A DNA stretch of 64,000 nucleotides from Candidatus Latescibacterota bacterium. GTDB taxonomy: Bacteria > Latescibacterota > UBA2968. Shown one piece after another: positions 1 through 64,000 of this stretch. Numbering within the stretch: the first letter of the stretch is position 1; each line of letters begins with the position of its first letter. The DNA lies in the NCBI GenBank assembly GCA_965204375.1, contig OZ241986.1, forward strand, positions 2,432,001-2,496,000. The letters are read 5' to 3'. The translations under genes and the position numbers were made by a program. The notes beneath the pieces are model-generated. The model worked only from the letters and a program-made list of their open reading frames with translations, was not told the DNA's origin and searched no databases.

Positions 1-864
1 TCCCCCACAGGCGATCCCTTCCGCCCCAATATCTTTGTCTTCGACAAAAATTTTAAAAACCCCCGTACCATCAGCACACATCTCGGCCTCGAACGCGAAC
101 TGCATGCAAAGGGAGTCGTCGGTACCTTCGGTTATACATACTCCCGCACCGATAATCTGACGCGCTTTATCAACCGCAACGACGCGGTCTTCGGTTCTCC
201 CTGGTCAACGGGTCTGGGTCCTAATGGCAGCAACGGCGTCGGTGACTTGACCGTGGTCGAGAGCACCGCCAAATCGCGCTACCACGGCCTCAGCTTTGGG
301 CTGCGCCAGATGGTGCAAGACGATTTCCAATTCCAGATGAACTATACCCTATCCTGGGACAAATCCGACGACGACAACGAGCGCGATCCCTTCACCTTCC
401 GCTACGTCGATCCCACACAATTGGACCGCGAATGGGGCTATTCAGACCGCGATCAGCGCCACCGCTTCAATCTGTGGACTCTGACCAGATTGCCCGGCGA
501 TATATTCCTCAACAATCGCGTAAGCTACTATTCGGCACAACCGACCTCAGCATCCTGCAAGGGCCAACCCACGACCAATCCCTGGGGCGCAACCTCTGAT
601 CGTATATGCGCCGACGGCAGCATTATCCAGCGCAACACCCTCCGCAAAGACAACGCATTTTTCTCATGGGACACGCGCCTGTCCCGCCCCATCCCGCTCG
701 GCAACGGCCATCTGGAAGCCATCGTCGAGATCTTCAACCTGCTCAACACAGACAACTTCCGCGACCCCTCCAGCGCGGGCCTGCTCTTCAACTTTGACGG
801 CACCGTACAATCGGGACTCGGCGACCCCCGCGAAGTGCAAATCGGCATGCGCTATGTTTTTTGA
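1..864 (+). CDS. TonB-dependent receptor (Oar-like), C-terminal part; 5' end outside the window
   Basis: Frame is open from base 1 (SPTGDPFRPNIFVFDKNFKNPRT...). Amphipathic beta-strands, EIFNLLN motif and C-terminal PREVQIGMRYVF ending in Phe. Confidence 0.8.
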   Translation, partial: SPTGDPFRPNIFVFDKNFKNPRTISTHLGLERELHAKGVVGTFGYTYSRTDNLTRFINRNDAVFGSPWSTGLGPNGSNGVGDLTVVESTAKSRYHGLSFGLRQMVQDDFQFQMNYTLSWDKSDDDNERDPFTFRYVDPTQLDREWGYSDRDQRHRFNLWTLTRLPGDIFLNNRVSYYSAQPTSASCKGQPTTNPWGATSDRICADGSIIQRNTLRKDNAFFSWDTRLSRPIPLGNGHLEAIVEIFNLLNTDNFRDPSSAGLLFNFDGTVQSGLGDPREVQIGMRYVF

Positions 865-892
865 TTGCGTGAAAAGGCTTTAAAGACTCACA

Positions 893-3217
893 ATGAATAA
901 AAAGACCCTGAACGAAACAGAAATATGCGACCTCTTCATTACCCCTGCGATCAGCAAGGCCGGATGGGATCAGCACACTCAGATCCGCCGTGAATACACC
1001 TTCACTGCTGGTCAGGTCTGCCTCCAAGGCAATCTAGCTTCGCGTGACAGGAGAAGGCGGGCCGACTACGTGCTATTCTACCGACCAAATCTACCGCTGG
1101 CTGTGGTTGAAGCTAAGGATAACCGTCATTTAGTCGGATATGGGATGCGGCAAGCACTTGATTACGCTGAAGCTCTTGATGTGCCGTTTGTATTTTCATC
1201 AAACGGCGACGCCTTCCTGTTCCACGACCGTACCGGCCGGTCCTCCCCAATAGAAAAGCAACTTAGCCTGGACCAGTTCCCCTCCCCGGACGATTTGTGG
1301 CAGCAATACCGGATATGGAAGGAACTTGACGATACCTCTGACAAACTCGCGAGGCAGCCTTACCACGAAGACTTTGAAGGTAAAAATCTTCGCTACTATC
1401 AGCGCATCGCTATTCAGCGGGCAGTTGAGGCTATCGCACAGGGACAGCGTCGAGTGCTGCTGGTCATGGCTACCGGTACGGGCAAGACATTCACTGTATT
1501 TCAGATTATATGGCGACTATGGAAAGCCGAGAAGGTCAAGCGGGTACTGTTTCTCGTGGACCGAAACATTCTCGCAGATCAAGCCGTCACCAACGACTTC
1601 AAGCCCTTCGGGTCGGTAATGACCAAGGTGGGGAATCGCAATATGGACCCAAGCTATGAGGTCTATGTCGCACTCTACCAGGCCGTCAGCGGTAGCGAGG
1701 AAGAGAAGAACGTCTATCGTCAGTTCAGTCGAGGTTTTTTTGACCTTGTTGTCATTGATGAGTGTCACCGGGGCAGTGCCCGAGAGGACAGCGCGTGGCG
1801 GGAAATCCTCGATTACTTTGAACCTGCCATCCAACTCGGCCTTACGGCAACACCAAAGGAGACCACGGAGGTCAGCACACTTACCTACTTTGGGGAACCC
1901 ATTTACAGCTACAGCCTTAAGCAAGGCATTGAAGACGGCTTTCTCGCACCGTTTAAGGTTATGCGTATCGACCTCGACAGAGACTTACAAGGCTGGCGCC
2001 CTCCAGCGGGCATGACCGATGATCTCGGACAAGAGATTGAAGATCGCATCTACAACCAGCACGACATGGACCGGGTGCTAATCCTGAATGAGCGCACTCA
2101 GCGCGTCGCCGAGAAAGTCGTTGAGTATATGTTATCCACCGATCCCTACGGCAAAACTATTGTCTTTTGCGAAAATATTGACCATGCCGAAAGAATGCGT
2201 TCAGCACTGGTCAACGAAGTCGCTAAACATCTGCCAGAGGAGGCCGGTAATATTTCAAAATTTGTAGTCCGCATTACTGGCGATAGCGACGAGGGCCGAC
2301 TCGCACTCGATGACTTCATCCACCCCGAACGACGCTATCCGGTCATTGCCACTACCTCAAAGCTGTTGACGACAGGCGTGGACGTCAGGACCTGCAAACT
2401 CATTGTGATAGACCAGCGCATTGAGTCGTTGATTGAGTTCAAACAGATCATTGGACGTGGAACGCGCATCCACGAAGATATGGGCAAGCTCTGGTTCACT
2501 ATCATGGACTTCAGAAAGGCAACGGAGCAGTTTGCTGATCCGGACTTCGATGGAACTCCGATAGTTATCTACGAACCTCATAGAGACTATCCCATTCTGT
2601 CAGATGATAACGAGAAAAATGGAGACGATAAAGATTTACCGATAGAAGGTGGGACACGATACATAGTTAGCGACGTTGAAGTGCAAGTCTTAGCCGAACG
2701 CGTTCATTACCTGGATCGGAACGGCAAGCTCATCACCGAGTCGTTGACCGACTACACTCGAAAGACCGTCCAGCAGGAGTATGCCACGCTCAACGATTTT
2801 CTAAAGCGATGGAACGAGGCTGATCGGAAGGCGGCCATCATAGACGAGTTGGGCAATCAAGGCGTCCTGTTTGAAGAGTTGCGGTCGCAGGTCGGCAGAG
2901 AATACGATGCATTCGACTTGATATGCCACATAGTGTACGATCAGCCTCTGCTTACTCGACGCCAGCGAGCTAAGAAGGTCAAAGAACGGGACGTTTTCAC
3001 TCGTTACGGCACACAAGCCCGCGCTGTCCTCAACGCTCTAATCGACAAGTACGCGGACGAGGGGCTAACTGCTGTTGAAGACCTCGGCATCCTGCGCGTA
3101 CAACCTATATCCGACCTCGGCACCCCAGTAGAATTAGTCCGGCACTTCGGTGGTAAAGACGAATATATTGCCGCTGTGCAGGCACTTGCCGAAGCCCTCT
3201 ACGACCAAGTAGCATAA
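893..3217 (+). CDS. hsdR: Type I restriction enzyme R subunit (EcoAI/EcoEI-like)
   Basis: Nuclease motif ADY...VVEAK, Walker A ATGTGKT, DECH, LTATP and QIIGRGTR; followed by hsdM and hsdS. Confidence 0.95.
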   Translation: MNKKTLNETEICDLFITPAISKAGWDQHTQIRREYTFTAGQVCLQGNLASRDRRRRADYVLFYRPNLPLAVVEAKDNRHLVGYGMRQALDYAEALDVPFVFSSNGDAFLFHDRTGRSSPIEKQLSLDQFPSPDDLWQQYRIWKELDDTSDKLARQPYHEDFEGKNLRYYQRIAIQRAVEAIAQGQRRVLLVMATGTGKTFTVFQIIWRLWKAEKVKRVLFLVDRNILADQAVTNDFKPFGSVMTKVGNRNMDPSYEVYVALYQAVSGSEEEKNVYRQFSRGFFDLVVIDECHRGSAREDSAWREILDYFEPAIQLGLTATPKETTEVSTLTYFGEPIYSYSLKQGIEDGFLAPFKVMRIDLDRDLQGWRPPAGMTDDLGQEIEDRIYNQHDMDRVLILNERTQRVAEKVVEYMLSTDPYGKTIVFCENIDHAERMRSALVNEVAKHLPEEAGNISKFVVRITGDSDEGRLALDDFIHPERRYPVIATTSKLLTTGVDVRTCKLIVIDQRIESLIEFKQIIGRGTRIHEDMGKLWFTIMDFRKATEQFADPDFDGTPIVIYEPHRDYPILSDDNEKNGDDKDLPIEGGTRYIVSDVEVQVLAERVHYLDRNGKLITESLTDYTRKTVQQEYATLNDFLKRWNEADRKAAIIDELGNQGVLFEELRSQVGREYDAFDLICHIVYDQPLLTRRQRAKKVKERDVFTRYGTQARAVLNALIDKYADEGLTAVEDLGILRVQPISDLGTPVELVRHFGGKDEYIAAVQALAEALYDQVA

Positions 3218-3280
3218 GGTGAAGACGCTTGATCAATGCGTAATACTATCCACCAAACTGAACAAAGGAGAGCCTGACCT

Positions 3281-4783
3281 ATGGCCCTATCCACCACTAT
3301 CAAATCCATCCAGGACATCATGCGTAAGGATGTGGGCGTCGATGGTGACGCTCAGCGCATTGGTCAACTTGTCTGGCTGCTATTTCTCAAAATATGGGAT
3401 GATCGAGAGCAGGAATTAGAGATGCTCGAAGACCATTTCAGGTCTCCTTTGATCGACGTAACCTGGATGGAGGAAGGCGAGACCCGCACCGCTGCGGACT
3501 TGCGCTGGAGTGCCTGGGCCGCTGATCCGGAGGGTGATACTGGCGATAAACTGCTCAGCTTTGTCAACGATACGCTATTTCCCGCGCTCAAGGGCATGGA
3601 GGTCGGATCGCTCGCAGAGGATGCGCGTGTGCTCCGCTGTCGCCTGGTGCGCAGCGTCTTTGAGGACGCTTACCAGTACATGAAATCCGGCACCCTGCTG
3701 CGACAGGTCATCAACAAAATCCAATCCGACATCGACTTCAACGACGCCACGAACCGGCACTTATTCGGAAATATCTACGAGCAACTCCTCAAAGATCTCC
3801 AGGGAGCCGGGAACGCTGGTGAATATTACACGCCGAGGGCAGTGACCCAATTCGCGGTGGATATGATCAATCCTCGCCTCGGTGAATCCATTCTGGACCC
3901 GGCCTGTGGAACTGGTGGCTTTTTGTCGTGTGCCATTGAGCACATTCGCCGGCAGGACGTAAAGACACCCGAACAAGAGGCTCAACTACAAGAAAGTATT
4001 CAGGGCGTAGAGAAGAAGCCTCTACCACACTTGCTTTGCACCACCAACATGATTGTGCATGGCATTGACGTACCAACTGGCATTCAGCACAAAAACTCTC
4101 TGTCCCGTCCACTACACGATATCGGCATGAGTGACCGGGTCGATGTGGTGCTTACCAATCCGCCATTTGGCGGCATGGAGGAGGACGGAATTGAGGGTAA
4201 CTTTCCAGCCCAGTTCCGTACCCGTGAGACCGCAGATCTGTTCCTGGTATTGATCGTGGAGTTACTCAAGCCCGGTGGCCGTGCCGCAGTAGTTCTACCG
4301 GACGGGACCTTATTCGGCGAGGGCGTGAAGACGCGCCTGAAAGAACGCCTGCTCACCGAATGCGAATTGCACACCATCGTGCGCCTGCCCAACGGGGTAT
4401 TCGCACCGTACACCAGCATCAAAACCAACCTGCTATTTTTTGAGAAAGGGAGACCGACCACCGAGGTTTGGTACTACGAGCACCCCTACCCGGAAGGCTA
4501 CAAGTCCTACTCCAAGACCAAACCGATGCGGATTGAAGAGTTTGAGCCAGAAAAAGCGTGGTGGGACAATCGGGTCGAAAGTGAGTTCGCGTGGAAAGTC
4601 GGCATTGACGAGATACGCGAGCGTGGCTTCAATCTCGACATCGCCAACCCCAACGCGGTTGAGAGCGGCCACGGCGATCCGGATAAACTATTGGCATTAT
4701 ATAAAAAGGAACAAATAGAGATGGCAAAAGTGCGGGATCAACTAAAGCAGGCGTTGTCCGAGGCATTGGAGAGAACAGCATGA
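3281..4783 (+). CDS. hsdM: Type I R-M N6-adenine methyltransferase M subunit
   Basis: GEYYTPR, SAM motif DPACGTGGF, catalytic NPPF; GGAG RBS upstream. Confidence 0.95.
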   Translation: MALSTTIKSIQDIMRKDVGVDGDAQRIGQLVWLLFLKIWDDREQELEMLEDHFRSPLIDVTWMEEGETRTAADLRWSAWAADPEGDTGDKLLSFVNDTLFPALKGMEVGSLAEDARVLRCRLVRSVFEDAYQYMKSGTLLRQVINKIQSDIDFNDATNRHLFGNIYEQLLKDLQGAGNAGEYYTPRAVTQFAVDMINPRLGESILDPACGTGGFLSCAIEHIRRQDVKTPEQEAQLQESIQGVEKKPLPHLLCTTNMIVHGIDVPTGIQHKNSLSRPLHDIGMSDRVDVVLTNPPFGGMEEDGIEGNFPAQFRTRETADLFLVLIVELLKPGGRAAVVLPDGTLFGEGVKTRLKERLLTECELHTIVRLPNGVFAPYTSIKTNLLFFEKGRPTTEVWYYEHPYPEGYKSYSKTKPMRIEEFEPEKAWWDNRVESEFAWKVGIDEIRERGFNLDIANPNAVESGHGDPDKLLALYKKEQIEMAKVRDQLKQALSEALERTA

Positions 4784-5622
4784 CGACGCGGGAATTTATA
4801 GAGGTCTTTGATACGATTGTGGAGGCGCCGGGGGGGATTGATCGGTTGAGGGAGTTGGTACTCCATCTTGCGGTGCGCGGGCGGCTGGTGCCGCAGAACC
4901 CGAATGATGAACCGGTGAGTATGTTGATTGCTGAAATTAAGGCAGAAAAAGAACGGCTCCTTAGTAAAAAAATCATTACCAAATCCCGCTACCCCTCCGG
5001 AGTCTCTATTGAACCAAAACCCTTTGAAGTTCCCGAAAAGTGGCAATGGTTTCGCTTGGGTGATGTCGGCGCAATAGTGGGGGGTGGCACTCCGAAGAGC
5101 AGTGAGCCTTCTTTCTGGAGTGATGGTCAAGATATTCCTTGGCTTACACCAGCGGACATGCGAGGACAGTCCTCTCGTTATATCTTGCGAGGGGCTCGCG
5201 ACATTACATCCGAGGGCCTCAATAGATCGTCCGCTCAGATGCTACCAGCAGGGTCAGTTTTGTTTTCAAGTCGGGCGCCGATTGGATATGTTGGTATTGC
5301 AGCCAATCCGCTCAGTACTAACCAAGGCTTCAAATCCTGTGTACCCTATATTCCAGCCATGTCGAATTATCTGTACGTATTTCTCAAGTATGCCGGGCCA
5401 GGAATTGACAAGCAAGCTACGGGAACGACATTTAAGGAAGTGCCAGGCAAAGAATTTGCACTTATTCCGGTACCGATCCCACCTCTTGCTGAACAGCATC
5501 GCATCGTCGCCAAGGTTGATGAGCTTATGGAACTGATTGACCGGTTGGAGCAACACCTCGTTGCCAAAGGGAAGTATCACGAAGCCTTCGCAGCGGCTGC
5601 CATACACCACACAGAAGATTGA
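4780..5622 (+). CDS. hsdS: Type I R-M specificity subunit, half-size (single TRD)
   Basis: LAVRGRLVPQ..DEP, P..W...LG and PIPPLAEQHRIVAKVDELM motifs. Only one TRD in 280 aa; ATGA overlap with hsdM. Confidence 0.85.
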   Translation: MTTREFIEVFDTIVEAPGGIDRLRELVLHLAVRGRLVPQNPNDEPVSMLIAEIKAEKERLLSKKIITKSRYPSGVSIEPKPFEVPEKWQWFRLGDVGAIVGGGTPKSSEPSFWSDGQDIPWLTPADMRGQSSRYILRGARDITSEGLNRSSAQMLPAGSVLFSSRAPIGYVGIAANPLSTNQGFKSCVPYIPAMSNYLYVFLKYAGPGIDKQATGTTFKEVPGKEFALIPVPIPPLAEQHRIVAKVDELMELIDRLEQHLVAKGKYHEAFAAAAIHHTED

Positions 5623-5712
5623 TCTAATTCAGATTTGTCCAAGGTAAGCGATCTTCATAGCTTAGGCGACATCGTTCACATTTTCCTTTTTTATGTCCCA
5701 AGGTGGATAAAC

Positions 5713-7083
5713 TCAACACAATGCAGTCGTATATCCAGGGTTGAGAGACAGAAAGTTTTGGGGATTGGGAACGGCTAAGCGATGATCAACAGAGAGCAGA
5801 TCGAGATCAATCAACTGATAGGGATTCTCGCCGTTTAGAAGGCGTAGCACTTGGGACAATACCAGCGTAGCAGCCACGGTGCCTACGAAGGGTGCGCCGA
5901 CCGCTTTGCCAGCCAGAAGTGTAACGCCGCAACGATCCAGTTCGCCACTTTTGAGCATTTCTTGATAGGCCGGGCGATCCTCAACTGTTTCGGAGAATGC
6001 CGTCGGTTTCCAAATCTCCTTTGCCGAACGTGAACCCGGTAGTACGTGCAGACGTATGGTACGGAAATTTTGTTGTCCTCTACCAAGCCCTGCTTCAACA
6101 ACCAGATCAAATCCTACTTGATCAAGTGCTCGCCTTCCAAGCGCATTATCCAAACCACACAACGCGATAGCTGGTTCTTCATCTTGGCGGTGGAAACTGT
6201 CATCAAACCGTCGCTCTTGTACCGCTGTCGCAAACCCGCGCCGTTCTGCCCAAGCAGCCATGGCACGGGTCTTTTTTTCACCCACCATTGTCGCGTTGCT
6301 CAAAATAGATGTGCTTTCAGTTGATGGAGTAATCTCGTCTATATCTTGCAGCACAAGAGAGAGATTTTCTGGATCCTTATAAGGCAGTAACCCAAGTCCC
6401 CAAAGATACGCTTGTCCTAGATGTCCAAGCCCAATCATCCAAAGTCGCGATGGAAGATAGGTTATCTGAGGTTCGTTTGGGTCAGATGCGAGCCAATTGT
6501 TATCTACTGTGGGTTGCCACAGCGATAGTCCTATCGGTCTTCTCCCCGCTGCAGAATCGCCTCTGTCCACAAACAGGAAGGCTTCATTGATCGCAAGGCC
6601 AGCGGACAGCATAGCCGCCAGTGGTATAGTAGGTCCAGGGGCTGGCTTTAGCACTGAATGAACTGGAAGGATGCCACCTCGCCAACCAGCGGCTGCCGTG
6701 CGGATATGAAATCTAGAGCATCTTGGTTGAGGACCTCCGCCGATAACAATGGTCGGCGTTCCATCATCAGAAGGTTCAAACGAGCCACCGAGTTCTGTCA
6801 CGGCCTCATGGAGCCTGCCCGGTAAAGGTAGTGGTAATTTCAGTGGCACATCTAAGTCGCCTTCTACGGAAACCCCGCCGAGGAATACACGCCGTCCAAG
6901 TGCAACCGCTGTCAACAACGCAATTTGATTGAGTGAATTTTGCGACTCAACTCCGTGGATGGTAAGCGCAAGGCGATAGCCTTGAAAGAGATTCTCAGCC
7001 TCGGCGAGAGTTCGGGCTTTTCCGCTATCAAGTGCGTACTTGACTAAGCGGTGTAGGTAATTGGCGTCTGGTTTGGTATTCAT
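5713..7083 (-). CDS. bilD: ThiF/E1-like ubiquitin-activating enzyme (BilD-like)
   Basis: Degenerate N-terminal adenylation-like domain plus an active one (IGLGHLG, QDID, GEKKT, LCGLDN..GR, EAGLG). Candidate catalytic Cys in DRCG. Last gene of a Ubl-E2-JAB-E1 operon. Confidence 0.8.
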   Translation of the reverse strand: MNTKPDANYLHRLVKYALDSGKARTLAEAENLFQGYRLALTIHGVESQNSLNQIALLTAVALGRRVFLGGVSVEGDLDVPLKLPLPLPGRLHEAVTELGGSFEPSDDGTPTIVIGGGPQPRCSRFHIRTAAAGWRGGILPVHSVLKPAPGPTIPLAAMLSAGLAINEAFLFVDRGDSAAGRRPIGLSLWQPTVDNNWLASDPNEPQITYLPSRLWMIGLGHLGQAYLWGLGLLPYKDPENLSLVLQDIDEITPSTESTSILSNATMVGEKKTRAMAAWAERRGFATAVQERRFDDSFHRQDEEPAIALCGLDNALGRRALDQVGFDLVVEAGLGRGQQNFRTIRLHVLPGSRSAKEIWKPTAFSETVEDRPAYQEMLKSGELDRCGVTLLAGKAVGAPFVGTVAATLVLSQVLRLLNGENPYQLIDLDLLSVDHRLAVPNPQNFLSLNPGYTTALC

Positions 7084-7095
7084 GGACAAATCTCT

Positions 7096-7614
7096 CTATA
7101 GACCGATGTGAAAAAAAGCCCTGCGAGCAGCGGGCGTAATGGTTTCCCAATGCTTCGCACCTTGGTAGCGATAGATACCGATTTGGCGCTTTGATATGGG
7201 ACCTGTAGCGAAGTGAGGAAGAATTAGTGCCAAATGACCTGCCTGTGCAATCATGGGATAAGCGCGATCTGACTCACTCTGCTGCGATCCACCAGGATGG
7301 ACATGAATATCGGCCACGACAACCAACCCTCTCTCTTTGCAAAGTGTCCAGAGCATCCCGAAGTATCGCCCGTCGAAGCGGACTATGCCGGTATCAAGGC
7401 AATGTGGATCGAGATCATCATACAGGACAAAATCAGTGATACGAGCACGTTGATCGTTTTGGTGACCTAGTAGAAAAGCACCGCTTTCCCTAGACTTACC
7501 GTGTCCCCGCTCCCGTAAGCAGACCAGCAAACGCCGCCAAAGAAACCAAGAACAGGACAACTCATGTCGCGGTGCAAAGAGGCGACGTATAGTCTCCGCT
7601 ATGAAGAAGTTCAT
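7096..7614 (-). CDS. bilC: JAB/MPN metalloprotease, deubiquitinase (BilC-like)
   Basis: JAMM motif: RESGAFLLG ... DIHVHP...QSESD. Start placed at ATG 7614, overlapping the E2 3' end. Confidence 0.85.
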
Positions 7615-8035
7615 GGACGATCTCCAAGTATTGAACAATGCCTTCTACCGGACGCCAGATTTTTGACGGTATCTCGGTTCTCCAGTTTTCATGCCCAGCG
7701 AAGCTTTCACGATCACAAGGCAGGTACAACGCAGAGCCATTCTTCCAGTCAGGGCGAAAAACTGCAGAAACGCGGCCACCTTGGCCTTGTGGCCAGAGAC
7801 TGAATTCCAAGATGGTATTTTGCTCGGGATCCCATGGGCCACCCGTAGGCGGGGTTTGTGGATACCCCTCGCAGTTGAAGCGCAACACATATTGACGCTT
7901 ATCCTTCGCGGTCACTGAGATCAAGGCAAAGGGCCAGTCAATACGAATCAGGCACCAGCGTCCTTCTACTTGTCCAAGGCGGAACGCAGCCTTGGACAAG
8001 TCAGACTCGAATGCCCGCTGGTCGGGGGTACTCAA
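7562..8035 (-). CDS. bilB: Prokaryotic E2 conjugating enzyme (BilB-like)
   Basis: UBC-like [13 protein letters not shown] segment and candidate catalytic Cys in ALYLPCDR; lies between the Ubl and JAB genes. Confidence 0.75.
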
Positions 8036-8541
8036 GCTATGCCTCCAGTTGAGCCGTTCACCCTCTCGTCAGGAGTAAGGTCAAATGCCTGGCTGCAATC
8101 AAGACAATCCACCAGTGTGCCGATATGCGTCCCAGGGGTCGGCCTTTCGTGAGTGCCTACGATTTGCAGAGCATACTCACCGGCGTCTTTTGGCTCCATT
8201 CCAAATGCCTTTTCTGCTGCCCAACACTTGACACGGGCGATGGTCGCACTTGGCCCGAAACTGTGATCAACTGTGTGGCCATTGAAGGTCACGCTGACTT
8301 TGACGAGACAACAGCGATTCAGGTGGATCTTTATACCCGTCTCCTCAACGCAATCAATCACCTTCCAGTCTTCGTCAAGTGGTTCATCTTTGTCCTCCAA
8401 GAAGAGACACACGTCGCTGGCGAGGCTGTGCTTGTCGATCAACTCAGCCTTGACTATTGCGAATGTAGCGTCGTCTTCAACTTCGACATGCTGGATCTCG
8501 CGGATCCCTTCACACTGGTAAAACAGATCGAGTGTATCCAT
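8032..8541 (-). CDS. bilA: Tandem ubiquitin-like (ISG15-like) protein BilA
   Basis: Two ~80-aa beta-grasp-like halves joined at HLNRC; C-terminus [10 protein letters not shown] followed by a 6-aa tail; AGGAGG RBS; first gene of the operon. Confidence 0.75.
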
Positions 8542-8601
8542 AATACTATCCTCCTAAGAGCTAGAGCGAAGCTCCATTGCCCGTCTCTGCTCTTCACTTT
8601 A

Positions 8602-8633
8602 TTAATCGAATGAACAGACAGAAAGCGGAAAGC
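8602..8633 (-). promoter_or_regulatory. Putative alternative-sigma promoter of bilABCD (GCTTTCCG-N17-CGATTAA)
   Basis: Identical boxes and spacing also occur at 13612-13643; this copy is 61 nt upstream of the bilA ATG. Confidence 0.7.
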
Positions 8634-8646
8634 TTTAAAAAAATTT

Positions 8647-11600
8647 TTATGGGAGAGTTAGTGGTCCGCGAGGCGTAGCAGCACAGACAAAAAAATGCGG
8701 GCATCGCGGGCATGTAAATTCGTCGATATTGGAGGGAAACCATCCTTGCGTAATCTCAGCCAACATTTCATTAATCTTACGTCGGTGATTTTGGAGTCTT
8801 GTCGACGAGATCGGCACATTGTCGGATATCCCATCTACAAGGTGCAGCGCTCGAATCACCGCATCGGTACCAAAGTGTTCTTGACCGGCCAACATGTATA
8901 ATATGTAGTCAAGACGGCTATATTCATTACTACGCTTGTGACCAGGGCGAACCTTATATAAAGCGACTTTTTTGTTAGGTAAATCGGTGATCTCATTTGG
9001 TTTTACAAACACGCGACCATTTGGAAAATCTACTGCTAACGGTTCAGCCTCACGGGAATGCCATCCAGTTCTGGCTCTAATTAGGGTACCGACTAATTGC
9101 AAGGCGAGGCGGCGGTATTCGTCAGCGTAAGTATGTGCAACGGGCCCGTGTTTGCTCCAGATTATGTCGAATGTGGCTTCAGCTTCGGCGAGCGTCGGTT
9201 TGACTTCGCGCCAGCGCTCGGATACCCATTGTATTAGTTTGTAGAGACAATCATGGGCTTGCGAATAGGCAGTCGATTTACGAGCACTACCAAGGCCCAA
9301 TATATGGGTGTAGAAGAAACGGCGAGGACATTTCTCATAGGAAATAAGCTGACTGTCTGTGACGTGCCATTCGGTAGATTGCTCCACTTGGATAGGTATC
9401 GGACTTTGTATGTTAGCTGGCCGCGGCAAGACCACCGGATGGACAATTTTGTCGATTGTCCTATCTGGTAGCCAATCTAAGAAAGGAGATGATGATCGGT
9501 TCTTGCCACTGACACTTCGACGTGCTAAGTGGAGGCGCAGATAGGTCCGCGCTCGCGAGAGCGCAACGAAAAACAGGCATTCCTCCTCGTTTTGGTGGTT
9601 CAGCTTGGCCTCTTTAGTGACTGAAAAACCATCTACCCCTTCAATCATGCCGACTGGCGGTGGGCATCGCACGCCGCGGTACGACGTTGGCAAGCTCGAA
9701 ACCGTCAGTCCGGGTACATGGACCGCTTCAAACTCCAGACCTTTACTACCATGAATGGTCATCAGCCTCACTGCATTCATACGGAGTGCGGCGACAGGCA
9801 CTTGACGTAAATCTCGCTCTTCAGCGAGTAGTACGAGCCGACGGATACGTTCTAGCGTTCGCTGAATCAGTAAACCCGTGCCACTCGGAATCTGCTCGCG
9901 GATAAAATTAAGGAACTGCCAAACTGCAATACTCCGAATGCGGTCAGTGACCATCGTAGCTTGGGCCATCTCACGGACGAGGCTAGTGCGGTCAAGCAGA
10001 TACGTTGAAAGAAACTCCCAAGCGGACAAGTTAGTAGAGAGTCCCGATAGGTCCTGCGCGAGACGAGTAAGTGCTGACGCACCTTCAGGAGAGATACCTT
10101 GAGCCTTAGCGAGTGTTTCTATACCCGAAAGGGCTGGCTGATTGCTCTCTCGCAAATAGCGCGAGGCGGTATAGGCATCTTGCAACGAGAGACCGTAGCG
10201 CGGCATTGCTCCTACCCGCGTAAGACCATCACCAAATGGATCAACCGCAAGGCTTAGAAGTGCTAGTAAATCACGCACTTCCTCGCGCTCAAACAAGCTA
10301 CCGAGATGAAGAGAAGGAATGCCGTATGCTTCAAGTGCTGTGGCGATTTCACTAAGACGACGGTTTGAGCGACAGAGTACGGCCTGATCGCGAAGGGGAA
10401 CGCCAGCACATTCGAGTTCTCGAATGCTTCCGGCGATACCTCCGACTTCGTCGTCGGGTGTGTTGTAACATCGGACTTCTGGTTTTCCGGGACCAATGCC
10501 TCGGTCAGCATCAAGGTTGAGTGGTAACATGTCCTTGGATTTGGATGCACCCATCTGGGGAGCTACAGCAACGAAACTCGCAACAATCTGCTCCGTTGAT
10601 CTGTAGTTGGTAGTAAGTTGATCAATTACGGCCCCAGGATAGTCGTCGCAAAAACGAGCCATGTTGGTAGAGGACGCTCCCCGGAAGCGGTATATGGACT
10701 GGCGTGAGTCTCCAACTACCCACAGACGCTTGCCATCACCGGCGACTGCTTTCAACAAGCGTGCGCTCGCCCGGTTTACATCTTGGTACTCATCAACCAG
10801 AAGATGTCGGTGCCGCAATTGAACTGCGTGCTTGATTGCCGGATCGGATTCCAATAGTAGTACAGGTTGCATAATGAGATCGCCAAAGTCGATAGCATCT
10901 TGTTCACTCATAACGCTTTCATAGAGGTCGTATATATCGGCGATTTCCAAACACTTCTCGGCTGCTATGCGAGCTTCATCGTCGCATGCAGATGATCGCA
11001 TAGCCTCAGCGAGCTTGCGATAGTGGAACCGATCAGCAAGTTCATCCTTAGCCCGCGAGATGGCAGGAATTACATCTCGTAGTACTATCGTTGGGTCCCA
11101 GAAGTTGCGGTAGTGGACAAGGGGCAAAGTCGGAAGGATATCTTCAAGCATCTCAATCGCATCACTGCGGTCTAACAAAATTGGATCAGGGGATAAGCCA
11201 AGGCGGTCATGGTGTCGACGTATCAGATCAAGCCCGAAAGCATGGAATGTCCCAATCCAAATACGTTCAGCGGCCTCGGGCACTATGGCCATAAGTCGTT
11301 CCAGCAGTTCGCCAGCGGCTCGGTTTGAGAAGGTCAGGACGAGCAAAGCGGAAGGATCAATACCCTCTGCTATAAGTGATTCTACACGCTTTACTAACGT
11401 CCGCGTTTTTCCCGTTCCCGGCCCAGCCTGAAGCAGAAACGGGGCGTTGCGGTGTGTAGCTGCACGGTCCTGTGATGGATCCGAGATCAATGTCTGGATT
11501 GAAGCCATGGTAGAAGTTTCACCTTCTACTGTTTCATCTTCTACCGTGGGAAGTAAACAGGCATCAAATATCTGCTGCCGAACGAGTGCCTTTGGCAGAT

Positions 11601-12093
11601 TCATTTGCGAAGCGATAGCCGAGGCGGTCATTTTCTCTTTAAGATGAAGCCGACGTGCGAGACTCCGAGGTAATAGAAATTCCCGAGCGAAAACATCGGC
11701 CTGTAGTTCGCGTCGCTCCCGCGTACCATAGTCTTCGACACGTTGCAAACCAACGGGTACCGTCTCTGTTGAACGGGATGGGTCAATGTCACTCTCAGTA
11801 CAAGCCATCGAACCAGTGTGGGCATGTGCATGTCCAAGTTCATGAGCCACTAACAACGCACGTTTAATGACATCCTCTGTCTGTTCACAGCAGATTGTCC
11901 TGCTCTGTTCGTCAAACACAGCCCGGGCATTTTTAAGAGCTGGATCACCTGGTTCAAGCCAGAAGAGTTCAAGGTCGAGGTAAGCCACAGCAGCAGTAAT
12001 AAGTGCCGTAGTATCCAAAGGGTCTATCCCCCCTGAGATAATCTTATCGTGTAGATGTGCCGCGGACTTTCGAATTGGCTCAAATGCGTCCAT
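8647..12093 (-). CDS. Fusion of ImmA/IrrE Zn-metallopeptidase, UvrD/SF1A helicase and degenerate PD-(D/E)XK nuclease with Fe-S cysteines
   Basis: AHELGH...ELQADVFAREFLLP; helicase motifs AGPGTGKT, TFSNRAA, DEYQD, GDSRQSIYRFRGA, NYRS, TIHGSKGLEF and VALSRAR; CPRRFFY and CPRCPHFFVC at the C-terminus. Confidence 0.85.
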   Translation of the reverse strand: MDAFEPIRKSAAHLHDKIISGGIDPLDTTALITAAVAYLDLELFWLEPGDPALKNARAVFDEQSRTICCEQTEDVIKRALLVAHELGHAHAHTGSMACTESDIDPSRSTETVPVGLQRVEDYGTRERRELQADVFAREFLLPRSLARRLHLKEKMTASAIASQMNLPKALVRQQIFDACLLPTVEDETVEGETSTMASIQTLISDPSQDRAATHRNAPFLLQAGPGTGKTRTLVKRVESLIAEGIDPSALLVLTFSNRAAGELLERLMAIVPEAAERIWIGTFHAFGLDLIRRHHDRLGLSPDPILLDRSDAIEMLEDILPTLPLVHYRNFWDPTIVLRDVIPAISRAKDELADRFHYRKLAEAMRSSACDDEARIAAEKCLEIADIYDLYESVMSEQDAIDFGDLIMQPVLLLESDPAIKHAVQLRHRHLLVDEYQDVNRASARLLKAVAGDGKRLWVVGDSRQSIYRFRGASSTNMARFCDDYPGAVIDQLTTNYRSTEQIVASFVAVAPQMGASKSKDMLPLNLDADRGIGPGKPEVRCYNTPDDEVGGIAGSIRELECAGVPLRDQAVLCRSNRRLSEIATALEAYGIPSLHLGSLFEREEVRDLLALLSLAVDPFGDGLTRVGAMPRYGLSLQDAYTASRYLRESNQPALSGIETLAKAQGISPEGASALTRLAQDLSGLSTNLSAWEFLSTYLLDRTSLVREMAQATMVTDRIRSIAVWQFLNFIREQIPSGTGLLIQRTLERIRRLVLLAEERDLRQVPVAALRMNAVRLMTIHGSKGLEFEAVHVPGLTVSSLPTSYRGVRCPPPVGMIEGVDGFSVTKEAKLNHQNEEECLFFVALSRARTYLRLHLARRSVSGKNRSSSPFLDWLPDRTIDKIVHPVVLPRPANIQSPIPIQVEQSTEWHVTDSQLISYEKCPRRFFYTHILGLGSARKSTAYSQAHDCLYKLIQWVSERWREVKPTLAEAEATFDIIWSKHGPVAHTYADEYRRLALQLVGTLIRARTGWHSREAEPLAVDFPNGRVFVKPNEITDLPNKKVALYKVRPGHKRSNEYSRLDYILYMLAGQEHFGTDAVIRALHLVDGISDNVPISSTRLQNHRRKINEMLAEITQGWFPSNIDEFTCPRCPHFFVCAATPRGPLTLP

Positions 12094-12096
12094 AGA

Positions 12097-12750
12097 TTAG
12101 AACCTCAGAAGTTGATGCTTTTGTCCCTCGTTGAGAGCCGAACTCTGAATAGCCTCGACAAAGCTCTGTTGCTGGCTGCTCTCAGGCTTATTGTCAGCCT
12201 TGTAAAACTGATGACTAGCACTCACACTTGGTGCAGCAAAGTGGGCAGTTAATAGGTTAGGTGTAATCCCTAGTACATCTGCAAGGTACTGTAGAAAACT
12301 ACGTGGAATGGTATCCGGCTTGATTTGGCGATCTCGCAGCTTGATAACGAAAACAGTGTTCACGTCGATTCGATCCGCTAAAGCTCGAAAATCTACCTGG
12401 CTTAGTTCAGCGATGGGATTGGGAGCATCTGTAACTCCCAGCAAAGGAACGTGGTCACTTGGCGCCCTGGTCGCTTGGCGCACCGTGTGTAAACGATTCT
12501 GGAATCGACTTATTGCGCGCGAGACGGCGGGACTCACATAGTTTAGATCAATCTCCGCCTCCGCGTCGACTTCTAGCTCAGGTCGGAGAACGTCCATAGC
12601 GAGTTCAATAGCGAATTCCGTGAGTGAATCGGCATACTGAGGGAACCGCCGAACGAAATCGTCAAGAAGTTCTGCGTCGGGTACACTCTTCGCTAGCGAA
12701 AGATCATACAACACATCACGCAATGGTGCCCCGCTGGGGATCAGGGTCAA
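12097..12750 (-). CDS. Hypothetical protein, putative anti-sigma domain plus XRE-like HTH
   Basis: GGAGGAGG RBS and TTG start 2 nt after the sigma stop. Helical N-terminus (LLDDFVRRFPQYADSL) and HTH-like FRALADRIDVN...LQYLADVLGI. Confidence 0.55.
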   Translation of the reverse strand: MTLIPSGAPLRDVLYDLSLAKSVPDAELLDDFVRRFPQYADSLTEFAIELAMDVLRPELEVDAEAEIDLNYVSPAVSRAISRFQNRLHTVRQATRAPSDHVPLLGVTDAPNPIAELSQVDFRALADRIDVNTVFVIKLRDRQIKPDTIPRSFLQYLADVLGITPNLLTAHFAAPSVSASHQFYKADNKPESSQQQSFVEAIQSSALNEGQKHQLLRF

Positions 12751-12752
12751 GG

Positions 12753-13553
12753 TTATACCTCCTCCTTAAATATAGAAAGTTTTACTGCTGCCCTTGACAG
12801 GCGGTTACGAATAGTTCGGCCAGAGACTTTGCAGATAGTCGCTACTGTCACTTCATCGGGGTTCCGAGATTCAATCTTGTATCCCATTACATGGCAGAGT
12901 ATGACAGCCTCACGCTCGTCATCCGGCAAGGTATCAATCGCTTCGTAAATCTCTTTTAGTAGAGCAGCACTGTCGGTTTTCTCTGGACTCTGCAAGGCTT
13001 CTATGAGTCGGGCGGGAATTTCCTTATGGGTGTGAGACTCGGGCGCATCGGCTTGACTCGGAAGGGGTCTGAATCGCTTGAGACGAGTTCTTTCACTTCG
13101 GATCAGATCTTTGTAAAAAGCACGAAACGCCAGATTGAAACGACATTCGAAATAGTCAAGACGGTCACGATTTTCTTCCGTACCATCGGTGGCAAATAAC
13201 TCGCTGAACTGCCCAAGTACTTCTTCCCGGACATATGCCGCGTTTGAAAGTTCGTTATCCTGTATTTTGGCCAACAACATTTTTTCACATCGGGTGAGCA
13301 AAATAGGAAACACTGCATTTAATATAGCGTCGTCGTTATTTCGACAAGCATTCCGGATTAGATATACCAGACATTCAGAAAGTAAATAGTTGGGTAACTG
13401 AGCGTCAGTGACAGTGAGGCGGTGCTTAAGCGTTGCCAACTTCTGGGAAAGAATCTTATTGATCTGTGCCTCTACTCGCTCCGGACGGACGTATAAATTT
13501 CCGTCTGAATTTCTTTTCGTCAATGGGCGAGCCATTATCTTCTTTTTACGCAT
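12753..13553 (-). CDS. ECF-like sigma-70 family RNA polymerase sigma factor
   Basis: Region-4 signature IYEAIDTLPDDEREAVILCH...VATICKVSGRTIRNRLSRA and a region-2-like segment. Start moved to ATG 13553 (AAGGA RBS); ATG 13535 is an alternative. Confidence 0.75.
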   Translation of the reverse strand: MRKKKIMARPLTKRNSDGNLYVRPERVEAQINKILSQKLATLKHRLTVTDAQLPNYLLSECLVYLIRNACRNNDDAILNAVFPILLTRCEKMLLAKIQDNELSNAAYVREEVLGQFSELFATDGTEENRDRLDYFECRFNLAFRAFYKDLIRSERTRLKRFRPLPSQADAPESHTHKEIPARLIEALQSPEKTDSAALLKEIYEAIDTLPDDEREAVILCHVMGYKIESRNPDEVTVATICKVSGRTIRNRLSRAAVKLSIFKEEV

Positions 13554-13611
13554 ATCTTCCTTTCTTTTTTTATGCAACATCAGATAGCGAGTAGGGTTTC
13601 TTCCTACTCTT

Positions 13612-13643
13612 TTAATCGTATTGTAATGGAAAAGCCGGAAAGC
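13612..13643 (-). promoter_or_regulatory. Putative autoregulatory alternative-sigma promoter (GCTTTCCG-N17-CGATTAA)
   Basis: Same boxes and spacing as 8602-8633; 59 nt upstream of the sigma ATG. Confidence 0.7.
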
Positions 13644-13741
13644 GATCTTCACTATCGTTCATTATGATCGTCAACCTCTAATAAAAATCGCATAATAAAT
13701 GTTAGCCGATTAACCACTTGCGGCTAAAGGCTCTGTTGTGT

Positions 13742-13785
13742 TATCTTTACAAATAGAAGATACCAGATTATAATATTTTCGTCAA
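13742..13785. promoter_or_regulatory. Overlapping opposed sigma-70 promoters with a candidate XRE operator
   Basis: Plus strand TTTACA(13746)-N17-TATAAT(13769); minus strand TTGACG(13785)-N17-TATCTT(13762); inverted repeat TATCTT-N9-AAGATA at 13742-13762. Confidence 0.6.
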
Positions 13786-13809
13786 TCCCCTATTTCCGAA
13801 ATCGACAAC

Positions 13810-14181
13810 ATGAAAAGAAAAATTTCATCTAAACCATCTGAGGTCTTCAAGGACCGCCTTCGAGCGGCACGGGAAAATCTCCGTCAAATGACTCAGGTTG
13901 ATCTCGCCAGAGCAATCGGTCTGCCGCCAAGTTCCATTGCTCATTTCGAGAGTGGTAATAGAAAGCCCTCGTTTGATAATCTACACAAGATAGCCAACGC
14001 GCTAAACGTGACGACCGATTATCTCGTTGGTCGAGCGGATGATCCAAACACCACCGCGTCGGCCGATCCGATCTATCGGCACGTTGCGAATCTCACGGAT
14101 CAGAACCGCAGAACCGCCGAGGACTTTCTCCGTTTTCTCTCCGAACAAGACCGGAGACAACGCGAGGGCGATCATCAATGA
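13810..14181 (+). CDS. XRE-family HTH repressor (CapH/ImmR-like)
   Basis: MTQVDLARAIGLPPSSIAHFESGNRKPS HTH; C-terminal IYRHVANLT oligomerisation-like segment; ATGA overlap with the peptidase. Confidence 0.9.
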   Translation: MKRKISSKPSEVFKDRLRAARENLRQMTQVDLARAIGLPPSSIAHFESGNRKPSFDNLHKIANALNVTTDYLVGRADDPNTTASADPIYRHVANLTDQNRRTAEDFLRFLSEQDRRQREGDHQ

Positions 14182-15065
14182 GGAAAGTATCCAGCCATCG
14201 TCAAAAGTCGCTGGTGCGAAGAGCTGAACGGTTACTCCAAGACGAAAGCCTTTTGGAGTTGCCTGTTGACCTTGAAGCCCTGGCCCAGACCCGAGGGATA
14301 TTCGTTCAGGAAATGGAGTCGGACGAGGAAGGGGTATCGGGCATGCTCCTGCGCTATGGTGACACATTTGGGATCCTATATTCTACTCAAATTCCGAACA
14401 TAGGATTTCAGCAGTTCAGTATCGCCCACGAACTCGGTCACTACTTTATTGACGGCCATCTGGACCAAATTCCATTCGACGGTAATATGCACCGTTCACG
14501 GGCAGGTTTCGTCTCCAATAATTATTACGAACGCGAGGCCGACCACTTCGCCGCCGGTCTCTTGATGCCAATTACACCCGTTCGCAGGATTATTGACAGA
14601 TCTCCCGGCGGTTTTGGCAGCATCGAAGCTATTCAGCAGGAAACGAATGCCTCTCTTACAGCCGCAGCTATCCGCTATGTTGGAATGACAGACGAGGCTG
14701 TGGCCATCATTGTCAGTAGCGATGGAATCGTCGATTATTGTTTTATGTCCGAGACTATGAGGTCGTTAGAAGGAATAGAGTGGCTACATAAAGGTACGCT
14801 GGTCCCATCAGATACCACTACAGAGTCTATTTGGAATAAATCGGAAGAAGAGCAGCGCGAGGCTTATGCCGAAGACGACGTCGATATCACGGCTTGGTTT
14901 GGGGGCCACAGGTCAGTTGCAGCCTGGGAGGAAGTAATCGGACTCGGAACCTATGGACGAATACTAACAGTTCTGACCTGTCCTGATCTAATCGATGATG
15001 ACTATATGGACGAGGTCTCTGACGAGGCATTGGAGGAGAGTTGGACACCTCGGTTTCGGCGTTAA
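14178..15065 (+). CDS. ImmA/IrrE-family metallopeptidase (CapP-like)
   Basis: FSIAHELGHY, EREADHFAAGLLMP, SLTAAAIRY and a C-terminal GAF-like region. Confidence 0.9.
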   Translation: MRKVSSHRQKSLVRRAERLLQDESLLELPVDLEALAQTRGIFVQEMESDEEGVSGMLLRYGDTFGILYSTQIPNIGFQQFSIAHELGHYFIDGHLDQIPFDGNMHRSRAGFVSNNYYEREADHFAAGLLMPITPVRRIIDRSPGGFGSIEAIQQETNASLTAAAIRYVGMTDEAVAIIVSSDGIVDYCFMSETMRSLEGIEWLHKGTLVPSDTTTESIWNKSEEEQREAYAEDDVDITAWFGGHRSVAAWEEVIGLGTYGRILTVLTCPDLIDDDYMDEVSDEALEESWTPRFRR

Positions 15066-15162
15066 GCAACCGTTAGGCTATATCCATGCATACTGTAATG
15101 GAATTACTTGAATACATGCGTCGTGTAAAACAGTGGGTAAAGGAGTTTTAAAAATACTTCTT

Positions 15163-16590
15163 ATGGAAAAGTTTAAAAAAATAAAACAACTTTCAGAACT
15201 AAACTTTTCAAATAGAGGAGAATCATTTGTTGAGTCTAAGTTTTTGACGCCTCTATTAGATTGTTTAGGCTATGAGAGTCATAATGACTATGAGGTTCGC
15301 CGACACGGTGATACAGGAACATCTTTCAAACTTAATTATCCCCCAGTAGAGAAAGGAGCAAAAAAAGTAAAGTACTACAACCCAGATTATATGCCTACAA
15401 TCCGCAAGAAGATATTTTGGATTATAGAAGCAAAATCGCCTAAATTGGTGCCTTACCCTTTTGAGTATAAGTACATTGTGCAAGGACTTCAGTACTGTAT
15501 TCATCCCGAAATCCAAGCAAAATACCTTGTTCTGAGTAACGGTAAACACACCTGTATATATGATCCTCATTCAGCGATATTCTTTAATGAGAACATCTAT
15601 GAGCCAGTGTTTGAGTTTAGAAGTAATGAAGTTTATGAAAAATGGGAGGAAGTATATAATTTTTTAGGCGTTGAGAAGCTAAGATCAAAAATAGAAGACA
15701 GCCTAAAAAGTTATTATGAAAAACTGTGCCTATCTTCTCTTGATGAGGACTATCCTGAAAAAGTTGGAAAAAAAATAACTAGCGAGCAATCCGCACTAAA
15801 ACATCAAATACGGAACCACGTAGCAAAGCTATATGTTAAAATGACAGATGACGACTACTCCCGGCTTCAACATAAGTACGAAAACTTTTCATTAGCTAAT
15901 CTAGAGAATTATATGAAGAATCCTGTAACAAGAGGTAAAGAGCCATCCCAACATTATGTAGAAAAGTTGCTCAAAGAAAAGCCGCCTGATGAGATATTTT
16001 CTTTGCTTATTTCTAATTACAACGATTTCAGTTTTTTCCAAAAACAACACTCTATGGTTGCGGTCTGCCACTTGCATAATCTAATAGGTAATTCTCAATT
16101 GAAACAGACTATAAAGGCTTATGTCCTTCGCAAAATATCAGACAAGATTCCCATACTGAATAAAGCAGAAAGTGCCTTTCTAAGAGTGATTAGAAAACTA
16201 TTAATTATCGGAGAATATCCCAAAATAAGACAAGTGCTATCTGAGTATTTAAGGTCGCTTCCTGAAATAGATAGATTTGTCAATCCGCCAACGCCTCTAT
16301 ACTACACATATCCAATTGAGCTAATACTTCACGATCATTATTTTAAGATTCTTAAGAATATGACTTCAGAAGAGTTAGAGTTGTTAACCCAAAAACTGCT
16401 TAAAGAAGAAGCCGAAATTGAACAAGCCTTTACAGAAGCTTGGGAATCACTACCAGGTAATGAAAAAGAAATAAATGGTTTCGAGTCTTATGGATTGGGG
16501 GACAAAATGTATACACTTGGAAATATAGCTAAGAATTTTGGTATAATCTCACGAGAACACTTAGACTCTTTGCGAATTATTCGACACTAA
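15163..16590 (+). CDS. AT-rich hypothetical protein with an N-terminal HsdR_N-like PD-(D/E)XK nuclease domain
   Basis: PDY...IIEAK...QGLQY...VLSNG pattern followed by a long helical region. Start uncertain (15133 or 15163). Confidence 0.6.
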   Translation: MEKFKKIKQLSELNFSNRGESFVESKFLTPLLDCLGYESHNDYEVRRHGDTGTSFKLNYPPVEKGAKKVKYYNPDYMPTIRKKIFWIIEAKSPKLVPYPFEYKYIVQGLQYCIHPEIQAKYLVLSNGKHTCIYDPHSAIFFNENIYEPVFEFRSNEVYEKWEEVYNFLGVEKLRSKIEDSLKSYYEKLCLSSLDEDYPEKVGKKITSEQSALKHQIRNHVAKLYVKMTDDDYSRLQHKYENFSLANLENYMKNPVTRGKEPSQHYVEKLLKEKPPDEIFSLLISNYNDFSFFQKQHSMVAVCHLHNLIGNSQLKQTIKAYVLRKISDKIPILNKAESAFLRVIRKLLIIGEYPKIRQVLSEYLRSLPEIDRFVNPPTPLYYTYPIELILHDHYFKILKNMTSEELELLTQKLLKEEAEIEQAFTEAWESLPGNEKEINGFESYGLGDKMYTLGNIAKNFGIISREHLDSLRIIRH

Positions 16591-16742
16591 CAGTTGGGGA
16601 ACCTGTAGTCATTGCTTCTATTTTGTTATCTAGGGATGATAAGGTGTTGTAGATAATCAATGCCTCGCTGGAACAGGATCATGGCAGGAACGAAATCTCG
16701 CTTTTATATACACGGCTCAATCAGAGATAGAGGACGACAACC

Positions 16743-17291
16743 ATGGCTATCCCAAATCCTATCATCAAGTTTACCTACGAAGATTACCTGAACACGCCGG
16801 ACGACAAGCGTTACGAACTTTTGGACGGAGAGTTAGTTATGCCCCCTGCCCCAGGAGAATTTCATCAAAGTGTCTCTATCCAACTGGGGGCAAAACTGTT
16901 CCTATTCACATCTGAGCATAGCCTGGGCCGGATCTATCACGCGCCCTTCGACGTGGTGCTATCAGATATGGATGTGGTGCAGCCCGACCTGATCTTCGTC
17001 TCCAATGAACGTGCCGATATCATCACTCCTGCGAATATTCAAGGTGCACCAGACCTCGTCGTCGAAATTCTGTCTCCTTCCACAGCAACACGAGACAAGA
17101 CCTTCAAGCGTAGCCTGTATGCCAGGCACGGTATAACCGAGTACTGGATGGTCGATCTAACCGAAAAAAACATAACAATCCTGCGCCTTGGCGAGCGCGG
17201 ATTCGAGGTAGTCAATACCTATGGTGAAGGGGAAACATTGACTTCGCCCACATTGCAAGGATTCACTTTGAACCTCGACGACATATTTTAA
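16743..17291 (+). CDS. Uma2-family (DUF820) endonuclease
   Basis: RYELLDGEL, VQPDL, PDLVVEILSPST, K..LYA..GI.EYW.VD. Confidence 0.9.
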   Translation: MAIPNPIIKFTYEDYLNTPDDKRYELLDGELVMPPAPGEFHQSVSIQLGAKLFLFTSEHSLGRIYHAPFDVVLSDMDVVQPDLIFVSNERADIITPANIQGAPDLVVEILSPSTATRDKTFKRSLYARHGITEYWMVDLTEKNITILRLGERGFEVVNTYGEGETLTSPTLQGFTLNLDDIF

Positions 17292-17316
17292 GTGCTCGCA
17301 GCAGGGCCACCGAATT

Positions 17317-17757
17317 ATGACTATCAATACAACTCGCTGGGATTCAGCAGAGTACCTCAAAACGGAAGAAGATGTGCAGTTATACCTGGAAGCCTGCCTT
17401 GAAGAAGCAGGAGATGATCCCGTTTTTATAGCCCATGCATTGGGTGTAATTAATCGAGCCAAAAATATGAGCCAGTTCGAGAGCATCAAACAAGGATTAA
17501 CAGAAGCGATTGAACACGCGGCAGGCCGGGTAAGTGAGGCGGTTGTGCATTTTCCACCCACCCCTGATGTGAAATCCATACGGAAGCAAGTTGGGATGAC
17601 GCAAACGGCCTTTGCAGCCACGTTTGGCGTTAGTCTCAGTACGCTACGTCGCTGGGAGCGCGGTGACCGAACCCCTCAGGGACCCGCACGAGTGTTGCTA
17701 CATTTGGTCGCCCACGAACCTCAGGCGGTTTTGAGGGCGTTGGAGAAAGTGCGTTGA
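17317..17757 (+). CDS. Chimeric antitoxin: N-terminus of an HI1420-type addiction antidote fused at MSQ to a HigA/YiaG-like HTH
   Basis: WDSAEYLKTEED..YLEA...ALG is followed by FESIKQGLTEAI...MTQTAFA..FGVS.STLRRWERG.R.P.GPARVLL. Confidence 0.65.
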   Translation: MTINTTRWDSAEYLKTEEDVQLYLEACLEEAGDDPVFIAHALGVINRAKNMSQFESIKQGLTEAIEHAAGRVSEAVVHFPPTPDVKSIRKQVGMTQTAFAATFGVSLSTLRRWERGDRTPQGPARVLLHLVAHEPQAVLRALEKVR

Positions 17758-17924
17758 ACGACCGACCCGTATCGCGTCTCGTTCCCGGTCACGAGGAGAA
17801 ACCGAGCATGTTTGGCAGGGACCGGCATAAAATTCGCATCCTCGGCGACATTATTGAACCGATCGGCGTAACATGGGAGGCAGAAAAGGGGAAGTCGTGG
17901 AAGGAGGAAGATGATACTGCTTGA
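17757..17924 (+). pseudogene. C-terminal fragment of a Phd/YefM antitoxin
   Basis: Manual translation gives NDRPVSRLVP...MFG...ILGDIIEPIGVTWEA; the N-terminal half is missing. Confidence 0.6.
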
Positions 17925-18075
17925 TACCCATGTGCTACTGTGGCTAAGAACAGGGGACGCTCGACTGGGGCCAATGACTCGCCGAGTGATTGGTCGTGCA
18001 GAAAACGAAGGCGAAGTAGCGGTCTCCGCTGAACCTACCGTCTCTAACCGCCCGGCAGTGGAACGTTTTGGCTGA
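17911..18075 (+). pseudogene. vapC: Truncated VapC/PIN toxin
   Basis: AGGAGG RBS; MILLDTHVLLW...EVAVSA, then homology is lost (expected xSxWE absent); stops after 54 aa. Confidence 0.7.
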
Positions 18076-18128
18076 ATAGAAAGGCGTTGAGTTCGGGTTT
18101 GAGTAGATGTTTGCTTTGGATAAATTTC

Positions 18129-18160
18129 AATGGGGTCGCTCTCTGCAGAGCGACCCCATT
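18129..18160. terminator. Perfect 14-bp hairpin between convergent genes, possible bidirectional terminator
   Basis: AATGGGGTCGCTCT-ctgc-AGAGCGACCCCATT. Confidence 0.45.
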
Positions 18161-18234
18161 TCAAATCAAGTTACTCGGGCTTACTTACTATAGGGAGAAG
18201 AAAAAGTCGTTCTGATCCCACAAAATTGAGAATA

Positions 18235-18609
18235 TCAACCCGTGCCCGTATTGGCGAGCTCTTCTGGACTCTTACTCGTCCATTCAGGAGCATGGAGAAG
18301 GACCGGCGCACGGTCTTCCTCCGACCAAATGGGCATAGAAAGTCCCCAGTATAAAAAATGGATCCTATGCCCATTTTCTTCTATCTCGTTTTCGCGACCA
18401 TCTTTTGTGTAAACCACTACGATGTCACCCGTTTTTACTCTTTTATCGGGAAACCAATAGGTGTTGTACGCATGCGTGGTTAAGCCGCTGTCGTAAACCG
18501 TTTGGAGCAATATATATTCACCAATATCTGTATTGGCACGCACATTAAGGATCAGGCGTTCCTTTTTCAGATCCCCCTTATTTTCTAAGGAAAGAATAGC
18601 CAGTCTCAT
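18235..18609 (-). CDS. Hypothetical protein, lamin-tail-domain-like
   Basis: E...L......DIG.Y.L, Y.FP......GD.VVVYTK.G and LYWG...PIW pattern; GGTG RBS-like sequence. Confidence 0.45.
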   Translation of the reverse strand: MRLAILSLENKGDLKKERLILNVRANTDIGEYILLQTVYDSGLTTHAYNTYWFPDKRVKTGDIVVVYTKDGRENEIEENGHRIHFLYWGLSMPIWSEEDRAPVLLHAPEWTSKSPEELANTGTG

Positions 18610-18704
18610 GACTTCACCACCTTCTCACTTTAGCGGCAATACCGCCGAGAATCAATTCTCTTTCGGCACTAATTTTTAGGGCACTATGTAGCAGAGTGCC
18701 GGTC

Positions 18705-18974
18705 CTAAACAATTTCACTATTGACCAGGTGCTTGTAATAGCTTTCTTGAGACATGTTGCAAGAGGCAATCTCTTGATATTGCTGTTTCGTGATATGCAG
18801 TTGTTTACAAAATGATTTCAGAAGGCCGTGTCCAACATCTCCATTTCCGTGACTTACACCTGTTTTTACACGCTTTGTTTCTTTTGGAAATACCCATTTT
18901 TCATGTTTTTTCCCTCCATCGTGAACAAATCCGAGCTTTCTAAGAACCTTTCGTCTATGTTCTGCCAAAGTCAT
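18705..18974 (-). CDS. HicA-like toxin
   Basis: KVLRKLGF...GKKHEKW...VSHG...LLKSFCKQL; basic 89-aa protein; ATGA overlap with the upstream gene. Confidence 0.6.
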   Translation of the reverse strand: MTLAEHRRKVLRKLGFVHDGGKKHEKWVFPKETKRVKTGVSHGNGDVGHGLLKSFCKQLHITKQQYQEIASCNMSQESYYKHLVNSEIV

Positions 18975-19405
18975 ACCTTGAAGACCTCTTTTAAGAATTT
19001 ATATCGCCTTTTCTGATATGGGGAACTATCGTTGTCTTTGGATTTTTTGAGTTCTTTAATATCTTGAATATCGTCGCAAACAATCTCGACCAAGACATCC
19101 AACGCATCTTCCCAACTATCATTGCTACCACCAATAATGCTCGGAAAATCTTCAAAAAACACCGCCCATGATCCGTCTCGAAATTCCTCAAAGGTAACAA
19201 TGTGATGTCCGCCAGGTAAAGGCAAATTAGCCTTTATCCAGCGAACTGGTTCGTCCTCTTGTGGTGGTGCAAGGGATTCAGGTTCTTTGCGGGAATAATC
19301 ATCCAGACAAGCATGACCTTTTTCCTCAAAACGGCTTAGTAATGATTGACGAACTAACCAAGAGGCTTCAGTCTCCTCTGGTGGACCTGCTGACATCATA
19401 GACAT
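18971..19405 (-). CDS. HicB-like antitoxin
   Basis: FEEFRDGSWAVFFEDFP..IGG..SWEDAL..L.E partial RNase H-like HicB pattern; AGGAG RBS. Confidence 0.55.
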   Translation of the reverse strand: MSMMSAGPPEETEASWLVRQSLLSRFEEKGHACLDDYSRKEPESLAPPQEDEPVRWIKANLPLPGGHHIVTFEEFRDGSWAVFFEDFPSIIGGSNDSWEDALDVLVEIVCDDIQDIKELKKSKDNDSSPYQKRRYKFLKEVFKV

Positions 19406-19664
19406 GTTAGGCTCCTTGTGTTAAGTAAAAAAACGATATAGTATAATATCACACAGGTCAAGCGATTTTCCGGCACTATCCTGCATAATCCCCACTGATG
19501 CAGGATGTTACTTGAAAAGGCATGTCTGACAGCCTTGACAACACCTGAATTTTCGGCTATTTTGCAATCCCACTGCAAAATAGCCGAGTTTTTCATCTCA
19601 AAATGTACATTTTCCGTACACTTGAACTCTTTGTCGCACCTTCCCGATTTTCCATCTCACCTTA

Positions 19665-20624
19665 ATGATACCCGACCTCTTACCCTTAAAACCCTACCTC
19701 CGCGAAACCGTCTGGGGAGGGCGCAGCCTGGGGACACACTACAACAAAGCACTACCTCCAGATGTGCCCATTGGCGAATCGTGGGAAGTCTCGGCATACA
19801 GTGGAATGGAAAGCATTGTTGCAGACGGTCCCTTTGCCGGACAAAACCTCGCAGACCTCGTCACAAATTACGGCGCAGACCTCCTCGGACAGCGCGTTAT
19901 CCAGCGTTACGGCACCGAATTTCCATTGCTCATCAAACTCCTCGATGCGCGTGACGACCTCTCCATCCAGGTACACCCCGACGACACCTATGCCCGTGCA
20001 GAAAACCTGGGCACGTATGGCAAAACAGAAGCGTGGTACGTACTCAAATCAGACCACGGGCGCGTGGCGTGTGGCCTGAAAAACGGCGTCGATAAACACA
20101 GCTTGAAATTATCCATCCGGGAAAACCGCGTGCAGGACACCGTGCAATTCTTCGATGTACAGGAAGGCGATGTGATCTTCGTGCCCCCCGGCACAGTACA
20201 CGCCCTGTGCCAGAACGTCATGATCTACGAAGTACAACAATCCAGCGACCTCACCTTTCGCATCTACGACTACAACCGCCCCGGCACCGATGGCAAACCG
20301 CGCGAACTGCACATTGACCGCGCCCTCGATGTCATCGCCTTTGACGCACCCGCGCCAGAACCGCGACACTCGCGCCACGATGCAAACGCCACACTCATAG
20401 GAGCGGAAGACACCGAATACTTCCGCCTCGAACGCTTCGCCCCTGCGAGCACCATCCAGCACACCTATCCCACATTCGCAGCACTCACCATCCTCGCCGG
20501 TCAAGCCCACTTAAACAAAACCTTCACTGCCCAAACAGGCGACACCTTCTTCATCCCCGCCAATCGCACCATCACCATCTCGCCCGAAGAACAGGTGGAA
20601 TATTTGATCTCATCATGTGGGTAA
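19665..20624 (+). CDS. manA: Mannose-6-phosphate isomerase, class I
   Basis: VWGG, GESWEVS, FPLLIK.LDA..DLSIQVHP, GKTEAWY, GTVHA, EVQQSSD.TFR.YD. Confidence 0.9.
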   Translation: MIPDLLPLKPYLRETVWGGRSLGTHYNKALPPDVPIGESWEVSAYSGMESIVADGPFAGQNLADLVTNYGADLLGQRVIQRYGTEFPLLIKLLDARDDLSIQVHPDDTYARAENLGTYGKTEAWYVLKSDHGRVACGLKNGVDKHSLKLSIRENRVQDTVQFFDVQEGDVIFVPPGTVHALCQNVMIYEVQQSSDLTFRIYDYNRPGTDGKPRELHIDRALDVIAFDAPAPEPRHSRHDANATLIGAEDTEYFRLERFAPASTIQHTYPTFAALTILAGQAHLNKTFTAQTGDTFFIPANRTITISPEEQVEYLISSCG

Positions 20625-20628
20625 ATCG

Positions 20629-20895
20629 CTAAACCTGAGCTTCGCCGTAGAGGTCAATACGAGCGCGGAGGGAGGGCTTAATGAAAACATCGTCGAGGGA
20701 CAATTGGGAAAAAGCGTGTGCGAGAATATCGACCTGCGTGGGCACATCGAGGCGGTAATCGAGAATCAGACGCTGTTCGCCGCGCACGACACACAGACCA
20801 CCTGTACCACCCATGAGGTCTTCGCGGAAGAGGGGAATATTCAGACGATGGGCAAGAGCTTCAAATTCTTGCAGAAGTTGGGAATCGGTCATCAT
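20629..20895 (-). CDS. Small conserved hypothetical protein
   Basis: LLQEFEALAHRLNI..R......GGLCVVRG..RLILD... fills the gap between manA and the next gene. Confidence 0.6.
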   Translation of the reverse strand: MMTDSQLLQEFEALAHRLNIPLFREDLMGGTGGLCVVRGEQRLILDYRLDVPTQVDILAHAFSQLSLDDVFIKPSLRARIDLYGEAQV

Positions 20896-21003
20896 GTAAA
20901 AATCAAGGACTGAAACTTGAGGAAAGTCGCATCTGATATTTGCAAATATAGCGAAATTAAAAAAATGCACAACTGGATCGGCGAAGGTCGGTCCAGTTTT
21001 TTA

Positions 21004-22620
21004 TCAAAGAATATGTCCTTTGATATATGCTTTCAGATCGGATAACGTATTCGCATCGCCCGGCAAGAGCGGAAGGCCGCCAATGCCATGGGAAAGGCTG
21101 GTATAAAAAGCGTGGATCTGATACGCGGGATCTACCTGAGCGGGAAACAGAACAACAGCACTTTTGAGAATGCGCTGAAAATCTGTGTCTATCACCTGGC
21201 CAATAGCATCCCGGTAGGCGTGCATCTTATCAATATCTTCGCGCATGGGAATCCACGTCCCATTGTAATCTTCGCGGCGATATTTGGCGTCAAATGCATA
21301 AATAGCGCGTTCTCTACTGGATTTAGGCATTCCAGCACATGCATTCGAGTTATAGACTTCAATAATGACATCGGGTCTCAGATCATGTGTGAGCGCGCGT
21401 CCCGACGAAGTGGTATAGGTCATATTGTAGAGACAACGGATGCGGCACTCGCCGCGCCGAAGATATATCGCAGAGGATTCGCCCTGCGCGGGAGAAACGC
21501 TCAGACCGCGGTTGGTCAGATGAAAAAGGTTATCATCGCGGATCGGAACAAAGCCCATATCGCACAGAGAGTGAACGAGCGTAAAATAGACCCAGTATTC
21601 GTAAAGAGCGTGCGTATCGCGATAAGACAGATCAAATGGACCACCCGTACAGGGCGCGAGCGCGCGATTGAGATCGCGGATGAGCGCAAAAGCCATCTGG
21701 TAACGCACATCGAGATGAACGGGCAAAGCGTCATCGCGTCGCGCAGGCGGCAAAGGGAGCAACCGCAAGCAGCGATCGACGTATATTTTCAGGCGATGCC
21801 CCAGATCAGTATATGCGATCGGTCTCGCACGCAGGGACAGGCGCTTTAAGCGTGCAACCAGATGGCGATTGAGTGGCGTATCAATATCGGAATGGCGATG
21901 GGTCTCGCGCAAATGCGTACAGACGATACCGTCCGCTATGGGCAAGTGTGGGAGATCGGTTCCGCTATGTGTCCAGAATTGTGGAGAGCGAATCATATCG
22001 ACAATAGCATCGGGATCGCGGCCCTGTGCGCGATCAACCGCGCGGATGCGTTGAACGGTTTTGAGATGGCGGTGCGGACGTTTGAGAATCGCATGCAAAG
22101 TGTGGACGAGTTGATTCAGAAGACGATTCAGCACTTGATGAAAGTCTAAATTGCTACCCTTATCATCTGTCAGACGCGTTGAGATACGGGTTTGATCGGG
22201 CAGAAGATAAACGAGTTCGCGGCTGACACGCTCGAGATCGGCACGCATGAATTGATAATCGGTTTCGTAGTCGAGATGCGAGGGACGCACATCGAGTTCG
22301 GCATAGAGCAGGTCGGCCTGATCTGAGCGAATGCAAAAACGGATATGCCCAGGATGATCGCCCGTTGCGAGCCGCCCCCACAGCGCGTTCCCGTCGCGGA
22401 GAAAACCGAGCGTCTCCGCGGGTTGATCGTCTATATAGACCGAAATATCTTTCTCATTGAGCGGACGGATGAGGCAGTTGCACTCAGTGGCTTCTACCAG
22501 ATGATCAGCAATCACATTGCACTGCACTGGAGAGAGCAAAATGCGGGCCTGGTCGTTTTCTGCGACAAGACCATCGGATGTCTGCGCAAAAGAAGCGCGG
22601 ATGTGTTGACCTGAGTCCAT
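21004..22620 (-). CDS. DUF2357 / McrC-like PD-(D/E)XK nuclease
   Basis: LYEYW, RPDV, FDAKYR and DIDKMHAYRDAI. Confidence 0.8.
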   Translation of the reverse strand: MDSGQHIRASFAQTSDGLVAENDQARILLSPVQCNVIADHLVEATECNCLIRPLNEKDISVYIDDQPAETLGFLRDGNALWGRLATGDHPGHIRFCIRSDQADLLYAELDVRPSHLDYETDYQFMRADLERVSRELVYLLPDQTRISTRLTDDKGSNLDFHQVLNRLLNQLVHTLHAILKRPHRHLKTVQRIRAVDRAQGRDPDAIVDMIRSPQFWTHSGTDLPHLPIADGIVCTHLRETHRHSDIDTPLNRHLVARLKRLSLRARPIAYTDLGHRLKIYVDRCLRLLPLPPARRDDALPVHLDVRYQMAFALIRDLNRALAPCTGGPFDLSYRDTHALYEYWVYFTLVHSLCDMGFVPIRDDNLFHLTNRGLSVSPAQGESSAIYLRRGECRIRCLYNMTYTTSSGRALTHDLRPDVIIEVYNSNACAGMPKSSRERAIYAFDAKYRREDYNGTWIPMREDIDKMHAYRDAIGQVIDTDFQRILKSAVVLFPAQVDPAYQIHAFYTSLSHGIGGLPLLPGDANTLSDLKAYIKGHIL

Positions 22621-22699
22621 TGTTCACGTAGATTTCAAAGGTGTTTGTTTTCAACCATTTTACGGAGGTCGCCTGCGATAATGAATATAAGGAGGAGTT

Positions 22700-23338
22700 G
22701 TGATTCGTGCAATTTTGTGGGACAATGATGGCGTGCTGGTAGATACCGAAGGTCTGTACTTTCAGGCGGGATATGAAGTATTGGCAACACAGGGGGTTGA
22801 ACTAACGCCTGAGGATTTTGCCGAACAATCTCTTAAAAAAGGGCTGAGTGTATTCGATTTTCTGCCCGATCAAAATGCCGAATTGATCGAGCAGTTGCGC
22901 TTGAAACGCAATGCGCGGTACAGCGCATTATTAGCCGAAGGTGTACAGATCGTGGATGGCGTGATAGAAACACTCGAAACATTCCAGGGCCGCGTACAAA
23001 TGGGCATTGTAACGGGTTCTCGCAGAGATCACTTCGACATTGTTCACGCAAAGACGGATTTGCTCCCATTCTTCGACTTTGTGCTGGCAAGAGAAGATTA
23101 CGAAGAAGCAAAGCCACACCCAGACGCGTATTTAACGGCCATGCGATTGCACGGGCTACAACCCAATGACTGTGTAGTTGTAGAAGATTCTGAGCGCGGA
23201 TGTGTCGCGGCAGCAGCGGCCGGCTTGCGCGTACTCGCTGTGCCAAATGCGCTGTCGAAATACGGAGACTTTTCATCTGCGTACAAAATACTGAACTCTG
23301 TGCGAGATGTGGTAAATGAGATAGAGAAGTTGAACTGA
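22700..23338 (+). CDS. HAD-superfamily phosphatase (beta-PGM-like)
   Basis: WDNDGVLVDTE, KPHPD, VEDS; GGAGGAG RBS. Confidence 0.9.
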   Translation: MIRAILWDNDGVLVDTEGLYFQAGYEVLATQGVELTPEDFAEQSLKKGLSVFDFLPDQNAELIEQLRLKRNARYSALLAEGVQIVDGVIETLETFQGRVQMGIVTGSRRDHFDIVHAKTDLLPFFDFVLAREDYEEAKPHPDAYLTAMRLHGLQPNDCVVVEDSERGCVAAAAAGLRVLAVPNALSKYGDFSSAYKILNSVRDVVNEIEKLN

Positions 23339-23376
23339 GTCTATTTTTAAGCTCTTAACAAAACGAGGTATATGTA

Positions 23377-25449
23377 ATGAGTGAATTAAAAAACAATCCC
23401 CTCCTGGTCAAAGAGGGATTGCCGAGGTACGACGAAATTAAACCAGAGCACGTTGTACCGGGCGTAAAACATATGATATCAGAAGCAGAGAAACAGATTG
23501 CGGCATTAGAGCAAAACATGACCCCATCGTGGGATGGGTTGCTTGCCCCCCTCGAAGAACTCGACGTACCCTTTTCTTATGCCTGGGGACCGGTGGGCCA
23601 TCTGCTAAGTGTAAAAAATTCGGATGATTTGCGCGAAGCACACGAGGCAGTCCTGCAAGATGTCGTGGCTTATGGTCTGCGCGTGCGGCAAAGCCGGCCC
23701 ATTTACGAAGGCCTGGTGGCAATTCGAAACGGCGAGGAATGGGCAAAGCTGAATGAGGCTCAAAAGCGATGTATCGAGCTGAAAATTCGCACAGCAGAAC
23801 ACGCCGGAGTAGGCTTAGAGGGCACATCAAAGGAACGCTTTAACGAAATCGCCAAAGAATTGTCGCAAATCAGCACAGATTTTTCTAACCACGTACTGGA
23901 TGCGACCAAAGATTATGAACTAATCATTGAAAATAAAAAAGATACGAAGGACTGGCCGAACAGTTTGCGACAAGTAGCCGCGCAGTCTTATGCACAAGCC
24001 AATGAGGGCAGCGAAGCCACACCGAAAAATGGTCCCTGGCGCATTACACTGGATTTCCCGAGCTTTTATCCCTTTATGCAACACCACCGCGTGCGAGACC
24101 ACCGCGAGCAAGTGTACAAAGCCTATGTCCAGCGCGCATCCTCTGGCGAATGGGACAACAGCGATCTGATTGCGCGCACCTTAAAATTGCGCAAAGAGCA
24201 ATCCGTGCTCCTGGGGTTTGCGACCTATGCAGACAGGAGCCTGGATGTCAAAATGGCCCCCGATGTCGCATCTGTAGAGCGCATGATCGGCGAATTGCAG
24301 GCGGCTTCGCAGCCCCATAGCGAAAATGACTTTGGCGCGCTGGAAGCCCTGGCAAAGGAAAGTGGTCAGGAAGAGCCAGTCATGCACTGGGATACGTCCT
24401 TCTGGTCCGAGCGGTGGCGCGAGCAAAAATTCGATTATACCGACGACCAGCTACGCCCTTATTTTCCACTTCCCAGAGTACTCGATGGCATGTTTGCATT
24501 GGCAGAACGCCTTTTTGATATTGAGATCGCGCGGGCCGATGATGAAGACGCGCACAAATGGCATGAAGATGTGCAGTTCTTCAAAGTACTCCGCGATGGC
24601 GAGCGCATCGCGTCGTTTTATCTGGACCCCTATTCCCGTCCAGCAGAAAAGCGCGGTGGCGCGTGGATGAACGACTGTCTGGGACGGCGATGGCTCAACG
24701 GCGAACTACGCTTGCCCGTAGTACATCTCGTGTGCAACGGCACGCCACCCGTGGGTGACACGCCATCGCTGATGAGTTTTTCAGAAGTAGAAACCCTGTT
24801 CCACGAGTTTGGCCACGGGTTGCAGGGCATGTTGACAACCGTTGATTACGCCGATGTAGCGGGATTGCACGGTGTGGAATGGGATGCCGTGGAAATTGCC
24901 AGTCAGTTCATGGAAAACTGGTGTTATCAAAAACCCACGCTAATTGGAATGACCGCACACGTAGAAACGGGAGAGCCTCTGCCAGATGACCTGTTTGAGA
25001 AAATCGTCGCCGCGCGCACATTTCAGGCGGGGTCTCTGATGATGCGTCAGTTATCCTTTGGAAAAACAGACATGCTACTGCATTCTGCCTACGATCCAGA
25101 TGGCGAAGAAACGGCTTTTGATGTGGAGCGCAGGGTAACCGAAGAAATGTCCGTATTGCCCCCGCTGCCAGAAAGTCGCTTCTTGTGCTCATTCTCCCAT
25201 ATTTTTTCCGGAGGCTATGCCGCCGGATACTACAGCTACAAATGGTCAGAGGTACTGAGCGCAGATGCATTCGGCGCGTTTGAAGAAGCCGGACTGGACG
25301 ATGAAGAAGCCGTAAAAGCAACCGGGTGCAAATTCCGCGACACAATTCTCGCCCTGGGCGGTAGCAAACACCCCATGGATGTGTACCGAGAATTTCGCGG
25401 ACGCGAACCGAGCACAGAGGCATTGCTACGGCACAATGGCCTGTTGTAA
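23377..25449 (+). CDS. prlC: Oligopeptidase A (M3 peptidase)
   Basis: FHEFGH, KRGGAWM, WDAVE..SQFMENW, GYAAGYYSYKW. Confidence 0.95.
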   Translation: MSELKNNPLLVKEGLPRYDEIKPEHVVPGVKHMISEAEKQIAALEQNMTPSWDGLLAPLEELDVPFSYAWGPVGHLLSVKNSDDLREAHEAVLQDVVAYGLRVRQSRPIYEGLVAIRNGEEWAKLNEAQKRCIELKIRTAEHAGVGLEGTSKERFNEIAKELSQISTDFSNHVLDATKDYELIIENKKDTKDWPNSLRQVAAQSYAQANEGSEATPKNGPWRITLDFPSFYPFMQHHRVRDHREQVYKAYVQRASSGEWDNSDLIARTLKLRKEQSVLLGFATYADRSLDVKMAPDVASVERMIGELQAASQPHSENDFGALEALAKESGQEEPVMHWDTSFWSERWREQKFDYTDDQLRPYFPLPRVLDGMFALAERLFDIEIARADDEDAHKWHEDVQFFKVLRDGERIASFYLDPYSRPAEKRGGAWMNDCLGRRWLNGELRLPVVHLVCNGTPPVGDTPSLMSFSEVETLFHEFGHGLQGMLTTVDYADVAGLHGVEWDAVEIASQFMENWCYQKPTLIGMTAHVETGEPLPDDLFEKIVAARTFQAGSLMMRQLSFGKTDMLLHSAYDPDGEETAFDVERRVTEEMSVLPPLPESRFLCSFSHIFSGGYAAGYYSYKWSEVLSADAFGAFEEAGLDDEEAVKATGCKFRDTILALGGSKHPMDVYREFRGREPSTEALLRHNGLL

Positions 25450-25473
25450 AGCTCAGGAGATGAGGAAATCATA

Positions 25474-26766
25474 ATGTTAGAATTCATTTTCAACTGGTTA
25501 CTCAGCCTGGGTGTCGAACCAGAGATGACTAAAACCTGGGCCGCACCACTATTGGTGGGGCTGTGCATTCTGGTGCTCAGTGTGATTGCCGATTTTATAG
25601 TGAAGCGCATAGCTCTGCGAACGCTGAAATACCTGATTGAAAAAACGACAACACCCTGGGATGATGCATTTGTAGAGCATCGGGTTCTGGACCGATTGGC
25701 GCATCTGGCTCCCGCAGTGGTCATCTACCTTTTAGCCGACTTGCCATTTGCGGGAATGACAGAAGCAGACCGGGATTATTGCGTAGCAATTGTTCGGGAT
25801 GCCGTGCAAATTTTTGTCGTGATCGTCAGTGTCTGGAGCATTGGGGCATTTCTCAATGCCGCGCTATCTGTCTATCAGACATTTGAGATCTCCCGAGAAG
25901 TCCCTGGCAGGGGTTTTGTGCAGGTTTTGAAAATACTGACGTATTTTGTAGGCGGCATTTTGATTTTGTCAATTTTGTTAGACCGCAATCCCGTATATTT
26001 TCTGAGCGGATTGGGCGCATTGATGGCCATACTTTTGCTGGTATTTAAAGATGCCATCATGGGACTGGTCGCGGGCATACAACTGAGTGCTAATAAAATG
26101 GTCGCCGTGGGCGATTGGATTGAGATGCCGAAATACGGTGCTGATGGGGATGTCATTGAAGTGGCATTGACCACCGTAAAGGTGCAAAACTGGGACAAAA
26201 CGATTACCTCGATCCCTGCGTATTCATTGATCAGCGAATCGTTTAAAAACTGGCGCGGGATGCAAGAATCGGGTGGGCGTCGGATCAAGCGGTCAATTTT
26301 AATAGATATTCAAACAATCAAATTTTGCGACGAAGAGATGTTGGCCCGGTTTTCAAAAATCAAATACATCGCTGCCTATATCGAACATAAGAAAGACGAA
26401 CTGGCAAAATTCAACCAGACGCAAGAGATAGATGAGTCGAGTCTCGTAAATGGGCGGCGCATGACCAATGTGGGCACGTTTCGGGCATACATCGTCGCGT
26501 ATTTGAGACACCATCCAAAAGTCAACCTGGAAATGACATTTTTGGTGCGACAACTACCGCCACAAGAACACGGCTTACCAATAGAAATATACGTTTTCTG
26601 CAGCGATACGGTATGGGCGAATTACGAGGCGATTCAGGCGGATATTTTCGACCACATCCTATCCGTAGTACCCGAGTTTGATCTCAGCGTATTTCAGGCA
26701 CCAACAGGGCATGATTTTAAGCATCTCAGTAAAAGATTTATACCACCACCGGGCCGAAGAGGCTGA
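25474..26766 (+). CDS. MscS-family mechanosensitive channel (YbdG/MscM-like)
   Basis: TM helices; GDWIEMPKYGADGDV, VKVQNWDKTI, NWRGM.ESGGRRIKRS. Confidence 0.92.
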   Translation: MLEFIFNWLLSLGVEPEMTKTWAAPLLVGLCILVLSVIADFIVKRIALRTLKYLIEKTTTPWDDAFVEHRVLDRLAHLAPAVVIYLLADLPFAGMTEADRDYCVAIVRDAVQIFVVIVSVWSIGAFLNAALSVYQTFEISREVPGRGFVQVLKILTYFVGGILILSILLDRNPVYFLSGLGALMAILLLVFKDAIMGLVAGIQLSANKMVAVGDWIEMPKYGADGDVIEVALTTVKVQNWDKTITSIPAYSLISESFKNWRGMQESGGRRIKRSILIDIQTIKFCDEEMLARFSKIKYIAAYIEHKKDELAKFNQTQEIDESSLVNGRRMTNVGTFRAYIVAYLRHHPKVNLEMTFLVRQLPPQEHGLPIEIYVFCSDTVWANYEAIQADIFDHILSVVPEFDLSVFQAPTGHDFKHLSKRFIPPPGRRG

Positions 26767-26796
26767 AAACCCAATTCGCAAATATTAAATCGTTTT

Positions 26797-26827
26797 ATCT
26801 GTGTTCATCTGCGTTCATCTGCGGATA
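26797..26827. repeat. Short intergenic repeat of ATCTGYGTTC units; second copy at 39596-39612
   Basis: atctgtgttc-atctgcgttc-atctgcggata; the 17-mer GCGTTCATCTGCGGATA is identical at both loci. Confidence 0.6.
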
Positions 26828-26832
26828 CTTTT

Positions 26833-27278
26833 ATGTCAGACCAACTCAAACAACGCAATCGCGAACTCTCAATCCTCAACGCGATAGCCCATGCGCTCAA
26901 CCAATCCGTCAATCTCGATCAAGCCCTCGAAACAGCACTTGAAAAAGTAGCTGCATTGCTCGGCTTGAGCACGAGTTGGATCTGGCTCATGCACGAAGAC
27001 ACACACCAACCTTATCTGGCTGCCGCGCAAAACCTGCCCCCTGTACTGCGCGACAACCCGAGCAAAATGGGCGGCTGGTGCTATTGTCTGGACACCTACG
27101 AGAAAGGCGACTTGAAGGGTGCGGCAAATGTAAATGTCGTGGCCTGTAGCCGTCTGAAAGGACTTGTAGAAGGCACAGATGGCTTACAATATCACGCGAG
27201 TATCCCACTGCAATTGAAAGCGCGCCCGACCGCGGCACGCGTTTGGAAATCCACATCCCACTGGAGCGCGAGATATGA
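26833..27278 (+). pseudogene. GAF sensor histidine kinase with a large internal deletion
   Basis: GAF domain ends at HASIPL. From about 27213 another frame reads IESAPDRGTRLEIHIPLEREI* (HATPase C-terminus), with TGA overlapping the regulator ATG. Confidence 0.8.
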
Positions 27279-27895
27279 GCAAACCCATTCGCATTGTCGT
27301 TGCAGACGATCATCCCGTTGTGCGCGATGGCCTGATTGCCATGCTACAGACCCAATCCGATTTTGAGGTCATAGGAGAAGCTGGCGACGGCGCAGAAGCA
27401 TTGCACCTGGTCGCCGAACGCGCGCCCGACGTGCTATTGCTCGATCTGGAGATGCCGCGATTGGATGGTATTGAGACGCTCCAGCAACTGGGAGAACGGG
27501 GAAGCGGTGTGAGGGTAATCGTGTTTACAGTCTTTGATACGGACGAGCGCATCGTATCGGCGATGCGGGCTGGCGCAAAAGGCTATTTGCTCAAAGGCGC
27601 GCCCCGAGGCGATGTGTTTCGTGCCGTGCGCGTGGTGAACGAAGGCGGCTCCTTACTTGAACCCCTCATCGCTTCCAAGCTATTGGACAGCGTGAACAAT
27701 CCCGATGCACTGACCGCGCGGCAAAAAGAGGTGCTACACCTGTTGGCAACGGGACTATTGAATAAAGAAATCGCCGATCAACTCAACATTTCCGAACGCA
27801 CAGTCAAATTTCACGTCAGCGAAATCCTGGGCAAACTCGGCGCGGGCAACCGCACAGAAGCCGCCGCGATTGCGATGCAAAGGGGATTGATCTAA
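27275..27895 (+). CDS. NarL/LuxR-family response regulator
   Basis: ADDHPVVR, LLDLEMP, GYLLK; LuxR HTH LTARQKEVL...NKEIA..L.ISERTVK.H. Confidence 0.95.
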   Translation: MSKPIRIVVADDHPVVRDGLIAMLQTQSDFEVIGEAGDGAEALHLVAERAPDVLLLDLEMPRLDGIETLQQLGERGSGVRVIVFTVFDTDERIVSAMRAGAKGYLLKGAPRGDVFRAVRVVNEGGSLLEPLIASKLLDSVNNPDALTARQKEVLHLLATGLLNKEIADQLNISERTVKFHVSEILGKLGAGNRTEAAAIAMQRGLI

Positions 27896-28066
27896 AACTG
27901 ATAAATAATAATTAAGAGATAGAGCTTGCTCCTCTTTAATAATGGCGATATATTGGCTTTAAAACGATATATCGCTTTTTTAACATTCTGTAATTCATTG
28001 AGATATGTACATAAAACGATTTGACCTGGGCAGAGAGTGGGCCGATCTTTCAAAGCCGGAAATTAG

Positions 28067-30301
28067 ATGACGAACAAAAAGTTATACGCAACCAGCATAG
28101 TTCAAAGCCTATTTATTTTTGTGTTGTGTTTCGGTTTTGCCCTGTCTATCACGCTTCCTTCTTTTGCAAAACAGAAACCCCGAGTCGCCCTGGTGCTCAG
28201 TGGAGGAGGCGCGCGTGGAGGGGCACATATCGGCGTGTTGCGCGTGCTCGAGCGCGAAGGCATACCCATTGATTTGATTGTGGGCGTGAGTTATGGTGCT
28301 CTGGTGGGAGGATTGTACGCCGCCGGATATTCTGTTGATAATGTCGAACGCATTATTGTAGAAACAGACTGGTGGGAAATAACCAATAATAGCCCCAACC
28401 GGCGCCTGTCGAATTTGTATCGCAAACCAATGGCTGATCGCCAGATGCTCGCATTGCGCCTCGATAATTTGGATCTAAAATTGCCTTATGGGATTTTTGC
28501 CGGACAAAAAATCCAGCATTTTCTCAATCAATTGACCCTGGGCGCAACTTATCGGGCGCGAAACGACTTTGATCGGCTTCCAACGCCTTTTCGCGCAATT
28601 GCAACAGATATTTTATCTGGCGAACAGGTCGTGCTTAAAAAAGGCTCGCTCGGCACAGCAATCAGAGCGAGTATTTCTGTTCCCGGGGTGTTTGCGCCAG
28701 TGAGTACAGAACAAACCCATCTCGTAGATGGCGGCATTGTCAATAACTTGCCTGTCGATGTCGCATTAGACGCTGGCGCTGATTTTGTTATTGCCGTTGA
28801 TTGTGCCACGCCTTTGCGCAGTCAAAAGCACGAAATTGAAGATGTTATCGACATCATCGATCAAGCTGTTAGTTTTCGAATTGAAGAAAAGAAAGTTGCA
28901 AATCGACAACTCGCCCATGTGTTGATCATGCCCGATTTAAAAAAATTTGATGCAAGCGTTTTTAATCTATCATATACCTTGATCCCGATTGGCGAAGAAG
29001 AAGCCGAAAAACATCTGGATGCGATCTGGAAGACTTTACAAACGCTCGGAATTTCAAAGCGCGTTGGAAAGTCGAGACCGTCGATATTGCCAGATGATTT
29101 TGATTTTAAAACCTGGGCGGATATACCATCGGATATTGTGATTGATCGGGTGCGGATCGAGGGTTTAGAGCGCTATTCACAAGAGGTATTTACATCGCGG
29201 TTGGAAAAATTCATCAATAAGCCGATATCGTTTCGAGAACTGGAACGCGAATCTGGACGGTTGTATGCAACCGGATTATTCCAAACGGTAGATTACCAGG
29301 TCCTCTACCATGAAGGCCAGAACGAATTGGTTTTTCAGGTACTTGAAAAAACCCCCAGTGAGATGAAAGTGGGCCTTCGGTACGACAACGATTTTCGGGT
29401 TTCGGCAATGGCCGAGTTTGCACATCAAAATGCTTATGGCCGCGTATCAGAGTTTTATTTTCGCGGCCTATTGGGCAATTTGAAGTTTGCCGAAATGAAT
29501 TTAATTTTTCGCGCATCTAAGGACCTGAGTTTTCTTGGAGAGATTCGAGGATGGAATCAAGACCGGTTGTATTTCCAAAATGGGCAACGCCAGAGCGCGT
29601 ATAATGAGAAGCGTCTTCGCACGCGATTGGGCATGCAGGTTTTGTTTCACAGTTGGGGAGGTTTCAAAGCGGGGTATCAAGTTGAGCATGTCCGCATTCG
29701 CAATGCGGCCCGTTCAATAGGCAATGCGTCTAAATCTCTGCCCGGCTTCTGGTTATCTGCAAGTATTGACACCCGAGACGATGCGTTTTTGACAAGACAC
29801 GGCATCTATTTTCAAACGCAAGCAAAATGGGTTCATCGGACATTTTCACATAAGCAGGTGCAAACACAACTCGCGTACTTCGCCAGCCCCCATCCGCAAT
29901 TGAGTGTGGGCCTCTGGTCTCATGGGGGCTATGTGACACAGTCTGCACCGATTTATGAACACTTCGCATTGGGTGGTGCAGGACACTTTAGTGGCGCAGC
30001 ATTGCGCGTTGCCGGCCTCAAACGCGATGAACTGAGGGCTTTCAGGTTCGTGTCGGCGGGTATTTCTATTTGGAACCATATGACATTTTGGGAATCCATA
30101 CCGCGCAGTGCTATTGGAATTTTCTATCAGAGCGGTCTGTACTATTTGACTTCCAACCCGGATCGGCCCAATACCCGTATCCACGGTTTTGGTATTGGGG
30201 TTTATATCAACACAACAATTTTGGGCCCCATTCGCGTTGATATTGTGAGCACAGAAAAAAAAGATATCCAGATTTATACGGCAATCGGATTTGCGTTTTG
30301 A
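28067..30301 (+). CDS. Patatin-like phospholipase with POTRA and Omp85 barrel (PlpD/type Vd-like)
   Basis: Signal peptide; LSGGGARG, GVSYG and DGG motifs; C-terminal barrel ending IGFAF. Confidence 0.85.
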   Translation: MTNKKLYATSIVQSLFIFVLCFGFALSITLPSFAKQKPRVALVLSGGGARGGAHIGVLRVLEREGIPIDLIVGVSYGALVGGLYAAGYSVDNVERIIVETDWWEITNNSPNRRLSNLYRKPMADRQMLALRLDNLDLKLPYGIFAGQKIQHFLNQLTLGATYRARNDFDRLPTPFRAIATDILSGEQVVLKKGSLGTAIRASISVPGVFAPVSTEQTHLVDGGIVNNLPVDVALDAGADFVIAVDCATPLRSQKHEIEDVIDIIDQAVSFRIEEKKVANRQLAHVLIMPDLKKFDASVFNLSYTLIPIGEEEAEKHLDAIWKTLQTLGISKRVGKSRPSILPDDFDFKTWADIPSDIVIDRVRIEGLERYSQEVFTSRLEKFINKPISFRELERESGRLYATGLFQTVDYQVLYHEGQNELVFQVLEKTPSEMKVGLRYDNDFRVSAMAEFAHQNAYGRVSEFYFRGLLGNLKFAEMNLIFRASKDLSFLGEIRGWNQDRLYFQNGQRQSAYNEKRLRTRLGMQVLFHSWGGFKAGYQVEHVRIRNAARSIGNASKSLPGFWLSASIDTRDDAFLTRHGIYFQTQAKWVHRTFSHKQVQTQLAYFASPHPQLSVGLWSHGGYVTQSAPIYEHFALGGAGHFSGAALRVAGLKRDELRAFRFVSAGISIWNHMTFWESIPRSAIGIFYQSGLYYLTSNPDRPNTRIHGFGIGVYINTTILGPIRVDIVSTEKKDIQIYTAIGFAF

Positions 30302-30381
30302 TACATTAAAAAATTTATGATCCATCTGTCCAGGGGAACTATGGTCGCAGTTGTACAGGTATAAGACAGTCAAGAACAAAA

Positions 30382-33105
30382 ATGATATTTTTCAAAGGGA
30401 ACACGATTATATTCTTTCTGGCGCTCGCTTTTGCTGTTCCGACAGAATCCACATCTCAGGAGGATTCACCTCCTCCCGGGCACAGGATTCACCGATCTAT
30501 TCCTCCGCCGGGTGCTAAGACCCATATGGTGATTATAGGGGAAAGATTCCGGGCCAGCGGGTTCAAACGCTGGTTCTACGGCAGCAATTACCGGGATCTC
30601 TGGACCACCCCTATCGAGGTTGCGGTCCTCAATCTCGACAGCGTAGGAGGTGGCTTGACGCCGCTTCGCACCGGTGGGGCTGGACAGTCCATCTCGCTTC
30701 ACTTTACAGGGGAAGATGGCCGTCGCTATACGGTCCGCTCTCTGGATAAAGATCCTACCAAAAGGATATGGGATGAACTCAAGGATACGATCGTAGATGA
30801 CGTACTTCAGGACTTGATCACTAACCTTTTGCCAACAGGGGCGCTCGTGGTTGACCCGCTTATGGAAGCCACTGGTATCCTCCATTCCAGGCATACGCTC
30901 GTAGTCATTCCGGATGATCCGAAGTTGGGGGAATACCGCGAAGAATTTGCCGGCCTGATCGGAATATTGCAAGAACACCCATCTGAAGGGCCAGATGATA
31001 CGCCTGGCTTTGCGGGTTCTCGAAAAGTCAGCGGAACGGAGAAGCTGTGGGAGCACCTAGAAAAAAGTCCTTGTAACCGCGTCGATGCCCGTGCCTATCT
31101 AAAGACGAGACTGATGGATTTTCTCATCAACGACAAGGACCGCCATTACGGTCAGTGGAGATGGGCGCGGTTCCCCGATGGCGATTGTCATACATGGCTT
31201 CCAATACCTGAGGATCGCGACCAGGCTTTTGTCGGCTCCGAGGGATTTGCTATGGCAGTCGCGCGTAGAAGGCTCCCCAGACAAATCAAGTTCAACGCCG
31301 CGTATCCAAGTCTGGTGGGCCTATCGACTACTGGTTGGGAGATGGACCGCGAGTTTCTGGCCGAACTCAATAAGATCGCATGGGATTCGGTCGTAACAGC
31401 GTTTCGCAATGACCTGCCCGACCAGGTTATCGAGGATGCCGTGCGGAGACTCCCACCACCGTATTACAAAATGATTGGAGAAACGCTTACAGAAGCCCTC
31501 AAATCGAGGCGGGACGCATTGCCTGATTTTGCCAGCAGATACTATGAATTGATTACCCGCCAGGTCGAAATCCAGGCAACCGATAAGGACGAGTACATCC
31601 AGTGTGAACACCTGTCGAGCGGTGATCTCATAGTCCGTATCGGTCTGATAGAAGGTACTGGAGAAGAAAAGAAGACACCCTATTTCCAAAGAACGTTCCA
31701 CCCCAAAGAAACCCGGGAAGTCCGAATATATCTCCGGGGCGGGGATGACCGTGCGGAAATATTGGGAACAAAGGGGCAGATTGTCGTTCGCATTGATGGT
31801 GGCGGTGGGGATGACACACTTACAAACGCATCCCAATCTGGCGCCTCAAAGACCCGGTTTTATGATTATCGTGGAAAAAATCAGTTCACCAAAGGCAAAG
31901 GAGCGAAAATCGACGAGAGACCCTACAAGCGTCCTCCCGCACGGCTTCTCCGCGCAAGGTATGCTCTGGATTGGGGCATGCAGCCCTTTACTTTCCCGCT
32001 CATTATGGTAAGTCCGGATCTGGGGATGTTCGTAAGCGTACACCATAGCCGGCAGTATTTCGGATATCGAAAGGATCCTTTCTTTTCACAACATTCTTTT
32101 ACCGTCGGGTCGGCTTTCAATCTTCTCGAAGGTCTCAATAGTTTTAAGCCCTTTATTTCCTACACCGGAAACTTTCGCCAACTTATGCGCGACTTCGACG
32201 CGAGAATCTACTTTAAGTACTCTGGAATCCAGGTAATTCGGTTCAACGGATTCGGTAACAAAACGAAGATTCCGCATCCGTCTTCCTTCTATAAGGTAGA
32301 GCAAAGACATTTCGTTTTCGCTCCAGCCCTCGAACTTCGATCGGGAAAGCGTGAAGGAGATAAGTCCAGTGTTGGTATGGAATCGCTTCGCTCAAAATTA
32401 ACCATTGACTTTGGGCCGATCATCAAGTATTCAAACACACCCCTCAGTTCCCATAAGGATAAATTTATCGGCTCGCTTGATTCTCCACTTTACGGTACGG
32501 GTTCCTTTGGACAGGTAGGCGCACAGGGGAAAATCATGTACGATACGCGTGACAATCCTGGGTATCCCAACCAGGGGATCTGGATCAGAATTTCTGGATC
32601 TGTCTATCCAAGCGTCTGGGATGTGGAATCGACCTTTGGCAGCATAGATGGAGAAGCCAGTACTTACCTGACTGCTCGTATTCCGACTAACCCAACCCTT
32701 GCCTTAAGAGCGGGTAGCAAGAAGGTGTGGGGGAATTTTCCTTTCCATGAGAGTGCCTTTTTGGGAGGGACCGGCTTTGCTGGTAGCGGTATATCCAGTG
32801 GCAATTTGCGTGGTTTCCGAAAAAACCGATTCGCTGGAGAGACTGCGCTGTATGGAAATTCCGAACTGCGGGTGGTCCTGACCAAAATCAAGCTTTTGGT
32901 GCCGGGAGAGTTCGGATTGTTCGGTGCGGCTGATGCCGGGCGGGTAATTTATGACGGAGATCCGGACAACGCTGATAAATGGCACACCAGTATCGGGGGT
33001 GGATTCTGGCTGTCTTTTCTCAAGCGCCGACAGACCATGAGCGCGGCAGTCGTAAAAGGCGATGACTTGACGGGCGTATATCTGCGCGCTGGTTTTATGT
33101 TTTAG
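30382..33105 (+). CDS. Omp85/BamA-TamA family outer-membrane protein with a kinase-like N-terminal domain
   Basis: Signal peptide; GGAGQS, INDKDRHYGQW and DRDQAF; barrel motifs YDTRD and LRGF..NRF.G; terminal Phe. Confidence 0.75.
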   Translation: MIFFKGNTIIFFLALAFAVPTESTSQEDSPPPGHRIHRSIPPPGAKTHMVIIGERFRASGFKRWFYGSNYRDLWTTPIEVAVLNLDSVGGGLTPLRTGGAGQSISLHFTGEDGRRYTVRSLDKDPTKRIWDELKDTIVDDVLQDLITNLLPTGALVVDPLMEATGILHSRHTLVVIPDDPKLGEYREEFAGLIGILQEHPSEGPDDTPGFAGSRKVSGTEKLWEHLEKSPCNRVDARAYLKTRLMDFLINDKDRHYGQWRWARFPDGDCHTWLPIPEDRDQAFVGSEGFAMAVARRRLPRQIKFNAAYPSLVGLSTTGWEMDREFLAELNKIAWDSVVTAFRNDLPDQVIEDAVRRLPPPYYKMIGETLTEALKSRRDALPDFASRYYELITRQVEIQATDKDEYIQCEHLSSGDLIVRIGLIEGTGEEKKTPYFQRTFHPKETREVRIYLRGGDDRAEILGTKGQIVVRIDGGGGDDTLTNASQSGASKTRFYDYRGKNQFTKGKGAKIDERPYKRPPARLLRARYALDWGMQPFTFPLIMVSPDLGMFVSVHHSRQYFGYRKDPFFSQHSFTVGSAFNLLEGLNSFKPFISYTGNFRQLMRDFDARIYFKYSGIQVIRFNGFGNKTKIPHPSSFYKVEQRHFVFAPALELRSGKREGDKSSVGMESLRSKLTIDFGPIIKYSNTPLSSHKDKFIGSLDSPLYGTGSFGQVGAQGKIMYDTRDNPGYPNQGIWIRISGSVYPSVWDVESTFGSIDGEASTYLTARIPTNPTLALRAGSKKVWGNFPFHESAFLGGTGFAGSGISSGNLRGFRKNRFAGETALYGNSELRVVLTKIKLLVPGEFGLFGAADAGRVIYDGDPDNADKWHTSIGGGFWLSFLKRRQTMSAAVVKGDDLTGVYLRAGFMF

Positions 33106-33123
33106 CTCATAAAGGAGAATGGG

Positions 33124-34038
33124 ATGCTCAACAACATCATCATACGTCTCGCCATTTACTATGTCACGTGGCTTTTGATTCTCAATGCGATCTTTCACCT
33201 CTTCCCCGAAATCCTCCATTACGTCGCCCAGGAGCGTGAACGCATATTCATAGGAAGATCCCTTGACTCCGGGATCGATTCGGGCATTCCACTTGGAAAC
33301 ATCAAAGAAGGGATAAACCGGCTCGCCGATCCAGAACACACGATTCCAGTTGTGGTCGCTATGGTACTGGCCTTTGGGGTTACCCTCCCAATTACCTGGG
33401 TATATGGCTGGACGCATTCGCCAAAGAAATACAGTCAATCCTTTGCACGCACTCTGCTCGCGATGCCTGTCGTCATATCGCTGGTTGTTTTTTTGGTTAA
33501 AGGTAGTCTTGCCCTTGCGTTCAGCCTGGCGGGTATTGTGGCCGCCGTCAGCTTTCGACTCTCACTCAAAGATACCATGGATGCCGTGTACATGTTTATG
33601 GTCATCGGGATAGGGCTGGCAGCTGGCACCCAGCTTACGACAGTGGCCTACCTCGTATCGTTGGCTTTCGTCACCATAATACTGGGTGTGTGGAAAACCA
33701 ATTATGGCGCGCAGCCACCCGTATTATCCGGTTGGAGAATTGTTTCACCTGATCACTCGGTCCATACTTCTGAAACAAAGACCACTGCCGGGAATCCCTA
33801 TGATGCCCGGATTGAGGTACACACAACGAAGGTCGAAACAGCGCAAAAAGCAACAGCTCAAATCCTGAAATCCGGGACCAAACAGTGGCAAGTAGCAGAT
33901 GTGATCGAGAAAGAAGATGGAACGGCCATCGTTGTATATGATGTTTCATTAAAACAATCCGTCGCTCTGCCTATCCTCATCCGGGATATTGAAAAAAGCA
34001 AAAAAAGTATCAAAAACGCAACGCTGACAAAAGTTTAA
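33124..34038 (+). CDS. DUF4956-family membrane protein
   Basis: SLALAFSLAGIVAAVSFRLSLKDT.DA.Y.F..IGIGLA.G. Confidence 0.8.
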   Translation: MLNNIIIRLAIYYVTWLLILNAIFHLFPEILHYVAQERERIFIGRSLDSGIDSGIPLGNIKEGINRLADPEHTIPVVVAMVLAFGVTLPITWVYGWTHSPKKYSQSFARTLLAMPVVISLVVFLVKGSLALAFSLAGIVAAVSFRLSLKDTMDAVYMFMVIGIGLAAGTQLTTVAYLVSLAFVTIILGVWKTNYGAQPPVLSGWRIVSPDHSVHTSETKTTAGNPYDARIEVHTTKVETAQKATAQILKSGTKQWQVADVIEKEDGTAIVVYDVSLKQSVALPILIRDIEKSKKSIKNATLTKV

Positions 34039-34108
34039 AATAGGTATCCTCAAAGCCTTCCTGCCACCAGAGAGATCAGGTAGGCCATTCATAACGGTAT
34101 AATTACAA

Positions 34109-35272
34109 ATGAAGAACCACACAGATAAATTTCTCCTGGGCTTCCTTGGTTTTGGCATTATTCTCTACCTGTTGTCGATGGGCTATGGACGGGCTCCATC
34201 TTCAGATTTTAGTGGAAATTCGTCGAACATAATTTCAATTTCAGATACTCCGATCGTCCGCCCTTTGACGGATACGATAGATGTATTAATATCTCCCGAA
34301 AGCTATACACTGAACGAAGAGACCGCTTCAGATACTTCGACCGTCCTTCCTTTGGCGGACACAATGGCTGTATTAGACTATGAAGAGGATTCATCCTCAG
34401 ATCTTAGTGGAAATCCGTCAGACACAAATACAGATACTCCGACCGTCCGCCCGTTGGCGGATGCAATGGCAGTATTACAAAGGAAAATATCTCTCGAAAG
34501 CTATACACTAAAAGAAGAGACCGCGACGCACTGGAAGCTGCCCGATCATCTCGAGGAAATCTCTGGTTTGGCAATGATCAGAGACAACCGACTCCTGGCG
34601 CACAATGATGAAAGAGGGGTCATATTTGAGATCGATTATCAGAATGGATCAATCGCAAAAGCATTCCAACTGACGGATATGAAGAACCCGATTGCCAGTG
34701 ATTTTGAGGGCATTGCAACAATTGATGACCAGATCTATTTGGTCACGAGTTCAGGGCGAATATACGAGTGTCGTGAGGGGGCTGCTGGCGAGTCCGTTCT
34801 CTTCAATGTCTATACGACTGGGGTCGGCAGAAACTGCGAAATAGAGGGCCTGGCGTATGACGAGAGCAAGCGGACACTCTTACTAATGTGCAAGGACGCT
34901 CGCAGTGCAGACATGGAGGGACAGTTGGCAGTATATCATTGGTCAATTGACGACAAACAGCTAAGTGTAGATGCACATACCGTAATACCTGTCGCTGAAT
35001 TCTCTCGGCACATCAAGGGGAAAAAATTCCAACCTTCGGGAATCGAGCGACACCCGATATCGGGGAATTACTTTATCGTAGCTGCTCGTCAGGGGGCTAT
35101 CGCGGAGATCACGCCGAGAGGTCAGATCATTGCAGTCAGAGAGTTTCCCGCCCAGTGGCATCGCCAGATTGAAGGTATTACCTTTGCTGCAGACGGCACA
35201 CTAATCGTTTCCGATGAAGGCGCGGGAAGAAAAGCGAGACTAACCCTTTACCCGGTCTCGGATAGTCAATAA
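34109..35272 (+). CDS. SdiA-regulated (YjiK-like) beta-propeller protein with a duplicated low-complexity stalk
   Basis: EISGL, HNDE, DFEGI, EIEGL, PSGI, QIEGITF repeats; N-terminal membrane anchor. Confidence 0.75.
   Translation: MKNHTDKFLLGFLGFGIILYLLSMGYGRAPSSDFSGNSSNIISISDTPIVRPLTDTIDVLISPESYTLNEETASDTSTVLPLADTMAVLDYEEDSSSDLSGNPSDTNTDTPTVRPLADAMAVLQRKISLESYTLKEETATHWKLPDHLEEISGLAMIRDNRLLAHNDERGVIFEIDYQNGSIAKAFQLTDMKNPIASDFEGIATIDDQIYLVTSSGRIYECREGAAGESVLFNVYTTGVGRNCEIEGLAYDESKRTLLLMCKDARSADMEGQLAVYHWSIDDKQLSVDAHTVIPVAEFSRHIKGKKFQPSGIERHPISGNYFIVAARQGAIAEITPRGQIIAVREFPAQWHRQIEGITFAADGTLIVSDEGAGRKARLTLYPVSDSQ
34197..34524 (+). repeat. Intragenic imperfect duplication (period about 195 nt; core present three times)
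   Basis: SSDFSGN/SSDLSGN; DTPIVRPLTDT, DTSTVLPLADT and DTPTVRPLADA; ESYTLNEETA/ESYTLKEETA. Confidence 0.8.
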
Positions 35273-35322
35273 CAGACCAAAGCTATTTCAAAATCGCTCA
35301 TAACCAAAAAACAGGACACACA

Positions 35323-36810
35323 ATGGCGCATTCAAAACCCAACCTGCTCTACATCCACTCCGACCAGCACGACCCTTATGTGACGGGCTGTTATGGAGAT
35401 AAAGTCGTACAAACCCCCAACCTCGACAGCATCGCGGCAAACGGCGTTGTATTTGAAAACTGCTACTGCCCCTCACCGATATGCGTACCCTCGCGCATGT
35501 CCATGCTATCGGGGCGATACCCCTTTGAAAATGAAGTATGGACAAACGGACACATACTCAACTCGAGCATTCCCACATTTGCCCATGCAATGGGCGCGGG
35601 AGGTTACGACCCCGTGCTCGTAGGACGCATGCATTCCAATGGACCCGATCAGCTACACGGATACGCTCAACGCCTCGTAGGCGATCACGGCCCCAATCAT
35701 TCCGGTGGCGGCGGCGTCAACCACGGGATGCTCTCCGGCACAGCAGGTCCTGCCCGCGTCAGCCTGACGAAATCGGGTATTGGGCAAAGTGCGTATCAGG
35801 TACACGACGAAGACGTAACCGCAGCAACCGTCGCGTATCTCGACCGCCTGGGCGTAAAAAAACGCGCGGGACAACCCGCCGAACCCTTCTCTCTCACCGT
35901 TGGCTTTATGCTGCCCCACCAGCCATTTGTCGCGCGCCGCGCCGACTACGAAAGATACGATGGTCGCGTACCTCCCCCGACTGTCTCTGTCCCCTTCTCC
36001 GACGACCTGCATCCCCACATCAAATCCTGGCGCGAACGCTGCGGTATTACAACCGTCACAGAAGCCGAAATCCACCGCGCGCGCACGGCATACTGGGCAC
36101 TTGTGGATCGCATGGATTACATGATCGGGCAGATCCTCACAGCCCTCCGTCAAAACGATTTGATCGACAACACCCTCATCATTTACATGTCAGATCACGG
36201 CGAACAAGCCGGCGAACACGGCCTATGGTGGAAACAAACCTTTTACGAACACTCCGCCAAAGTACCCGCCATCCTCTCCTGGCCCGACCACCTGCCCGAA
36301 GGCAAACACTTTGACAACGTCATCTCTTCCCTCGACCTCAACGCCACCATGATCGACGCCATGCAATGCCCCGAACTCCCCCACTCTCGCGGGCGTTCAC
36401 TGCTGCCTCTTATGCGCGGTGAAAACACATCCTGGGACAACCTCGCCTTCTCCGAATTTTGTCAGGACAGAGCTGGCGGGGGCGGTCCCTTCTCCGCCGA
36501 AGGTGTGTACCAGCGCATGATTCGGCAGGACGAATGGAAATTCAATTACTACCACAACCAGCCCTGCCAATTCTTCAACCTGAAAGAAGACCCCAACGAA
36601 TTGCACGACCGCGCAAACGACCTCGCTTGTCAAAACCTGATCAGAGACTTCACTGCCCGCATCCTCGACGGCTGGGATCCCGACGCCATCGCAACTCAAC
36701 TCGCCGCCCGAAACAGAGACTCCCGCATCCTCACTGCCTGGGCGCGCCACACAAAACCCGCAGACACGATCCGCTGGGACTTGCGCCCCGAAATGGATTA
36801 TCTGGAATAG
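35323..36810 (+). CDS. Sulfatase (choline-sulfatase-like)
   Basis: SDQH, CVPSR (FGly motif), GRMH, SDHG. Confidence 0.9.
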   Translation: MAHSKPNLLYIHSDQHDPYVTGCYGDKVVQTPNLDSIAANGVVFENCYCPSPICVPSRMSMLSGRYPFENEVWTNGHILNSSIPTFAHAMGAGGYDPVLVGRMHSNGPDQLHGYAQRLVGDHGPNHSGGGGVNHGMLSGTAGPARVSLTKSGIGQSAYQVHDEDVTAATVAYLDRLGVKKRAGQPAEPFSLTVGFMLPHQPFVARRADYERYDGRVPPPTVSVPFSDDLHPHIKSWRERCGITTVTEAEIHRARTAYWALVDRMDYMIGQILTALRQNDLIDNTLIIYMSDHGEQAGEHGLWWKQTFYEHSAKVPAILSWPDHLPEGKHFDNVISSLDLNATMIDAMQCPELPHSRGRSLLPLMRGENTSWDNLAFSEFCQDRAGGGGPFSAEGVYQRMIRQDEWKFNYYHNQPCQFFNLKEDPNELHDRANDLACQNLIRDFTARILDGWDPDAIATQLAARNRDSRILTAWARHTKPADTIRWDLRPEMDYLE

Positions 36811-36818
36811 CGGTGCCT

Positions 36819-37961
36819 ATGAAAACCGAACTCACCAGACTCGATCTGGCTTGTTGGGGCGGGTTTATGATGTTTGCCACCAGCGGTGTCGTCACCCCGA
36901 TATGCCTGCCCGAAATATCCAGCACCCTGTCCATCTCCCTCTCTGAAAGCGGCGGTCTGGAAACCGCGCGAACATGTCTTTTGCTCGTCGTCTTAATCCT
37001 GTCCGGCATCCTCGCGCGCAAATGGGGCAAAAAACATTTTGTGACCTATGGGCAATATCTCCTCGCCATCGGCCTTCTCATGATCAGCTATGCCGACAGC
37101 TATCCCATGCTCATCCTGTCCCTCATGGTCACCGGCATTGGCGGTGGATTCACCGAAGCCCTCATCAATCCCCTAATCATCGACATTCATCCCAAAGACT
37201 CGGGCAAATACCTCAACATCACCAACGCCTTTTACCCCGTCGGCGTCATGGTCTCCGCGCTCCTCTTTGGCGAACTCCTGACCCTCGGTTATTCCTGGCG
37301 GCTCGTGTTTCGCATTGCTGCAGGAGGCGCACTTATCATGGGCATCCTGTTCCACCTATCGCGCTTTCCCATACCCGTAGCAGATCAGCAATCATCCAAA
37401 CACCTGATAGCACAAATCCTCAACACGCCCAAATTCTGGCTCTTTGCCATCGCCATATTTTTGGGCGCAGGTATCGAAGCGGCATTCACATTCTGGAGCC
37501 GCAGCTATGTGGAAACCTATCTACAGGACATGCCCCGCGCCGGTGCAATCGCAGTCGTCGTCTTTGCGATCACAATGGCTCTGGGCCGCTTGCTTTCCGC
37601 AAAATTGTCCCAGATAATCAGCCTGAAAACCCTGATGCTCGGTTCCGCCATCCTCGGTGTCGTCGTCAGCAGCGGCATTCCCTTCTCCGACAATCTGATA
37701 GGATTCTATATTCTGCTCCTTTTCGCTGGATTTGCAACCGCCTGCTTCTGGCCTACCATACTCGCCGAAGCAGCGGAACACCTATCCTTTGATGCCACCA
37801 TGCTCTTTGTAATACTCGCCTGCTTTGGCATTGCCGGATTTGGCATCATCCCCTGGACCATGGGGGTTATCGGTGACAGCGCTGGCCTGAAAGCGGGCTT
37901 CGCTGTTATCCCCGGCCTCTTTGTCGGCTTGATCGTCGTACTCGCCATCACAAGGCGTTAA
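36819..37961 (+). CDS. MFS transporter
   Basis: About 12 hydrophobic segments from ATG 36819; the upstream extension in the ORF track overlaps the sulfatase and is not used. Confidence 0.85.
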   Translation: MKTELTRLDLACWGGFMMFATSGVVTPICLPEISSTLSISLSESGGLETARTCLLLVVLILSGILARKWGKKHFVTYGQYLLAIGLLMISYADSYPMLILSLMVTGIGGGFTEALINPLIIDIHPKDSGKYLNITNAFYPVGVMVSALLFGELLTLGYSWRLVFRIAAGGALIMGILFHLSRFPIPVADQQSSKHLIAQILNTPKFWLFAIAIFLGAGIEAAFTFWSRSYVETYLQDMPRAGAIAVVVFAITMALGRLLSAKLSQIISLKTLMLGSAILGVVVSSGIPFSDNLIGFYILLLFAGFATACFWPTILAEAAEHLSFDATMLFVILACFGIAGFGIIPWTMGVIGDSAGLKAGFAVIPGLFVGLIVVLAITRR

Positions 37962-39485
37962 TCACTCCGGCGGCCAAACCGTCTCTTTCGTATATGCCTC
38001 TTTCAAATCGCGCCAATACCGCCTGCCTTTGTGAACCAGATTTGTCGGCGCGAACCGCTTGTTCAAACCTCTCTCGTGACTCGACCGCCCCGTATCGGTT
38101 CGATATTGCAACGTGAACCGCATCAATTGTGCGAGCAAATCAAAACGCACATCTGCATATTCTGGATCGGCCCAAACATTCGCGATCTCACCCGGATCAT
38201 TGCGGTGATCGTACAACTCTCCCTCATCCACACTCTCGTAAAACACCAGCCGAAAATCGCGCGTGCGAATCGCCGACACCTTGCCACCGGGATTGCCCCA
38301 ATCCCACTCGCAAAACGCCGCGTCTTTGCCATCTGCTGTACCATTCACAACGGGAATCAAATCGCGCCCATCGCGCCCATCGGGAATGGGAATATCGCAA
38401 AGACGACACAGCGTGGGATACCAATCGACCGATTCCACAATCGCATCACACCTCGCGCCCGATGGACCACCCGGATAGCGCAAGGCAAAAGGAATGCGGT
38501 GAATCGAATCGTAAATCCCAAAATTCTTGTGAAACAACCCGTGATCACCCGCAAAATCCCCGTGATCCGCGCAATACAAAACAATCGTATTCTCCAACTC
38601 CCCCACCTCGTCCAGATAATCCAGCACCCGCCCAATCTCGGAATCAATCGCCGTAATCAGCGCGTAATAACTCGCCAAACAACGCTTCAAGCGATCGGGA
38701 TTGGGATCGGCCAGTGGATACCCGCCCCCATCGGCCAACCGCTCTTGCATAAACTCGGGCTTGCCGGCAAAGCGACGCTCAAAATAATCAATCGCACTAT
38801 CGGGCAACACCATCTCATCGGGATTGTACATATCAAAATGCTCTGCCGCAGGCGCGATCGGTGCATGGGGCCTTTGAAAACTCATGTGCAAAAAAAACGG
38901 CCGACCTTCATCTCGCTCCTTCAAAAACGCCAGCGACTCATTACCCGTATAATGCTCAATCGAATGCTGATAGGGCAGTTTGGCCGGCGCACTGCCATCC
39001 ATCGTATATTCCTGCCCGGGTCTGGCCGAGCCTTCTTCGTAAAAATCCGACAACCCCAGATCTTCCAAGTACTTAAAATAGTGCGTCTCGGTTGGATCCA
39101 AATGCGTCGCATCGCACAAATCCGTATATCGGATGCGCTCAAAACCATCTTCATCCCAACGCCGAACCATGTGCGCCTTGCCAATCACAGCCGTTTGATA
39201 CCCGTATCTCCGAAACTGACACGCCAGCGTATTGGGATTCGCCTCGGAAATCTCCGAATGATCATTGCCAAACATCCGATGCGTATGACAATACTGCCCG
39301 GTCATAAAACAGATCCGCGACGGCGAACAAATCGGATTATTGCAAAAAGCATGTGTAAACACCACCCCCTCATCCGCAATGCGATCCATATTCGGGGTTC
39401 TGACATTTGGATGCCCGGCAAATCCCGCACAATTGGCATTGTGCTGATCCGACATCAGCCACAACACATTGGGTCTTCGCGCCAT
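37962..39485 (-). CDS. Sulfatase-family hydrolase
   Basis: SDQH, CSPSR, GKAH, ADHGD; AGGAG RBS. Confidence 0.9.
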   Translation of the reverse strand: MARRPNVLWLMSDQHNANCAGFAGHPNVRTPNMDRIADEGVVFTHAFCNNPICSPSRICFMTGQYCHTHRMFGNDHSEISEANPNTLACQFRRYGYQTAVIGKAHMVRRWDEDGFERIRYTDLCDATHLDPTETHYFKYLEDLGLSDFYEEGSARPGQEYTMDGSAPAKLPYQHSIEHYTGNESLAFLKERDEGRPFFLHMSFQRPHAPIAPAAEHFDMYNPDEMVLPDSAIDYFERRFAGKPEFMQERLADGGGYPLADPNPDRLKRCLASYYALITAIDSEIGRVLDYLDEVGELENTIVLYCADHGDFAGDHGLFHKNFGIYDSIHRIPFALRYPGGPSGARCDAIVESVDWYPTLCRLCDIPIPDGRDGRDLIPVVNGTADGKDAAFCEWDWGNPGGKVSAIRTRDFRLVFYESVDEGELYDHRNDPGEIANVWADPEYADVRFDLLAQLMRFTLQYRTDTGRSSHERGLNKRFAPTNLVHKGRRYWRDLKEAYTKETVWPPE

Positions 39486-39581
39486 AAATTTCTCCTTTCT
39501 GTATGTGTTTGCAGACTATAAGACAAAGCATTAAATTAAGCAGGAATAATAAAAGGATTGCCAGGGCTATGACGTCCAGAT

Positions 39582-39672
39582 TATCCACCTGTGCCGCGTT
39601 CATCTGCGGATAGATTTGGGGGGCTGGGCGGCATCCTGTTCATCCTTTCATCCTGACAATTCTGATTCTGAC
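39582..39672. repeat. Intergenic interspersed-repeat remnants
   Basis: GCGTTCATCTGCGGATA (shared with 26811-26827), then catcctgttcatcctttcatcctg...ttctgattctgaca short tandem units. Confidence 0.5.
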
Positions 39673-39702
39673 AGTGGTTGCATTTTGCAGAGGAAAAACA
39701 CC

Positions 39703-41046
39703 ATGTTTTTTGACAACATCGCGCTCGGTGTACCCAAAATTTTGCTCCCAAACCCCGAAATCGGCTGTAGCAAATGGGCAGTCATAGCTTGTGACCAGTA
39801 TGTACACGACATATCGTATTGGGAAGAAGTCAAAAGCATTGTGGGAGACACGCCCTCAACCCTGGACCTCATCTATCCCGAAGTCTATCTCTACGACGAC
39901 GATCACGAAGAACGCATTGCCCGCGTACACAACAACATGAAACGCTTTGTCACCGATGGCATTTTCCGCGACGAAATCGAAGGCTTTTTGCTCGTCGATC
40001 GCATGCTGCCCTCGGGAAAATCGCGCAAAGGACTCGTCGTAACCCTCGACCTCGAGCATTACGACAGCCGCAGCCAGTCCAAAACCCTCATCCGCACAAC
40101 CGAGGGCACCTATCCCAAAAATCTCGAAGCGCGTTTTGAAGTTCGGGGCAACGCCTCCCTCGAATCGCCCCATATTTTAGTACTCATCGACGACCCCAAA
40201 AAAGAAATTATCGAACCTCTCTTTGAAGAAGGCCATCCCAACATCGTCGATTTCGAACTCATGATGAACGGAGGACACCTCAAATATCACTTAATCGAGA
40301 ATAAAAAAGACATTGCGCGCATTGCCCAAAAACTCGCCAAACGCATTGAACCCGATTACATCCAGCAAAAATACGGTGTCGAGAACGAAACCCTCCTCTA
40401 CGCGATGGGCGATGGCAACCACTCATTTGCCGCCGCGCAAAAAGCCTGGAAAAAAATTAAATCAACACGCAACAACAGGTCAGCACGACATCCAGCCAGA
40501 CATGCCATGGTCGAATTGATCAATCTTCATGACGACGCGATAGATATAGAACCAATTCACAGACTGATCACCCGCGTTGATCCAAAGACCACATGCAACA
40601 CCCTCGTCGCGCTGCTCAATGCATCGGGCGCCCGGGCGCGTCTGGAAAAAGTCCCATCGCCCGACGCGCAACAACAGCGCACCACAGCCCTATCATCTGC
40701 ATCCACTCATTGCCTCCCCTATCGCGCTGCAGGAGACCTGGGCATACTCGTAATTGAAAAGCCATATCAAAGAACCATACCCGAAACAATGGAAGCCGCG
40801 CTCGACCTGTTCACGCGGGAAAACACCGAAGCCGAAGTCGGATTCATCCACGGCGAAGACGTAATCGACGACCTGAGCAACAAACCCGACGCGCTCGGCT
40901 TTTACATGCCACCCATTTCAAAAGACAGCGTATTCGAATCCATTGTTCGCCACGGCGCCTATCCCCGAAAATCCATATCCATTGGACACGCCGACGAAAA
41001 GCGTTACTATATGGAATGCCGAAGCCTTGTCCCTGTCAAACGATAA
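39703..41046 (+). CDS. DUF1015 family protein
   Basis: KWAVIACDQY, IRTTEGT, ASLESPH, YAMGDGNHS.A.A, PRKS.S.G...EKRYY.E. Confidence 0.85.
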   Translation: MFFDNIALGVPKILLPNPEIGCSKWAVIACDQYVHDISYWEEVKSIVGDTPSTLDLIYPEVYLYDDDHEERIARVHNNMKRFVTDGIFRDEIEGFLLVDRMLPSGKSRKGLVVTLDLEHYDSRSQSKTLIRTTEGTYPKNLEARFEVRGNASLESPHILVLIDDPKKEIIEPLFEEGHPNIVDFELMMNGGHLKYHLIENKKDIARIAQKLAKRIEPDYIQQKYGVENETLLYAMGDGNHSFAAAQKAWKKIKSTRNNRSARHPARHAMVELINLHDDAIDIEPIHRLITRVDPKTTCNTLVALLNASGARARLEKVPSPDAQQQRTTALSSASTHCLPYRAAGDLGILVIEKPYQRTIPETMEAALDLFTRENTEAEVGFIHGEDVIDDLSNKPDALGFYMPPISKDSVFESIVRHGAYPRKSISIGHADEKRYYMECRSLVPVKR

Positions 41047-41086
41047 TATATGATGATTTCAATTGCAATTCAGATGTAGGAGATAT

Positions 41087-42328
41087 ATGACTGAGATATA
41101 CGACATGATCATTGTTGGTGCGGGACCGGCAGGCGCGACAGCGGCGTTATATGCCCATCGCGCGGGACTCAATGTCTGTCTGGTGGATAAGGCGCGATTT
41201 CCGCGGGATAAAATCTGTGGCGATGCGCTATCGGGCAAAGTCGTATCGATTTTGCACGAACTCGATTTGTTCGACAAGGTCGCGCGATTGCCTGGCGCGA
41301 CCATTCGAGAAGTCGTATTTGGTAGCCCGAATCACGTGGATGCACGCGTGGATCTGCGACGGTATGATCATCAGGATCAGGCCACGGGCAAAATACTGCC
41401 GATGGAAGGATTTGTGATCCGGCGCGAGATACTGGATAATTTTCTCTTCCAAGAAGCGAAAAAAGTTGCGAACACCTGTTATGAGGGATTTGCCGTTAAA
41501 GACCTGATACGAGAAAACGAGCAAATTGTGGGTGTGCGCGGCGTGGTGGATGGCCGAGAACGCGAAATACATGGTCGCACCGTGCTCGGCTGCGATGGTT
41601 TTAATTCAATGGTCGCGCGCAAAGCGGGATTATACGCCCATGAATCCGTGCATTGGGTGGTGGCAATTCGCTGCTATTACGAAAATGTGGCGGAATTGGG
41701 CAATCAAATCGAGTTGCATTTTGTAGATGAAGTCTTGCCGGGTTATTTCTGGATTTTCCCATTGGAAAATGGGACGGCAAATGTGGGCATTGGCATGCGT
41801 CACGATGTGTTGAAGAAGCGAAGGGTGGATTTGAAAGTAGCACTAAGCGAAGTAATCAACCGCTCGCCTTATGCCCACCGATTCAAAAATGCGCGTCCAA
41901 CAGAAGACCCGGTGGGATGGAATCTCCCAGTGGGAAGCACCCGCCGAAAAAGCTATGGGAATGGCGTATTGCTATTGGGCGATGCCGCGGGATTGATCGA
42001 CCCCTTTACGGGCGAGGGAATTGGCAATGCGTTGTATTCCGCGCGTTTTGCTGTGGAGGCCGTGCAGGAAGCCCTTGCGGCAGACAATTATTCAGCGGCT
42101 TTTTTGAAGCGCTACGAAGACCGATTATGGGATGCAATAGGCGATGAATTGGCGACAAGTACGCGAATGCAAAAATTGGGACAATGGCGTCCTCTCCTCA
42201 ATTTTACCATTCACAAAGCCGCACACAACGACAAAGTCCGGGATCTAATCTGCGGCATGATGGCCAATGCCGTCCCCAAAAAGCAACTCACCAATCCCCT
42301 GTTTTATTTGAAGCTATTGTTTAGTTGA
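41087..42328 (+). CDS. Geranylgeranyl reductase family FAD oxidoreductase
   Basis: VGAGPAG, FPRDKICGD, GYFWIFP, GDAAGLIDPFTGEGI. Confidence 0.88.
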   Translation: MTEIYDMIIVGAGPAGATAALYAHRAGLNVCLVDKARFPRDKICGDALSGKVVSILHELDLFDKVARLPGATIREVVFGSPNHVDARVDLRRYDHQDQATGKILPMEGFVIRREILDNFLFQEAKKVANTCYEGFAVKDLIRENEQIVGVRGVVDGREREIHGRTVLGCDGFNSMVARKAGLYAHESVHWVVAIRCYYENVAELGNQIELHFVDEVLPGYFWIFPLENGTANVGIGMRHDVLKKRRVDLKVALSEVINRSPYAHRFKNARPTEDPVGWNLPVGSTRRKSYGNGVLLLGDAAGLIDPFTGEGIGNALYSARFAVEAVQEALAADNYSAAFLKRYEDRLWDAIGDELATSTRMQKLGQWRPLLNFTIHKAAHNDKVRDLICGMMANAVPKKQLTNPLFYLKLLFS

Positions 42329-42338
42329 ACAAGCTGAC

Positions 42339-43844
42339 CTAACCAAACGCCTTTTGCAAATACGCCAGATCGAGTTCGGGATAAACCGGGAATCGCGCGA
42401 GAAGATTGGCGATCCTCTGTTGGGCGTCTTCGAGTACACCGTCCTGGACTCTGTATTGGACCTTGCTAAACTGGCCCGCACTTCTGCCCTTCGTGAACTT
42501 CAATGGCCGTGCCTGGGTGAGTACATTGCCCATGACTGCGCCGATCTCCTGCATCTCTTCTGACCCCATACCAAGCGTCGTAAGCGCCGGTGTCCCCACC
42601 CTGAGACCACTGGTGTACCAGGGACCATTGGGATCAAAGGGAATGGTATTTCTATTCAGCGTAATACCGGCGTCGCGGAGCAGAGTCTCGGCCTGGCGCC
42701 CCGTAAGATTAAAGGGGGTAACGTCGATTCGAAGTAGGTGATTGTCAGTACCCCCTGTGAGAACTGTAAGCCCCGCATCTATACACGCCTGTGCGAGCAC
42801 CTGAGCATTATCGACAATACTGGCGGCATAAGCACGAAACTCGGGCGTACTCGCTTCCTGAAACGCGACAGCTTTGGCCGCCATCACATGAGGCAGTGGA
42901 CCGCCGAGCACCATTGGGCAGCCCTTATCGACCTGTTCGGCAAAATCTTCCGTACACAAAACCATACCCCCTCTGGGACCGCGCAGGGTTTTGTGTGTGG
43001 TTGTCGAAACGACATGGGCATGGGCAACCGGATCAAAATCACCCGCAAAAACTTTACCGGCCACCAACCCGGAAAAATGCGCCATATCCACCATAAAAAC
43101 AGCCCCCACTTCATCGGCGATTTCCCGGAAAATGCGGAAATTAATTTTGCGCGGATATGCACTATAACCCGCTAAAAGAATCAAAGGTTTGACGGTTTTG
43201 GCCTGGTCGCGGATTTCATCGTAGTCGATCAGGCCAGATTCTTTATTTACGGAGTACTCATGCGCCTCAAACATACGCCCGGACACATTGATGCGATAGC
43301 CGTGCGTGAGATGCCCCCCGGATGAGAGATCCAGTCCCAGAAGCTTTTGATTGCCCAATTGTTTGCGAAGCGCGTCCCATGCTTCAGCCGAGAGATCAAA
43401 TGGCGATTTTTTCCCCATTTTTTCGAGTGCAACATCTTGAACGCGCCCCGAAAGAATCGCCCAAAAAGCGACCATATTGGCATCTGCACCCGAATGGGGT
43501 TGCACATAAGCGTGATCCGCGCCAAAGAGATCGCACGCCAGTTTTGCAGCCTGGCTTTCAATCGCATCTACGTTGTCACAACCGGCGTAAAAGCGGTGAT
43601 CGGGAATCCCCTCGGCGTATTTGTCAGTAAGCAAATTGCCCATAGCCAGTTGCGTGGGCAAAGAACAATAATTCTCGCTCGCAATCATCTTGAGATTCGC
43701 ACGCTGGTCGGCCAACTCGCCCACAATATTTTTTGCCACATCGGGCGATACGGAAGCGACCTGTTCCAGCGCGGCCAAATAGGCGATAAACCCGGGATTT
43801 GGAGTGGGATTTTGAGACAAATAGTTGGCAAGAGGGCTGGACAT
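42339..43844 (-). CDS. glyA: Serine hydroxymethyltransferase
   Basis: [41 protein letters not shown]. Confidence 0.97.
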
Positions 43845-43906
43845 GGATATTCTCCTCGTTTTTTGCCCGATACAAAAATAGCCCGGGCTGTGTGTGGATT
43901 TTCATA

Positions 43907-43988
43907 AGCCCAGGCGATCGGCTATCGGATGAAGAGCACTGCGCTTCCCCGTGGTCGATTCCACATTCATTCGCCAGTCACGCAGATC
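43907..43988 (-). ncRNA. ZMP/ZTP (pfl) riboswitch
   Basis: Minus strand GCGTGACTGGCGAA..GTGG..ACCACGGGGAAGCGC ... GCCGATCGCCTGGGC, directly upstream of glyA. Confidence 0.9.
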
Positions 43989-44036
43989 CTTGTCGATAAT
44001 GAATATACAGAATTGCAGACCAAAGTCAACGGTTTG

Positions 44037-45464
44037 TTAGGGCGTAAAAAAACGCCATCCCCACAAAATGAGGGGATAGCCCGCAACAAAAATGACACGC
44101 GCAATAACACCCTCTATTGACGTATCGTGGAGATGAGGGGATAAAACGACAAAAACAACCGCCCCCGCAACACATATTTTCCCCAAACGTCCGTACTCGT
44201 AGGGAACCGGATAAAACCGGCGCACGATGAGATAGAGCAAAACCGTCATCGTGACATGCGCGATAAGCGTACTATAAGCAGCGGCAATAAATCCAATTTT
44301 GGGCAAAAGAAAAATATTGATAGCGATATTCACACACGCACCCGTCCCCACAATAAACGGCAGAGACCCCGCGCGCCCTTCGGCATATACACCCGCGGTG
44401 AGAATGATATAAAGACCGTGAAAGAAAAATGCCAGTCCCACCAGGGGCACAACCCGTATGCCTTCGAGATAAGTCTCTGCATTGTCACCGGCAATCAGAA
44501 CGATAATTTCGCGTGCAAAAGTGGCTAAAATCAGACAGCCCAAAATGCCGAACAGCGTGAAATACGTAGTGACACGCGCACACATCTGCCGCGTATCTTC
44601 CTCTGTATTTTCATCTTCGGTTTCGTCGAGCACGGCAGGTGCCCAGGCCGAGCGAAACGCTTTAACCACAAAAAAAATGGGCAGACCGAGTTTATAGGTA
44701 ATACCGTAAATACCCAGATCGTCGAGATCCAAAAAAAATCGGATCAGAAAGCGGTCAGATAGGCTAATGATAAGAAAGGAAAAAGCTGAGGGTACAAAGG
44801 GCAGGCCAAAACGCAGAAGTTCGCGCAACGCGCGCATATCAAAAGCTGGACGAATTAACCGCAGACCAACGGGAAACATGACAATAAGTGCAAAGAGAGA
44901 ACTGATGAGATTGGCTTCAAAAACCGCGATTGGCCCCTGTCCGAGAATTGCGATAAAATAAGCGGTAAGACCGAGTTGTAGCGTGTGTTGAATCACCCGC
45001 ACAATCGCATAGTGAAAGGATCTCTGACGAGCGCGACAAAGTGTGAAAAGGGGTTCTGACAGCGCGTCCAAAAGGACAACGGCGGCAATAAGTTCGAAGA
45101 TCGCACTGTAATCCGAACTGCCCAAAAGATGATGCGCGAGACTCCCGGCATTAGTCCAGACCAGACTCGACAGAATAACACCTGTAGCGAACAGTGCCCA
45201 AAATGCGGCGCTAAACGCGGCGCGGTGTTTGTCGAGATCGGTCTTGCCAGATAAGAGGCGAATTAGCGCGGGATTGAGACCGAGAGAATAAAAAACCGCG
45301 CTAAATCCGATAAATGCAAATGCCAGAGACAAAATGCCATTGTCCGCAGGAGTGAGATGCCTGGCATAGATGGGCACGAGCAAAATGGACACTGCGCGAC
45401 CGATCAGATCGCCCATGCCATAGACCGCCGTGTGTTGCGCGAGAGATTTGATTCGAGAGAACAT
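44037..45464 (-). CDS. Wzx-like oligosaccharide flippase (MOP family)
   Basis: Starts MFSRIKSLAQHTAVYG; multiple TM helices; SDRFLI...LGIY. Confidence 0.85.
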   Translation of the reverse strand: MFSRIKSLAQHTAVYGMGDLIGRAVSILLVPIYARHLTPADNGILSLAFAFIGFSAVFYSLGLNPALIRLLSGKTDLDKHRAAFSAAFWALFATGVILSSLVWTNAGSLAHHLLGSSDYSAIFELIAAVVLLDALSEPLFTLCRARQRSFHYAIVRVIQHTLQLGLTAYFIAILGQGPIAVFEANLISSLFALIVMFPVGLRLIRPAFDMRALRELLRFGLPFVPSAFSFLIISLSDRFLIRFFLDLDDLGIYGITYKLGLPIFFVVKAFRSAWAPAVLDETEDENTEEDTRQMCARVTTYFTLFGILGCLILATFAREIIVLIAGDNAETYLEGIRVVPLVGLAFFFHGLYIILTAGVYAEGRAGSLPFIVGTGACVNIAINIFLLPKIGFIAAAYSTLIAHVTMTVLLYLIVRRFYPVPYEYGRLGKICVAGAVVFVVLSPHLHDTSIEGVIARVIFVAGYPLILWGWRFFTP

Positions 45465-45474
45465 AGTTAATCGC

Positions 45475-47919
45475 TCAAAGCATCGACATCGGATCGACAT
45501 TGATCGCCAGGGTGACACCACGAGATCGGCGTTTATTGGGAGCAAATTGCGTGGCGGCATTTCGGGCGGCGGCATTGAGATGGCTGTGCGAATCAGACTT
45601 GAGCAAAACTTGCCAGCGATAGGTGCCCTGGATACGTGCGAGAGGGGCCTGTACGGGACCCAGAATTTCGACATCGGGAGGTGTTTGTTCGCGCAAAGCC
45701 TGCGCGATTATGCCAGCCGCGCGTGCAACTTCGTGTTCATCTTTGCCCTTAAAAAGCAAAAGCACCACGCGCCCAAAGGGCGGATAACCGAGACTCTGAC
45801 GCGCACTGAGTTCTCGCTGTGCAAAAGTTTCAAAATCGTGGCCCTGCGCGCATTGCACGGCCTCGCCATCGGGCATATAAGTCTGAATAACGACTTCCCC
45901 TGGAATCTCGCCTCGTCCGGCGCGTCCACTGACCTGAGTGAGCAATTGAAATGTGCGTTCGCTGGCGCGAAAATCCGGCAGATGGATACTCGTATCCGCA
46001 GAAATAACGCCGACGAGTGTCACGCCGGGAAAATCGAGACCCTTGGCGATCATCTGCGTACCGAGTAAAATATCGGCCTCGCCTCGGGAAAATCGATCGA
46101 GTATGCGATCATGCGCGCCCTTGCGGCTCGTGGTATCCACATCCATTCGCAAAACGCGCACACCGGGAAACTGTGCTTCGAGGGTCTCTTCAACGCGCTG
46201 CGTCCCCACGCCCAGCAAATGAAAATTACTGCTATTACACGACGGACACGCCGAGGGTGATGGCTCAATATAACCGCAATAATGGCACAGCATCAGGCGT
46301 CGGGTCGCGTGATACGTCAGGGTCACCTGGCAGTGGTCGCACTGGATGCTTTGCCCGCAGTCGGCGCATTGAACCGCAGGCGCGTACCCGCGCCGGTTTT
46401 GAAGCAAGATGGTGCGTTGACCCTTTTCAATGCGTTCGCGCATCTTCTCTCGCAGCGGACGTGAAAACAAACTGCCACCTTCGCGTCGCATATCCACGAG
46501 TGTGACAGTGGGCAGTGAGCGATTGTCGACGCGCTCTGGCAATATGAGAGCGTTGAATTTTTGAGTCTGTGCATTGTGATGCGACTCGAGAGAAGGGGTT
46601 GCCGATCCCAGAACAATGGGCAGATTTTGCAGATGAGCGCGCATCACAGCGACATCCCGCGCATTGTAACGAGGTGCGGGATCGTCTTGTTTGTAAGAAC
46701 CATCGTGTTCTTCGTCGATGATGATAAGGCCCAGATTTTCGACAGGTGCAAAAATAGCTGAGCGCGCACCAATAACAACGGCGCGTTTTCCCCTGCGAAC
46801 CTCGCGCCAAGCATCGTAGCGTTCACCAGGGGACAATGCACTGTGCAAAACCGCGACGCGATCGCCAAAATGGGCGCGAAAGCGGCGGACGGTCTGCGGC
46901 GTCAGAGTGATTTCCGGAACCAGAACAATCGCGCCTTTTCCCAAAGCGAGCGCGTGTGCAACCGCCCGAATATAGACCAGTGTTTTGCCGCTACCCGTCA
47001 CCCCGCGCAAAAGGTGAACCCGAAAGGCGTTTTCATCAATGCTTTGTCCAATCGTCTGGATAGCCCGCGCTTGATGGGGCGTAAGCGTTACATCCTCAGG
47101 CGGGGGAAGATCGACATCGGCATAAGGGTCGCGCACCACTTCGCGGTCAATAAAACATATCAAATTGCGCTTGACCATTTCTCTCAGTACGCCCGATGAA
47201 ATCCCTTCTGCGGATAGTCGTGCGGTCAACAGAGGGCGATTTGCCGAACGCAGAAGGCGAATACACTGCGCCTGGCGGGGTGCGCGTTTTTCCAGTGTGG
47301 GCAATTCCAGGTCAAACCAGCGCGGATCATCGGGCACAAGTGCCACTGCACGCTGGGTCTTGGTTTTTACTGTTGGTGCTGACATCTTTTGAAACGCGAC
47401 CAGAACACCTCGCCTCAAAAGGCCGTATATCGCGGGCTGTACGCCCTGTTTTCCAAGTCGTTTTTGAAGTTGTCGCATCGATGCCGAACCGAGTTCGCCC
47501 AATACAGTGACGACCTCGCGCTGACGCGGCGAAAGCAGGCGACTGATCGCGTCGTCAAAGTTTTTTTCAAGGGCAAAATGCTGCCCACTATCCAGATGAA
47601 TACCCGATGGAAGAGCCGCAGAGAGGACCTCCGAGAGACTGCACAGATAATACCAGGCCATCCACCTGCACAATTCGAGCATCGGTGGTGTCACAAGAGG
47701 ATAAGAATCCAGGATTTGGGCAATGGTCTTGACGCGATTGGAGGGCAGATCGCACGTTTCGCAAAAGCCGACGACAATACCCGTAACCCAGCGTTCTCCA
47801 AAAGGAACGAGAACGCGGTAGCCCGTTTGCAAATCGTCCTGTAGATCGTCGGGAATGCGGTAGGTAAATGTATCGAGGGATGTACCCAGGGGAACGATTT
47901 GTGCGAAAGGATGCGCCAT
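45475..47919 (-). CDS. priA: Primosomal protein N'
   Basis: GVTGSGKT, LVPEI.LTPQ, DEEH, Cys-rich CxxC motifs, GTQMIAKGLDFP, QVSGRAGR. Confidence 0.97.
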   Translation of the reverse strand: MAHPFAQIVPLGTSLDTFTYRIPDDLQDDLQTGYRVLVPFGERWVTGIVVGFCETCDLPSNRVKTIAQILDSYPLVTPPMLELCRWMAWYYLCSLSEVLSAALPSGIHLDSGQHFALEKNFDDAISRLLSPRQREVVTVLGELGSASMRQLQKRLGKQGVQPAIYGLLRRGVLVAFQKMSAPTVKTKTQRAVALVPDDPRWFDLELPTLEKRAPRQAQCIRLLRSANRPLLTARLSAEGISSGVLREMVKRNLICFIDREVVRDPYADVDLPPPEDVTLTPHQARAIQTIGQSIDENAFRVHLLRGVTGSGKTLVYIRAVAHALALGKGAIVLVPEITLTPQTVRRFRAHFGDRVAVLHSALSPGERYDAWREVRRGKRAVVIGARSAIFAPVENLGLIIIDEEHDGSYKQDDPAPRYNARDVAVMRAHLQNLPIVLGSATPSLESHHNAQTQKFNALILPERVDNRSLPTVTLVDMRREGGSLFSRPLREKMRERIEKGQRTILLQNRRGYAPAVQCADCGQSIQCDHCQVTLTYHATRRLMLCHYCGYIEPSPSACPSCNSSNFHLLGVGTQRVEETLEAQFPGVRVLRMDVDTTSRKGAHDRILDRFSRGEADILLGTQMIAKGLDFPGVTLVGVISADTSIHLPDFRASERTFQLLTQVSGRAGRGEIPGEVVIQTYMPDGEAVQCAQGHDFETFAQRELSARQSLGYPPFGRVVLLLFKGKDEHEVARAAGIIAQALREQTPPDVEILGPVQAPLARIQGTYRWQVLLKSDSHSHLNAAARNAATQFAPNKRRSRGVTLAINVDPMSML

Positions 47920-47924
47920 AAAAA

Positions 47925-48896
47925 CTATCGGCCTATCTGTGGGCCAGAAGGCGTGTCGCCGAGTTCTTCGACTTTGATGAGGGTGCGAAAAATAGTCAGG
48001 CGAAGACCGCGATCGGGTGGGCTGGCAACTTCGAGAGACTGGTCCTGCAGTGAAAGCGAAATCGAGCTGGCACGCTGTATCTCCACTTGAAAGCGGTCAT
48101 GTGCCAGCCAGCGTTGCTGCCGCCCTACAGGAAGCACACCTGCAAAAACCCCGCGGTCATCGGCAGTAATGGATAGATGCGCGTTTTCTCTTGCAACGCC
48201 GGAAAGAATCATGATTTCTCCTTCGGCTATGCTGACGGGAATGGGCAAATTATATGTGCTGAGCACAACGGGTGCTGGTTGGAAAGCTGGCGTCTCCTCC
48301 ACAATATCCGATGGCATCATCTGGTTTTCCGATAGGGGTTGCGATGACATAACGGACTCTGTGCTGTCTCGCTGTTGCATCTCTTGTGCGGATTTCGCGC
48401 TATCCTGCATTCCCAGCGGCATCTCCTCTTCGTAAATGCTCAATTGTTCGGGAGGGATCACCGATTCCGTGCTATCTGGTATTGGGAGAGGTGATGTAGT
48501 AGTATCGAGGGGGGCTGTGAGCGGTGTTTCCTCACGCGAGTTGAGAATGATGATCACCACTGCAATCACCGCGAATGCGAGCAATGAGATAAATATTTTG
48601 CTGCGATCTATCCCGCGTTTTGGAGGGGACTGTACTGTGGCCCGCTCACGCGACAGTGAAACGCTTCTTTCAAAGAGAATAAAGATGTCCCGAACATTGA
48701 GGTTGAGTGCTTGTGCATAAGTTTTGAGAAACAAACGCGCGTAGGCTACGGGCAAAAAATCGAATTGACCCGATTCAAGCACCTTGATAAACTCGGGATT
48801 GATCCGCGTGTGTTCATAAATATCACCGATACTCAAACCCAAATTTTCGCGCTGCGTTTTGAGTAATTCACCAATGTCTTGTTTTTTATCTGTCAT
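47925..48896 (-). CDS. rodZ: RodZ-like HTH membrane protein
   Basis: N-terminal HTH (IGELLK..RE..GLS...YA..L.L), single TM helix, periplasmic C-domain. Confidence 0.75.
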   Translation of the reverse strand: MTDKKQDIGELLKTQRENLGLSIGDIYEHTRINPEFIKVLESGQFDFLPVAYARLFLKTYAQALNLNVRDIFILFERSVSLSRERATVQSPPKRGIDRSKIFISLLAFAVIAVVIIILNSREETPLTAPLDTTTSPLPIPDSTESVIPPEQLSIYEEEMPLGMQDSAKSAQEMQQRDSTESVMSSQPLSENQMMPSDIVEETPAFQPAPVVLSTYNLPIPVSIAEGEIMILSGVARENAHLSITADDRGVFAGVLPVGRQQRWLAHDRFQVEIQRASSISLSLQDQSLEVASPPDRGLRLTIFRTLIKVEELGDTPSGPQIGR

Positions 48897-48923
48897 AGGA
48901 TGGTTGTATTTCCCGTTGTATTT

Positions 48924-49538
48924 TTAAATGTCTATCGCATCACTATTTTCGGGTATAATCGCCCAGAGCGATTGCCCGACCAGACGGTGATACAGGCTCC
49001 AAAAGCACGCAAGCGGCAAGCCCACCACATTGTAGAAGCAACCAGATATAGATTGAATAAATGCAGATGCACGCCCCTGCGCGCCATAAGCGCCAGCTTT
49101 GTCCATAGAATCCCCAGTGGCGACATAGCGTGCAATATCCTCCGATGAGAGCACGCGCATGGTGACGTGAGTAGTAGCAACCTCTGTAAGGGTCTGTCCG
49201 GTTTCCGTATCTGTAAGGGCCAGTCCGGTATAGACCTGATGGGTTTTTCCCGAAAGTTGCGCCAGCATGTCTTCGGCGTGTTTGGCATCATTCGGTTTCT
49301 CGAAAATCGCATTTTCCAATACCACAACTGTATCGGCTCCCAAAACGAGCGCGTGGTCAAAACGATGGACAACCGCCTTTGTTTTTCGCTGTGCGATTTC
49401 CCGCACATGTTCGGCAGGTGGCAAGATGGTATCCAGCGCCTCATTGGCATTGCTCGGCGCGATTTCAAACGGAATATCCAACAAGCGCAATAAACTCGCA
49501 CGCCTGGGTGAGGCAGAAGCGAGAATCAGTTTCTTCAT
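48924..49538 (-). CDS. maf: Maf-family nucleotide pyrophosphatase
   Basis: [32 protein letters not shown]. Confidence 0.95.
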
Positions 49539-49978
49539 ATCTCTGAGTCAATCATCAATGTAACGGGGCCAGTGTTGTGAATTTCAACCTGCATGTACGC
49601 GCCAAAAACGCCGGTTTCAGTGTGAATGCCAAAGGTGCAGAGGCACTGGACAAATTGCTCGTACATGGATTTGGCAATATCTGGTGGAGCAGCCCGATTA
49701 AAACTCGGACGGCGGCCTTTGCGGGTATCGGCGTGCAGGGTAAATTGAGAAACCACCAGCGCCTGCCCACCCGTATCGAGCAGAGATCTGTTCATTTTGC
49801 CCTGATCGTCTTCAAAAATTCTCAAATTTACACATTTCTCGGCAACATATTCCATATCTGAAAGACCATCGGTATCGCTAATACCCAGCAAAATCAAAAG
49901 ACCGCGATCAATTTGACCAACGACTTGTTCTTCAACGCGAACCGTTGCCCTGCATACCCGCTGAATCAATGCCCGCAC
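49535..49978 (-). CDS. dtd: D-aminoacyl-tRNA deacylase
   Basis: RALIQRV, LRIF, SQFTL, GRRPSF, N.GPVT; GTG start after GGAGG. Confidence 0.95.
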
Positions 49979-50012
49979 GCTACCCTCCAATGCTAAAAAC
50001 GCCTATACCATT

Positions 50013-50149
50013 TATAACCTATTTGTGGCATGTGTGCAAGGCGAAAGATATAAGAGACGCGGCAAAACAGGTTGGCACCATCCCGGCGCAATCGCAAATA
50101 ACAGGAACAAAATGAGCCAAACTACTTGTATTTTATTGAAGATATTCGT
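50013..50149 (-). pseudogene. Degenerate, internally deleted duplicate of the lptD locus
   Basis: 50059-50149 matches lptD 62741-62831 (about 80/91 nt, ATG changed to ACG); 50013-50049 matches the lptD downstream region 60442-60478 (29/37). Confidence 0.85.
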
Positions 50150-50288
50150 ATTTTCGTACTGGTTATAAACCGCAATTTTCGACGAAGATCCGCACGAATG
50201 AGAGTTCATGGGAGCATCTGGTCCATCTCGGTCCTGCCCGCAGGACTACGGATGATTCCCATCAGCCTGTACTGAAAAGAGAAAAGAG

Positions 50289-51485
50289 ATGAATCGAGGA
50301 AAAAGCTTACTCACGGCTGGTGCCATCCTTCTCATATCCTTGATTGTTGCCTACCTTATGGTCTGGCTTAAGCCCGAGCCGGAAATCCGATCGCTTACTT
50401 CCCGGGCACCTTTCGCAATCACGGCCCCCGCAGTGGTCGGCACCGGTGCAATTCCCGTGTACGGTGCAGGGACAGTTCGACCTGTTGCAAAGATAGATGT
50501 CGCTGCCGAAATCAATGGCAAGGTTATTTGGGTAGATCCGGCCTTTCAGAGTGGCGGACGAGTCCGAAAAGGGCAGGTTCTCTTCCGCATTGATGACGCC
50601 GACTACCGCAACAGAGTACAGCAAGCGCGTGCCAACGTGGCCGCGCAGCATGTCGCACTCCTCCGGGCGCGTGAAGAAGCCCAGATCGCACGCGCTGAGT
50701 ACGCGCAATTCAGACGTGACCAAACGGACATAGCCGAAGCCAATCCCCTTGCGCTGTGGGAGCCTCAGATCGAGGCAGCTCGAGCCGCGGTGGCCAGAGA
50801 TAGTGCGGTGCTCGCCGATGCCGAGTTGGCCTTGGCACGCACAAAAGTCCATGCACCCTTCAGAGGCGTCGTGCAGGCAGAATCAATAGATATGGGGCAG
50901 TTCGTGGTGGCTGGGCAGAGTGTAGGACGACTTTACGCGACCGATGCAGTAGAGGTGGTGGTTCCCCTCTCCGATGCCAACGCGGTTCTCATCCCAGGCC
51001 TCTGGGAGCTAAAAGCGGGCGACGGAGATAGGCAGGTCAGGGCCCGTGTCATCGCTGAATACGGCGATGGAAGCTACGCCTGGGAGGGCTATGTAGATCG
51101 AGCAGAAGCATCCCTGGACGAACAGACGCGGACTATTGACGTCATCGTGCGCGTTCCGAATCCCTTTGCGAGCGGCACCCGAGTTGAGGCGGCAGGCGTG
51201 GATCCTGGCCCGCCCCTTCTCGTGGGCAAGTTTGTGGAAGTGCAAATTGAGGGAATCACCCCAGATCGGTACTTCATCCTGCGGCGGTCAGCACTCAGGC
51301 CGGGCAACGAGATTTGGGCAGTACGCGATGACACGCGATTGACCATCGTCCCGGTGCGCGTCCTTCAGCGTTCCGATGATCAGGTGTTCGTAACCGGCAC
51401 TCTGAAAGCCGAGCAGGCGGTCGTCATAGGCGGGATTCAAGTCGCAACCGAAGGCATGGCTGTGCGGATCGGAGGTGATCCATGA
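50289..51485 (+). CDS. RND efflux periplasmic adaptor subunit
   Basis: N-terminal anchor, lipoyl half-motifs (GRVRKGQVLFRID, APFRGVV), coiled-coil hairpin, D..TRT. Confidence 0.9.
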   Translation: MNRGKSLLTAGAILLISLIVAYLMVWLKPEPEIRSLTSRAPFAITAPAVVGTGAIPVYGAGTVRPVAKIDVAAEINGKVIWVDPAFQSGGRVRKGQVLFRIDDADYRNRVQQARANVAAQHVALLRAREEAQIARAEYAQFRRDQTDIAEANPLALWEPQIEAARAAVARDSAVLADAELALARTKVHAPFRGVVQAESIDMGQFVVAGQSVGRLYATDAVEVVVPLSDANAVLIPGLWELKAGDGDRQVRARVIAEYGDGSYAWEGYVDRAEASLDEQTRTIDVIVRVPNPFASGTRVEAAGVDPGPPLLVGKFVEVQIEGITPDRYFILRRSALRPGNEIWAVRDDTRLTIVPVRVLQRSDDQVFVTGTLKAEQAVVIGGIQVATEGMAVRIGGDP

Positions 51486-54400
51486 ACCGAGAAGATGGTT
51501 CCGCACGGGAACGCCCCGGACCGATAGCTTACATGGCGAGCAACAGTGTAGCCGCCAATCTATTGATGTGGGCGATCATCGCCGCCGGGCTGGTGTCGCT
51601 GACCGGTCTCGATCGGGAAGCCTGGCCCACCACCCCTTTCTACCATATCGAAGTCTCCATGGCCTATCCCGGTGCCACACCGGAGGAGATCGAGGAGTCG
51701 ATCGTCGTCAAGATCGAGGATCAGGTCAGCGGGCTCGATGACGTGAAGGCGGTCAAGTCCGTTGCGGCCCCGGGCATGGCCTCCGTGCGGGTTCAAATGG
51801 ATTTCGATACGGACATGGCTCGGGCCTTGGACGATATCGAGTCTGCTGTCAATCGCATACAGTCCTTCCCGGCCGGTGCCGAACGTCCACGGTTCCGGGA
51901 GATGAACAACCGCCTGAGCATGATGCGGCTCATCGTCCACGGCGCCGTCTCCGAGCGCGCGCTGAAGGAACTGGCGTACCAGATCGAGGACGACCTCACG
52001 ACGCTCCCCTCCGTGTCCCAAGTCGAGGTCAGCGGTATTCGGAAATACGAGATATCTATCGAAGTACCGCTTCATCGCCTGAGAGCACTTGGACTCACCC
52101 TCACCGACATCGCCAACACGATTCGTCGCAGTTCCCTGGAACTGTCCGCTGGCAGCATCGATACCCGGGAATCCCAGGTGAGGGTCCGCACCCTCGGACA
52201 GAACTACGACCAGCAGGATTTCGAGGAAATCGTCCTTCTCAGCGGTCGTGACGGCACGGTCCTGCGCCTTGGAGATATCGCCGAGGTCCGCGACGGCTTT
52301 CAGGAAACCGACCTGATTGTGCGGCACCAGAACCAGCCCGCTGTATTCGTCGAGGTCTATCGCGCCGATGGCGAGCAAGTAATGGATGTCGCCACCACCG
52401 TCCGAGAACACCTGGCTAACGAAGTGATCCCGTCCCTGCCCGACGGAGTGGGCATCACCATGTGGAATGACGAATCCCAAGTCTATGAGGAACGCGCCGA
52501 TCTTCTCCTCAAGAACGGTATCCTGGGCCTGTTGCTGGTGCTGATCTCCCTCAGCTTGTTTCTCGAAATCCGGCTCGCGCTTTGGGTCGCCGTGGGCCTC
52601 GCCGTTTCGGGTATCGGTGCCCTCGCCATCATGATGGCATTCGACGTGGCGATCAACACCATCAGCCTTTTCTCCTTTGTCCTCGCCATAGGAATCATCG
52701 TCGACGATGCCATCGTCGTGGCCGAGCACATCCACTACGAACGCAAGCGGGGAACACCCGGAGTCACGGCCGCGATCCGCGGCGTACGGCGGATCAAAGT
52801 GCCGTTGACCTTCGCAGTTCTGACGTCGGTGGTGGCCTTCGTCCCGCTGCTGTTCATCCCCGGCGGCGTAGGTGAGGTGTGGCGGGCCCTGCCGATCATC
52901 ATGATCGCCATGCTGCTGGTTTCCCTGGTCGAATCGCTGCTGGTGCTGCCCAACCACCTGTCCCACCTGCACGGCCCGGAGTGGGTGCCGGCCAATGCCT
53001 TCGACCGGTTCTTCGCACGGCTCCAGGGGCGCGTGGACGAGCTGCTGAACAGATTCGTGCAAGGGCCTCTGGACCGGGCCCTGCGGTTCGCGACGGATCA
53101 GCCCGGGGTGACGATGGCGGGGGCCGCGGGAATGCTCGTGTTGAGCATCTCCCTGTTGCCCGCGGGGATCGTTCCTACCACGCTGGCCGCTGATGTGGAG
53201 GGGGATATCGCGACGGTCGTCCTGGAGATGCCCGATGGGACGACCGCTTTGAGGACGTACGAAGTGGCGCAGGAACTGGAGGCCGCAGGCCACCGGGTCA
53301 TCGAACGACTCTCGCGCAACCGGCCCGCAGACGCGCCACGGCTGCTGACCGGCGTAACAGTGACCGTCGGACAGGGCTCGAGACTCGAGGGCGGGCTCAA
53401 TCCGGAGCCTACCCTCAATCCGGAAGCCAATATCGCCACCATCGAGTTCAAACTCCTGAGCGCCCAACAGAGAGAGATCTCCACCGGAGAGGTCGTGCAG
53501 GCATGGCGCGAGGAGGTGGGTGTGCTGCCCTATGTGCGCGGTATCACCTTCAGCGGCGCGGTCTTCGACCTGGGCAACCCGGTGGAGGCCGTGTTGTCGC
53601 ATCCTGACCCGAAGCTGCTCGCCCGGATTGCAGACTCTGTGGTCGATGGACTCCGAGGAGTGGGAGGCGTCTACGACGTACGCTCGGATCACGCTCCAGG
53701 CATCCCGGAAATTCAGCTCGAGTTGCAGCCGGAAGCGCGAACCCTTGATCTCACACTTGACGACCTGGCCGGGCAGGCACGCGCCGCGTTCTTCGGCGCT
53801 GAGGCGGTCCGGGTGCAGCGCGGCCGGGAAGAGGTCCGGGTCTATGTGCGCCTGCCCGCCGATGAGCGGAATTCCATTACCGATGTCGAAGGTTATCACA
53901 TCCGCACCCCGGGCGGGGCCGAAGTCCCGGTCATGAGTGTGGCTTCGCTGAACCCAGGCGTGTCGCCGCCGGCCATCCGGCGCAAGGACGGCCAGCGCGT
54001 CGTCACGGTCACGGCGGACGTGGACGCTGCGGTGATTTCCGGTGACGAAGCCAACGACATCCTGGCCAATTCGATCCTCGCGGACCTGACCGCCTTGCAC
54101 CCTGGCCTGACATACAGCTTCGGAGGGGAACAACAACAGCAACTCGAATCCCTGGATGCGCTGTACCGCGGGTTCGCGGTCGCCCTGATCATGATTTTCG
54201 CGCTGCTTGCCATCCCTCTCCGCTCATATACCAAACCGTTCATTATTATGGCCGTCATCCCTTTCGGGTTCATCGGGGTGATCCTGGGTCACTGGGTCCT
54301 CGGAGTAGCCCTGAGCGCGGTATCCTTCATGGGCATCTTCGGCCTGAGCGGGGTGGTTGTGAACGATTCCCTGGTCATGATCGATTTCATCGATCAGAAA

Positions 54401-54676
54401 CTCAGGGATGGCGCCCCGGTGCGAACTGCGATCATAGAGGGTGCCAAAGGGCGTTTCCGTCCGATCATGCTCACTTCTGTGACGACTTTCCTCGGCTTCA
54501 CGCCCCTCATTCTGGAACGCGCCATTCAGGCCCAGTTCCTGATCCCCTTTGCCGCATCGCTCGGCTGCGGCATTCTCTTTGTCACGGCCATACTTATGAT
54601 GGTCGTTCCCGCTCTTTCCACCATCCATCTGCGTCTGACTGCGTCGCGGGGCCGTTCCGGCGCCGGTACCGCGTAA
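51482..54676 (+). CDS. RND efflux permease (AcrB/AcrD/AcrF family)
   Basis: YPGATPEEIE, IGIIVDDAIVV.E, RFRPIMLTS.TT; 1064 aa. Confidence 0.93.
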   Translation: MNREDGSARERPGPIAYMASNSVAANLLMWAIIAAGLVSLTGLDREAWPTTPFYHIEVSMAYPGATPEEIEESIVVKIEDQVSGLDDVKAVKSVAAPGMASVRVQMDFDTDMARALDDIESAVNRIQSFPAGAERPRFREMNNRLSMMRLIVHGAVSERALKELAYQIEDDLTTLPSVSQVEVSGIRKYEISIEVPLHRLRALGLTLTDIANTIRRSSLELSAGSIDTRESQVRVRTLGQNYDQQDFEEIVLLSGRDGTVLRLGDIAEVRDGFQETDLIVRHQNQPAVFVEVYRADGEQVMDVATTVREHLANEVIPSLPDGVGITMWNDESQVYEERADLLLKNGILGLLLVLISLSLFLEIRLALWVAVGLAVSGIGALAIMMAFDVAINTISLFSFVLAIGIIVDDAIVVAEHIHYERKRGTPGVTAAIRGVRRIKVPLTFAVLTSVVAFVPLLFIPGGVGEVWRALPIIMIAMLLVSLVESLLVLPNHLSHLHGPEWVPANAFDRFFARLQGRVDELLNRFVQGPLDRALRFATDQPGVTMAGAAGMLVLSISLLPAGIVPTTLAADVEGDIATVVLEMPDGTTALRTYEVAQELEAAGHRVIERLSRNRPADAPRLLTGVTVTVGQGSRLEGGLNPEPTLNPEANIATIEFKLLSAQQREISTGEVVQAWREEVGVLPYVRGITFSGAVFDLGNPVEAVLSHPDPKLLARIADSVVDGLRGVGGVYDVRSDHAPGIPEIQLELQPEARTLDLTLDDLAGQARAAFFGAEAVRVQRGREEVRVYVRLPADERNSITDVEGYHIRTPGGAEVPVMSVASLNPGVSPPAIRRKDGQRVVTVTADVDAAVISGDEANDILANSILADLTALHPGLTYSFGGEQQQQLESLDALYRGFAVALIMIFALLAIPLRSYTKPFIIMAVIPFGFIGVILGHWVLGVALSAVSFMGIFGLSGVVVNDSLVMIDFIDQKLRDGAPVRTAIIEGAKGRFRPIMLTSVTTFLGFTPLILERAIQAQFLIPFAASLGCGILFVTAILMMVVPALSTIHLRLTASRGRSGAGTA

Positions 54677-54707
54677 TGCACTTCATGATGCAGGGAGGCG
54701 AAAACCG

Positions 54708-56735
54708 ATGGCTGATACTACCGAGGGTTTGACGACCCAACCGCTGACTTTGACTCAAGAACTCATCCTGATGCTCCTCAACGAGGAGACTGGCTACTTT
54801 CACCAGGTACCCGGCTGGCATTTGAACTGCGCCGTGGTCGGTGCGGTGCTCGCGGAGCTTTCACTCAGATCTCGCATCGACACGGACATGGAATCCCTGT
54901 TCCTTGTGGACGAGTCGGAAACCGGCAACCCTGCCCTGGACCCCATTCTGAAAGAAATTGCAGCCGAATCTGGTCAACGGGACGCCCAGTACTGGATTGA
55001 ACGGCTCGCTCCCCGTGCGGAGTCGATCATTGATTCGGTTCTGGATCGCCTGGTTGACCTGAAAATCCTGGAATACCACGACGGCGAATTCTGGACGCTG
55101 GCTCCTACCGCTTGGCGTGGGGAACTGTACGGCAAGTCGGAAGAGGGCACTGCAGGCCAATTCATAAGAACGCGGATCAGCAGGGTCATCTTCACCGACG
55201 AGATTCCCGATCCGAGAGATGTCATCATCATCTGCCTCATCAATACCTGCGACGTCTTTCGTTTCATATTCCAGCTGGATGAGGAGGCCGAGAAGCGCAT
55301 CGAGTTCATCTGCAAGATGGACCTGATCGGCCGCTCCCTGGCCGCTGCGGTCTCTCAGAACCTCGCCGGCCCGGCCCTTCGACGTCCTGCCCTTACCAGG
55401 AAGATTCCGACGGTTTCGCTGCCCAAGCTGCTGCTGAACCCGCACATTCGAGACGGCAACCTGAACGCGCTCTTCGGGAACCTTGCGGAGGAGTACGGTC
55501 CGGTGTTCCAGATCCGCCCTCCCTTCTCGTCGCCCATGATCTTCCTGGCCGGACTCGAGACGAATCGCTGGGTGCACAAACGCGGGCGCATGTACCTGAG
55601 AACGAGGGACTACTTCAGCGACTTCGAGAAGGTCTACGGTGCGTCCGGCGTCCTGCCCGCCCTGGACGGTGCCGATCACTTCCGGCTTCGCAAGTCCTTG
55701 TCGCCGGCCTATTCTGCCGGGAGGCTGGGAGGGCAGCTAGATCAGCTCTACAATCAGGGGCGCAAGTACATGGCGAGCTTGACGGTTGGGGACTCCTACC
55801 GCGCCACGTCCATGTGCCGGGAGATGGTGAACGCCCAGCTCTCGCCACTGTTCATCAGCGTCGATACCCAGGACCTCATGGACGACCTGATGAAGTACAA
55901 GGAACGGGCCCTCAGCGTGCACATCGCCAAGCTCCTGCCCGGATTCACACTGAACACCCCGGGCATGAGACGCCGGGCGAAAGCCCTGGATACACTGATG
56001 CAGCGGGTCCAGGACATCCATACCCCTGCCCAACGGGCGGACAGCCCGCGGGACCTGGTGGACGATTACCTCAGTCTGCACGCGAGCGACCCGCAGTTTC
56101 TCCCGGAGTCCAACCTACTGTTCGCCTTTTCCGCGGCCTTGATTGCCAGCGTGTACCTCGGCGATACGTTCAGCCTCATAGTCTACGCCATGGCGTCGCA
56201 GCCCGACCTCTACGCCAGAATCCAAGCCGAAGCAGATGCCTTGTTCGCCAAGGGCGACCCTGAAAGAGAGGACTTCACCCCCGCCAACATCGACGTGACG
56301 CACCGCTTCCTCATGGAGTGCCTGCGCATGTACCCGATCGTCTCCATGTCCATTCGGAACGTGATGAATACGTGCGTGGTCGAGGACTACGAGTTGCCCG
56401 TGGGGGAACGGGTCCACATTGCCATGACCGCCACGCATTACATGAGCGAGGTCTTTCCCGACCCCTACAAGTTCGACATTGACCGCTACCTGCCGCCGCG
56501 CCATGAGCATCGCAGCCCCGGGTACGCCCCGTACGGGCTGGGTACGCACAAGTGTCTCGGCACCCGGTGGATGGAGTTGCACCTGGCGGCCAACTTGCTG
56601 ATGCTGGCGCACTATTTCAAGATTGAGGTGTCGCCGGCGAAGTACAAGCTCCGTTTCAGTCCATTTCCGTCACTGAAACCGAGCAAGAAGCTGAAGTTCC
56701 GCATCACCGAGCAGAGACGGGAGTTGTTCGCCTGA
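54708..56735 (+). CDS. GPP34/GOLPH3-domain cytochrome P450 fusion
   Basis: N-terminal ~220 aa: LTLTQELILMLL...GAVLAELSLRSRI...DPRD (GPP34-like). C-terminal P450: ECLR (ExxR), F.DPYKFDIDRY, heme YGLGTHKCLG. Confidence 0.8.
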   Translation: MADTTEGLTTQPLTLTQELILMLLNEETGYFHQVPGWHLNCAVVGAVLAELSLRSRIDTDMESLFLVDESETGNPALDPILKEIAAESGQRDAQYWIERLAPRAESIIDSVLDRLVDLKILEYHDGEFWTLAPTAWRGELYGKSEEGTAGQFIRTRISRVIFTDEIPDPRDVIIICLINTCDVFRFIFQLDEEAEKRIEFICKMDLIGRSLAAAVSQNLAGPALRRPALTRKIPTVSLPKLLLNPHIRDGNLNALFGNLAEEYGPVFQIRPPFSSPMIFLAGLETNRWVHKRGRMYLRTRDYFSDFEKVYGASGVLPALDGADHFRLRKSLSPAYSAGRLGGQLDQLYNQGRKYMASLTVGDSYRATSMCREMVNAQLSPLFISVDTQDLMDDLMKYKERALSVHIAKLLPGFTLNTPGMRRRAKALDTLMQRVQDIHTPAQRADSPRDLVDDYLSLHASDPQFLPESNLLFAFSAALIASVYLGDTFSLIVYAMASQPDLYARIQAEADALFAKGDPEREDFTPANIDVTHRFLMECLRMYPIVSMSIRNVMNTCVVEDYELPVGERVHIAMTATHYMSEVFPDPYKFDIDRYLPPRHEHRSPGYAPYGLGTHKCLGTRWMELHLAANLLMLAHYFKIEVSPAKYKLRFSPFPSLKPSKKLKFRITEQRRELFA

Positions 56736-56773
56736 CGACATGGCTCCTTGTGGGGCCAGGAGGGAACCACCAA

Positions 56774-57805
56774 ATGCGACTGGGCAAACTATCGAGAGAG
56801 CTGAGAGACGCGTACCGGGGATCGCGCGTCGCACGTCGGGTGCAGCACTTTGACGGCTGGCTGCGACGGGCGGCGGAGTCCGGTGGCGCGGGCGGGTACG
56901 ATCACACTGAAACTGTGAAAGACTATTACGACCTTTGCAGCGGGTTCATGGTGTGGGGCTGGGGCGAGTCCCTGCACTTCGCGCCCCTCACGCCTCATGA
57001 GAGCCTGGAGGAATCCAAGGTCCGGCATCAGCGGGTGATGATCTCCAAGCTGAAGTTGCAACAGGGTATGACGGTGGTCGACGTTGGTTGTGGAGTCGGC
57101 GGCCCCATGCGCCGCGTCGTCCGTGAGGCTGGTGTCAGGGTTGTAGGAATCAACATCAATGAGATCCAGTTGGAACAGGCGAAAAGGTTGAACGCCGAGG
57201 CAGGGCTCGACCACATGGTCGATTTCGAGACGTGCAGCTTCATGGACATGGACACCATCGAGGACGACACCTTCGACCGGGGTTATGCCATAGAGTCAAC
57301 GTGTCATGCGCCGGACAAGCAACGCTCCTTCGCGGAGATATTCCGCGTACTGAAACCCGGTGCCCTGTTCTGGGGGCAGGAAATGTGTCTGACGGGCCTG
57401 TTCAATCCGAAGGACTACCGGCACCGGGCCATCAAGCAGGATCTCATGCGCGGCATTGCGCTGAACGACATCGCCACCTTCGGGGAAGTGAATCACGCGC
57501 TCGAAGCCGCGGGATTCCACGTCATGGAAGGGATGGACCGGGACGTCCAGAAAGGACCCTCCACACCCTGGTATCACCCCATGAAGAGTCGCCACGGGAC
57601 CTTGGGCAACGCCTTGCGCAGGCTTCCCTGGGGCCGCAAAGCGGTCATCGCAGGATCGAAGCTGGCTGAAGTACTGCGGCTGTTTCCGAAGGGCTCCGCG
57701 GAAGTCGTCCGACTTCTGGACCGGACCGCGGAGGCTTATATCGCAGGCGGCAAGGCGGGTATCTTCACGCCGCTGTACTGTTTCTTAGCTCGTAAGCCTC
57801 TTTAG
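56774..57805 (+). CDS. Sterol C24-methyltransferase-like (SMT/ERG6 family)
   Basis: YYD...WGWGESLHFAP, DVGCGVGGP, YAIESTCHAP, LKPG, C-terminal GIFTPLY...RKP; ATG 56774 after GGAGGG. Confidence 0.85.
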   Translation: MRLGKLSRELRDAYRGSRVARRVQHFDGWLRRAAESGGAGGYDHTETVKDYYDLCSGFMVWGWGESLHFAPLTPHESLEESKVRHQRVMISKLKLQQGMTVVDVGCGVGGPMRRVVREAGVRVVGININEIQLEQAKRLNAEAGLDHMVDFETCSFMDMDTIEDDTFDRGYAIESTCHAPDKQRSFAEIFRVLKPGALFWGQEMCLTGLFNPKDYRHRAIKQDLMRGIALNDIATFGEVNHALEAAGFHVMEGMDRDVQKGPSTPWYHPMKSRHGTLGNALRRLPWGRKAVIAGSKLAEVLRLFPKGSAEVVRLLDRTAEAYIAGGKAGIFTPLYCFLARKPL

Positions 57806-57857
57806 GTCCGGGTGATGGTTTCTGACGCGCCGCTGTCCCCGGTTGCCGTTTGCGAGG

Positions 57858-59222
57858 TCAGCCCCGTGCTCTCTTGAACCGGCAGCCGTACATGATGCGC
57901 CCGTAGTGGTTGAACGAACGCTTTGCTACGGGATCGTCGAAGTGGTAATCCGTTCCGATCTGTCTTGCGGCGGCGAGCCCGGTGATGAGGCAGGTTTCCT
58001 GACTGTTGATCAGCGTGTGAGCGCCGCAGTACCACGTTCGTCTCTTTCCCTGAATGAATCGGAACAAGTTGACGAGCAATGCAACCTGACGCACGTCATG
58101 GACAATGTGTTGAAACCGCTGCTTCTTGATGATCTTTCGTTCTTCAATAGGGCTTACCGCGTTGTAAGTTACCAGACAAGGCTTGTCAGACCGATTAGCC
58201 CAGGGCTGCTGGTTGTGCATGATGTACGTGATTTCATAATTGTCCGGCCTCGCACCGTACAGTTCGATATGATTGCTCCGCGTTGCCAGCGGCTTCACTT
58301 CGTTGTGGGGAAGGACTGAGGAGTCCCAGTGGGCGACCGCAAGCTGGTGGGTGTCGCGGTCGTAACGTATCGACGAGAGAATATAGCGTTCAAGCCTGGT
58401 GGGTCTGTCGAGAATCTTAAGCGTCTGGTCCGCATTGCATGCAAAAACCACCTCGTCAAACGTCTCCCGCACACCGTCTTCATCCTCGACCACGACACAG
58501 GATGCCCGCCGATACACCTTTGATACAGGCCGGTTGAGATAGATATTGTCCTGAAAGTTGGCCGACAGGTTCTCGTAGATGCGCCGTGTTCCCTGGTCCC
58601 ACGTCCACATGGATGTAGCTGTTTCGATGTCGAAGAATTCGAGATACCTCGAAAAGAGTGCTGCAGGCAGATCGAATACGTTCGTTGCCAGAACGAAATT
58701 GAGGAACATGGGTTTCAGAATCTTGTACCTGAAGTCTCCGGAAAATCTTCCCAGATTCAGGACAGTCCCCATGCTGATGTAATTGAACGGGTTGAGAGCG
58801 TTCAGCAATCTGGACTGGGAACGGCTCAGCCAACCAAACCAATGCAGATGCCTCAAGACTCGTTGGAACTTCGCAATCTCGGACTGTAACTGCTCCTTGA
58901 TATCGGAATCGAAATCGTGAGCGTAAACACCGTCCCTATACTTCACGCTGTAGCTGAATCTGGTGTCGATCAGCTTGATGCCGAACTTCTCCATTAACAG
59001 CAGGATGTGGTTATAGACCGATGGGATACAAGCGGTGACGGAGATGTCGAAGGGAATCGAACTGCCGTCATCTTGAGGCATATCGACAGTAACAGCATTC
59101 CCGCCAATCTGTCCCTGGGCCTCGAACAGCCGAAAATCAAATCGGTCCGGGTGATGATGGAGTGCCCATGCGGCCCCCAGCCCTGAAACGCCTCCACCAA
59201 CAATGGCAATTCGCCGTGGCAT
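57858..59222 (-). CDS. FAD-dependent oxidoreductase (amine-oxidase-like, of the type found beside cyclopropane fatty-acid synthases)
   Basis: IVGGGVSGL, FEA...IGGNA.TV, TY.M..Q, IQGKRRTWYCGA.....E..L.TG. Confidence 0.75.
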   Translation of the reverse strand: MPRRIAIVGGGVSGLGAAWALHHHPDRFDFRLFEAQGQIGGNAVTVDMPQDDGSSIPFDISVTACIPSVYNHILLLMEKFGIKLIDTRFSYSVKYRDGVYAHDFDSDIKEQLQSEIAKFQRVLRHLHWFGWLSRSQSRLLNALNPFNYISMGTVLNLGRFSGDFRYKILKPMFLNFVLATNVFDLPAALFSRYLEFFDIETATSMWTWDQGTRRIYENLSANFQDNIYLNRPVSKVYRRASCVVVEDEDGVRETFDEVVFACNADQTLKILDRPTRLERYILSSIRYDRDTHQLAVAHWDSSVLPHNEVKPLATRSNHIELYGARPDNYEITYIMHNQQPWANRSDKPCLVTYNAVSPIEERKIIKKQRFQHIVHDVRQVALLVNLFRFIQGKRRTWYCGAHTLINSQETCLITGLAAARQIGTDYHFDDPVAKRSFNHYGRIMYGCRFKRARG

Positions 59223-59270
59223 TATCTCTGCCTCCCTGTTGCTTTGGTGTTTGGTGGTGCTTCGAAAATC

Positions 59271-60356
59271 TCATGTTTCGTTTTCTTGCGAAATTGGCTG
59301 TTCAGGATAGAACTGCCGACAATATCGACGGTATTTCCCTATGGGGCCGTCAGCCCGACACAGCCTGGGAGGAGACCGATACTGCTTCCTTTCCCAGATC
59401 ACCACATCCTGCCGGACATCCCGTTTCTGTTGTGACATCAAAAAGCGATTCATCAGCCTGTGGCGCAGCTTCATCGGCAGAAACCCCAGACCTGAGATGA
59501 ATCGCCGGGGCTTGCGGATCTCCCGCAGTTGGCTGACCAGTACAAGATCGATGAGGGTGCCGTCAATGGGCGTTGCAAGTACCCACAATCTCGCATTCAT
59601 ATCGATAGTCTTCTCGTGAATTTCGACGAAGGAGTAGCCCAGTCCATAGACGTGGGTGATGGCCGAGGTTTCGTACACGAGATCCTTTACACCCAGGATC
59701 TTGCGAACGCGTTTGAAGTCGAAGCAACTCTTCAAATAGGCACCATCTACCGTTACCGAACCGATCGGATTCACATTGTCGTAACCATGCACGTAGGCCA
59801 GATGTCCCAGATCCACGGAGTTCTCTGTCGTTTCCTGGGGATGGCCTCGGAATCGGAGGGTGTGGGATCGCAATTCGGACCACTCCGCGTCCTCCGTCGG
59901 TTTAGCTGGCAACTCCCACTGCGGCGGCCGACCGCCACTCCCAAACCAGGCGAAAACCATGCCGAGGATCTCTCTGATCTCATATACTTTCAGTCTCGCG
60001 GCTTTGGGAGCCGGGGCGTTCGGAGTCGCAACGCATTGGCCGGTCGTATCGTACTCAAACCCGTGAAACGGACAGACGAGGCGACCGTTGCATACCTGGC
60101 CGCCGACCTCCGGCCCCAGGTGCGAGCCCAGGTGCGGACATACCGCGTCGGCCACACAGACACGGCCTGCTTCGTCGCACCAGACGACGATTTCTTCTCC
60201 CAGCCACGTCTTCTCGATCAGTTTCTCTCGCAGAATGGATTCGCGACTTGCGACGAAATACCACCCATCGGGGAACGGCGGTAGCGCACCCGCGTCATTC
60301 ATGGCCGGTTGATCAGTACTTCTGGCTCGTAAATCCGCAGATTCTGTCAAAGACAT
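59271..60356 (-). CDS. Rieske non-heme iron oxygenase, KshA/Neverland (steroid 9-hydroxylase / 7-desaturase) type
   Basis: CPHLG...CPFHG, ENSVDLGHLAYVH, QDVVIWERK, DGPI..YRR...QFY. Confidence 0.82.
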   Translation of the reverse strand: MSLTESADLRARSTDQPAMNDAGALPPFPDGWYFVASRESILREKLIEKTWLGEEIVVWCDEAGRVCVADAVCPHLGSHLGPEVGGQVCNGRLVCPFHGFEYDTTGQCVATPNAPAPKAARLKVYEIREILGMVFAWFGSGGRPPQWELPAKPTEDAEWSELRSHTLRFRGHPQETTENSVDLGHLAYVHGYDNVNPIGSVTVDGAYLKSCFDFKRVRKILGVKDLVYETSAITHVYGLGYSFVEIHEKTIDMNARLWVLATPIDGTLIDLVLVSQLREIRKPRRFISGLGFLPMKLRHRLMNRFLMSQQKRDVRQDVVIWERKQYRSPPRLCRADGPIGKYRRYCRQFYPEQPISQENET

Positions 60357-60479
60357 AAAGATCTCATCCTCAGGAGTTTCCCAAAGGCACCCTGAACAGC
60401 GCCGATGTTATGAGATATCCCCATGCAAAATCACCGAAATCTATAAGCCATTTACGGCAGGTGGACAAGGTGAAAGATT

Positions 60480-62831
60480 TTATATTCCAAATCCGCCGCG
60501 TCGGTGCTCAAACTTTATTTGCGGGATGTCCTTAATATTGATCTTAAAAAAGAACCCCTTATTAAAACCCGCGGGATACCACGAAAATCGCGCTTCCCAA
60601 CAGTGCAGGTCGCGGTAAAGCGATAGGCTTTGCGCCGAGATTTTGGCATCGGGTAGAACATCGATATTGATCGAATAGTCAATTCTTATAAATTGGCGAG
60701 GATTGATACCAACATCTGCTTTGATCCAAGATGTTTTGCTCGTTGTATTGCCGAACCGCCGCATCGCAATATAGTGCGAAAGATTGAATCGCCACGGCTG
60801 GCTGGCACCGCCGAAATCGCTGTACAGATCGCGTTCAAAGCCAAAATCTGCGCCATATCCCCCCCTGTATCCACCACCATACCCATCGTCATATCCGCCG
60901 TCATATCCATCAGCAATAGCGGACTGTATAACCCTATTGCCTCGTTCACCTTGACCACCAGAAAAACGGAAATTGGAGGTAATAGTCAGGTTCTGCATGC
61001 GCGGATGCAAAAGCGACCGCTGGCCTGTACTGTCATAGAGCGTATGGGTCATCGCAATGCGGACATCCACGCGGCGATCGGGTTTGAGAGACGCGCTGGT
61101 GCGAAGTGGACGCCATTTTTGTCTCGGCGCGTTAAAATCGTACCCCATTGACAGATTGAGAGTCGCCAGAGTAAAGCGACGCACATCGTCGTCGCGCTGA
61201 GTTTTGAGTTCAAAAGTATTGCCAATATTAAAATTTATGCTGCGTCTGGCATCGTCCCATCTGCGATTGCCTCCAAACCCCATTGTTCCTTGAAAGATGC
61301 TTCCCGATTGGTTGTAATTGAAATTGAGCCGGGGCTGAAAGCGATGCCGAATGCCGCGCAACCGACCAATTTGCGGTTGGAATATGCCGTATAATGTCGT
61401 ACCCGAAGACAGTGCCGCGTTGTAAGACGTGCGTCGGGTTGTAGAATCGGTATCGCTATATATAAATTCTTCGCCAAAATTAAAGCCCGGCGTGAGATCG
61501 AGCCAGCCCAGGGGGCGGTGTTGGCTGTTGACGGTGACGCGATTTTGAAGAGAGACGCGCTCCGTATTGGGCGCAGGATCGGGATTGCGCGCAAAGTTAT
61601 TCGACAAGGTGCTCGAAAAACCGTAATAAAAGGCGCGATACCACGGTCCTGTAGCAGATGTCATTTCATTGTCGCCAAATATGCGGCGTCTATTTTGCCG
61701 AAAGCTGAGGCGGGGAAAGCCCTGAAAGCTATTATTTTTTGTCCTCAGGTCGCGGTAATACGTCAGACTACCATCAATGCTACGCCCGGATTCTGTCCAG
61801 CGTTTATCAAAAGAAAAACTGGACCTCAGTTGCCGATTGAGATAGCGATAGAGATTATTGCTATTGCGTCGGTCAAAGTAGGTACTGGTCGAAAACTGCC
61901 CGCTCCCCCTGATATTGGTCGTGGCGTTGATGCGTTGCTGGTGTTGCAAATTAAAGCGCCAATTGTGAGCCGTCGCATCGCCAGAGGTATCGTGGTCATA
62001 TCCGATATCCATTGAGCCGCTAAACCGATTGCGCCTGGCATAGGCAAATCGCGATTCGAGCAAAAATCCACCGCGCTCGCGCAAAGTGCTCTTAACCGTG
62101 GCATCCCAGTATTCACTCGGCGCAAAATAATATCCCAAATTGTGAACAAAAATGCCATCTCGGCTGTTACTACCCACGCCTGGCGTGAGCAAACCCGATT
62201 GCCGCCCACGCTTGACTGGAAAAACGAAAAAGGGAACCCAGAAAACGGGAATCGGGCCAATGCGAAAGGTGACAGACCGCCCAATCGCTTTGTCGTCTTG
62301 CAAAATACGCACATTTTTGCACAAAAAATCGTAGTGTGCATGGTCGCGATCACAGGTACTCAAAGAGAGATTCAGTGCATTCAGTGCTTTTAGACCGTCG
62401 AGTGCAATACGGGCACCGCGATAGTGTTTGCGCTGATGTGACGCGCGTCCATCTCGCACGCTACCGCGTTCTGTATCGAGGTCATAGACCATGTACTCAC
62501 CCGATATTTTCTCGCTACCGCGGGTAAATTGGGGTGGTCCCACGGTTTTTGCCCCGGTGGAATCGGGCAATGCGCGTGCTGTGACGTGCCGGGTGTTTTG
62601 ATCGTACGTGATATGACCGGCTTTGAGTTGCAGATCGCGATAGCGCAAGGTGGCATTGCCGGCCAATTCCACGCGCCTGGCCTGCACATGATAAACGACC
62701 TCGTCGGCATCAAACACTATAGAATCGCCAGCGGCTTTTTGCGGCAAAACGGGTTGGCACCACCCCGGCGCAATCGCAAATAACAGGAACAAAACGGGCC
62801 ACACGGCTTGTGTTTTATTGTAGATATACAT
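60480..62831 (-). CDS. lptD: LPS-assembly protein LptD (putative)
   Basis: Signal peptide; OstA-like N-domain; STC, R.SGLL.P, GYYFA.SEYWD; C-terminal RDLHCWE. Confidence 0.85.
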   Translation of the reverse strand: MYIYNKTQAVWPVLFLLFAIAPGWCQPVLPQKAAGDSIVFDADEVVYHVQARRVELAGNATLRYRDLQLKAGHITYDQNTRHVTARALPDSTGAKTVGPPQFTRGSEKISGEYMVYDLDTERGSVRDGRASHQRKHYRGARIALDGLKALNALNLSLSTCDRDHAHYDFLCKNVRILQDDKAIGRSVTFRIGPIPVFWVPFFVFPVKRGRQSGLLTPGVGSNSRDGIFVHNLGYYFAPSEYWDATVKSTLRERGGFLLESRFAYARRNRFSGSMDIGYDHDTSGDATAHNWRFNLQHQQRINATTNIRGSGQFSTSTYFDRRNSNNLYRYLNRQLRSSFSFDKRWTESGRSIDGSLTYYRDLRTKNNSFQGFPRLSFRQNRRRIFGDNEMTSATGPWYRAFYYGFSSTLSNNFARNPDPAPNTERVSLQNRVTVNSQHRPLGWLDLTPGFNFGEEFIYSDTDSTTRRTSYNAALSSGTTLYGIFQPQIGRLRGIRHRFQPRLNFNYNQSGSIFQGTMGFGGNRRWDDARRSINFNIGNTFELKTQRDDDVRRFTLATLNLSMGYDFNAPRQKWRPLRTSASLKPDRRVDVRIAMTHTLYDSTGQRSLLHPRMQNLTITSNFRFSGGQGERGNRVIQSAIADGYDGGYDDGYGGGYRGGYGADFGFERDLYSDFGGASQPWRFNLSHYIAMRRFGNTTSKTSWIKADVGINPRQFIRIDYSINIDVLPDAKISAQSLSLYRDLHCWEARFSWYPAGFNKGFFFKINIKDIPQIKFEHRRGGFGI

Positions 62832-63030
62832 AATTTTTAGAAATGTTTGCGGATTTTTTGGAGTACAAACGTAAATTCGAGGATTGGAAAAGTCAACAGG
62901 GGTTCCACGACGGAACCACTGGATTAATGCTTGGCTTCCTATCCTCTATAAAGAAGAAAATACCTCAATGGTTCCGTTTTTATTGATATATTTCAGCGGA
63001 ACCTGTATCTTTACTTTTCGCGGCAAATAT

Positions 63031-63117
63031 GCGGACGTGGTGGAATTGGCAGACACGCCAGATTTAGGATCTGGTGGGGTAAAACCCGTGGGGGTTCGAG
63101 TCCCCCCGTCCGCACCA
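63031..63117 (+). tRNA. tRNA-Leu (anticodon TAG)
   Basis: GCGGACG/CGTCCGC acceptor stem, CCAGA-TTTAGGA-TCTGG anticodon arm, long variable arm, GTTCGAG T-loop, encoded CCA. Confidence 0.97.
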
Positions 63118-63165
63118 AAGAACAATCAGACGATGCGAGGCCCCACTCCTTGAATCGCTGGCGCG

Positions 63166-63190
63166 AAAACTCCCTTTGGGGAGCTTTTTT
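63166..63190 (+). terminator. Probable intrinsic terminator after tRNA-Leu
   Basis: CTCCC-tttg-GGGAG followed by a T-tract. Confidence 0.55.
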
Positions 63191-63242
63191 ATTTATTTAA
63201 CAGATCCGATAACAATAAAAACAATGTGAAAGCGAGGAATTT

Positions 63243-64000
63243 GTGGCAGCATTTTTGAATCACGATCAAGTAAGAGCAATTCGAGCGGAATTTGGCACCC
63301 CGGTTTATGTTTACGACCAGCGTACGCTGGAAGCACAGGCCAAGGCAGTGTTAAACTTCCCCAATGCCTTTGGACTTACTGCGCGCTATGCGATGAAAGC
63401 ATTGCCCAACAGCACCGTAATTCGCATCTTAACGCAAAAGGGATTGCACATCGACGCCAGCAGTGGATATGAAGCCGAGCGCGCCATGCGGGCCGGTGTG
63501 CCTGGCCATCACATCATGCTTACGGCACAGCAGATACCAAAAAATTTGAAATACTTGATCGATCGTGGTGTGATTTTTAATGCGTGTTCCCTGAATCAGT
63601 TACAAACATTTGGTGAGCTTTTTCCAGGGCACCCCCTCTCCGTGCGTATCAATCCCGGCATGGGATCTGGGCACAGCAAGCGCACCAATGTGGGGGGACC
63701 TGCGGCGAGTTTTGGAATCTGGCATGAATATATCTCCGATATCCATAAAATTTGTAAACAGCGCGATTTGACAATAACGACCATGCACACGCATATCGGA
63801 TCGGGCAGCGATCCCGAAGTGTGGGAGCGAGTCGCGTTGATGTCATTGAAAATTTGCGTTGGATTTGAAAACACCACCACATTGAGCCTGGGGGGTGGGT
63901 ACAAGATTGGGCGCATACCGGGCGAAGTATCGACGGATTTGCAGGTAATCGGACAACATGTGGCCGAAGCCTTTGAAATGACTGCGAGACAAACCGGACG
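63243..64000 (+). CDS. lysA: Diaminopimelate decarboxylase, 5' part (runs off the window; absent from the ORF track)
   Basis: Manual translation from GTG 63243: MAAFLNHDQVRAIRAEFGTPVYVYD...YAMKA...DASSGYE...RINPG...HTHIGSG...LGGG. Confidence 0.9.
   Translation, partial: MAAFLNHDQVRAIRAEFGTPVYVYDQRTLEAQAKAVLNFPNAFGLTARYAMKALPNSTVIRILTQKGLHIDASSGYEAERAMRAGVPGHHIMLTAQQIPKNLKYLIDRGVIFNACSLNQLQTFGELFPGHPLSVRINPGMGSGHSKRTNVGGPAASFGIWHEYISDIHKICKQRDLTITTMHTHIGSGSDPEVWERVALMSLKICVGFENTTTLSLGGGYKIGRIPGEVSTDLQVIGQHVAEAFEMTARQTG

Follow-up and report, generated by a model that had tools for sequence, protein, structure and literature searches.

A Bil ubiquitin-like defence operon with a putative controller made of a sigma factor, a candidate anti-sigma protein and a peptidase–helicase fusion

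What switches on a Bil ubiquitin-like defence operon, and does the operon bring a controller of its own? The question is raised by a 64,000-nt stretch of a Candidatus Latescibacterota genome (contig OZ241986.1; hereafter the window), in which bilABCD had been predicted from the sequence to be wired to its own sigma factor through a two-protease cascade. The reading that we favour, and hold to be reasonably probable as a whole, places Bil under a controller consisting of a sigma factor, the 217-residue protein p217 as its anti-sigma and a peptidase–helicase fusion.

The Bil operon and its neighbours

Open reading frame (ORF) calling combined with PADLOC and Pfam recovered all nine genes of the original prediction (Table 1). 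Its layout, with bilABCD downstream of a tightly packed three-gene operon read in the same direction, agrees with our coordinates, which give gaps of 2 nt (sigma gene to p217), 3 nt (p217 to fusion gene) and 105 nt (fusion gene to bilA). The proposed IrrE-peptidase/UvrD fusion does contain Pfam Peptidase_M78 and UvrD domains, and the divergent XRE and IrrE genes were recognized by PADLOC as capH and capP in their canonical divergent position. The bilABCD genes are a type I Bil ubiquitin-like anti-phage operon. The match of BilC to Pfam Prok-JAB (22.7 bits) is under the cut-off of 25, and the true start of bilC is probably internal to its longest ORF. For the sigma gene, the longest ORF spans 12753–13652, the database start is at 13553 and the start conserved among homologues in the family alignment (MARPLTK) is at 13535. 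The surroundings form a defence island, with type I restriction-modification genes at 893–5622 and Uma2 and PD-(D/E)XK genes to the right.

Table 1. Features of the locus, in window positions
Feature	Position	Strand	Description
bilD	5713..7089	-	E1-like, 458 aa; PADLOC BilD 1.4e-165, profile positions 3-451 of 453
bilC	7096..7638 (longest ORF)	-	JAB-type deubiquitinase-like; PADLOC BilC 1.1e-67
bilB	7562..8035	-	E2-like, 157 aa; PADLOC BilB 2.1e-62; Pfam DUF7665 1.8e-70
bilA	8032..8541	-	Ubiquitin-like protein, 169 aa, C-terminus ...STGGIA; PADLOC BilA 2.2e-52
Promoter-like bipartite motif 5′ of bilA	8597..8634	-	TTTCCG-N17-CGATTA, 29.4 bits
M78 peptidase/UvrD/nuclease-like fusion	8647..12093	-	1148 aa; Pfam Peptidase_M78, UvrD-helicase, UvrD_C and PDDEXK_1
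p217	12097..12750	-	217 aa; predicted anti-sigma N-terminal ~95 aa, folded C-terminal domain without known family
ECF-like sigma	12753..13553	-	266 aa by database gene call; Pfam Sigma70_r4_2
Promoter-like motif 5′ of sigma gene	13607..13644	-	TTTCCG-N17-CGATTA, 21.0 bits
Perfect inverted repeat	13702..13727	.	TTAGCCG-N12-CGGCTAA; capH–sigma spacer; candidate CapH operator
Sigma-70-like promoter match 5′ of capH	13746..13774	+	TTTACA-17-TATAAT, 11 of 12, consensus match only
capH	13810..14181	+	XRE-type HTH repressor, 123 aa; PADLOC capH 2.1e-22; Pfam HTH_3 2.6e-16
capP	14178..15065	+	M78 peptidase, 295 aa, HELGH motif; PADLOC capP 3.8e-58, profile positions 3-241 of 242

Conservation of the unit and its promoter-like motif

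A search of species-representative genomes returned 70 loci, 58 of them evaluable (with sequence running on for 7.3 kb or more past the sigma gene), and the order sigma–p217–fusion–bilABCD was complete in 47 of these (44 by the script rule, plus L029, L038 and L050, in which the p217 matches fell outside the rule). The incomplete evaluable loci were two without bilD, one without the helicase (L070) and eight remnants without Bil. Among 80 metagenome loci, 32 were evaluable and 31 carried the complete seven-gene unit, the other (L163) lacking a p217 match only. The flanks were unrelated between loci (370 ORFs in 324 clusters). On plasmids, nine BilD loci were fetched from 39 records; wherever BilD was at least 40% identical, sigma and p217 were present as well (6/6), five times together with the helicase. 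More distant sigma homologues (27–31% identity) led to nine further plasmid loci, in six of which Bub-type cargo (multiubiquitin, ThiF and DUF6527) followed the trio, while the remaining three were a Bil-like operon, an IS-interrupted locus and one cut at the record end; in the plasmid Bub locus L083, the gene table shows no helicase gene in the gap. Judged by gene order, the trio and bilABCD are a conserved seven-gene unit, and what appears to be a dedicated controller travels with Bil across phyla. The original prediction had proposed a survey of how often such genes adjoin Bil or other defence cargo; since the linkage of the trio to ubiquitin-like defence cargo recurs and is nearly exclusive, the prediction stands as far as linkage is concerned.

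A bipartite motif, TTTCCG-N17-CGATYA, is present in 50 of the 53 regions 5′ of bilA on which our matrix was trained, with the same spacing in all 50 instances matched by regular expression. Trained solely on these sites, the matrix was run over both strands of 1.25 Mb. Of 64 loci, 54 had a match 5′ of the sigma gene and the other 10 had none there that reached 14 bits; 16 matches lay elsewhere. The two sites in our locus rank first (bilA) and second (sigma gene) both in the window and in the 6.34-Mb genome, where the next position, at 18.9 bits, has no gene downstream. In diverged lineages, both sites carry a lineage-specific variant, such as TTCCGATT...GCGACTT in Xanthomonas, as read by eye. 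A conserved promoter-like motif thus lies at exactly the two places expected from the proposal that sigma drives itself and bilABCD, and we regard this control of its own operon and of Bil as well supported by upstream sequence comparison. Two variants without a helicase, L070 and the Cupriavidus locus L073, retain sigma, p217, both motifs and Bil, and the helicase is therefore dispensable for the sigma–Bil link.

Sigma, p217 and the peptidase–helicase fusion

The sigma protein had been called ECF-like, and sequence comparison shows no more of a sigma than region 4: Sigma70_r4_2 matched with 30.6 bits (cut-off 25.7), the PDB profile match was confined to the region-4 half, and region 2 escaped detection by Pfam, NCBIfam and PDB profile search, the NCBIfam sigma70-ECF model reaching 30.3 bits where 42.9 is the cut-off. 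In a fold search, PDB ranks 1–11 were all ECF sigmas (SigH, SigL, sigmaE/RseA, RpoE/NepR and AlgU/MucA), with probabilities of 0.97–1.0 and ∼200 aligned columns covering both halves, at modest E-values (from 2e-3) and low TM-scores (0.20–0.37). By its predicted structure, the protein resembles an ECF sigma.

For p217, neither Pfam, PADLOC nor NCBIfam gave a family match, and the fold search returned nothing under an E-value of 1. The helix–turn–helix (HTH) originally assigned to it is not borne out by its 24 homologues, none of which matched a Pfam HTH family save for one YdaS_toxin match (E 0.099). Its other label, anti-sigma, draws its support from modelling: the predicted complex with sigma scored 0.79 (runs of 0.84, 0.79 and 0.70), compared with 0.29 for the best control, and 58 of 80 solved complexes attained this mark, as did 2 of 110 mismatched pairs, a calibration that is only rough for the custom alignments used here. 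The contacts agreed between runs to at least 59%, the partner pLDDT was at least 72, and residues 2–94 of p217 contacted both halves of sigma (residues 82–154 and 187–240). These models suggest that the N-terminal half of p217 likely holds sigma as an anti-sigma.

We consider it improbable that the sigma-like protein is instead an ordinary LuxR/GerE-type DNA-binding activator with p217 as a co-regulator. Such an activator would fit a protein whose C-terminal HTH (region 4) is the sole part detectable by sequence, and some homologues are labelled 'LuxR family' or 'response regulator' by PGAP; it fits less well with a non-palindromic, two-box motif of invariant 17-nt spacing lying ∼55–65 nt before the start codons, with top fold matches that align both halves to ECF sigmas, or with the predicted bridging of both sigma halves by p217, as is known of class I anti-sigmas.

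The M78 domain of the fusion has capP as its best PADLOC match (9e-10). The HExxH motif, Walker A and B, helicase motifs III and VI and four cysteines (C922, C1128, C1131 and C1137) are invariant in 48 of 48 fusion sequences, and C98, D102 and D104 are kept in at least 47. This cysteine followed by two aspartates resembles the cysteine-switch loop that the Calloji et al. preprint assigns to CapP (C114, D117 and D118). The fusion further matches Gabija GajB helicase models strongly (PADLOC, 4.6e-73) and AddA and RecB partially (NCBIfam). Like the AddAB and RecBCD helicase-nucleases, it places a PD-(D/E)XK-like domain after a UvrD-family motor, and that domain has four cysteines in what we take to be the AddB/Cas4 pattern; unlike those enzymes, the fusion is a single polypeptide with an N-terminal peptidase inside a regulatory cassette, and has no evident nuclease catalytic motif. 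Where RecB-type nucleases carry the catalytic D...D/ExK ('DYKTG'), the fusion proteins read R-R-V-R-T-G or L-Y-K-V-R-P-G, so the catalytic motif has apparently been lost from the Fe-S nuclease-like domain. This replacement speaks against the trio being a defence system in its own right, with a helicase-nuclease directed at foreign DNA and Bil as no more than its usual neighbour, as do the fixed gene order, the constant spacer of ∼105–112 nt with its sigma motif before bilA, and the exchange of cargo (Bil or Bub) while the design of the trio persists. Even with the GajB match and a Pseudomonas koreensis plasmid, in which the trio is followed by an IS and no cargo, we find such a system very improbable.

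CapH/CapP and related switches

The CapH/CapP switch is already known; in the survey of the Chambers et al. preprint, it accompanies 25 of 162 type II Bil operons, with divergent placement the rule. By phmmer, none of 150 other cassette loci (70 genome and 80 metagenome) had a CapH/CapP pair, and in the 126 of 189 listed upstream-neighbour ORFs that were scanned, the only other M78 protein was ArdC-like and the sole capH-like HTH was part of a HipBA pair. By gene content, the pair is outside the conserved module.

In the two-tier cascade of the original prediction, CapP would cleave CapH after DNA damage and derepress the sigma operon, and only then would the helicase-peptidase cut p217. The pair is canonical by its PADLOC matches, its genes overlap by 4 nt, and the 274-nt spacer that separates it from the divergent sigma operon contains the perfect inverted repeat as well as sigma-70-like matches that face each other (the whole region has 7 such matches, fewer than the shuffle mean of 10.5), a geometry also found in the type II operons with CapH/CapP that the Chambers et al. 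survey describes. The sigma–capH junction is retained in contigs from two other studies (X4 record 4 and X7 record 25), which are ∼90% identical to the window; they are close relatives and so not independent occurrences of the linkage. With the pair missing from the 150 other loci, and a cassette that carries its own autoregulatory motif and occurs elsewhere without CapH/CapP, we consider the cascade unlikely.

Alternatively, CapH/CapP could be a mere defence-island neighbour that controls itself, and perhaps the co-directional gene at 15133–16590, rather than the sigma operon. The position of the locus within such an island, the start of that gene, which looks HsdR-N-type nuclease-like, 67 nt past capP, and a Paraburkholderia plasmid with co-directional HTH and ImmA/IrrE genes upstream of the cargo would all fit. 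However, the G+C content of the gene (35–36%, versus ∼46–51% for capH/capP and the cassette) suggests a separate insertion, and divergent placement is the rule in the Chambers et al. survey, which leaves this explanation doubtful. In our estimate, the odds that a lineage-specific CapH/CapP places the sigma operon behind a first gate are roughly even.

Our literature search found no published description of the sigma/p217/peptidase–helicase cassette, in agreement with the original prediction. The nearest is one sentence in the Lau et al. 2022 preprint, which notes that 24 CBASS systems encode a sigma factor next to capH/capP: there too an M78 peptidase with its small partner and a sigma-70-family sigma adjoin an immune operon, but in that passage the sigma is mentioned and not studied, CapP stands alone, and neither a helicase fusion nor a link to Bil or Bub is described. 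In Myxococcus xanthus, the ECF sigma DdvS and its anti-sigma DdvA control a defence island (PMC11506125); DdvA is reportedly transmembrane, no peptidase-helicase is known to take part, and the genes under its control are CBASS and CRISPR. CapH and CapP themselves, like IrrE/DdrO and ImmA/ImmR, provide an M78 zinc peptidase that senses DNA damage and inactivates an adjacent small regulator, turning the adjoining immune operon on, and the fusion peptidase matches the capP model and keeps a Cys plus Asp-Asp loop like the CapP cysteine switch. Unlike in CapP, a whole UvrD motor and an Fe-S domain take the place of the GAF/ssDNA-binding part, the presumed target is a predicted sigma-holding protein rather than a repressor, and the output would be activation by a private sigma rather than derepression. 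In the CalpL–CalpT–CalpS system of type III CRISPR, a defence-linked protease has been proposed to release an ECF-type sigma through cleavage of the anti-sigma; that protease is said to be of the Lon type and triggered by cyclic oligoadenylate, not by DNA via a helicase, and its proteins to be unrelated to those of the cassette.

In the sigma/p217/fusion controller that we favour, the UvrD motor would meet abnormal DNA, such as the single-stranded DNA or ends of a phage, and this would open the cysteine-switch loop of the peptidase, which could then cut or remove p217 and release sigma. In this lineage, the divergent CapH/CapP DNA-damage switch may gate the sigma operon first. The putative sigma promoter motif precedes both the sigma operon and bilA, and free sigma should therefore, on the motif evidence, amplify itself and switch Bil on.

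Gene content and recurrence of the Bil locus

The locus comprises seven co-directional genes: a trio made up of a sigma-like gene, the 217-aa gene p217 and a peptidase–helicase fusion gene, followed by bilABCD. PADLOC recognized the last four on the minus strand in the type I Bil gene order, that is, Ubl, E2, JAB deubiquitinase and E1. Together with the PADLOC and Pfam matches, the ORFs bear out the gene inventory of the original prediction, which had listed bilABCD, the sigma/p217/fusion trio with gaps of 2–3 nt, and a divergent pair of XRE and IrrE genes. BilA ends in ...STGGIA, i.e. in GG plus two more residues, so trimming by BilC would be needed for conjugation. Trimming by BilC has reportedly been described for type II Bil by Chambers et al. 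For Collimonas Bil, the available part of a preprint describes phage protection via conjugation of the Ubl to phage proteins (Hor et al.).

Because it is flanked by a type I restriction-modification set and further nuclease-like genes, the locus can be placed in a defence island. For the 485-aa gene downstream of capP, the nearest protein-atlas clusters were unnamed or contained 'HsdR N-terminal domain' proteins; it is possibly a single-gene defence gene, or cargo of CapH/CapP.

Coordinates of the genes and sequence elements in and around the Bil locus (window positions)
Feature	Positions	Strand	Details
Seven-gene unit	5713–13553	−	co-directional
Sigma-like gene	12753–13553	−	longest ORF to 13652; homologue-conserved start 13535; Pfam Sigma70_r4_2
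p217 (217 aa)	12097–12750	−	2-nt gap after sigma gene; no Pfam match
Fusion (1148 aa)	8647–12093	−	3-nt gap after p217; Pfam Peptidase_M78, UvrD-helicase, UvrD_C, PDDEXK_1
bilA, bilB, bilC, bilD	8541–5713	−	105 nt after fusion gene; all four PADLOC models, 2e-52 to 1e-165
capH	13810–14181	+	PADLOC 2.1e-22, profile 3–102 of 103
capP	14178–15065	+	PADLOC 3.8e-58, profile 3–241 of 242; HELGH visible
Type I restriction-modification set, complete	893–5622	+	hsdR 893–3217, hsdM 3281–4783, hsdS 4780–5622; convergent with bilD
485-aa gene	15133–16590	+	start 67 nt after capP; 35–36% G+C; weak HSDR_N and ABC-3C CTD11 matches
Uma2-family putative endonuclease, HTH antitoxin-like protein, DUF2357 + PDDEXK_7 protein	16743–17757 and 21004–22620	+ and −	further defence-island content
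bilA-upstream motif	8597–8634	−	29.4 bits; training-type site
Sigma-upstream motif	13607–13644	−	21.0 bits; 54 nt before annotated start 13553, 72 nt before conserved start 13535
bilA leader	8542–8602	−	same place in 32 loci
Hairpin GAGTAGG/CCTACTC	13589–13609		7 bp, perfect; right after −10 box
Inverted repeat	13702–13727		perfect; capH–sigma spacer

We carried out a gene-neighbourhood survey, as the original prediction had proposed, by scanning one genome per species with the sigma alignment as query. This yielded 70 loci, which span Latescibacterota, Alpha-, Beta- and Gammaproteobacteria, Acidobacteriota, Binatia, Verrucomicrobia, Myxococcales and others. Of these, 58 extend 7.3 kb or more past the sigma gene on its downstream side and could be evaluated; the trio recurred with Bil, in the order sigma–p217–fusion–bilABCD, in 47 of these 58 (44 by a scripted rule, plus L029, L038 and L050, where the p217 ORF starts outside the rule yet is visible). 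The remaining loci were two that lacked only bilD, one without the helicase (L070) and eight decayed remnants without Bil. Metagenomes, scanned independently, contributed 80 loci, 32 of them evaluable; 31 were complete, and one missed just the p217 match. Outside the unit the loci have unrelated genes, as expected of a mobile module: 370 ORFs there fell into 324 clusters. The seven genes thus form one conserved unit. Many cassette copies lie on conjugative plasmids, and four loci (L027, L102, L104 and L105) have ArdC-like anti-restriction genes on the upstream side.

BilD relatives were present in 39 plasmid records, nine of which, spread over the range of identities, were fetched. Sigma and p217 genes lay upstream in each of the six with at least 40% identity, in five cases together with the helicase. 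At 35% identity a co-directional HTH and ImmA/IrrE pair stood in place of sigma and p217, at 33% neither arrangement was found, and at 29% there was a divergent XRE regulator. The helicase-less variants L070 and L073, the latter from a Cupriavidus plasmid, keep sigma, p217, both copies of the promoter-like motif described below and bilABCD, so this core can work with another input. In L073, a reverse-oriented 295-aa protein without known family occupies the helicase position.

The sigma homologue itself was found in 76 plasmid records, 44 of them from Acinetobacter, and a tblastn search against 50,697 phage records gave no match. We fetched nine further plasmid loci, picked from distant sigma matches (27–31% identity). 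In six, from Agrobacterium pusense, Leptolyngbya, Acinetobacter soli, Acinetobacter pittii, Mesorhizobium and Cereibacter, the trio precedes genes for a multiubiquitin protein, a ThiF-family protein and a DUF6527 protein; such cargo is a type II Bub operon by the definition given in the available text of Ye et al. For A. soli, no helicase gene is annotated in the cassette gap; in A. pittii, the helicase has the Peptidase_M78, UvrD and PDDEXK_1 domains too. As for the other three loci, one continues into a four-gene operon that is Bil-like (PADLOC BilA and BilD), one is followed by an IS, and the third is cut by the record end.

A two-box element ahead of the sigma and cargo genes

In most loci a spacer of ∼105–112 nt separates the fusion gene from bilA. 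It holds TTTCCGG(G)TT followed by CGAT(C/T)A, and the span is identical in all 50 instances. We built a weight matrix for this motif (TTTCCG-N17-CGATYA) from 45 unique sites ahead of bilA and no sigma-upstream sites. The 64-kb window contains exactly two matches of at least 12 bits, one ahead of bilA and one ahead of the sigma gene, and in the whole 6.34-Mb genome these two sites rank first and second by matrix score. The third genome-wide match (18.9 bits) was discarded, as it reads antisense into a gene. The letters between the boxes differ at the two window sites, so they are not copies of a duplicated segment. When the 70 species loci were scanned, a match of at least 14 bits preceded the sigma gene in 54 of the 64 evaluable loci and bilA in 50 of 53, the latter count being circular because these sites are the training set; 16 matches lay elsewhere in 1.25 Mb, with both strands scanned. 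Sigma factors read just such elements, non-palindromic, with two boxes at fixed spacing and ∼55–65 nt ahead of the start codon. The occurrence of the motif at both places fits the earlier proposal that the sigma would drive both itself and bilABCD.

Where the element diverges, it does so at both places: by eye, we read a variant of their own in Xanthomonas and Variovorax (TTCCGATT...GCGAC/AT) and another in Sinorhizobium medicae (TTTCCGAT...GGTTGTA). In Bub-linked cassettes, TTACCG-N17-CGAT lies 76–81 nt before the cargo gene (7/7 loci), and a second motif falls within the sigma gene, in its 3′ part at ∼+555 to +590 and just before the p217-like gene (8/8; L080–L088). The Bil-linked loci L012, L025 and L052 have a similar match within the sigma gene; no internal copy was found in the sigma gene of the window. 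Tandem motifs, in two or three copies, stand ahead of bilA in L022, L042 and L058. L024 and L027 carry an extra strong motif (27–29 bits) ∼1.8 kb ahead of their sigma genes, at or just before the start of a same-strand ORF of 505–521 aa (8183–9700 in L024, 8140–9705 in L027), which is possibly an additional target gene.

The sequence between the motif and bilA is also conserved, and this leader is ∼56–75 nt long in 39 of 43 unique cases and 88–111 nt in the other four. RNAalifold returned no consensus structure for 33 bilA leaders. In a pair of small hairpins drawn by hand, 77% of cells were paired versus 70% in shuffles, with double changes in 18 cells versus 9. A hairpin with compensatory changes (e.g. 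GTGGC/GCCAC, GAAGC/GCTTC), together with a second stem that reaches the ribosome-binding site, is thus moderately supported. The predicted leader of the sigma transcript contains a perfect hairpin as well.

The sigma-like protein, p217 and the fusion

Region 4 of the sigma-like protein was matched by Pfam Sigma70_r4_2 (30.6 bits, cut-off 25.7), and a profile search of the PDB matched RpoE at 1.3e-7. Region 2 was not detectable by sequence, and NCBIfam sigma70-ECF scored 30.3 against a cut-off of 42.9. An AlphaFold model (pLDDT 79) was searched by fold; PDB ranks 1–11 were all ECF sigmas (SigH, SigL, sigmaE/RseA, RpoE/NepR, AlgU/MucA and CnrH/CnrY), matched with a probability of ∼1.0 over ∼200 aligned columns, yet with E-values of just 2e-3 to 1e-2 and TM-scores of 0.20–0.37. 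Traits of ECF genes at the locus, all of them computational, are the motif 5′ of the sigma gene and a partner gene 2 nt after it. PADLOC 2.0 and NCBIfam contained no model for either the sigma or p217.

p217 was modelled (pLDDT 73) with four N-terminal helices, disorder at residues 57–68 and 95–107, and a compact helical C-terminal domain. Foldseek found no PDB fold below E 1, just weak and short likenesses to XRE-type HTH domains; a profile search of the PDB gave two matches at E ∼0.5, and a Pfam scan of 24 p217 homologues revealed no recurrent family. The predicted complex of sigma and p217, in contrast to the best control (0.29), scored 0.79 (runs 0.84, 0.79 and 0.70), with at least 59% of contacts shared between runs and a partner pLDDT of at least 72. 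Among 80 solved complexes, 58 attain the mark for this score, as do 2 of 110 mismatched pairs, a calibration that is just rough because we supplied our own alignments, and the pass may partly reflect likeness to sigma/anti-sigma complexes already solved. In the model, p217 residues 2–94 contact sigma residues 82–154 and 187–240, i.e. both halves. Class I anti-sigma domains likewise sit across both sigma halves. The role of p217 as a putative anti-sigma factor is thus supported by a model.

Across 48 fusion sequences, HExxH, Walker A and B, helicase motifs III and VI and four cysteines were invariant, and C98, D102 and D104 after HExxH were nearly so. For the nuclease-like domain, we inspected 14 rows and the 90% consensus of an alignment of the 48 sequences. 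RecB/AddB-type PD-(D/E)XK nucleases have catalytic acidic residues and a lysine. These residues were not evident in the fusion, where the expected catalytic position reads R-R-V-R-T-G (L-Y-K-V-R-P-G in the window), so that the protein resembles a sensor and not an effector that cuts DNA. The best PADLOC match of the peptidase domain was capP (9e-10), covering only profile positions 46–133 of 242. C98, D102 and D104 resemble the cysteine-switch loop of CapP, whose C114, D117 and D118 are proposed, in the available text of a preprint, to be displaced by ssDNA (Calloji et al.). Where CapP has a C-terminal HTH and a GAF ssDNA groove, the fusion has a helicase. Judged by sequence, its N-terminal domain would work like CapP, yet it is no CapP orthologue.

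CapH/CapP and the control of Bil and Bub operons

An XRE-type HTH gene (capH) followed by an M78 gene (capP) with a 4-nt overlap is a canonical pair. Here it is divergent from the sigma operon and faces that operon, not bilA. In the common spacer of 274 nt lie a perfect inverted repeat and sigma-70-like matches facing either way. The accessible part of the preprint by Chambers et al. reports the divergent CapH/CapP arrangement in 25 of 162 type II Bil operons. The original prediction was a cascade in which CapH/CapP gates the sigma operon and the fusion peptidase then acts on p217; this two-tier reading seems to us somewhat unlikely. A phmmer search of the 150 other cassette loci found no CapH/CapP, making the pairing unique among 151, and a Pfam scan covering 126 of 189 listed upstream-neighbour ORFs found no CapP. 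The sigma gene and capH are also joined on contigs of ∼90% identity from two other studies, which indicates that the pairing is stable in this lineage, as distinct from an independent recurrence. Contigs of two runs (X6 and X7) leave 15426–16628 uncovered, a gap that carries no evidential weight. That CapH/CapP is a mere neighbour of the cassette is tentatively possible. The sole other M78 match among the scanned neighbours was ArdC-like, not CapP, and a CapH/CapP-like pair in L009 turned out to be HipB/HipA, its capH-like HTH belonging to HipBA.

The cassette as a controller of Bil is well supported by the sequence comparisons, and the computed basis for its action consists of the linkage, the common motif, the ECF-like fold, the predicted sigma–p217 clamp and the intact peptidase and motor sites. 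At rest, p217 would hold the sigma. Engagement of abnormal DNA by the UvrD motor would unlock the peptidase, which, we infer, would remove p217 by proteolysis; the freed sigma would then transcribe its own operon and bilABCD. We regard the full proposal, a new family of immune-operon controllers acting as self-amplifying, orthogonal switches in which a helicase patrolling DNA unlocks, on phage-type DNA, a tethered CapP-like peptidase that destroys a dedicated anti-sigma, a private sigma drives Bil or Bub, and nesting under CapH/CapP, a second and independent DNA-damage switch, makes two different DNA signals coincide before commitment in this lineage, as unlikely in its entirety.

The cassette combines known kinds of control, namely peptidase–regulator switches and sigma/anti-sigma control of defence. 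CalpL/T/S is said to exemplify the latter. So does DdvS/DdvA, according to the available text of its paper (PMC11506125). The Bil and Bub regulators named in the accessible parts of the literature, CapH/CapP, CapW and CapK/CapS, are repressor switches (Millman 2022, Hor 2023, Chambers 2023, two 2024 Bub preprints, the CapK/CapS paper and the CapP mechanism preprint), and those parts make no mention of a helicase or sigma factor as a regulator of Bil or Bub. A full-text literature search found no paper on the sigma/p217/helicase cassette, in agreement with the earlier statement that no description was known. The nearest is a sentence in the available text of Lau et al. 2022 on 24 CBASS systems in which a sigma-70-family sigma factor accompanies capH and capP.

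If its proposed role holds, the cassette would be a positive controller of Bil and Bub with its own sigma and helicase sensor, as opposed to the published repressor switches, and would account for operons that are kept off until they are switched on. It may also be one reason for the use of an inducible promoter, and not the native one, in the cloning of Bil operons; the reason stated in the available part of the preprint by Millman et al. is phylogenetic distance from model hosts. The cassette would further offer a compact orthogonal sigma/promoter pair and make testable the question of which DNA structure signals infection to a bacterium, and the extra CapH/CapP pair at this locus would provide a natural case for the stacking of two DNA-sensing switches.

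Follow-up and report, generated by a model that had tools for sequence, protein, structure and literature searches.

A two-box motif precedes both the sigma factor gene and the bilA gene of a Latescibacterota bacterium, and we interpret it as a -35/-10 promoter that would be read by the adjacent ECF-like sigma factor and would define a small, local regulon (rough probability 0.85). The motif, GCTTTCCG-N17-CGATTAA on the minus strand, marks predicted promoters P1 and P2 (Table 1) in the window, the 64,000-nucleotide stretch of contig OZ241986.1 analyzed here. The conserved gene order is a sigma-like gene, a gene for a protein designated X, a fusion of an ImmA/IrrE peptidase, a UvrD helicase and a nuclease-like domain, and bilABCD, with the motif at the head of both halves of the operon. 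Together, the sigma factor, X and the protease-helicase appear to form an on/off switch for ubiquitin-like anti-phage operons.

Table 1. Features of the locus, in window coordinates
Feature	Position	Strand	Remarks
Promoter P1 (predicted)	13612..13643	-	-35 TTTCCGG 13635-13641, -10 CGATTAA 13612-13618; upstream of sigma gene
P1 transcription start (predicted)	about 13604-13606	-	
ECF-like sigma factor	12753..13553	-	266 aa from 13553; conserved start 13535
Internal motif copy (P3)	12935..12962	-	inside sigma gene, ~185 nt before X
Protein X, putative soluble anti-sigma	12097..12750	-	no Pfam match; model-based
ImmA/IrrE (Peptidase_M78)–UvrD–PD-(D/E)XK nuclease-like fusion	8647..12093	-	Pfam; putative sensor and protease
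Promoter P2 (predicted)	8602..8633	-	within 105-nt gap between uvrD fusion and bilA
P2 transcription start (predicted)	about 8594-8596	-	
bilA leader hairpin	8556..8594	-	-17.7 kcal/mol; begins 8 nt past -10 box, ends before ribosome binding site
bilA, ubiquitin-like protein of Bil system	8032..8541	-	PADLOC PDLC03844, E 2e-52
bilB (E2)	7562..8035	-	PADLOC PDLC03845, E 2e-62
bilC (JAB peptidase)	7096..7614	-	PADLOC PDLC03846, E 1e-67
bilD (E1)	5713..7089	-	PADLOC PDLC03847, E 1e-165
capH-capP pair	13810..15065	+	PADLOC capH E 2e-22, capP E 4e-58; divergent from sigma gene

The motif in the window and across related loci

The initial annotation had described the same bipartite motif before the sigma gene and bilA, with equal 17-nt spacing, a single orientation and largely different spacers. 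All of this holds: the two copies are the only exact matches in the window, none of 100 dinucleotide shuffles contained any, and the spacers are identical at 6 of 17 positions. Since the 20-nt flanks likewise agree at only 4/20 and 7/20 positions, the copies are not a recent duplication. Between box and start codon lie 60 nt (bilA) and 58 nt (sigma gene); the 61 and 59 nt given earlier express these distances as coordinate differences. The start of the sigma gene is ambiguous: homologues align from the Met at 13535, which puts 76 nt between box and start, and not from the Met at 13553. Across the host genome (6,340,849 bases) about 0.01 exact box pairs are expected from the box frequencies; the two window copies are the only matches with 1 mismatch allowed, and 10 additional sites appear at 2 mismatches. 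As a control for the post hoc choice of the motif, both upstream regions were shuffled, and a common exact pair of an 8-mer and a 7-mer separated by 14-20 nt arose in 0 of 5000 shuffles.

Conservation at orthologous loci had been put forward as a check on the motif, and TTTCCGG-N16-CGAT(C/T)A is present within 2 mismatches at both sites in 79/79 distinct loci (those with both upstream regions, the window included), a count to be read with the fact that the loci are related and that the consensus was tuned on them. This supports the earlier reading of conserved boxes around a variable spacer as a promoter rather than a duplication. Distinct upstream regions lie within 2 mismatches of TTTCCG/CGATYA for 118/121 sigma genes and for 81/81 bilA genes, the spacer of the latter always being 17 nt. 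Among 1723 random 150-nt windows drawn from these loci, 98 come within 2 mismatches and 10 within 1. Spacer length is fixed, spacer bases vary, and the orientation is always the same. The shared core is cTTTCCGGnTT...CGAT(C/T)Aa; the leading G of the upstream box first proposed is not conserved (52% and 32% G). A motif-blind count of 5-mer pairs recovered the same pair and spacing independently at the sigma gene and at bilA, and the motif is absent from 9/9 Bil loci that lack the sigma module. Loci with the motif span records from Alpha-, Beta- and Gammaproteobacteria, Acidobacteria and Latescibacterota, and two of them (L072 and L274) have no helicase fusion but retain sigma, X, the motif and the bil genes.

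In distant operons the boxes at both sites change in step. They read TTCCGAT..CGACT in L276 and L278, TTCCGAT..NTTGTA in L279 and L286, and TTTTT..TCTT in L287, and the spacer is 18 nt at both sites in L273 and L285. A motif-blind pair test exceeded all 40 nulls in 7/9 distant Bil loci; it was marginal on L274 (1/40 nulls equally high) and on L277, where the sigma gene is split by an IS (2/40), and it failed on 9/9 loci L303-L311, in which a pattern set by eye matched 18 times where the two copies were expected and 7 times elsewhere. At two distant Bil loci the annotated sigma ATG follows 7 nt after the end of the -10 box, a geometry that fits a leaderless transcript.

The CG of the -10 box, followed in 74 loci, is kept at both sites in 66, lost at both in 7 and discordant in 1. 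Wherever the sigma factor has Asp149 (61 loci), CG is present at both sites, and the residue is missing in 8/8 of the sigma factors that have lost CG at one or both; five of the 74 loci keep CG without it. Loss of the -10 CG seems to accompany loss of the region-2.4 DxxR aspartate, though the independent events are too few for a test: Asp149 was chosen as the best among all alignment columns, the link amounts to 2 changes on the tree, and independent-pairs tests (Asp149 against CG, site against site, and the C/T position) gave no significant result with at most 5 supported pairs. In another ECF factor, the relevant passage of a published study has the DxxR aspartate reading the -12 G (PMC3397946).

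Bub-type operons also begin with related modules, in which the second motif copy lies within the sigma gene, on the upstream side of X; plasmid relatives stand at the start of multi-Ubl, ThiF and DUF6527 operons. The internal copy P3 is intact in many homologues and degenerate in the window (CTACTA-N16-CGATTG). These loci bear on the proposal that the sigma factor autoregulates: the motif precedes the sigma gene in all 79 loci above, but no copy was found upstream of it in the Bub-linked clade.

The sigma factor, protein X and the fusion

The predicted structure of the sigma factor agrees with its earlier designation as an ECF sigma, as the model matches ECF σ2 and σ4 folds. Pfam identifies sigma4 with its helix-turn-helix (PF08281, E 1.9e-7, 31 bits against a cut-off of 25.7) and no sigma2. 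The modeled sigma4 aligns with SigD4 and SigC4 (VIA; Z 8.7, rmsd 1.4, 61 residues aligned), and the top rows of a Foldseek search are ECF sigma factors, with a best E of 0.013 and none reaching 0.001. Residues 57-266 align with sigmaE (VIA; Z 8.9, 153 aligned) at a high rmsd of 17.7, which we attribute to a different placement of the sigma2 and sigma4 domains; the linker between them (about 160-190) has low confidence in the model. The DxxR Asp149 lies in sigma2 (codon 13107-13109). Compared with known ECFs, the protein is distinguished by its length of ~260 aa, an N-terminal extension of ~55 aa, an insertion before the HTH in sigma4, and a sigma2 missed by Pfam. A two-box promoter with a 16-18 bp spacer upstream of its own gene, as in ECF factors, is present as a sequence pattern. 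The 2021 re-classification of ECFs notes that members with divergent sigma2 and sigma4 were not captured, and a text search of its main text and part of one supplement found no matching gene context (PMC7826278). The family comprises 315 clusters at 50% identity (E up to 1e-30); it is carried on plasmids, and most annotations call its members hypothetical, LuxR or response regulator.

The initial annotation expected the motif to predict both the recognition sequence and the regulon of the sigma factor. The former is supported, but in the genome-wide scan the regulon looks local, as far as sequence can tell. A matrix built from 136 homologous sites finds three host-genome sites above 17.2 bits, including both window sites; the third, C1:3667132 (+), has CTATCA as its -10, lies antisense in the 3′ end of an mcrB-like ORF (our own ORF reading) and is probably a chance match. 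No paralogue of sigma or X was found in the host genome. Scanning viral contigs returned at least 118 stretches, and two among those listed match operon proteins.

X and the peptidase-helicase gene, which lie between the two motif sites, were absent from the initial annotation. Searches of Pfam, PADLOC, PDB sequences and Foldseek, and a wide structural search, gave nothing significant for X, and a protein atlas search returned mostly unnamed clusters. The model of X has helices at 10-20, 26-35 and 37-55, a low-confidence linker and a helix at 74-95, a predicted layout like that of class I anti-sigmas, namely an N-terminal three-helix bundle, a flexible linker and a fourth helix. These are followed by an XRE-like HTH, a conserved QFxKA linker (12196-12210) and two C-terminal helices; K184 is kept in 75/77 homologues. 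Structural matches to XRE-like domains are weak (Z up to 6.3), including CapH, ImmR and DdrO (Z 4.6-4.8), and the class I anti-sigma fold is not among the fold-search matches listed.

The predicted sigma-X complex scores 0.73, against 0.02 for the best of 3 controls, a mark reached by 116/157 solved complexes and 2/215 mismatched pairs; complexes of a like kind have already been solved, so this score may reflect likeness. At least 77% of contacts are shared between runs, with a partner pLDDT of at least 72. The predicted interface takes in residues 9-94 of X and seats helix 4 on sigma2; sigma4 187-240 and X 9-57 are also part of it and presumably pair. In our reading X is probably a soluble anti-sigma of class-I-like type, keeping hold of sigma2 and sigma4 as long as it is present, and binding to DNA elsewhere may be a second function.

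The catalytic motifs of the fusion are intact. It carries HELGH at 11830-11844, and among distinct homologues HExxH is found in 97/98 and Walker A in 98/98, while DEYQD is found in 79/79 of those that are full length. Four conserved Cys occur in the nuclease-like domain. Downstream, bilA-bilB-bilC-bilD are ordered as in standard type I Bil operons and match Bil models; bilC against PF14464 gives E 8.6e-5, below the cut-off of that profile.

Alternative explanations of the motif

The motif could instead be an operator of X, with X as an XRE-like HTH protein cleaved by the peptidase, a housekeeping sigma transcribing the operon and the sigma-like protein secondary. In its favor, CapH, ImmR and DdrO are among the weak matches of the lambda-repressor-like domain of X, X immediately precedes an ImmA/IrrE peptidase as in CapH/CapP or ImmR/ImmA, and X and the motif occur together as closely as the sigma factor and the motif do (123/129 loci with room). 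However, the boxes are not inverted repeats of each other, and their single orientation and 16-17 bp separation are promoter geometry; no sigma-70 consensus promoter was found at 8400-8800, changes in the -10 box follow a residue of sigma region 2.4, and the N-terminus of X is predicted to bind sigma. We consider an operator of X improbable. Still less credit goes to a promoter that would be read not by the local sigma factor but by an alternative one encoded on the host chromosome, such as FliA or an ECF. The -10 consensus of sigma28 is GC-rich. CGAT(C/T)A resembles it, and that -10 is reported to be DxxR-read too; in addition, 8 other host-genome ORFs weakly match the family profile. Nevertheless, the motif is kept across phyla but nearly absent elsewhere in host genomes: there is no extra site within 1 mismatch in the genome of the window, and of the 14 exact matches in five other genomes, 8 are operon promoters and 1 is a duplicate of one. 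It also changes with the local sigma factor and is missing where the module is missing.

An equally slight chance is left to the copies being an old duplication or gene conversion of the upstream region, or a signal in recombination or at the RNA level that does not act as a promoter. Their near-equal distances within one operon would fit this, as would the C/T position of the -10 box, which agrees within loci somewhat above random (kappa 0.43). Against it, within loci, spacer positions 11-23 agree hardly better than by chance (kappa -0.05 to 0.17) while the boxes scarcely vary, the flanks of the two copies are unrelated, and further copies occur inside the sigma gene, with a bias in its synonymous codons there, and upstream of a caspase-like gene unrelated to the operon.

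A possible switch and its relation to known regulators

Under the promoter reading, the sigma factor would transcribe its own operon (sigma, X and the peptidase-UvrD-nuclease) from P1 and drive bilABCD from P2, which would make a positive-feedback switch whose regulon is small and local. X would keep sigma2 and sigma4 bound until its removal. The candidate release step that we favor, at even odds, is that the fusion's ImmA/IrrE domain cuts X in or close to the aromatic-Lys linker of X. More tentatively, and with the odds somewhat against it, the trigger may be an encounter of the helicase part with DNA that damage or phage replication has left single-stranded or abnormal in some other way.

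The module resembles DdvS/DdvA of Myxococcus xanthus, where in passages of the published account a self-promoted ECF sigma, held by an anti-sigma whose release by proteolysis is proposed, controls a CBASS-CRISPR island (PMC11506125). DdvA, however, is described there as a membrane protein with a periplasmic TPR-CHAT sensor, whereas X is predicted to be soluble with an XRE-like HTH, is paired with a cytoplasmic ImmA-UvrD-nuclease fusion, and its target is a ubiquitin-like conjugation operon. Class I anti-sigmas place helix 4 on sigma2, according to excerpts of PMC7406223; like RseA-RpoE, ChrR-SigE and RsiW-SigW, the sigma-X pair is predicted to combine a three-helix bundle, a linker and helix 4 on sigma2 with a two-box promoter, a CG-containing -10 and the DxxR Asp, but X has no sequence or fold-search match to class I anti-sigmas among those listed.

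An M78 metallopeptidase beside an XRE-HTH protein with an aromatic-basic linker, upstream of defence operons, recalls the published descriptions, in part, of CapH+CapP, ImmR/ImmA and DdrO/IrrE. CapP is reported to cut CapH between Phe82 and Arg83, stimulated by ssDNA (10.1101/2022.04.27.489752), and sections of the literature place CapH+CapP with 15% of CEHH/6C (BilABCD) operons and 31% of Bub operons. Here an HExxH M78 peptidase adjoins a protein with a weak HTH match; X and the fusion are co-directional with bil and are not small, divergent, stand-alone genes, and capP is not in the fusion's best 25 of 51 families. CapH, ImmR and DdrO are described in those sources as repressors, with cleavage derepressing, while X has a predicted sigma-binding N-terminus; the system would act through a dedicated sigma that has a promoter of its own, and its peptidase is part of a fusion with a helicase-nuclease.

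In the literature on type I Bil and type II Bub operons (10.1101/2022.05.11.491447, 10.1101/2023.09.04.556158, 10.1101/2024.11.21.623953, 10.1101/2024.11.21.623966), other Bil members are shown to act against phages by Ubl conjugation, and Bil was tested under inducible rather than native promoters. The Bil/Bub regulators named in passages of this literature are CapW, CapH+CapP and CapK+CapS, and those passages name neither a sigma factor nor a helicase fusion. Full-text searches of the literature, with term searches inside individual papers, returned no description of the sigma module or motif, and the sigma-X-fusion module appears to be undescribed as a Bil/Bub regulator as far as searched.

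At slightly less than even odds, we hypothesize that the module is a mobile, widespread three-gene cassette and a fourth family of Bil/Bub regulators, with DNA sensing, a cleaved X, a private sigma, and both positive and negative feedback. The helicase-nuclease would sense phage or damaged DNA and activate the fused ImmA peptidase, the hybrid anti-sigma/XRE protein would be cut and the private sigma freed, and the sigma would fire its own positive-feedback promoter and the effector promoter, with a negative-feedback promoter encoded within its coding sequence. If so, the proteolytic logic of ImmA/CapP would be joined to an ECF sigma switch, and the family would supply natural sigma-promoter pairs with co-evolving specificities, its diverged members being candidate orthogonal pairs. 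For the native control of Bil, exact promoter boxes and a candidate sigma, anti-sigma and protease are now at hand, and D149, HELGH and QFxKA are where point mutants can probe the switch. Such operons are predicted to be silent in clones that carry nothing beyond the native upstream DNA, and the stress or phage that Bub operons answer may be revealed by the trigger.

Beside the module, the capH-capP pair was considered as a conserved part of it and rejected, since capP occurs in 0/152 homologous loci (many with short upstream flanks); the pair was seen beside the sigma module at the window locus only. Leaders of the sigma gene have no conserved folding signal (mean z -0.23). For the bilA leader hairpin, RNAalifold alone recovered 3 pairs, and with a hand-chosen structure 41 leaders have 79.6% of cells paired, compared with 74.2% in shuffles, and 37 two-sided changes, compared with 16.4.

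The two-box element and its surroundings

The two-box motif (TTTCCGG at -35, CGAT(C/T)A at -10) is a real promoter-like element. Copies were found where the initial annotation had placed them, upstream of the sigma-like gene (P1) and upstream of bilA (P2), the first gene of the ubiquitin-like anti-phage (Bil) operon. Their spacers, previously described as largely different, are unrelated (6/17 positions identical), as are their flanks (4/20 and 7/20 identical). None of 100 window shuffles contained a motif match, and when the two upstream regions were shuffled 5000 times, no shuffle gave them a comparable two-box match in common. The genome-wide scan suggested for further sites was run and returned no third copy with one mismatch or fewer in the 6.34-Mb genome. 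The anticipated regulon appears to be local.

Features of the sigma-bil operon and adjoining DNA in the window
Feature	Position	Strand	Remarks
Type I restriction-modification genes	893-5622		converge on bilD
bilA, bilB, bilC, bilD (in this order)		-	105-nt gap between fusion and bilA
Motif copy P2	8602-8633	-	before bilA
Peptidase_M78-UvrD-PD-(D/E)XK fusion (1148 aa)	8647-12093	-	after X
Gene X	12097-12750	-	after sigma gene
Sigma-like gene	12753-13553	-	first in operon
Stem-loop in sigma leader	13589-13609		begins 3 nt past -10 box
Motif copy P1	13612-13643	-	before sigma gene
Divergent sigma-70-like promoters	13742-13785	both	+ 13746-13774 (11/12 matches); - 13785-13757 (9/12 with TG)
Inverted repeat TATCTT-N9-AAGATA	13742-13762		overlaps the divergent promoters
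485-aa ORF after capP	15133-16590		weak HSDR_N nuclease-like match, below cut-off

A capH-capP pair is divergent from the sigma gene in the window, and the type I restriction-modification system, whose specificity subunit has only 280 aa and one target-recognition domain, lies on the opposite side of the operon from this pair. The ORF that follows capP may be the actual target of capH-capP. The inverted repeat may be a CapH operator; if it is, the sigma gene would receive a second, DNA-damage input, at the window's locus only. The sigma-leader stem-loop is terminator-like on the plus strand, where a T run follows, and conservation of its fold was not found in homologues.

Distribution, conservation and co-variation

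The nearest sigma homologues with named records occur in Candidatus Latescibacterota MAGs (63-69% identity). Of 168 genomes from the window's phylum, 5 had a BilA match, the window's own counted, against 0 of 30 other genomes of its family; the locus is therefore patchy and probably mobile. We retrieved 72 genome and 80 metagenome loci, with an alignment of 69 sigma homologues. On contigs with room, the protein X gene follows the sigma gene in 123/129 loci, the helicase fusion comes next in 114/122, and the complete set of four bil genes is present in 78/89. No capP match was detected in the 152 homologous loci, many of which have short upstream flanks.

When gapped 5-mer pairs were counted without reference to the motif, separately in the sigma and bilA upstream regions, both sets returned TTCCG...CGAT with equal spacing. 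Matches to TTTCCG/CGATYA with at most two mismatches occur in 118 of 121 distinct sigma upstream regions (zero mismatches in 100), in 81/81 bilA upstream regions (zero mismatches in 65) and in 98 of 1723 random windows. Conservation at orthologous loci, a check named in the initial annotation, was borne out: both sites are within two mismatches over 13 positions in 79/79 distinct loci, window included. All these counts reflect conservation and not independent trials, because the consensus was refined on these loci, which are related. The conserved core is cTTTCCGGnTT-N13-CGAT(C/T)Aa. Tandem copies precede bilA in loci L044 (L044:14842) and L313, and the sigma gene in L278. The operon of L049 is broken, with sigma running straight into the end of bilD; L065, L066 and L070 have truncated sigma matches without X, L277 has an IS inside sigma, and in L140 sigma lacks its upstream motif.

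In the main family, the boxes vary jointly within loci and the spacer does not (spacer-position kappa ≤0.17). In 66 loci both sites retain the CG of the -10 box, in 7 both have lost it and in 1 the two sites disagree. Of the sigma columns, Asp149 (numbered 144 in the analysis script), within the region 2.4 DxxR motif, separates the CG groups best. Across the 74 loci with an extractable sigma (5/79 were dropped), all 61 sigmas with Asp149 keep CG at both sites; for the 13 without it, CG is lost at both sites in 6, lost at one in 2 and kept in 5. The DxxR Asp of another ECF is reported to read the -12 G (PMC3397946), and the position of RpoE Asn84, which we take to be equivalent to Asp149, is reported to set -12/-13 specificity (PMC7776599). 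The Asp149/CG link amounts to two changes on the tree, and independent-pairs tests were not significant; it fits the promoter reading and is no proof of it.

In 7/9 distant operons, a motif-blind search recovered a shared two-box motif that outscored each of 40 nulls, with boxes that differ by clade. In L279 and L286, 7 nt separate the end of the second box from the annotated sigma ATG. Loci L303-L305 and L308-L311 have TTACCG at -35 and an Asp in the sigma4 recognition helix, versus Ser in the window (RxxxD versus RNRLS), a pairing that counts as one event because these loci form one clade.

The motif also tracks the sigma-X-fusion module. BilD matches were present in 37 plasmid records; we retrieved 18, of which 12 encode sigma-X. 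The other six had no X and no sigma-profile match, and the motif was absent up to 400 nt from bilA; the call of module absence rests on X and annotation, because the sigma profile also missed two sigma-type loci. BilA was found in 4/401 genomes of one class: two (the centre genome and one other) have the helicase fusion and motif, and the remaining two have a capP-like gene and no motif. Overall, the motif was present in none of nine module-free Bil loci (six plasmids, the two genomes with a capP-like gene, and L320). Insertion-sequence-like DNA lies upstream in L282 and L320, and for L314, L315 and L320 the assessment used ~1.5 kb of flank.

A proposed sigma/anti-sigma switch

The best Foldseek matches of the sigma model (pLDDT 82) are ECF sigmas, none below E 0.001; its residues 57-266 align to sigmaE and AlgU, and its sigma4 superimposes on SigD and SigC with an rmsd of 1.4. 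In the X model (pLDDT 84), the layout of the four N-terminal helices resembles that of a class I anti-sigma domain, and there is an XRE-like HTH with weak matches. The Lys of the QFxKA linker in X is present in 75/77 homologues. The predicted sigma-X complex scored 0.73 (best control 0.02), a mark attained by 116/157 solved complexes and 2/215 mismatched pairs, and this pass may in part reflect likeness, because like complexes have already been solved. Runs agreed in at least 77% of contacts, with partner pLDDT of at least 72. The confident interface involves X residues 9-94 only, with helix 4 predicted to lie against sigma2, an arrangement described for class I anti-sigmas (PMC7406223). Homologues of the fusion retain HExxH (97/98) and Walker A (98/98), and all 79 full-length ones have DEYQD and the C-terminal Cys cluster.

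We propose that sigma reads P1 and P2 (probability roughly 0.85) and that X probably acts as its inhibitor. The fused ImmA/IrrE domain might then cut X, which we consider an even bet, and the trigger could, more tentatively, be single-stranded or foreign DNA met by the helicase part. Both of these later steps are proposed because of the analogy with CapP, reported to cut CapH at Phe82-Arg83 with stimulation by ssDNA (10.1101/2022.04.27.489752). Loci L072 and L274, which have sigma, X, motif and bil genes and lack the fusion, argue against a strict need for it. The bilA leader contains a hairpin that starts 8 nt past the -10 box, with compensatory changes in a hand-chosen structure; it agrees weakly with a transcript starting there, because RNAalifold alone gave three pairs.

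DdvS/DdvA is a known case of an ECF switch that controls a defence island (PMC11506125). Regulators described for Bil and Bub, in the accessible literature, are peptidase-cleaved HTH regulators, CapW and CapK+CapS, and the Bil tests covered there used inducible promoters. Full-text searches and term searches of individual papers, mainly open-access ones and without the supplementary tables of bioRxiv papers, gave no description of this sigma family, of its promoter or of the sigma/anti-sigma/peptidase-helicase cassette.

Additional motif copies and Bub-type operons

Three related loci have a third strong copy, ~1.85 kb upstream of sigma (L023:8148-9700, L025 and L103), before a 505-aa ORF with HG and DACR motifs. 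We take this ORF to be caspase-like, and it is a possible extra regulon member. In another genome, an identical second copy of that genome's own sigma promoter (G005:C1:5065028, L300) lies far from the operon, and no operon protein matched its 3-kb locus.

Plasmid searches gave 26 records with X as query and 91 with the fusion's peptidase end, and nine were retrieved. All nine encode sigma-X-fusion. Annotated type II Bub genes (multi-ubiquitin, ThiF, DUF6527) lie downstream in four, multi-ubiquitin and ThiF in one, unannotated genes of like layout in three and IS66 in one. A motif copy, with -35 mostly TTACCG, directly follows the fusion gene in 9/9. In 8/9 a second copy sits within the sigma gene, ~200 nt ahead of X; in the ninth it is close to the annotated start of sigma. 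The pattern, defined with these records in view, has 7 more matches elsewhere. The same internal position recurs in the main family, where its synonymous codons are biased, namely TTC in 56/60 (background 0.65), CGG in 42/50 (0.24) and GCG in 74/100 (0.40), all from related sequences, and the window's copy is degenerate. We infer that the internal copy is a promoter for anti-sigma and sensor, which would provide negative feedback. Acinetobacter is the source of 45 of the 91 plasmid records found with the N-terminal peptidase-helicase part, and in the one retrieved (L309) sigma-X-fusion precedes a Bub-type operon beside a mercury-resistance cluster.

Follow-up and report, generated by a model that had tools for sequence, protein, structure and literature searches.

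What does a bacterium whose genome yields no sterol cyclase do with a methyltransferase, a Rieske oxygenase and a P450 that all resemble sterol enzymes, encoded beside an exporter? The question is raised by six genes in a window of Candidatus Latescibacterota DNA (the whole 64,000-nucleotide stretch analyzed; Table 1), which the initial annotation read as an acquired cassette that takes up, alkylates, desaturates or oxidizes, and then exports exogenous, possibly host, sterols.

Table 1. Features of the cassette and its chromosomal flanks, with positions in the window
Feature	Position	Strand	Basis or remark
dtd (D-aminoacyl-tRNA deacylase), left chromosomal flank	49535..49990	-	PF02580
Left-flank scar	50009..50153	-	Collapsed second lptD copy; blastn
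RND periplasmic adaptor (MFP), 398 aa	50289..51485	+	N-terminal membrane anchor by hydropathy; TIGR01730 139 bits vs cut-off 94.9
AcrB/AcrD/AcrF-family RND permease, 1064 aa	51482..54676	+	PF00873 E 1.6e-157
GPP34 (aa 15-216) + cytochrome P450 fusion	54708..56735	+	PF05719, PF00067
Divergent sterol-methyltransferase-family protein 'SMT-B', 342 aa	56777..57805	+	PF08241 E 3.6e-17; Sterol_MT_C PF08498 E 9.2e-16
Amine-oxidase-fold flavoprotein (LkcE / PUFA-isomerase-like), 454 aa, accessory gene	57858..59222	-	PF01593
Rieske non-heme iron oxygenase, KshA/Neverland group, 361 aa	59271..60356	-	PF00355 + KshA_C PF19298, E 9e-25
lptD-like gene, right chromosomal flank	60480..62831	-	PF19838

The proposed architecture of two convergent operons in a GC-rich insert is confirmed: the plus-strand genes (MFP to SMT-B) converge with the minus-strand Rieske and flavoprotein genes, and GC content is 0.592 over 50289-60356 against 0.508 genome-wide, a value reached in 1 of 1267 10-kb windows. 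GC3 is 0.60-0.79 in the cassette genes and 0.49-0.55 in the flanking genes. The MFP and permease reading frames overlap by 4 bp; the SMT-B frame opens at GTG 56750, and ATG 56777, which follows a GGAGG, agrees with the starts of its homologs. Acquisition is likewise upheld, both by relatives without the insert, in which dtd adjoins lptD, and by spread across phyla. The scar consists of 40 bp resembling the DNA just beyond the lptD stop (60438-60477, 78% by blastn) and 96 bp resembling the lptD start (62740-62835, 88%), and the lptD 5' remnant is also present in four insert-bearing relatives (L088, L089, L094, L098). Each of the six genes is genuine and intact, and purifying selection acts on them (dN/dS 0.09-0.34 for 24 of 25 gene pairs, one pair being undefined). 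Scans for promoters and terminators gave no excess over shuffled sequences (2 vs 4.1 and 6 vs 8.5). In two RNA runs, the shares found were only 0.09 and 0.07, as contigs of relatives, and may be of DNA origin. No SMT relatives were found in viral contigs or in plasmids.

Genomic neighborhood analysis reveals related cassettes in many bacterial phyla and in sponge metagenomes. Within 10 kb of the SMT, the best 80 of 546 loci, which bear 11 phylum labels, encode the GPP34-P450 (76), the Rieske protein (69), the RND permease (45), the flavoprotein (41) and the MFP (21), so the cluster is conserved; the SMT and P450 genes lie at most 400 bp apart in 63 of 79 loci. Gene content varies: one genome (G004) has the cassette, minus the SMT, at the same dtd-lptD site; G010 retains only a remnant of the flavoprotein gene, and L003 has none. 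The cassette is therefore no fixed linear pathway. It is a horizontally exchanged two-module unit, whose description as one unit was not found in the literature searched, its parts having been published separately (bacterial SMTs in 2023, GPP34-P450 in 2025).

SMT-B retains the SAM motif and the equivalents of H90, D125 and E195. Compared with the 25 residues common to all functional SMTs (Brown and Welander preprint, 10.64898/2025.12.19.695621), in a numbering mapped from the preprint's motifs and spacing without the yeast sequence, it matches 23, the exceptions being T78 (Ser) and F89 (Leu). The full set is present in 0 of 79 members of the SMT-B clade versus 6 of 8 canonical paralogs from the same loci. 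Region I Y81-E82-Y83 has become M-V-W and Region IV Tyr223 is Gln; the changes F89 to Leu, Y81 to Met, Y223 to Gln and Region IV Trp to Met are each found in 79/79 clade members, whereas the other representatives keep Y81 in 73/86 and Y223 in 58/86. At position 249, 78 of 79 members have Ile, and G249I blocked further methylation in a Chlamydiae SMT. The signature of propylating (24-isopropyl) SMTs, Gly249 with Phe81 and/or Phe83, is replaced by Ile249, Met81 and Trp83. The claim of SMT motifs thus holds for the domains and the 23 residues but not for Regions I and IV, which are remodeled. SMT-B forms a separate long-stem clade of the sterol-methyltransferase family, with P0241, P0243 and P0245 as its deepest relatives. 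A single-sequence fold of SMT-B gave no usable model (pLDDT 33.5).

Because two of the 25 residues fail and no clade member passes, SMT-B is probably not a normal C-24 SMT, and classical carbon addition at C-24 appears unlikely. The preserved domains, SAM motif, catalytic equivalents and 23 residues, together with the C-24 activity of many sponge-symbiont SMTs (PMC10070321), would fit a conventional ERG6-type enzyme with host desmosterol or 24-methylenecholesterol as its substrate for C-24 alkylation. Such an enzyme is nonetheless quite improbable given the fixed pocket substitutions, Ile249, and the canonical SMT that neighbors SMT-B in 7 of 80 loci, an arrangement suggesting that SMT-B has a separate function. 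Neither the initially proposed ERG6-type alkylation nor, with it, a direct connection to C-24 sterane biomarkers is supported. If the substrate is a sterol, the tentative first choice is O- or enolate-methylation of the oxidized product, C-24 methylation of a special nucleus is a less likely option, and C-26/27 chain extension on the one hand, and cyclopropanation, C-23 or other chemistry on the other, are both unlikely.

SMT-B shares its family and sponge-symbiont setting with the bacterial C-24 SMTs (Brown et al. 2023, PMC10070321; preprint 10.64898/2025.12.19.695621), but its pocket is rebuilt and the cassette mostly lacks an OSC. In the Nitrospira MAG of that study, genes ...279 to ...274 encode SMO/OSC, CYP51, ERG24, sdmA, sdmB and SMT, and gene ...270 a second, more divergent SMT. 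A Nitrospirales locus (L029) has the same order, a CYP51-like P450, ERG24, SdmA, SdmB and a canonical SMT, and continues with exactly three genes between its SMTs (flavoprotein, OMP and Rieske), then SMT-B and GPP34-P450; here the cassette adjoins a full sterol cluster. Gene ...270 ('Nitrospira 2 of 2') is a probable tested member of the SMT-B clade, and we infer that it was inactive on two sterols, the in vitro test for this family being methylation of desmosterol or 24-methylenecholesterol; this speaks against a sterol reading. The words Rieske, P450, GPP34 and Golgi are absent from the supplement of PMC10070321, files 1 and 7 aside. Among eukaryotes, the 4-SMT/STRM-1 and DAF-36 of nematodes and dinoflagellates (PMC6997595, PMC9136925) show how a sterol auxotroph tailors foreign sterol with a Rieske enzyme (DAF-36) and an SMT homolog without the Region I aromatics (4-SMT/STRM-1), which methylates 3-ketosteroids at C-4 by a non-carbocation route. 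SMT-B has also lost these aromatics; unlike 4-SMT/STRM-1, it keeps the GWG..HF core and Sterol_MT_C.

Brown et al. 2023 (PMC10070321) call the sterol C-26 methyltransferase undiscovered, and SMT-B could conceivably be this enzyme, or represent other new sterol-methylating chemistry, although either is a long shot. The retained catalytic His and acids, the fixed pocket changes, and neighboring C-24 SMTs of a type for which Delta-25 products have been reported fit this reading, as does the flavoprotein at three loci of the Aplysina aerophoba metagenome, the main sterol of this sponge being 26-methylated. The loss of the cation-stabilizing aromatics and the bulky residue 249 count against it, as does the spread of the cassette, which seems wider than that of 26-methyl sterols. 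If it were true, symbionts of many phyla that lack a cyclase would start from sterols of the sponge or of co-symbionts, convert them into 'sponge-specific' sterols (for instance aplysterol-type or 26-methylstigmastane precursors) and deliver these to the host by export.

The Rieske protein bears out the predicted KshA/Neverland motifs. Its best PDB matches are KshA (E 3e-22), and both metal motifs (CxH..CxxH and E/D-x3-D-x2-H-x4-H) occur in 62/62 full-length homologs, with a Rieske spacer that exceeds the 16-17 residues described in Neverland. Its Atlas neighbors carry KshA_C, some being auto-named cholesterol 7-desaturase. With KshA, a 3-ketosteroid 9-alpha-hydroxylase, and Neverland/DAF-36, a cholesterol 7-desaturase, it shares the two domains, the metal motifs and a conserved C-terminal block, but the kinship is distant and there is no linked KshB or catabolic context. 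It is no SdmA, scoring 36.5 bits on NF052579 versus 414.7 for the SdmA-like gene of L029 (cut-off 600). As initially noted, the window holds no electron-transfer partner: it contains no Fer2 match, no second Rieske match and no KshB-like protein, and the sole Fer2+FAD+NAD protein among 15 scanned lies away from the cassette. An entry module for steroid catabolism, with KshA-type ring opening, would explain why KshA is the closest solved relative, but is scarcely credible: besides the missing KshB, there was no Steroid_dh match and no HsaC/BphC-type dioxygenase over a cut-off that the controls also failed to reach, and catabolism would have no use for a methyltransferase or an exporter. In the cholesterol-oxidase family search, no control was positive.

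The GPP34-P450 protein has the domain fusion of the GPP34_L proteins of sponge symbionts (Ferreira et al., PMC11706023), with PF05719 preceding PF00067 in one chain. The heme ligand Cys616 and the ExxR motif (E537, R540) are kept. The I-helix is non-canonical, however: by alignment through paralogs, the acid is deleted and Tyr483 occupies the Thr position (66/66 near homologs), so the acid-alcohol pair is lost. The best PDB match of the P450 profile is M. capsulatus CYP51 (E 7.6e-38; next non-CYP51, 7.4e-30). P450 families are delimited at 40% identity, and with about 20% identity to this CYP51 and no His-Thr pair, the domain lies outside that family. Foldseek comparison of the structure model (pLDDT 82.6) did not separate a sterol from a fatty-acid type, CYP184A1 (oleic acid), CYP51 and BM3 scoring alike at 14-21% identity. 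The source genome encodes only two P450s, both GPP34 fusions.

Ferreira et al. (PMC11706023) report 656 GPP34_L proteins, from sponge symbionts only, and propose that these are secreted effectors that bind PI4P and prevent phagosome maturation, which would make the neighboring genes incidental; the SMT, Rieske and pump genes are not mentioned, and 'sterol', 'steroid' and 'methyltransferase' are absent from the main text. For the cassette protein this model is very unlikely. It lies in an operon with a pump and an SMT and has no N-terminal hydrophobic signal by hydropathy. Vps74 R97, among the PI4P-pocket residues mutated in PMC2806290, corresponds to Val, Ala, Ile or Thr and never Arg in 66/66 near homologs, in a weak alignment (E 0.13-0.23) that covers R97 but not the K178/R181 region of the basic pocket (W88/R97, K178/R181).

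The solved relatives of the flavoprotein are non-sterol enzymes (LkcE, E 3e-24; 2b9w, E 4e-12). Its 66%-identical relatives lie in OSC-SdmA-CYP51-SdmB-ERG2 clusters without other cassette genes (L196-L198). A role as ERG24 substitute, considered since these clusters lack ERG24, was rejected, as both genes are present in L029, L200 and L257. No such flavoprotein is mentioned in PMC10202945.

A lipid-type exporter (whole ORF) is encoded in 66 of the 80 loci, in three forms that never occur together: RND (42), MMPL-A (14, all with Chloroflexota titles) and MMPL-B (10). Both MMPL forms score above the Sterol-sensing Pfam cut-off and also match HpnN models, far under cut-off. The window pump scores under every named NCBIfam cut-off; it is AcrB-type and, with HpnN at 17-20 bits, differs from the MMPL/HAE3-type BstA/HpnN transporters. 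AcrB-type pumps and sterol-sensing matches are not substrate-specific, which counts against a sterol reading.

The genome-wide search for sterol synthesis genes was negative: neither a cyclase of the oxidosqualene or squalene-hopene type nor a squalene epoxidase was found in the source genome (one contig, 95.98% complete, 5.48% contamination), in searches whose controls were positive in 2/14 genomes each, and no cyclase was found in 20/20 genus relatives. ERG4/ERG24 gave no match in the source genome, the family matching L029 but no control genome. OSC is present in 9/80 carrier genomes. A modification-only setting, without de novo synthesis, is thus supported. The cassette also lacks the ERG24, CYP51 and LSS/OSC of the CSG (ERG24-CYP51-LSS) of Ircinia symbionts, a de novo cluster around a cyclase that has spread horizontally through about ten phyla under purifying selection, in a study that also found SMT1/ERG6 enriched (Kelly et al. 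2022, PMC9531527).

Could the substrate be a non-sterol lipid (fatty acid, hopanoid or acyclic isoprenoid), handled by enzymes recruited from sterol pathways? The Foldseek tie, the LkcE- and 2b9w-like flavoprotein and the HpnN matches are compatible with this, as are an SHC-type cyclase alone in 15/80 carriers and two squalene/phytoene-synthase genes in the source genome, which make an endogenous isoprenoid substrate possible. It remains improbable, however, as four independent genes indicate sterol families, neither cyclase type occurs in 56/80 carriers or the source genome (E<=1e-20), and, at the loci seen, the cassette and flavoprotein relatives adjoin OSC rather than SHC clusters (in L034, similar to L029, an OSC is adjacent). 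The claimed sterol connection is supported by the L029 cluster, these flavoprotein relatives and the CYP51-closest P450 profile.

The preferred reading, at a probability of roughly 0.7 on comparative sequence evidence, is that the cassette carries out late tailoring and export of sterols from the host or co-symbionts, independently of uptake and with methylation at a position other than C-24. Foreign sterol would partition into the cell envelope; the proposed uptake is dropped, no uptake system being encoded. The Rieske protein may desaturate or hydroxylate the B/C ring, at C7 as Neverland or at C9 as KshA, and the optional flavoprotein may move or reduce a double bond. GPP34 would anchor the P450 at the inner membrane, where the P450 would oxidize a substrate that already carries oxygen by an unconventional mechanism, and SMT-B would methylate the P450 product at a site other than the C-24 classically modified in desmosterol or 24-methylenecholesterol. 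Export would fall to the RND pump, with an outer-membrane channel and the electron donors provided in trans, and would serve either detoxification or transfer to the host. Possible sources of the sterol are the host (sponge), the diet and OSC-bearing co-symbionts; besides the host, as first proposed, co-symbionts with de novo clusters may supply it.

This reading ties GPP34-P450, a marker of sponge symbiosis so far interpreted as an anti-phagocytosis effector, to sterol chemistry, and suggests sterol modification and export by many symbionts that cannot synthesize sterols themselves. Tallies of 'SMT1/ERG6' in sponge metagenomes also take in a large clade in which C-24 alkylation is probably lacking. 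Four of the cassette's enzymes can be expressed and have unusual active sites; they bear on the origin of the unconventional sterols of demosponges, a question that extends to the C-26 methyltransferase still missing for the 26-methylstigmastane biomarker.

ORF calling recovers, in place, the six genes and two converging units proposed in the initial annotation. The plus-strand unit encodes, in order, an MFP (HlyD_3), an RND permease (ACR_tran), a GPP34-P450 (GPP34 and p450) and SMT-B, a divergent sterol-methyltransferase-family protein (Methyltransf_11 and Sterol_MT_C), with intergenic gaps of -4, 31 and 41 bp; the minus-strand unit consists of a Rieske gene (Rieske and KshA_C) and then a flavoprotein gene (Amino_oxidase), separated by 48 bp. 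Its description as a GC-rich insert also stands, with a GC content of 0.592 vs 0.508 for the genome, a value equalled in 1 of 1267 10-kb windows. Genomic neighborhood analysis supports conservation of the cluster: among the best 80 of at least 546 confirmed SMT relatives from a genome scan (identity 74-96%), tblastn places a P450 (76/80), a Rieske protein (69/80), an RND permease (45/80), the flavoprotein (41/80) and an MFP (21/80) within 10 kb of the SMT, counts that take in partial genes and P450 paralogues (∼43%). Gene order and strand differ among these best 80 loci; an outer-membrane factor is found in 14 of them and is absent from the window's cassette.

The accessible part of the Brown and Welander preprint describes 25 residues common to all functional SMTs. 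The window's protein (METHYLTRANSFERASE) retains 23, with T78 and F89 missing, and the full set occurs in 0/79 members of its clade vs 6/8 canonical paralogues of the same loci, a control that agrees with the residue numbering, which was derived from the preprint's motifs and spacing. It is thus not a standard C-24 SMT, as it had initially been read. Across the clade (n = 79, one of the 80 loci having no ORF call), 24 residues are kept in 3 members, 23 in 45, 22 in 27 and 21 in 4. All 79 share the substitutions Y81->M, F89->L, Y223->Q and, in Region IV, Trp->M; Ile occupies position 249 in 78, and no member departs from the SAM motif, H90 or E195. In a FastTree phylogeny (91 near-full-length of 150 representatives plus 26 locus proteins), the clade sits on a long stem (support 1.0) within SMT-family proteins, with weak deep support. 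Family placement and the invariant SAM motif would fit ordinary C-24 alkylation, the fixed substitutions and missing residues would not, and this activity is improbable.

In a Nitrospira MAG (Brown et al. 2023, accessible part), a distance of four gene IDs separates a second SMT from the first, which is exactly the spacing of SMT-B in the Nitrospirales locus L029. Since Nitrospirales SMT-B proteins are without T78 and F89, this second SMT would probably fall outside the active SMTs as the accessible preprint text defines them. Close to SMT-B in L030 lies a canonical-type SMT combining all 25 residues with Phe81 and Gly249, a pairing proposed by Brown and Welander for 24-isopropyl candidates; Gly249 without Phe81 occurs in L035, L071 and one L019 paralogue. 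A 477-aa SMT-B homologue (P0059) with an additional KshA_C match is possibly an SMT-Rieske fusion or a read-through.

The P450 retains an intact heme Cys and ExxR. Aligned via paralogues, one of which (L083) retains the canonical acid-Thr pair, the cassette clade shows a one-residue deletion that places Tyr483 in the Thr position (66/66 near and 9/10 far homologues). The HMMER alignment to CYP51 sets the gap elsewhere, with a downstream Thr in just 35/66 that is not conserved. Judged from sequence, the acid-alcohol pair is lost under either alignment, which suggests substrate-assisted or peroxide chemistry, the chemistry of P450s without this pair. Electron donors for the oxygenases would be supplied in trans; elsewhere the genome encodes one Fer2-FAD-NAD protein and three small proteins resembling Rieske ferredoxins, all candidate redox proteins. 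The host genome, a single contig of 6.34 Mb that is 96% complete, encodes two P450s, each a GPP34 fusion, one short GPP34 protein and two SQS/PSY genes; by tblastn, cassette neighbours are absent from L083 (the second P450) and L179 (the short GPP34 protein).

The GPP34-P450 fusion has been published as a marker of sponge symbionts, with a proposed role as PI4P effector (PMC11706023, accessible part). A role as a secreted effector is very unlikely: the protein has no signal-like N-terminus, and the column of Vps74 R97 (PMC2806290, accessible part) is, in a weak alignment, never Arg in the near homologues. The GPP34 domain may serve membrane docking.

Coordinates of the cassette and related features (G000, host genome)
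Feature	Sequence	Position	Strand	Remark
Six-gene cassette	window	50289-60356		
Empty-site junction	window	50036 fused to 60466		
Squalene/phytoene synthase pair (L130, L131)	G000:C1	3900045-3901624		adjacent genes
Second GPP34-P450 (L083)	G000:C1	5310054-5312033		35% identical; canonical I-helix
Stand-alone GPP34 protein (L179)	G000:C1	6138921-6139517		
Rieske protein (L132)	G000:C1	339710		∼600 aa; N-terminal Rieske domain, otherwise without Pfam match
Rieske protein (L133)	G000:C1	4794563		∼600 aa; N-terminal Rieske domain, otherwise without Pfam match
Canonical-type SMT	L030	3884-4906	-	
Compact sterol cluster	L196	1794-9350		

The cassette is read as a putative sterol tailoring and export system, with a probability of roughly 0.7, because of its context and its relatives. 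In L029, the cassette genes come after a CYP51-like P450, ERG24, SdmA, SdmB and a canonical SMT. Relatives of the flavoprotein (66% identity) lie inside OSC-SdmA-CYP51-SdmB-ERG2 clusters without the remaining cassette genes (L196-L198; part of one, L260). The top match of a 28-sequence P450 profile is M. capsulatus CYP51, KshA is the closest solved relative of the Rieske protein, and the exporter alternates among three mutually exclusive types, two of which have Sterol-sensing Pfam matches. Two results count against a sterol substrate: a Foldseek search with the P450 ties CYP184A1, CYP51 and BM3, and the flavoprotein's solved relatives work on non-sterols. A non-sterol lipid as substrate, which these results would fit, is nevertheless unlikely beside the sterol contexts; steroid catabolism, to which the KshA relationship could point, is the least probable alternative, set against a methyltransferase and an exporter in the cassette. 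The compact clusters L196, L197, L198 and L260, from other metagenomes, also contain an ABC transporter with a GAF domain, and ERG24 is absent from these four loci; their divergent flavoprotein is possibly a sterol-pathway enzyme not yet described. Nitrospira/Nitrospina-type loci (L018, L019, L020, L029, L030, L034, L035, L068) add an outer-membrane beta-barrel, often with a TPR protein, as possible sterol uptake or carrier components.

The best 80 of at least 546 SMT loci carry 11 phylum labels, taken from submitter titles and imperfect (some 'Gemmatimonadota' may be Latescibacterota). A quick IQ-TREE phylogeny requires 19 label changes vs a minimum of 10, and its starred clades mix Gemmatimonadota, Acidobacteriota and Rhodothermota, or Chloroflexota with Actinomycetota. 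Within these 80, the closest loci that share its flanks bear Ca. Latescibacterota titles; among 40 relatives of the host, SMT-B occurs in 7/20 of the genus and 6/16 of a sister family. This DNA was found in 23 runs, 5 labelled sponge metagenome and the rest coded or just marine metagenome or metagenome. Among flavoprotein loci in JGI metagenomes, 38/80 have contig prefixes assigned in the accessible Brown papers to Petrosia, Sarcotragus and Aplysina metagenomes.

The insertion site lies between dtd and lptD. Across 30 dtd loci, the 11 from other genera all show dtd then lptD, and in the 19 from the genus, the host included, dtd is followed by cassette genes (10), directly by lptD (6), by lptD after ∼1 kb (1) or by neither as far as seen (2). 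A sponge-metagenome contig carries the empty site (see table). A second, collapsed lptD copy in the left flank suggests that integration involved lptD duplication; in the relative G016 the cassette lies at another genomic place. Content varies at the same site: G010 has a flavoprotein remnant, and L004 and L008 are without MFP. Other P450 subtypes occupy this site in L121 (G004, 74%), with no SMT between P450 and Rieske, and in L122 (G005, 62%), where the contig stops after the P450; among relatives, P450 subtypes at 55-74% occur without SMT-B. Compared with L003, dS is 0.055-0.087 across the plus-strand operon vs 0.22-0.35 in the flanks and 0.38 in the Rieske gene, so this operon was recently exchanged as one unit. 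dN/dS is 0.09-0.34 in 24/25 cassette-gene pairs and undefined in the remaining one.

Bacterial SMTs (PMC10070321), de novo sterol clusters of Ircinia symbionts (PMC9531527) and the GPP34-P450 fusion (PMC11706023) are already known; in the accessible parts of these and related sources, 26-SMTs are termed undiscovered (PMC10070321) and the origin of these alkylations is called unsettled (PMC12541326). No paper listing in the literature searched mentions a C-26 SMT or presents the cassette as a unit, although subscription papers and supplements may bear on the point. The nematode DAF-36/STRM-1 route (PMC6997595, PMC9136925, accessible parts) is the best precedent for such a way of working.

Neither a squalene-hopene/oxidosqualene cyclase nor a squalene epoxidase was found in the host genome; a family search that matched no control genome either did not find ERG4/ERG24 there, and no cyclase was found in any of 20 genus members. 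Among the 80 carrier genomes, many of them incomplete MAGs, just 9 have an OSC-type cyclase, 15 only an SHC-type and 56 neither, as called by score and one motif that we take to mark OSC. This split supports the modification-only setting suggested in the initial annotation and indicates that it is the usual state of carriers.
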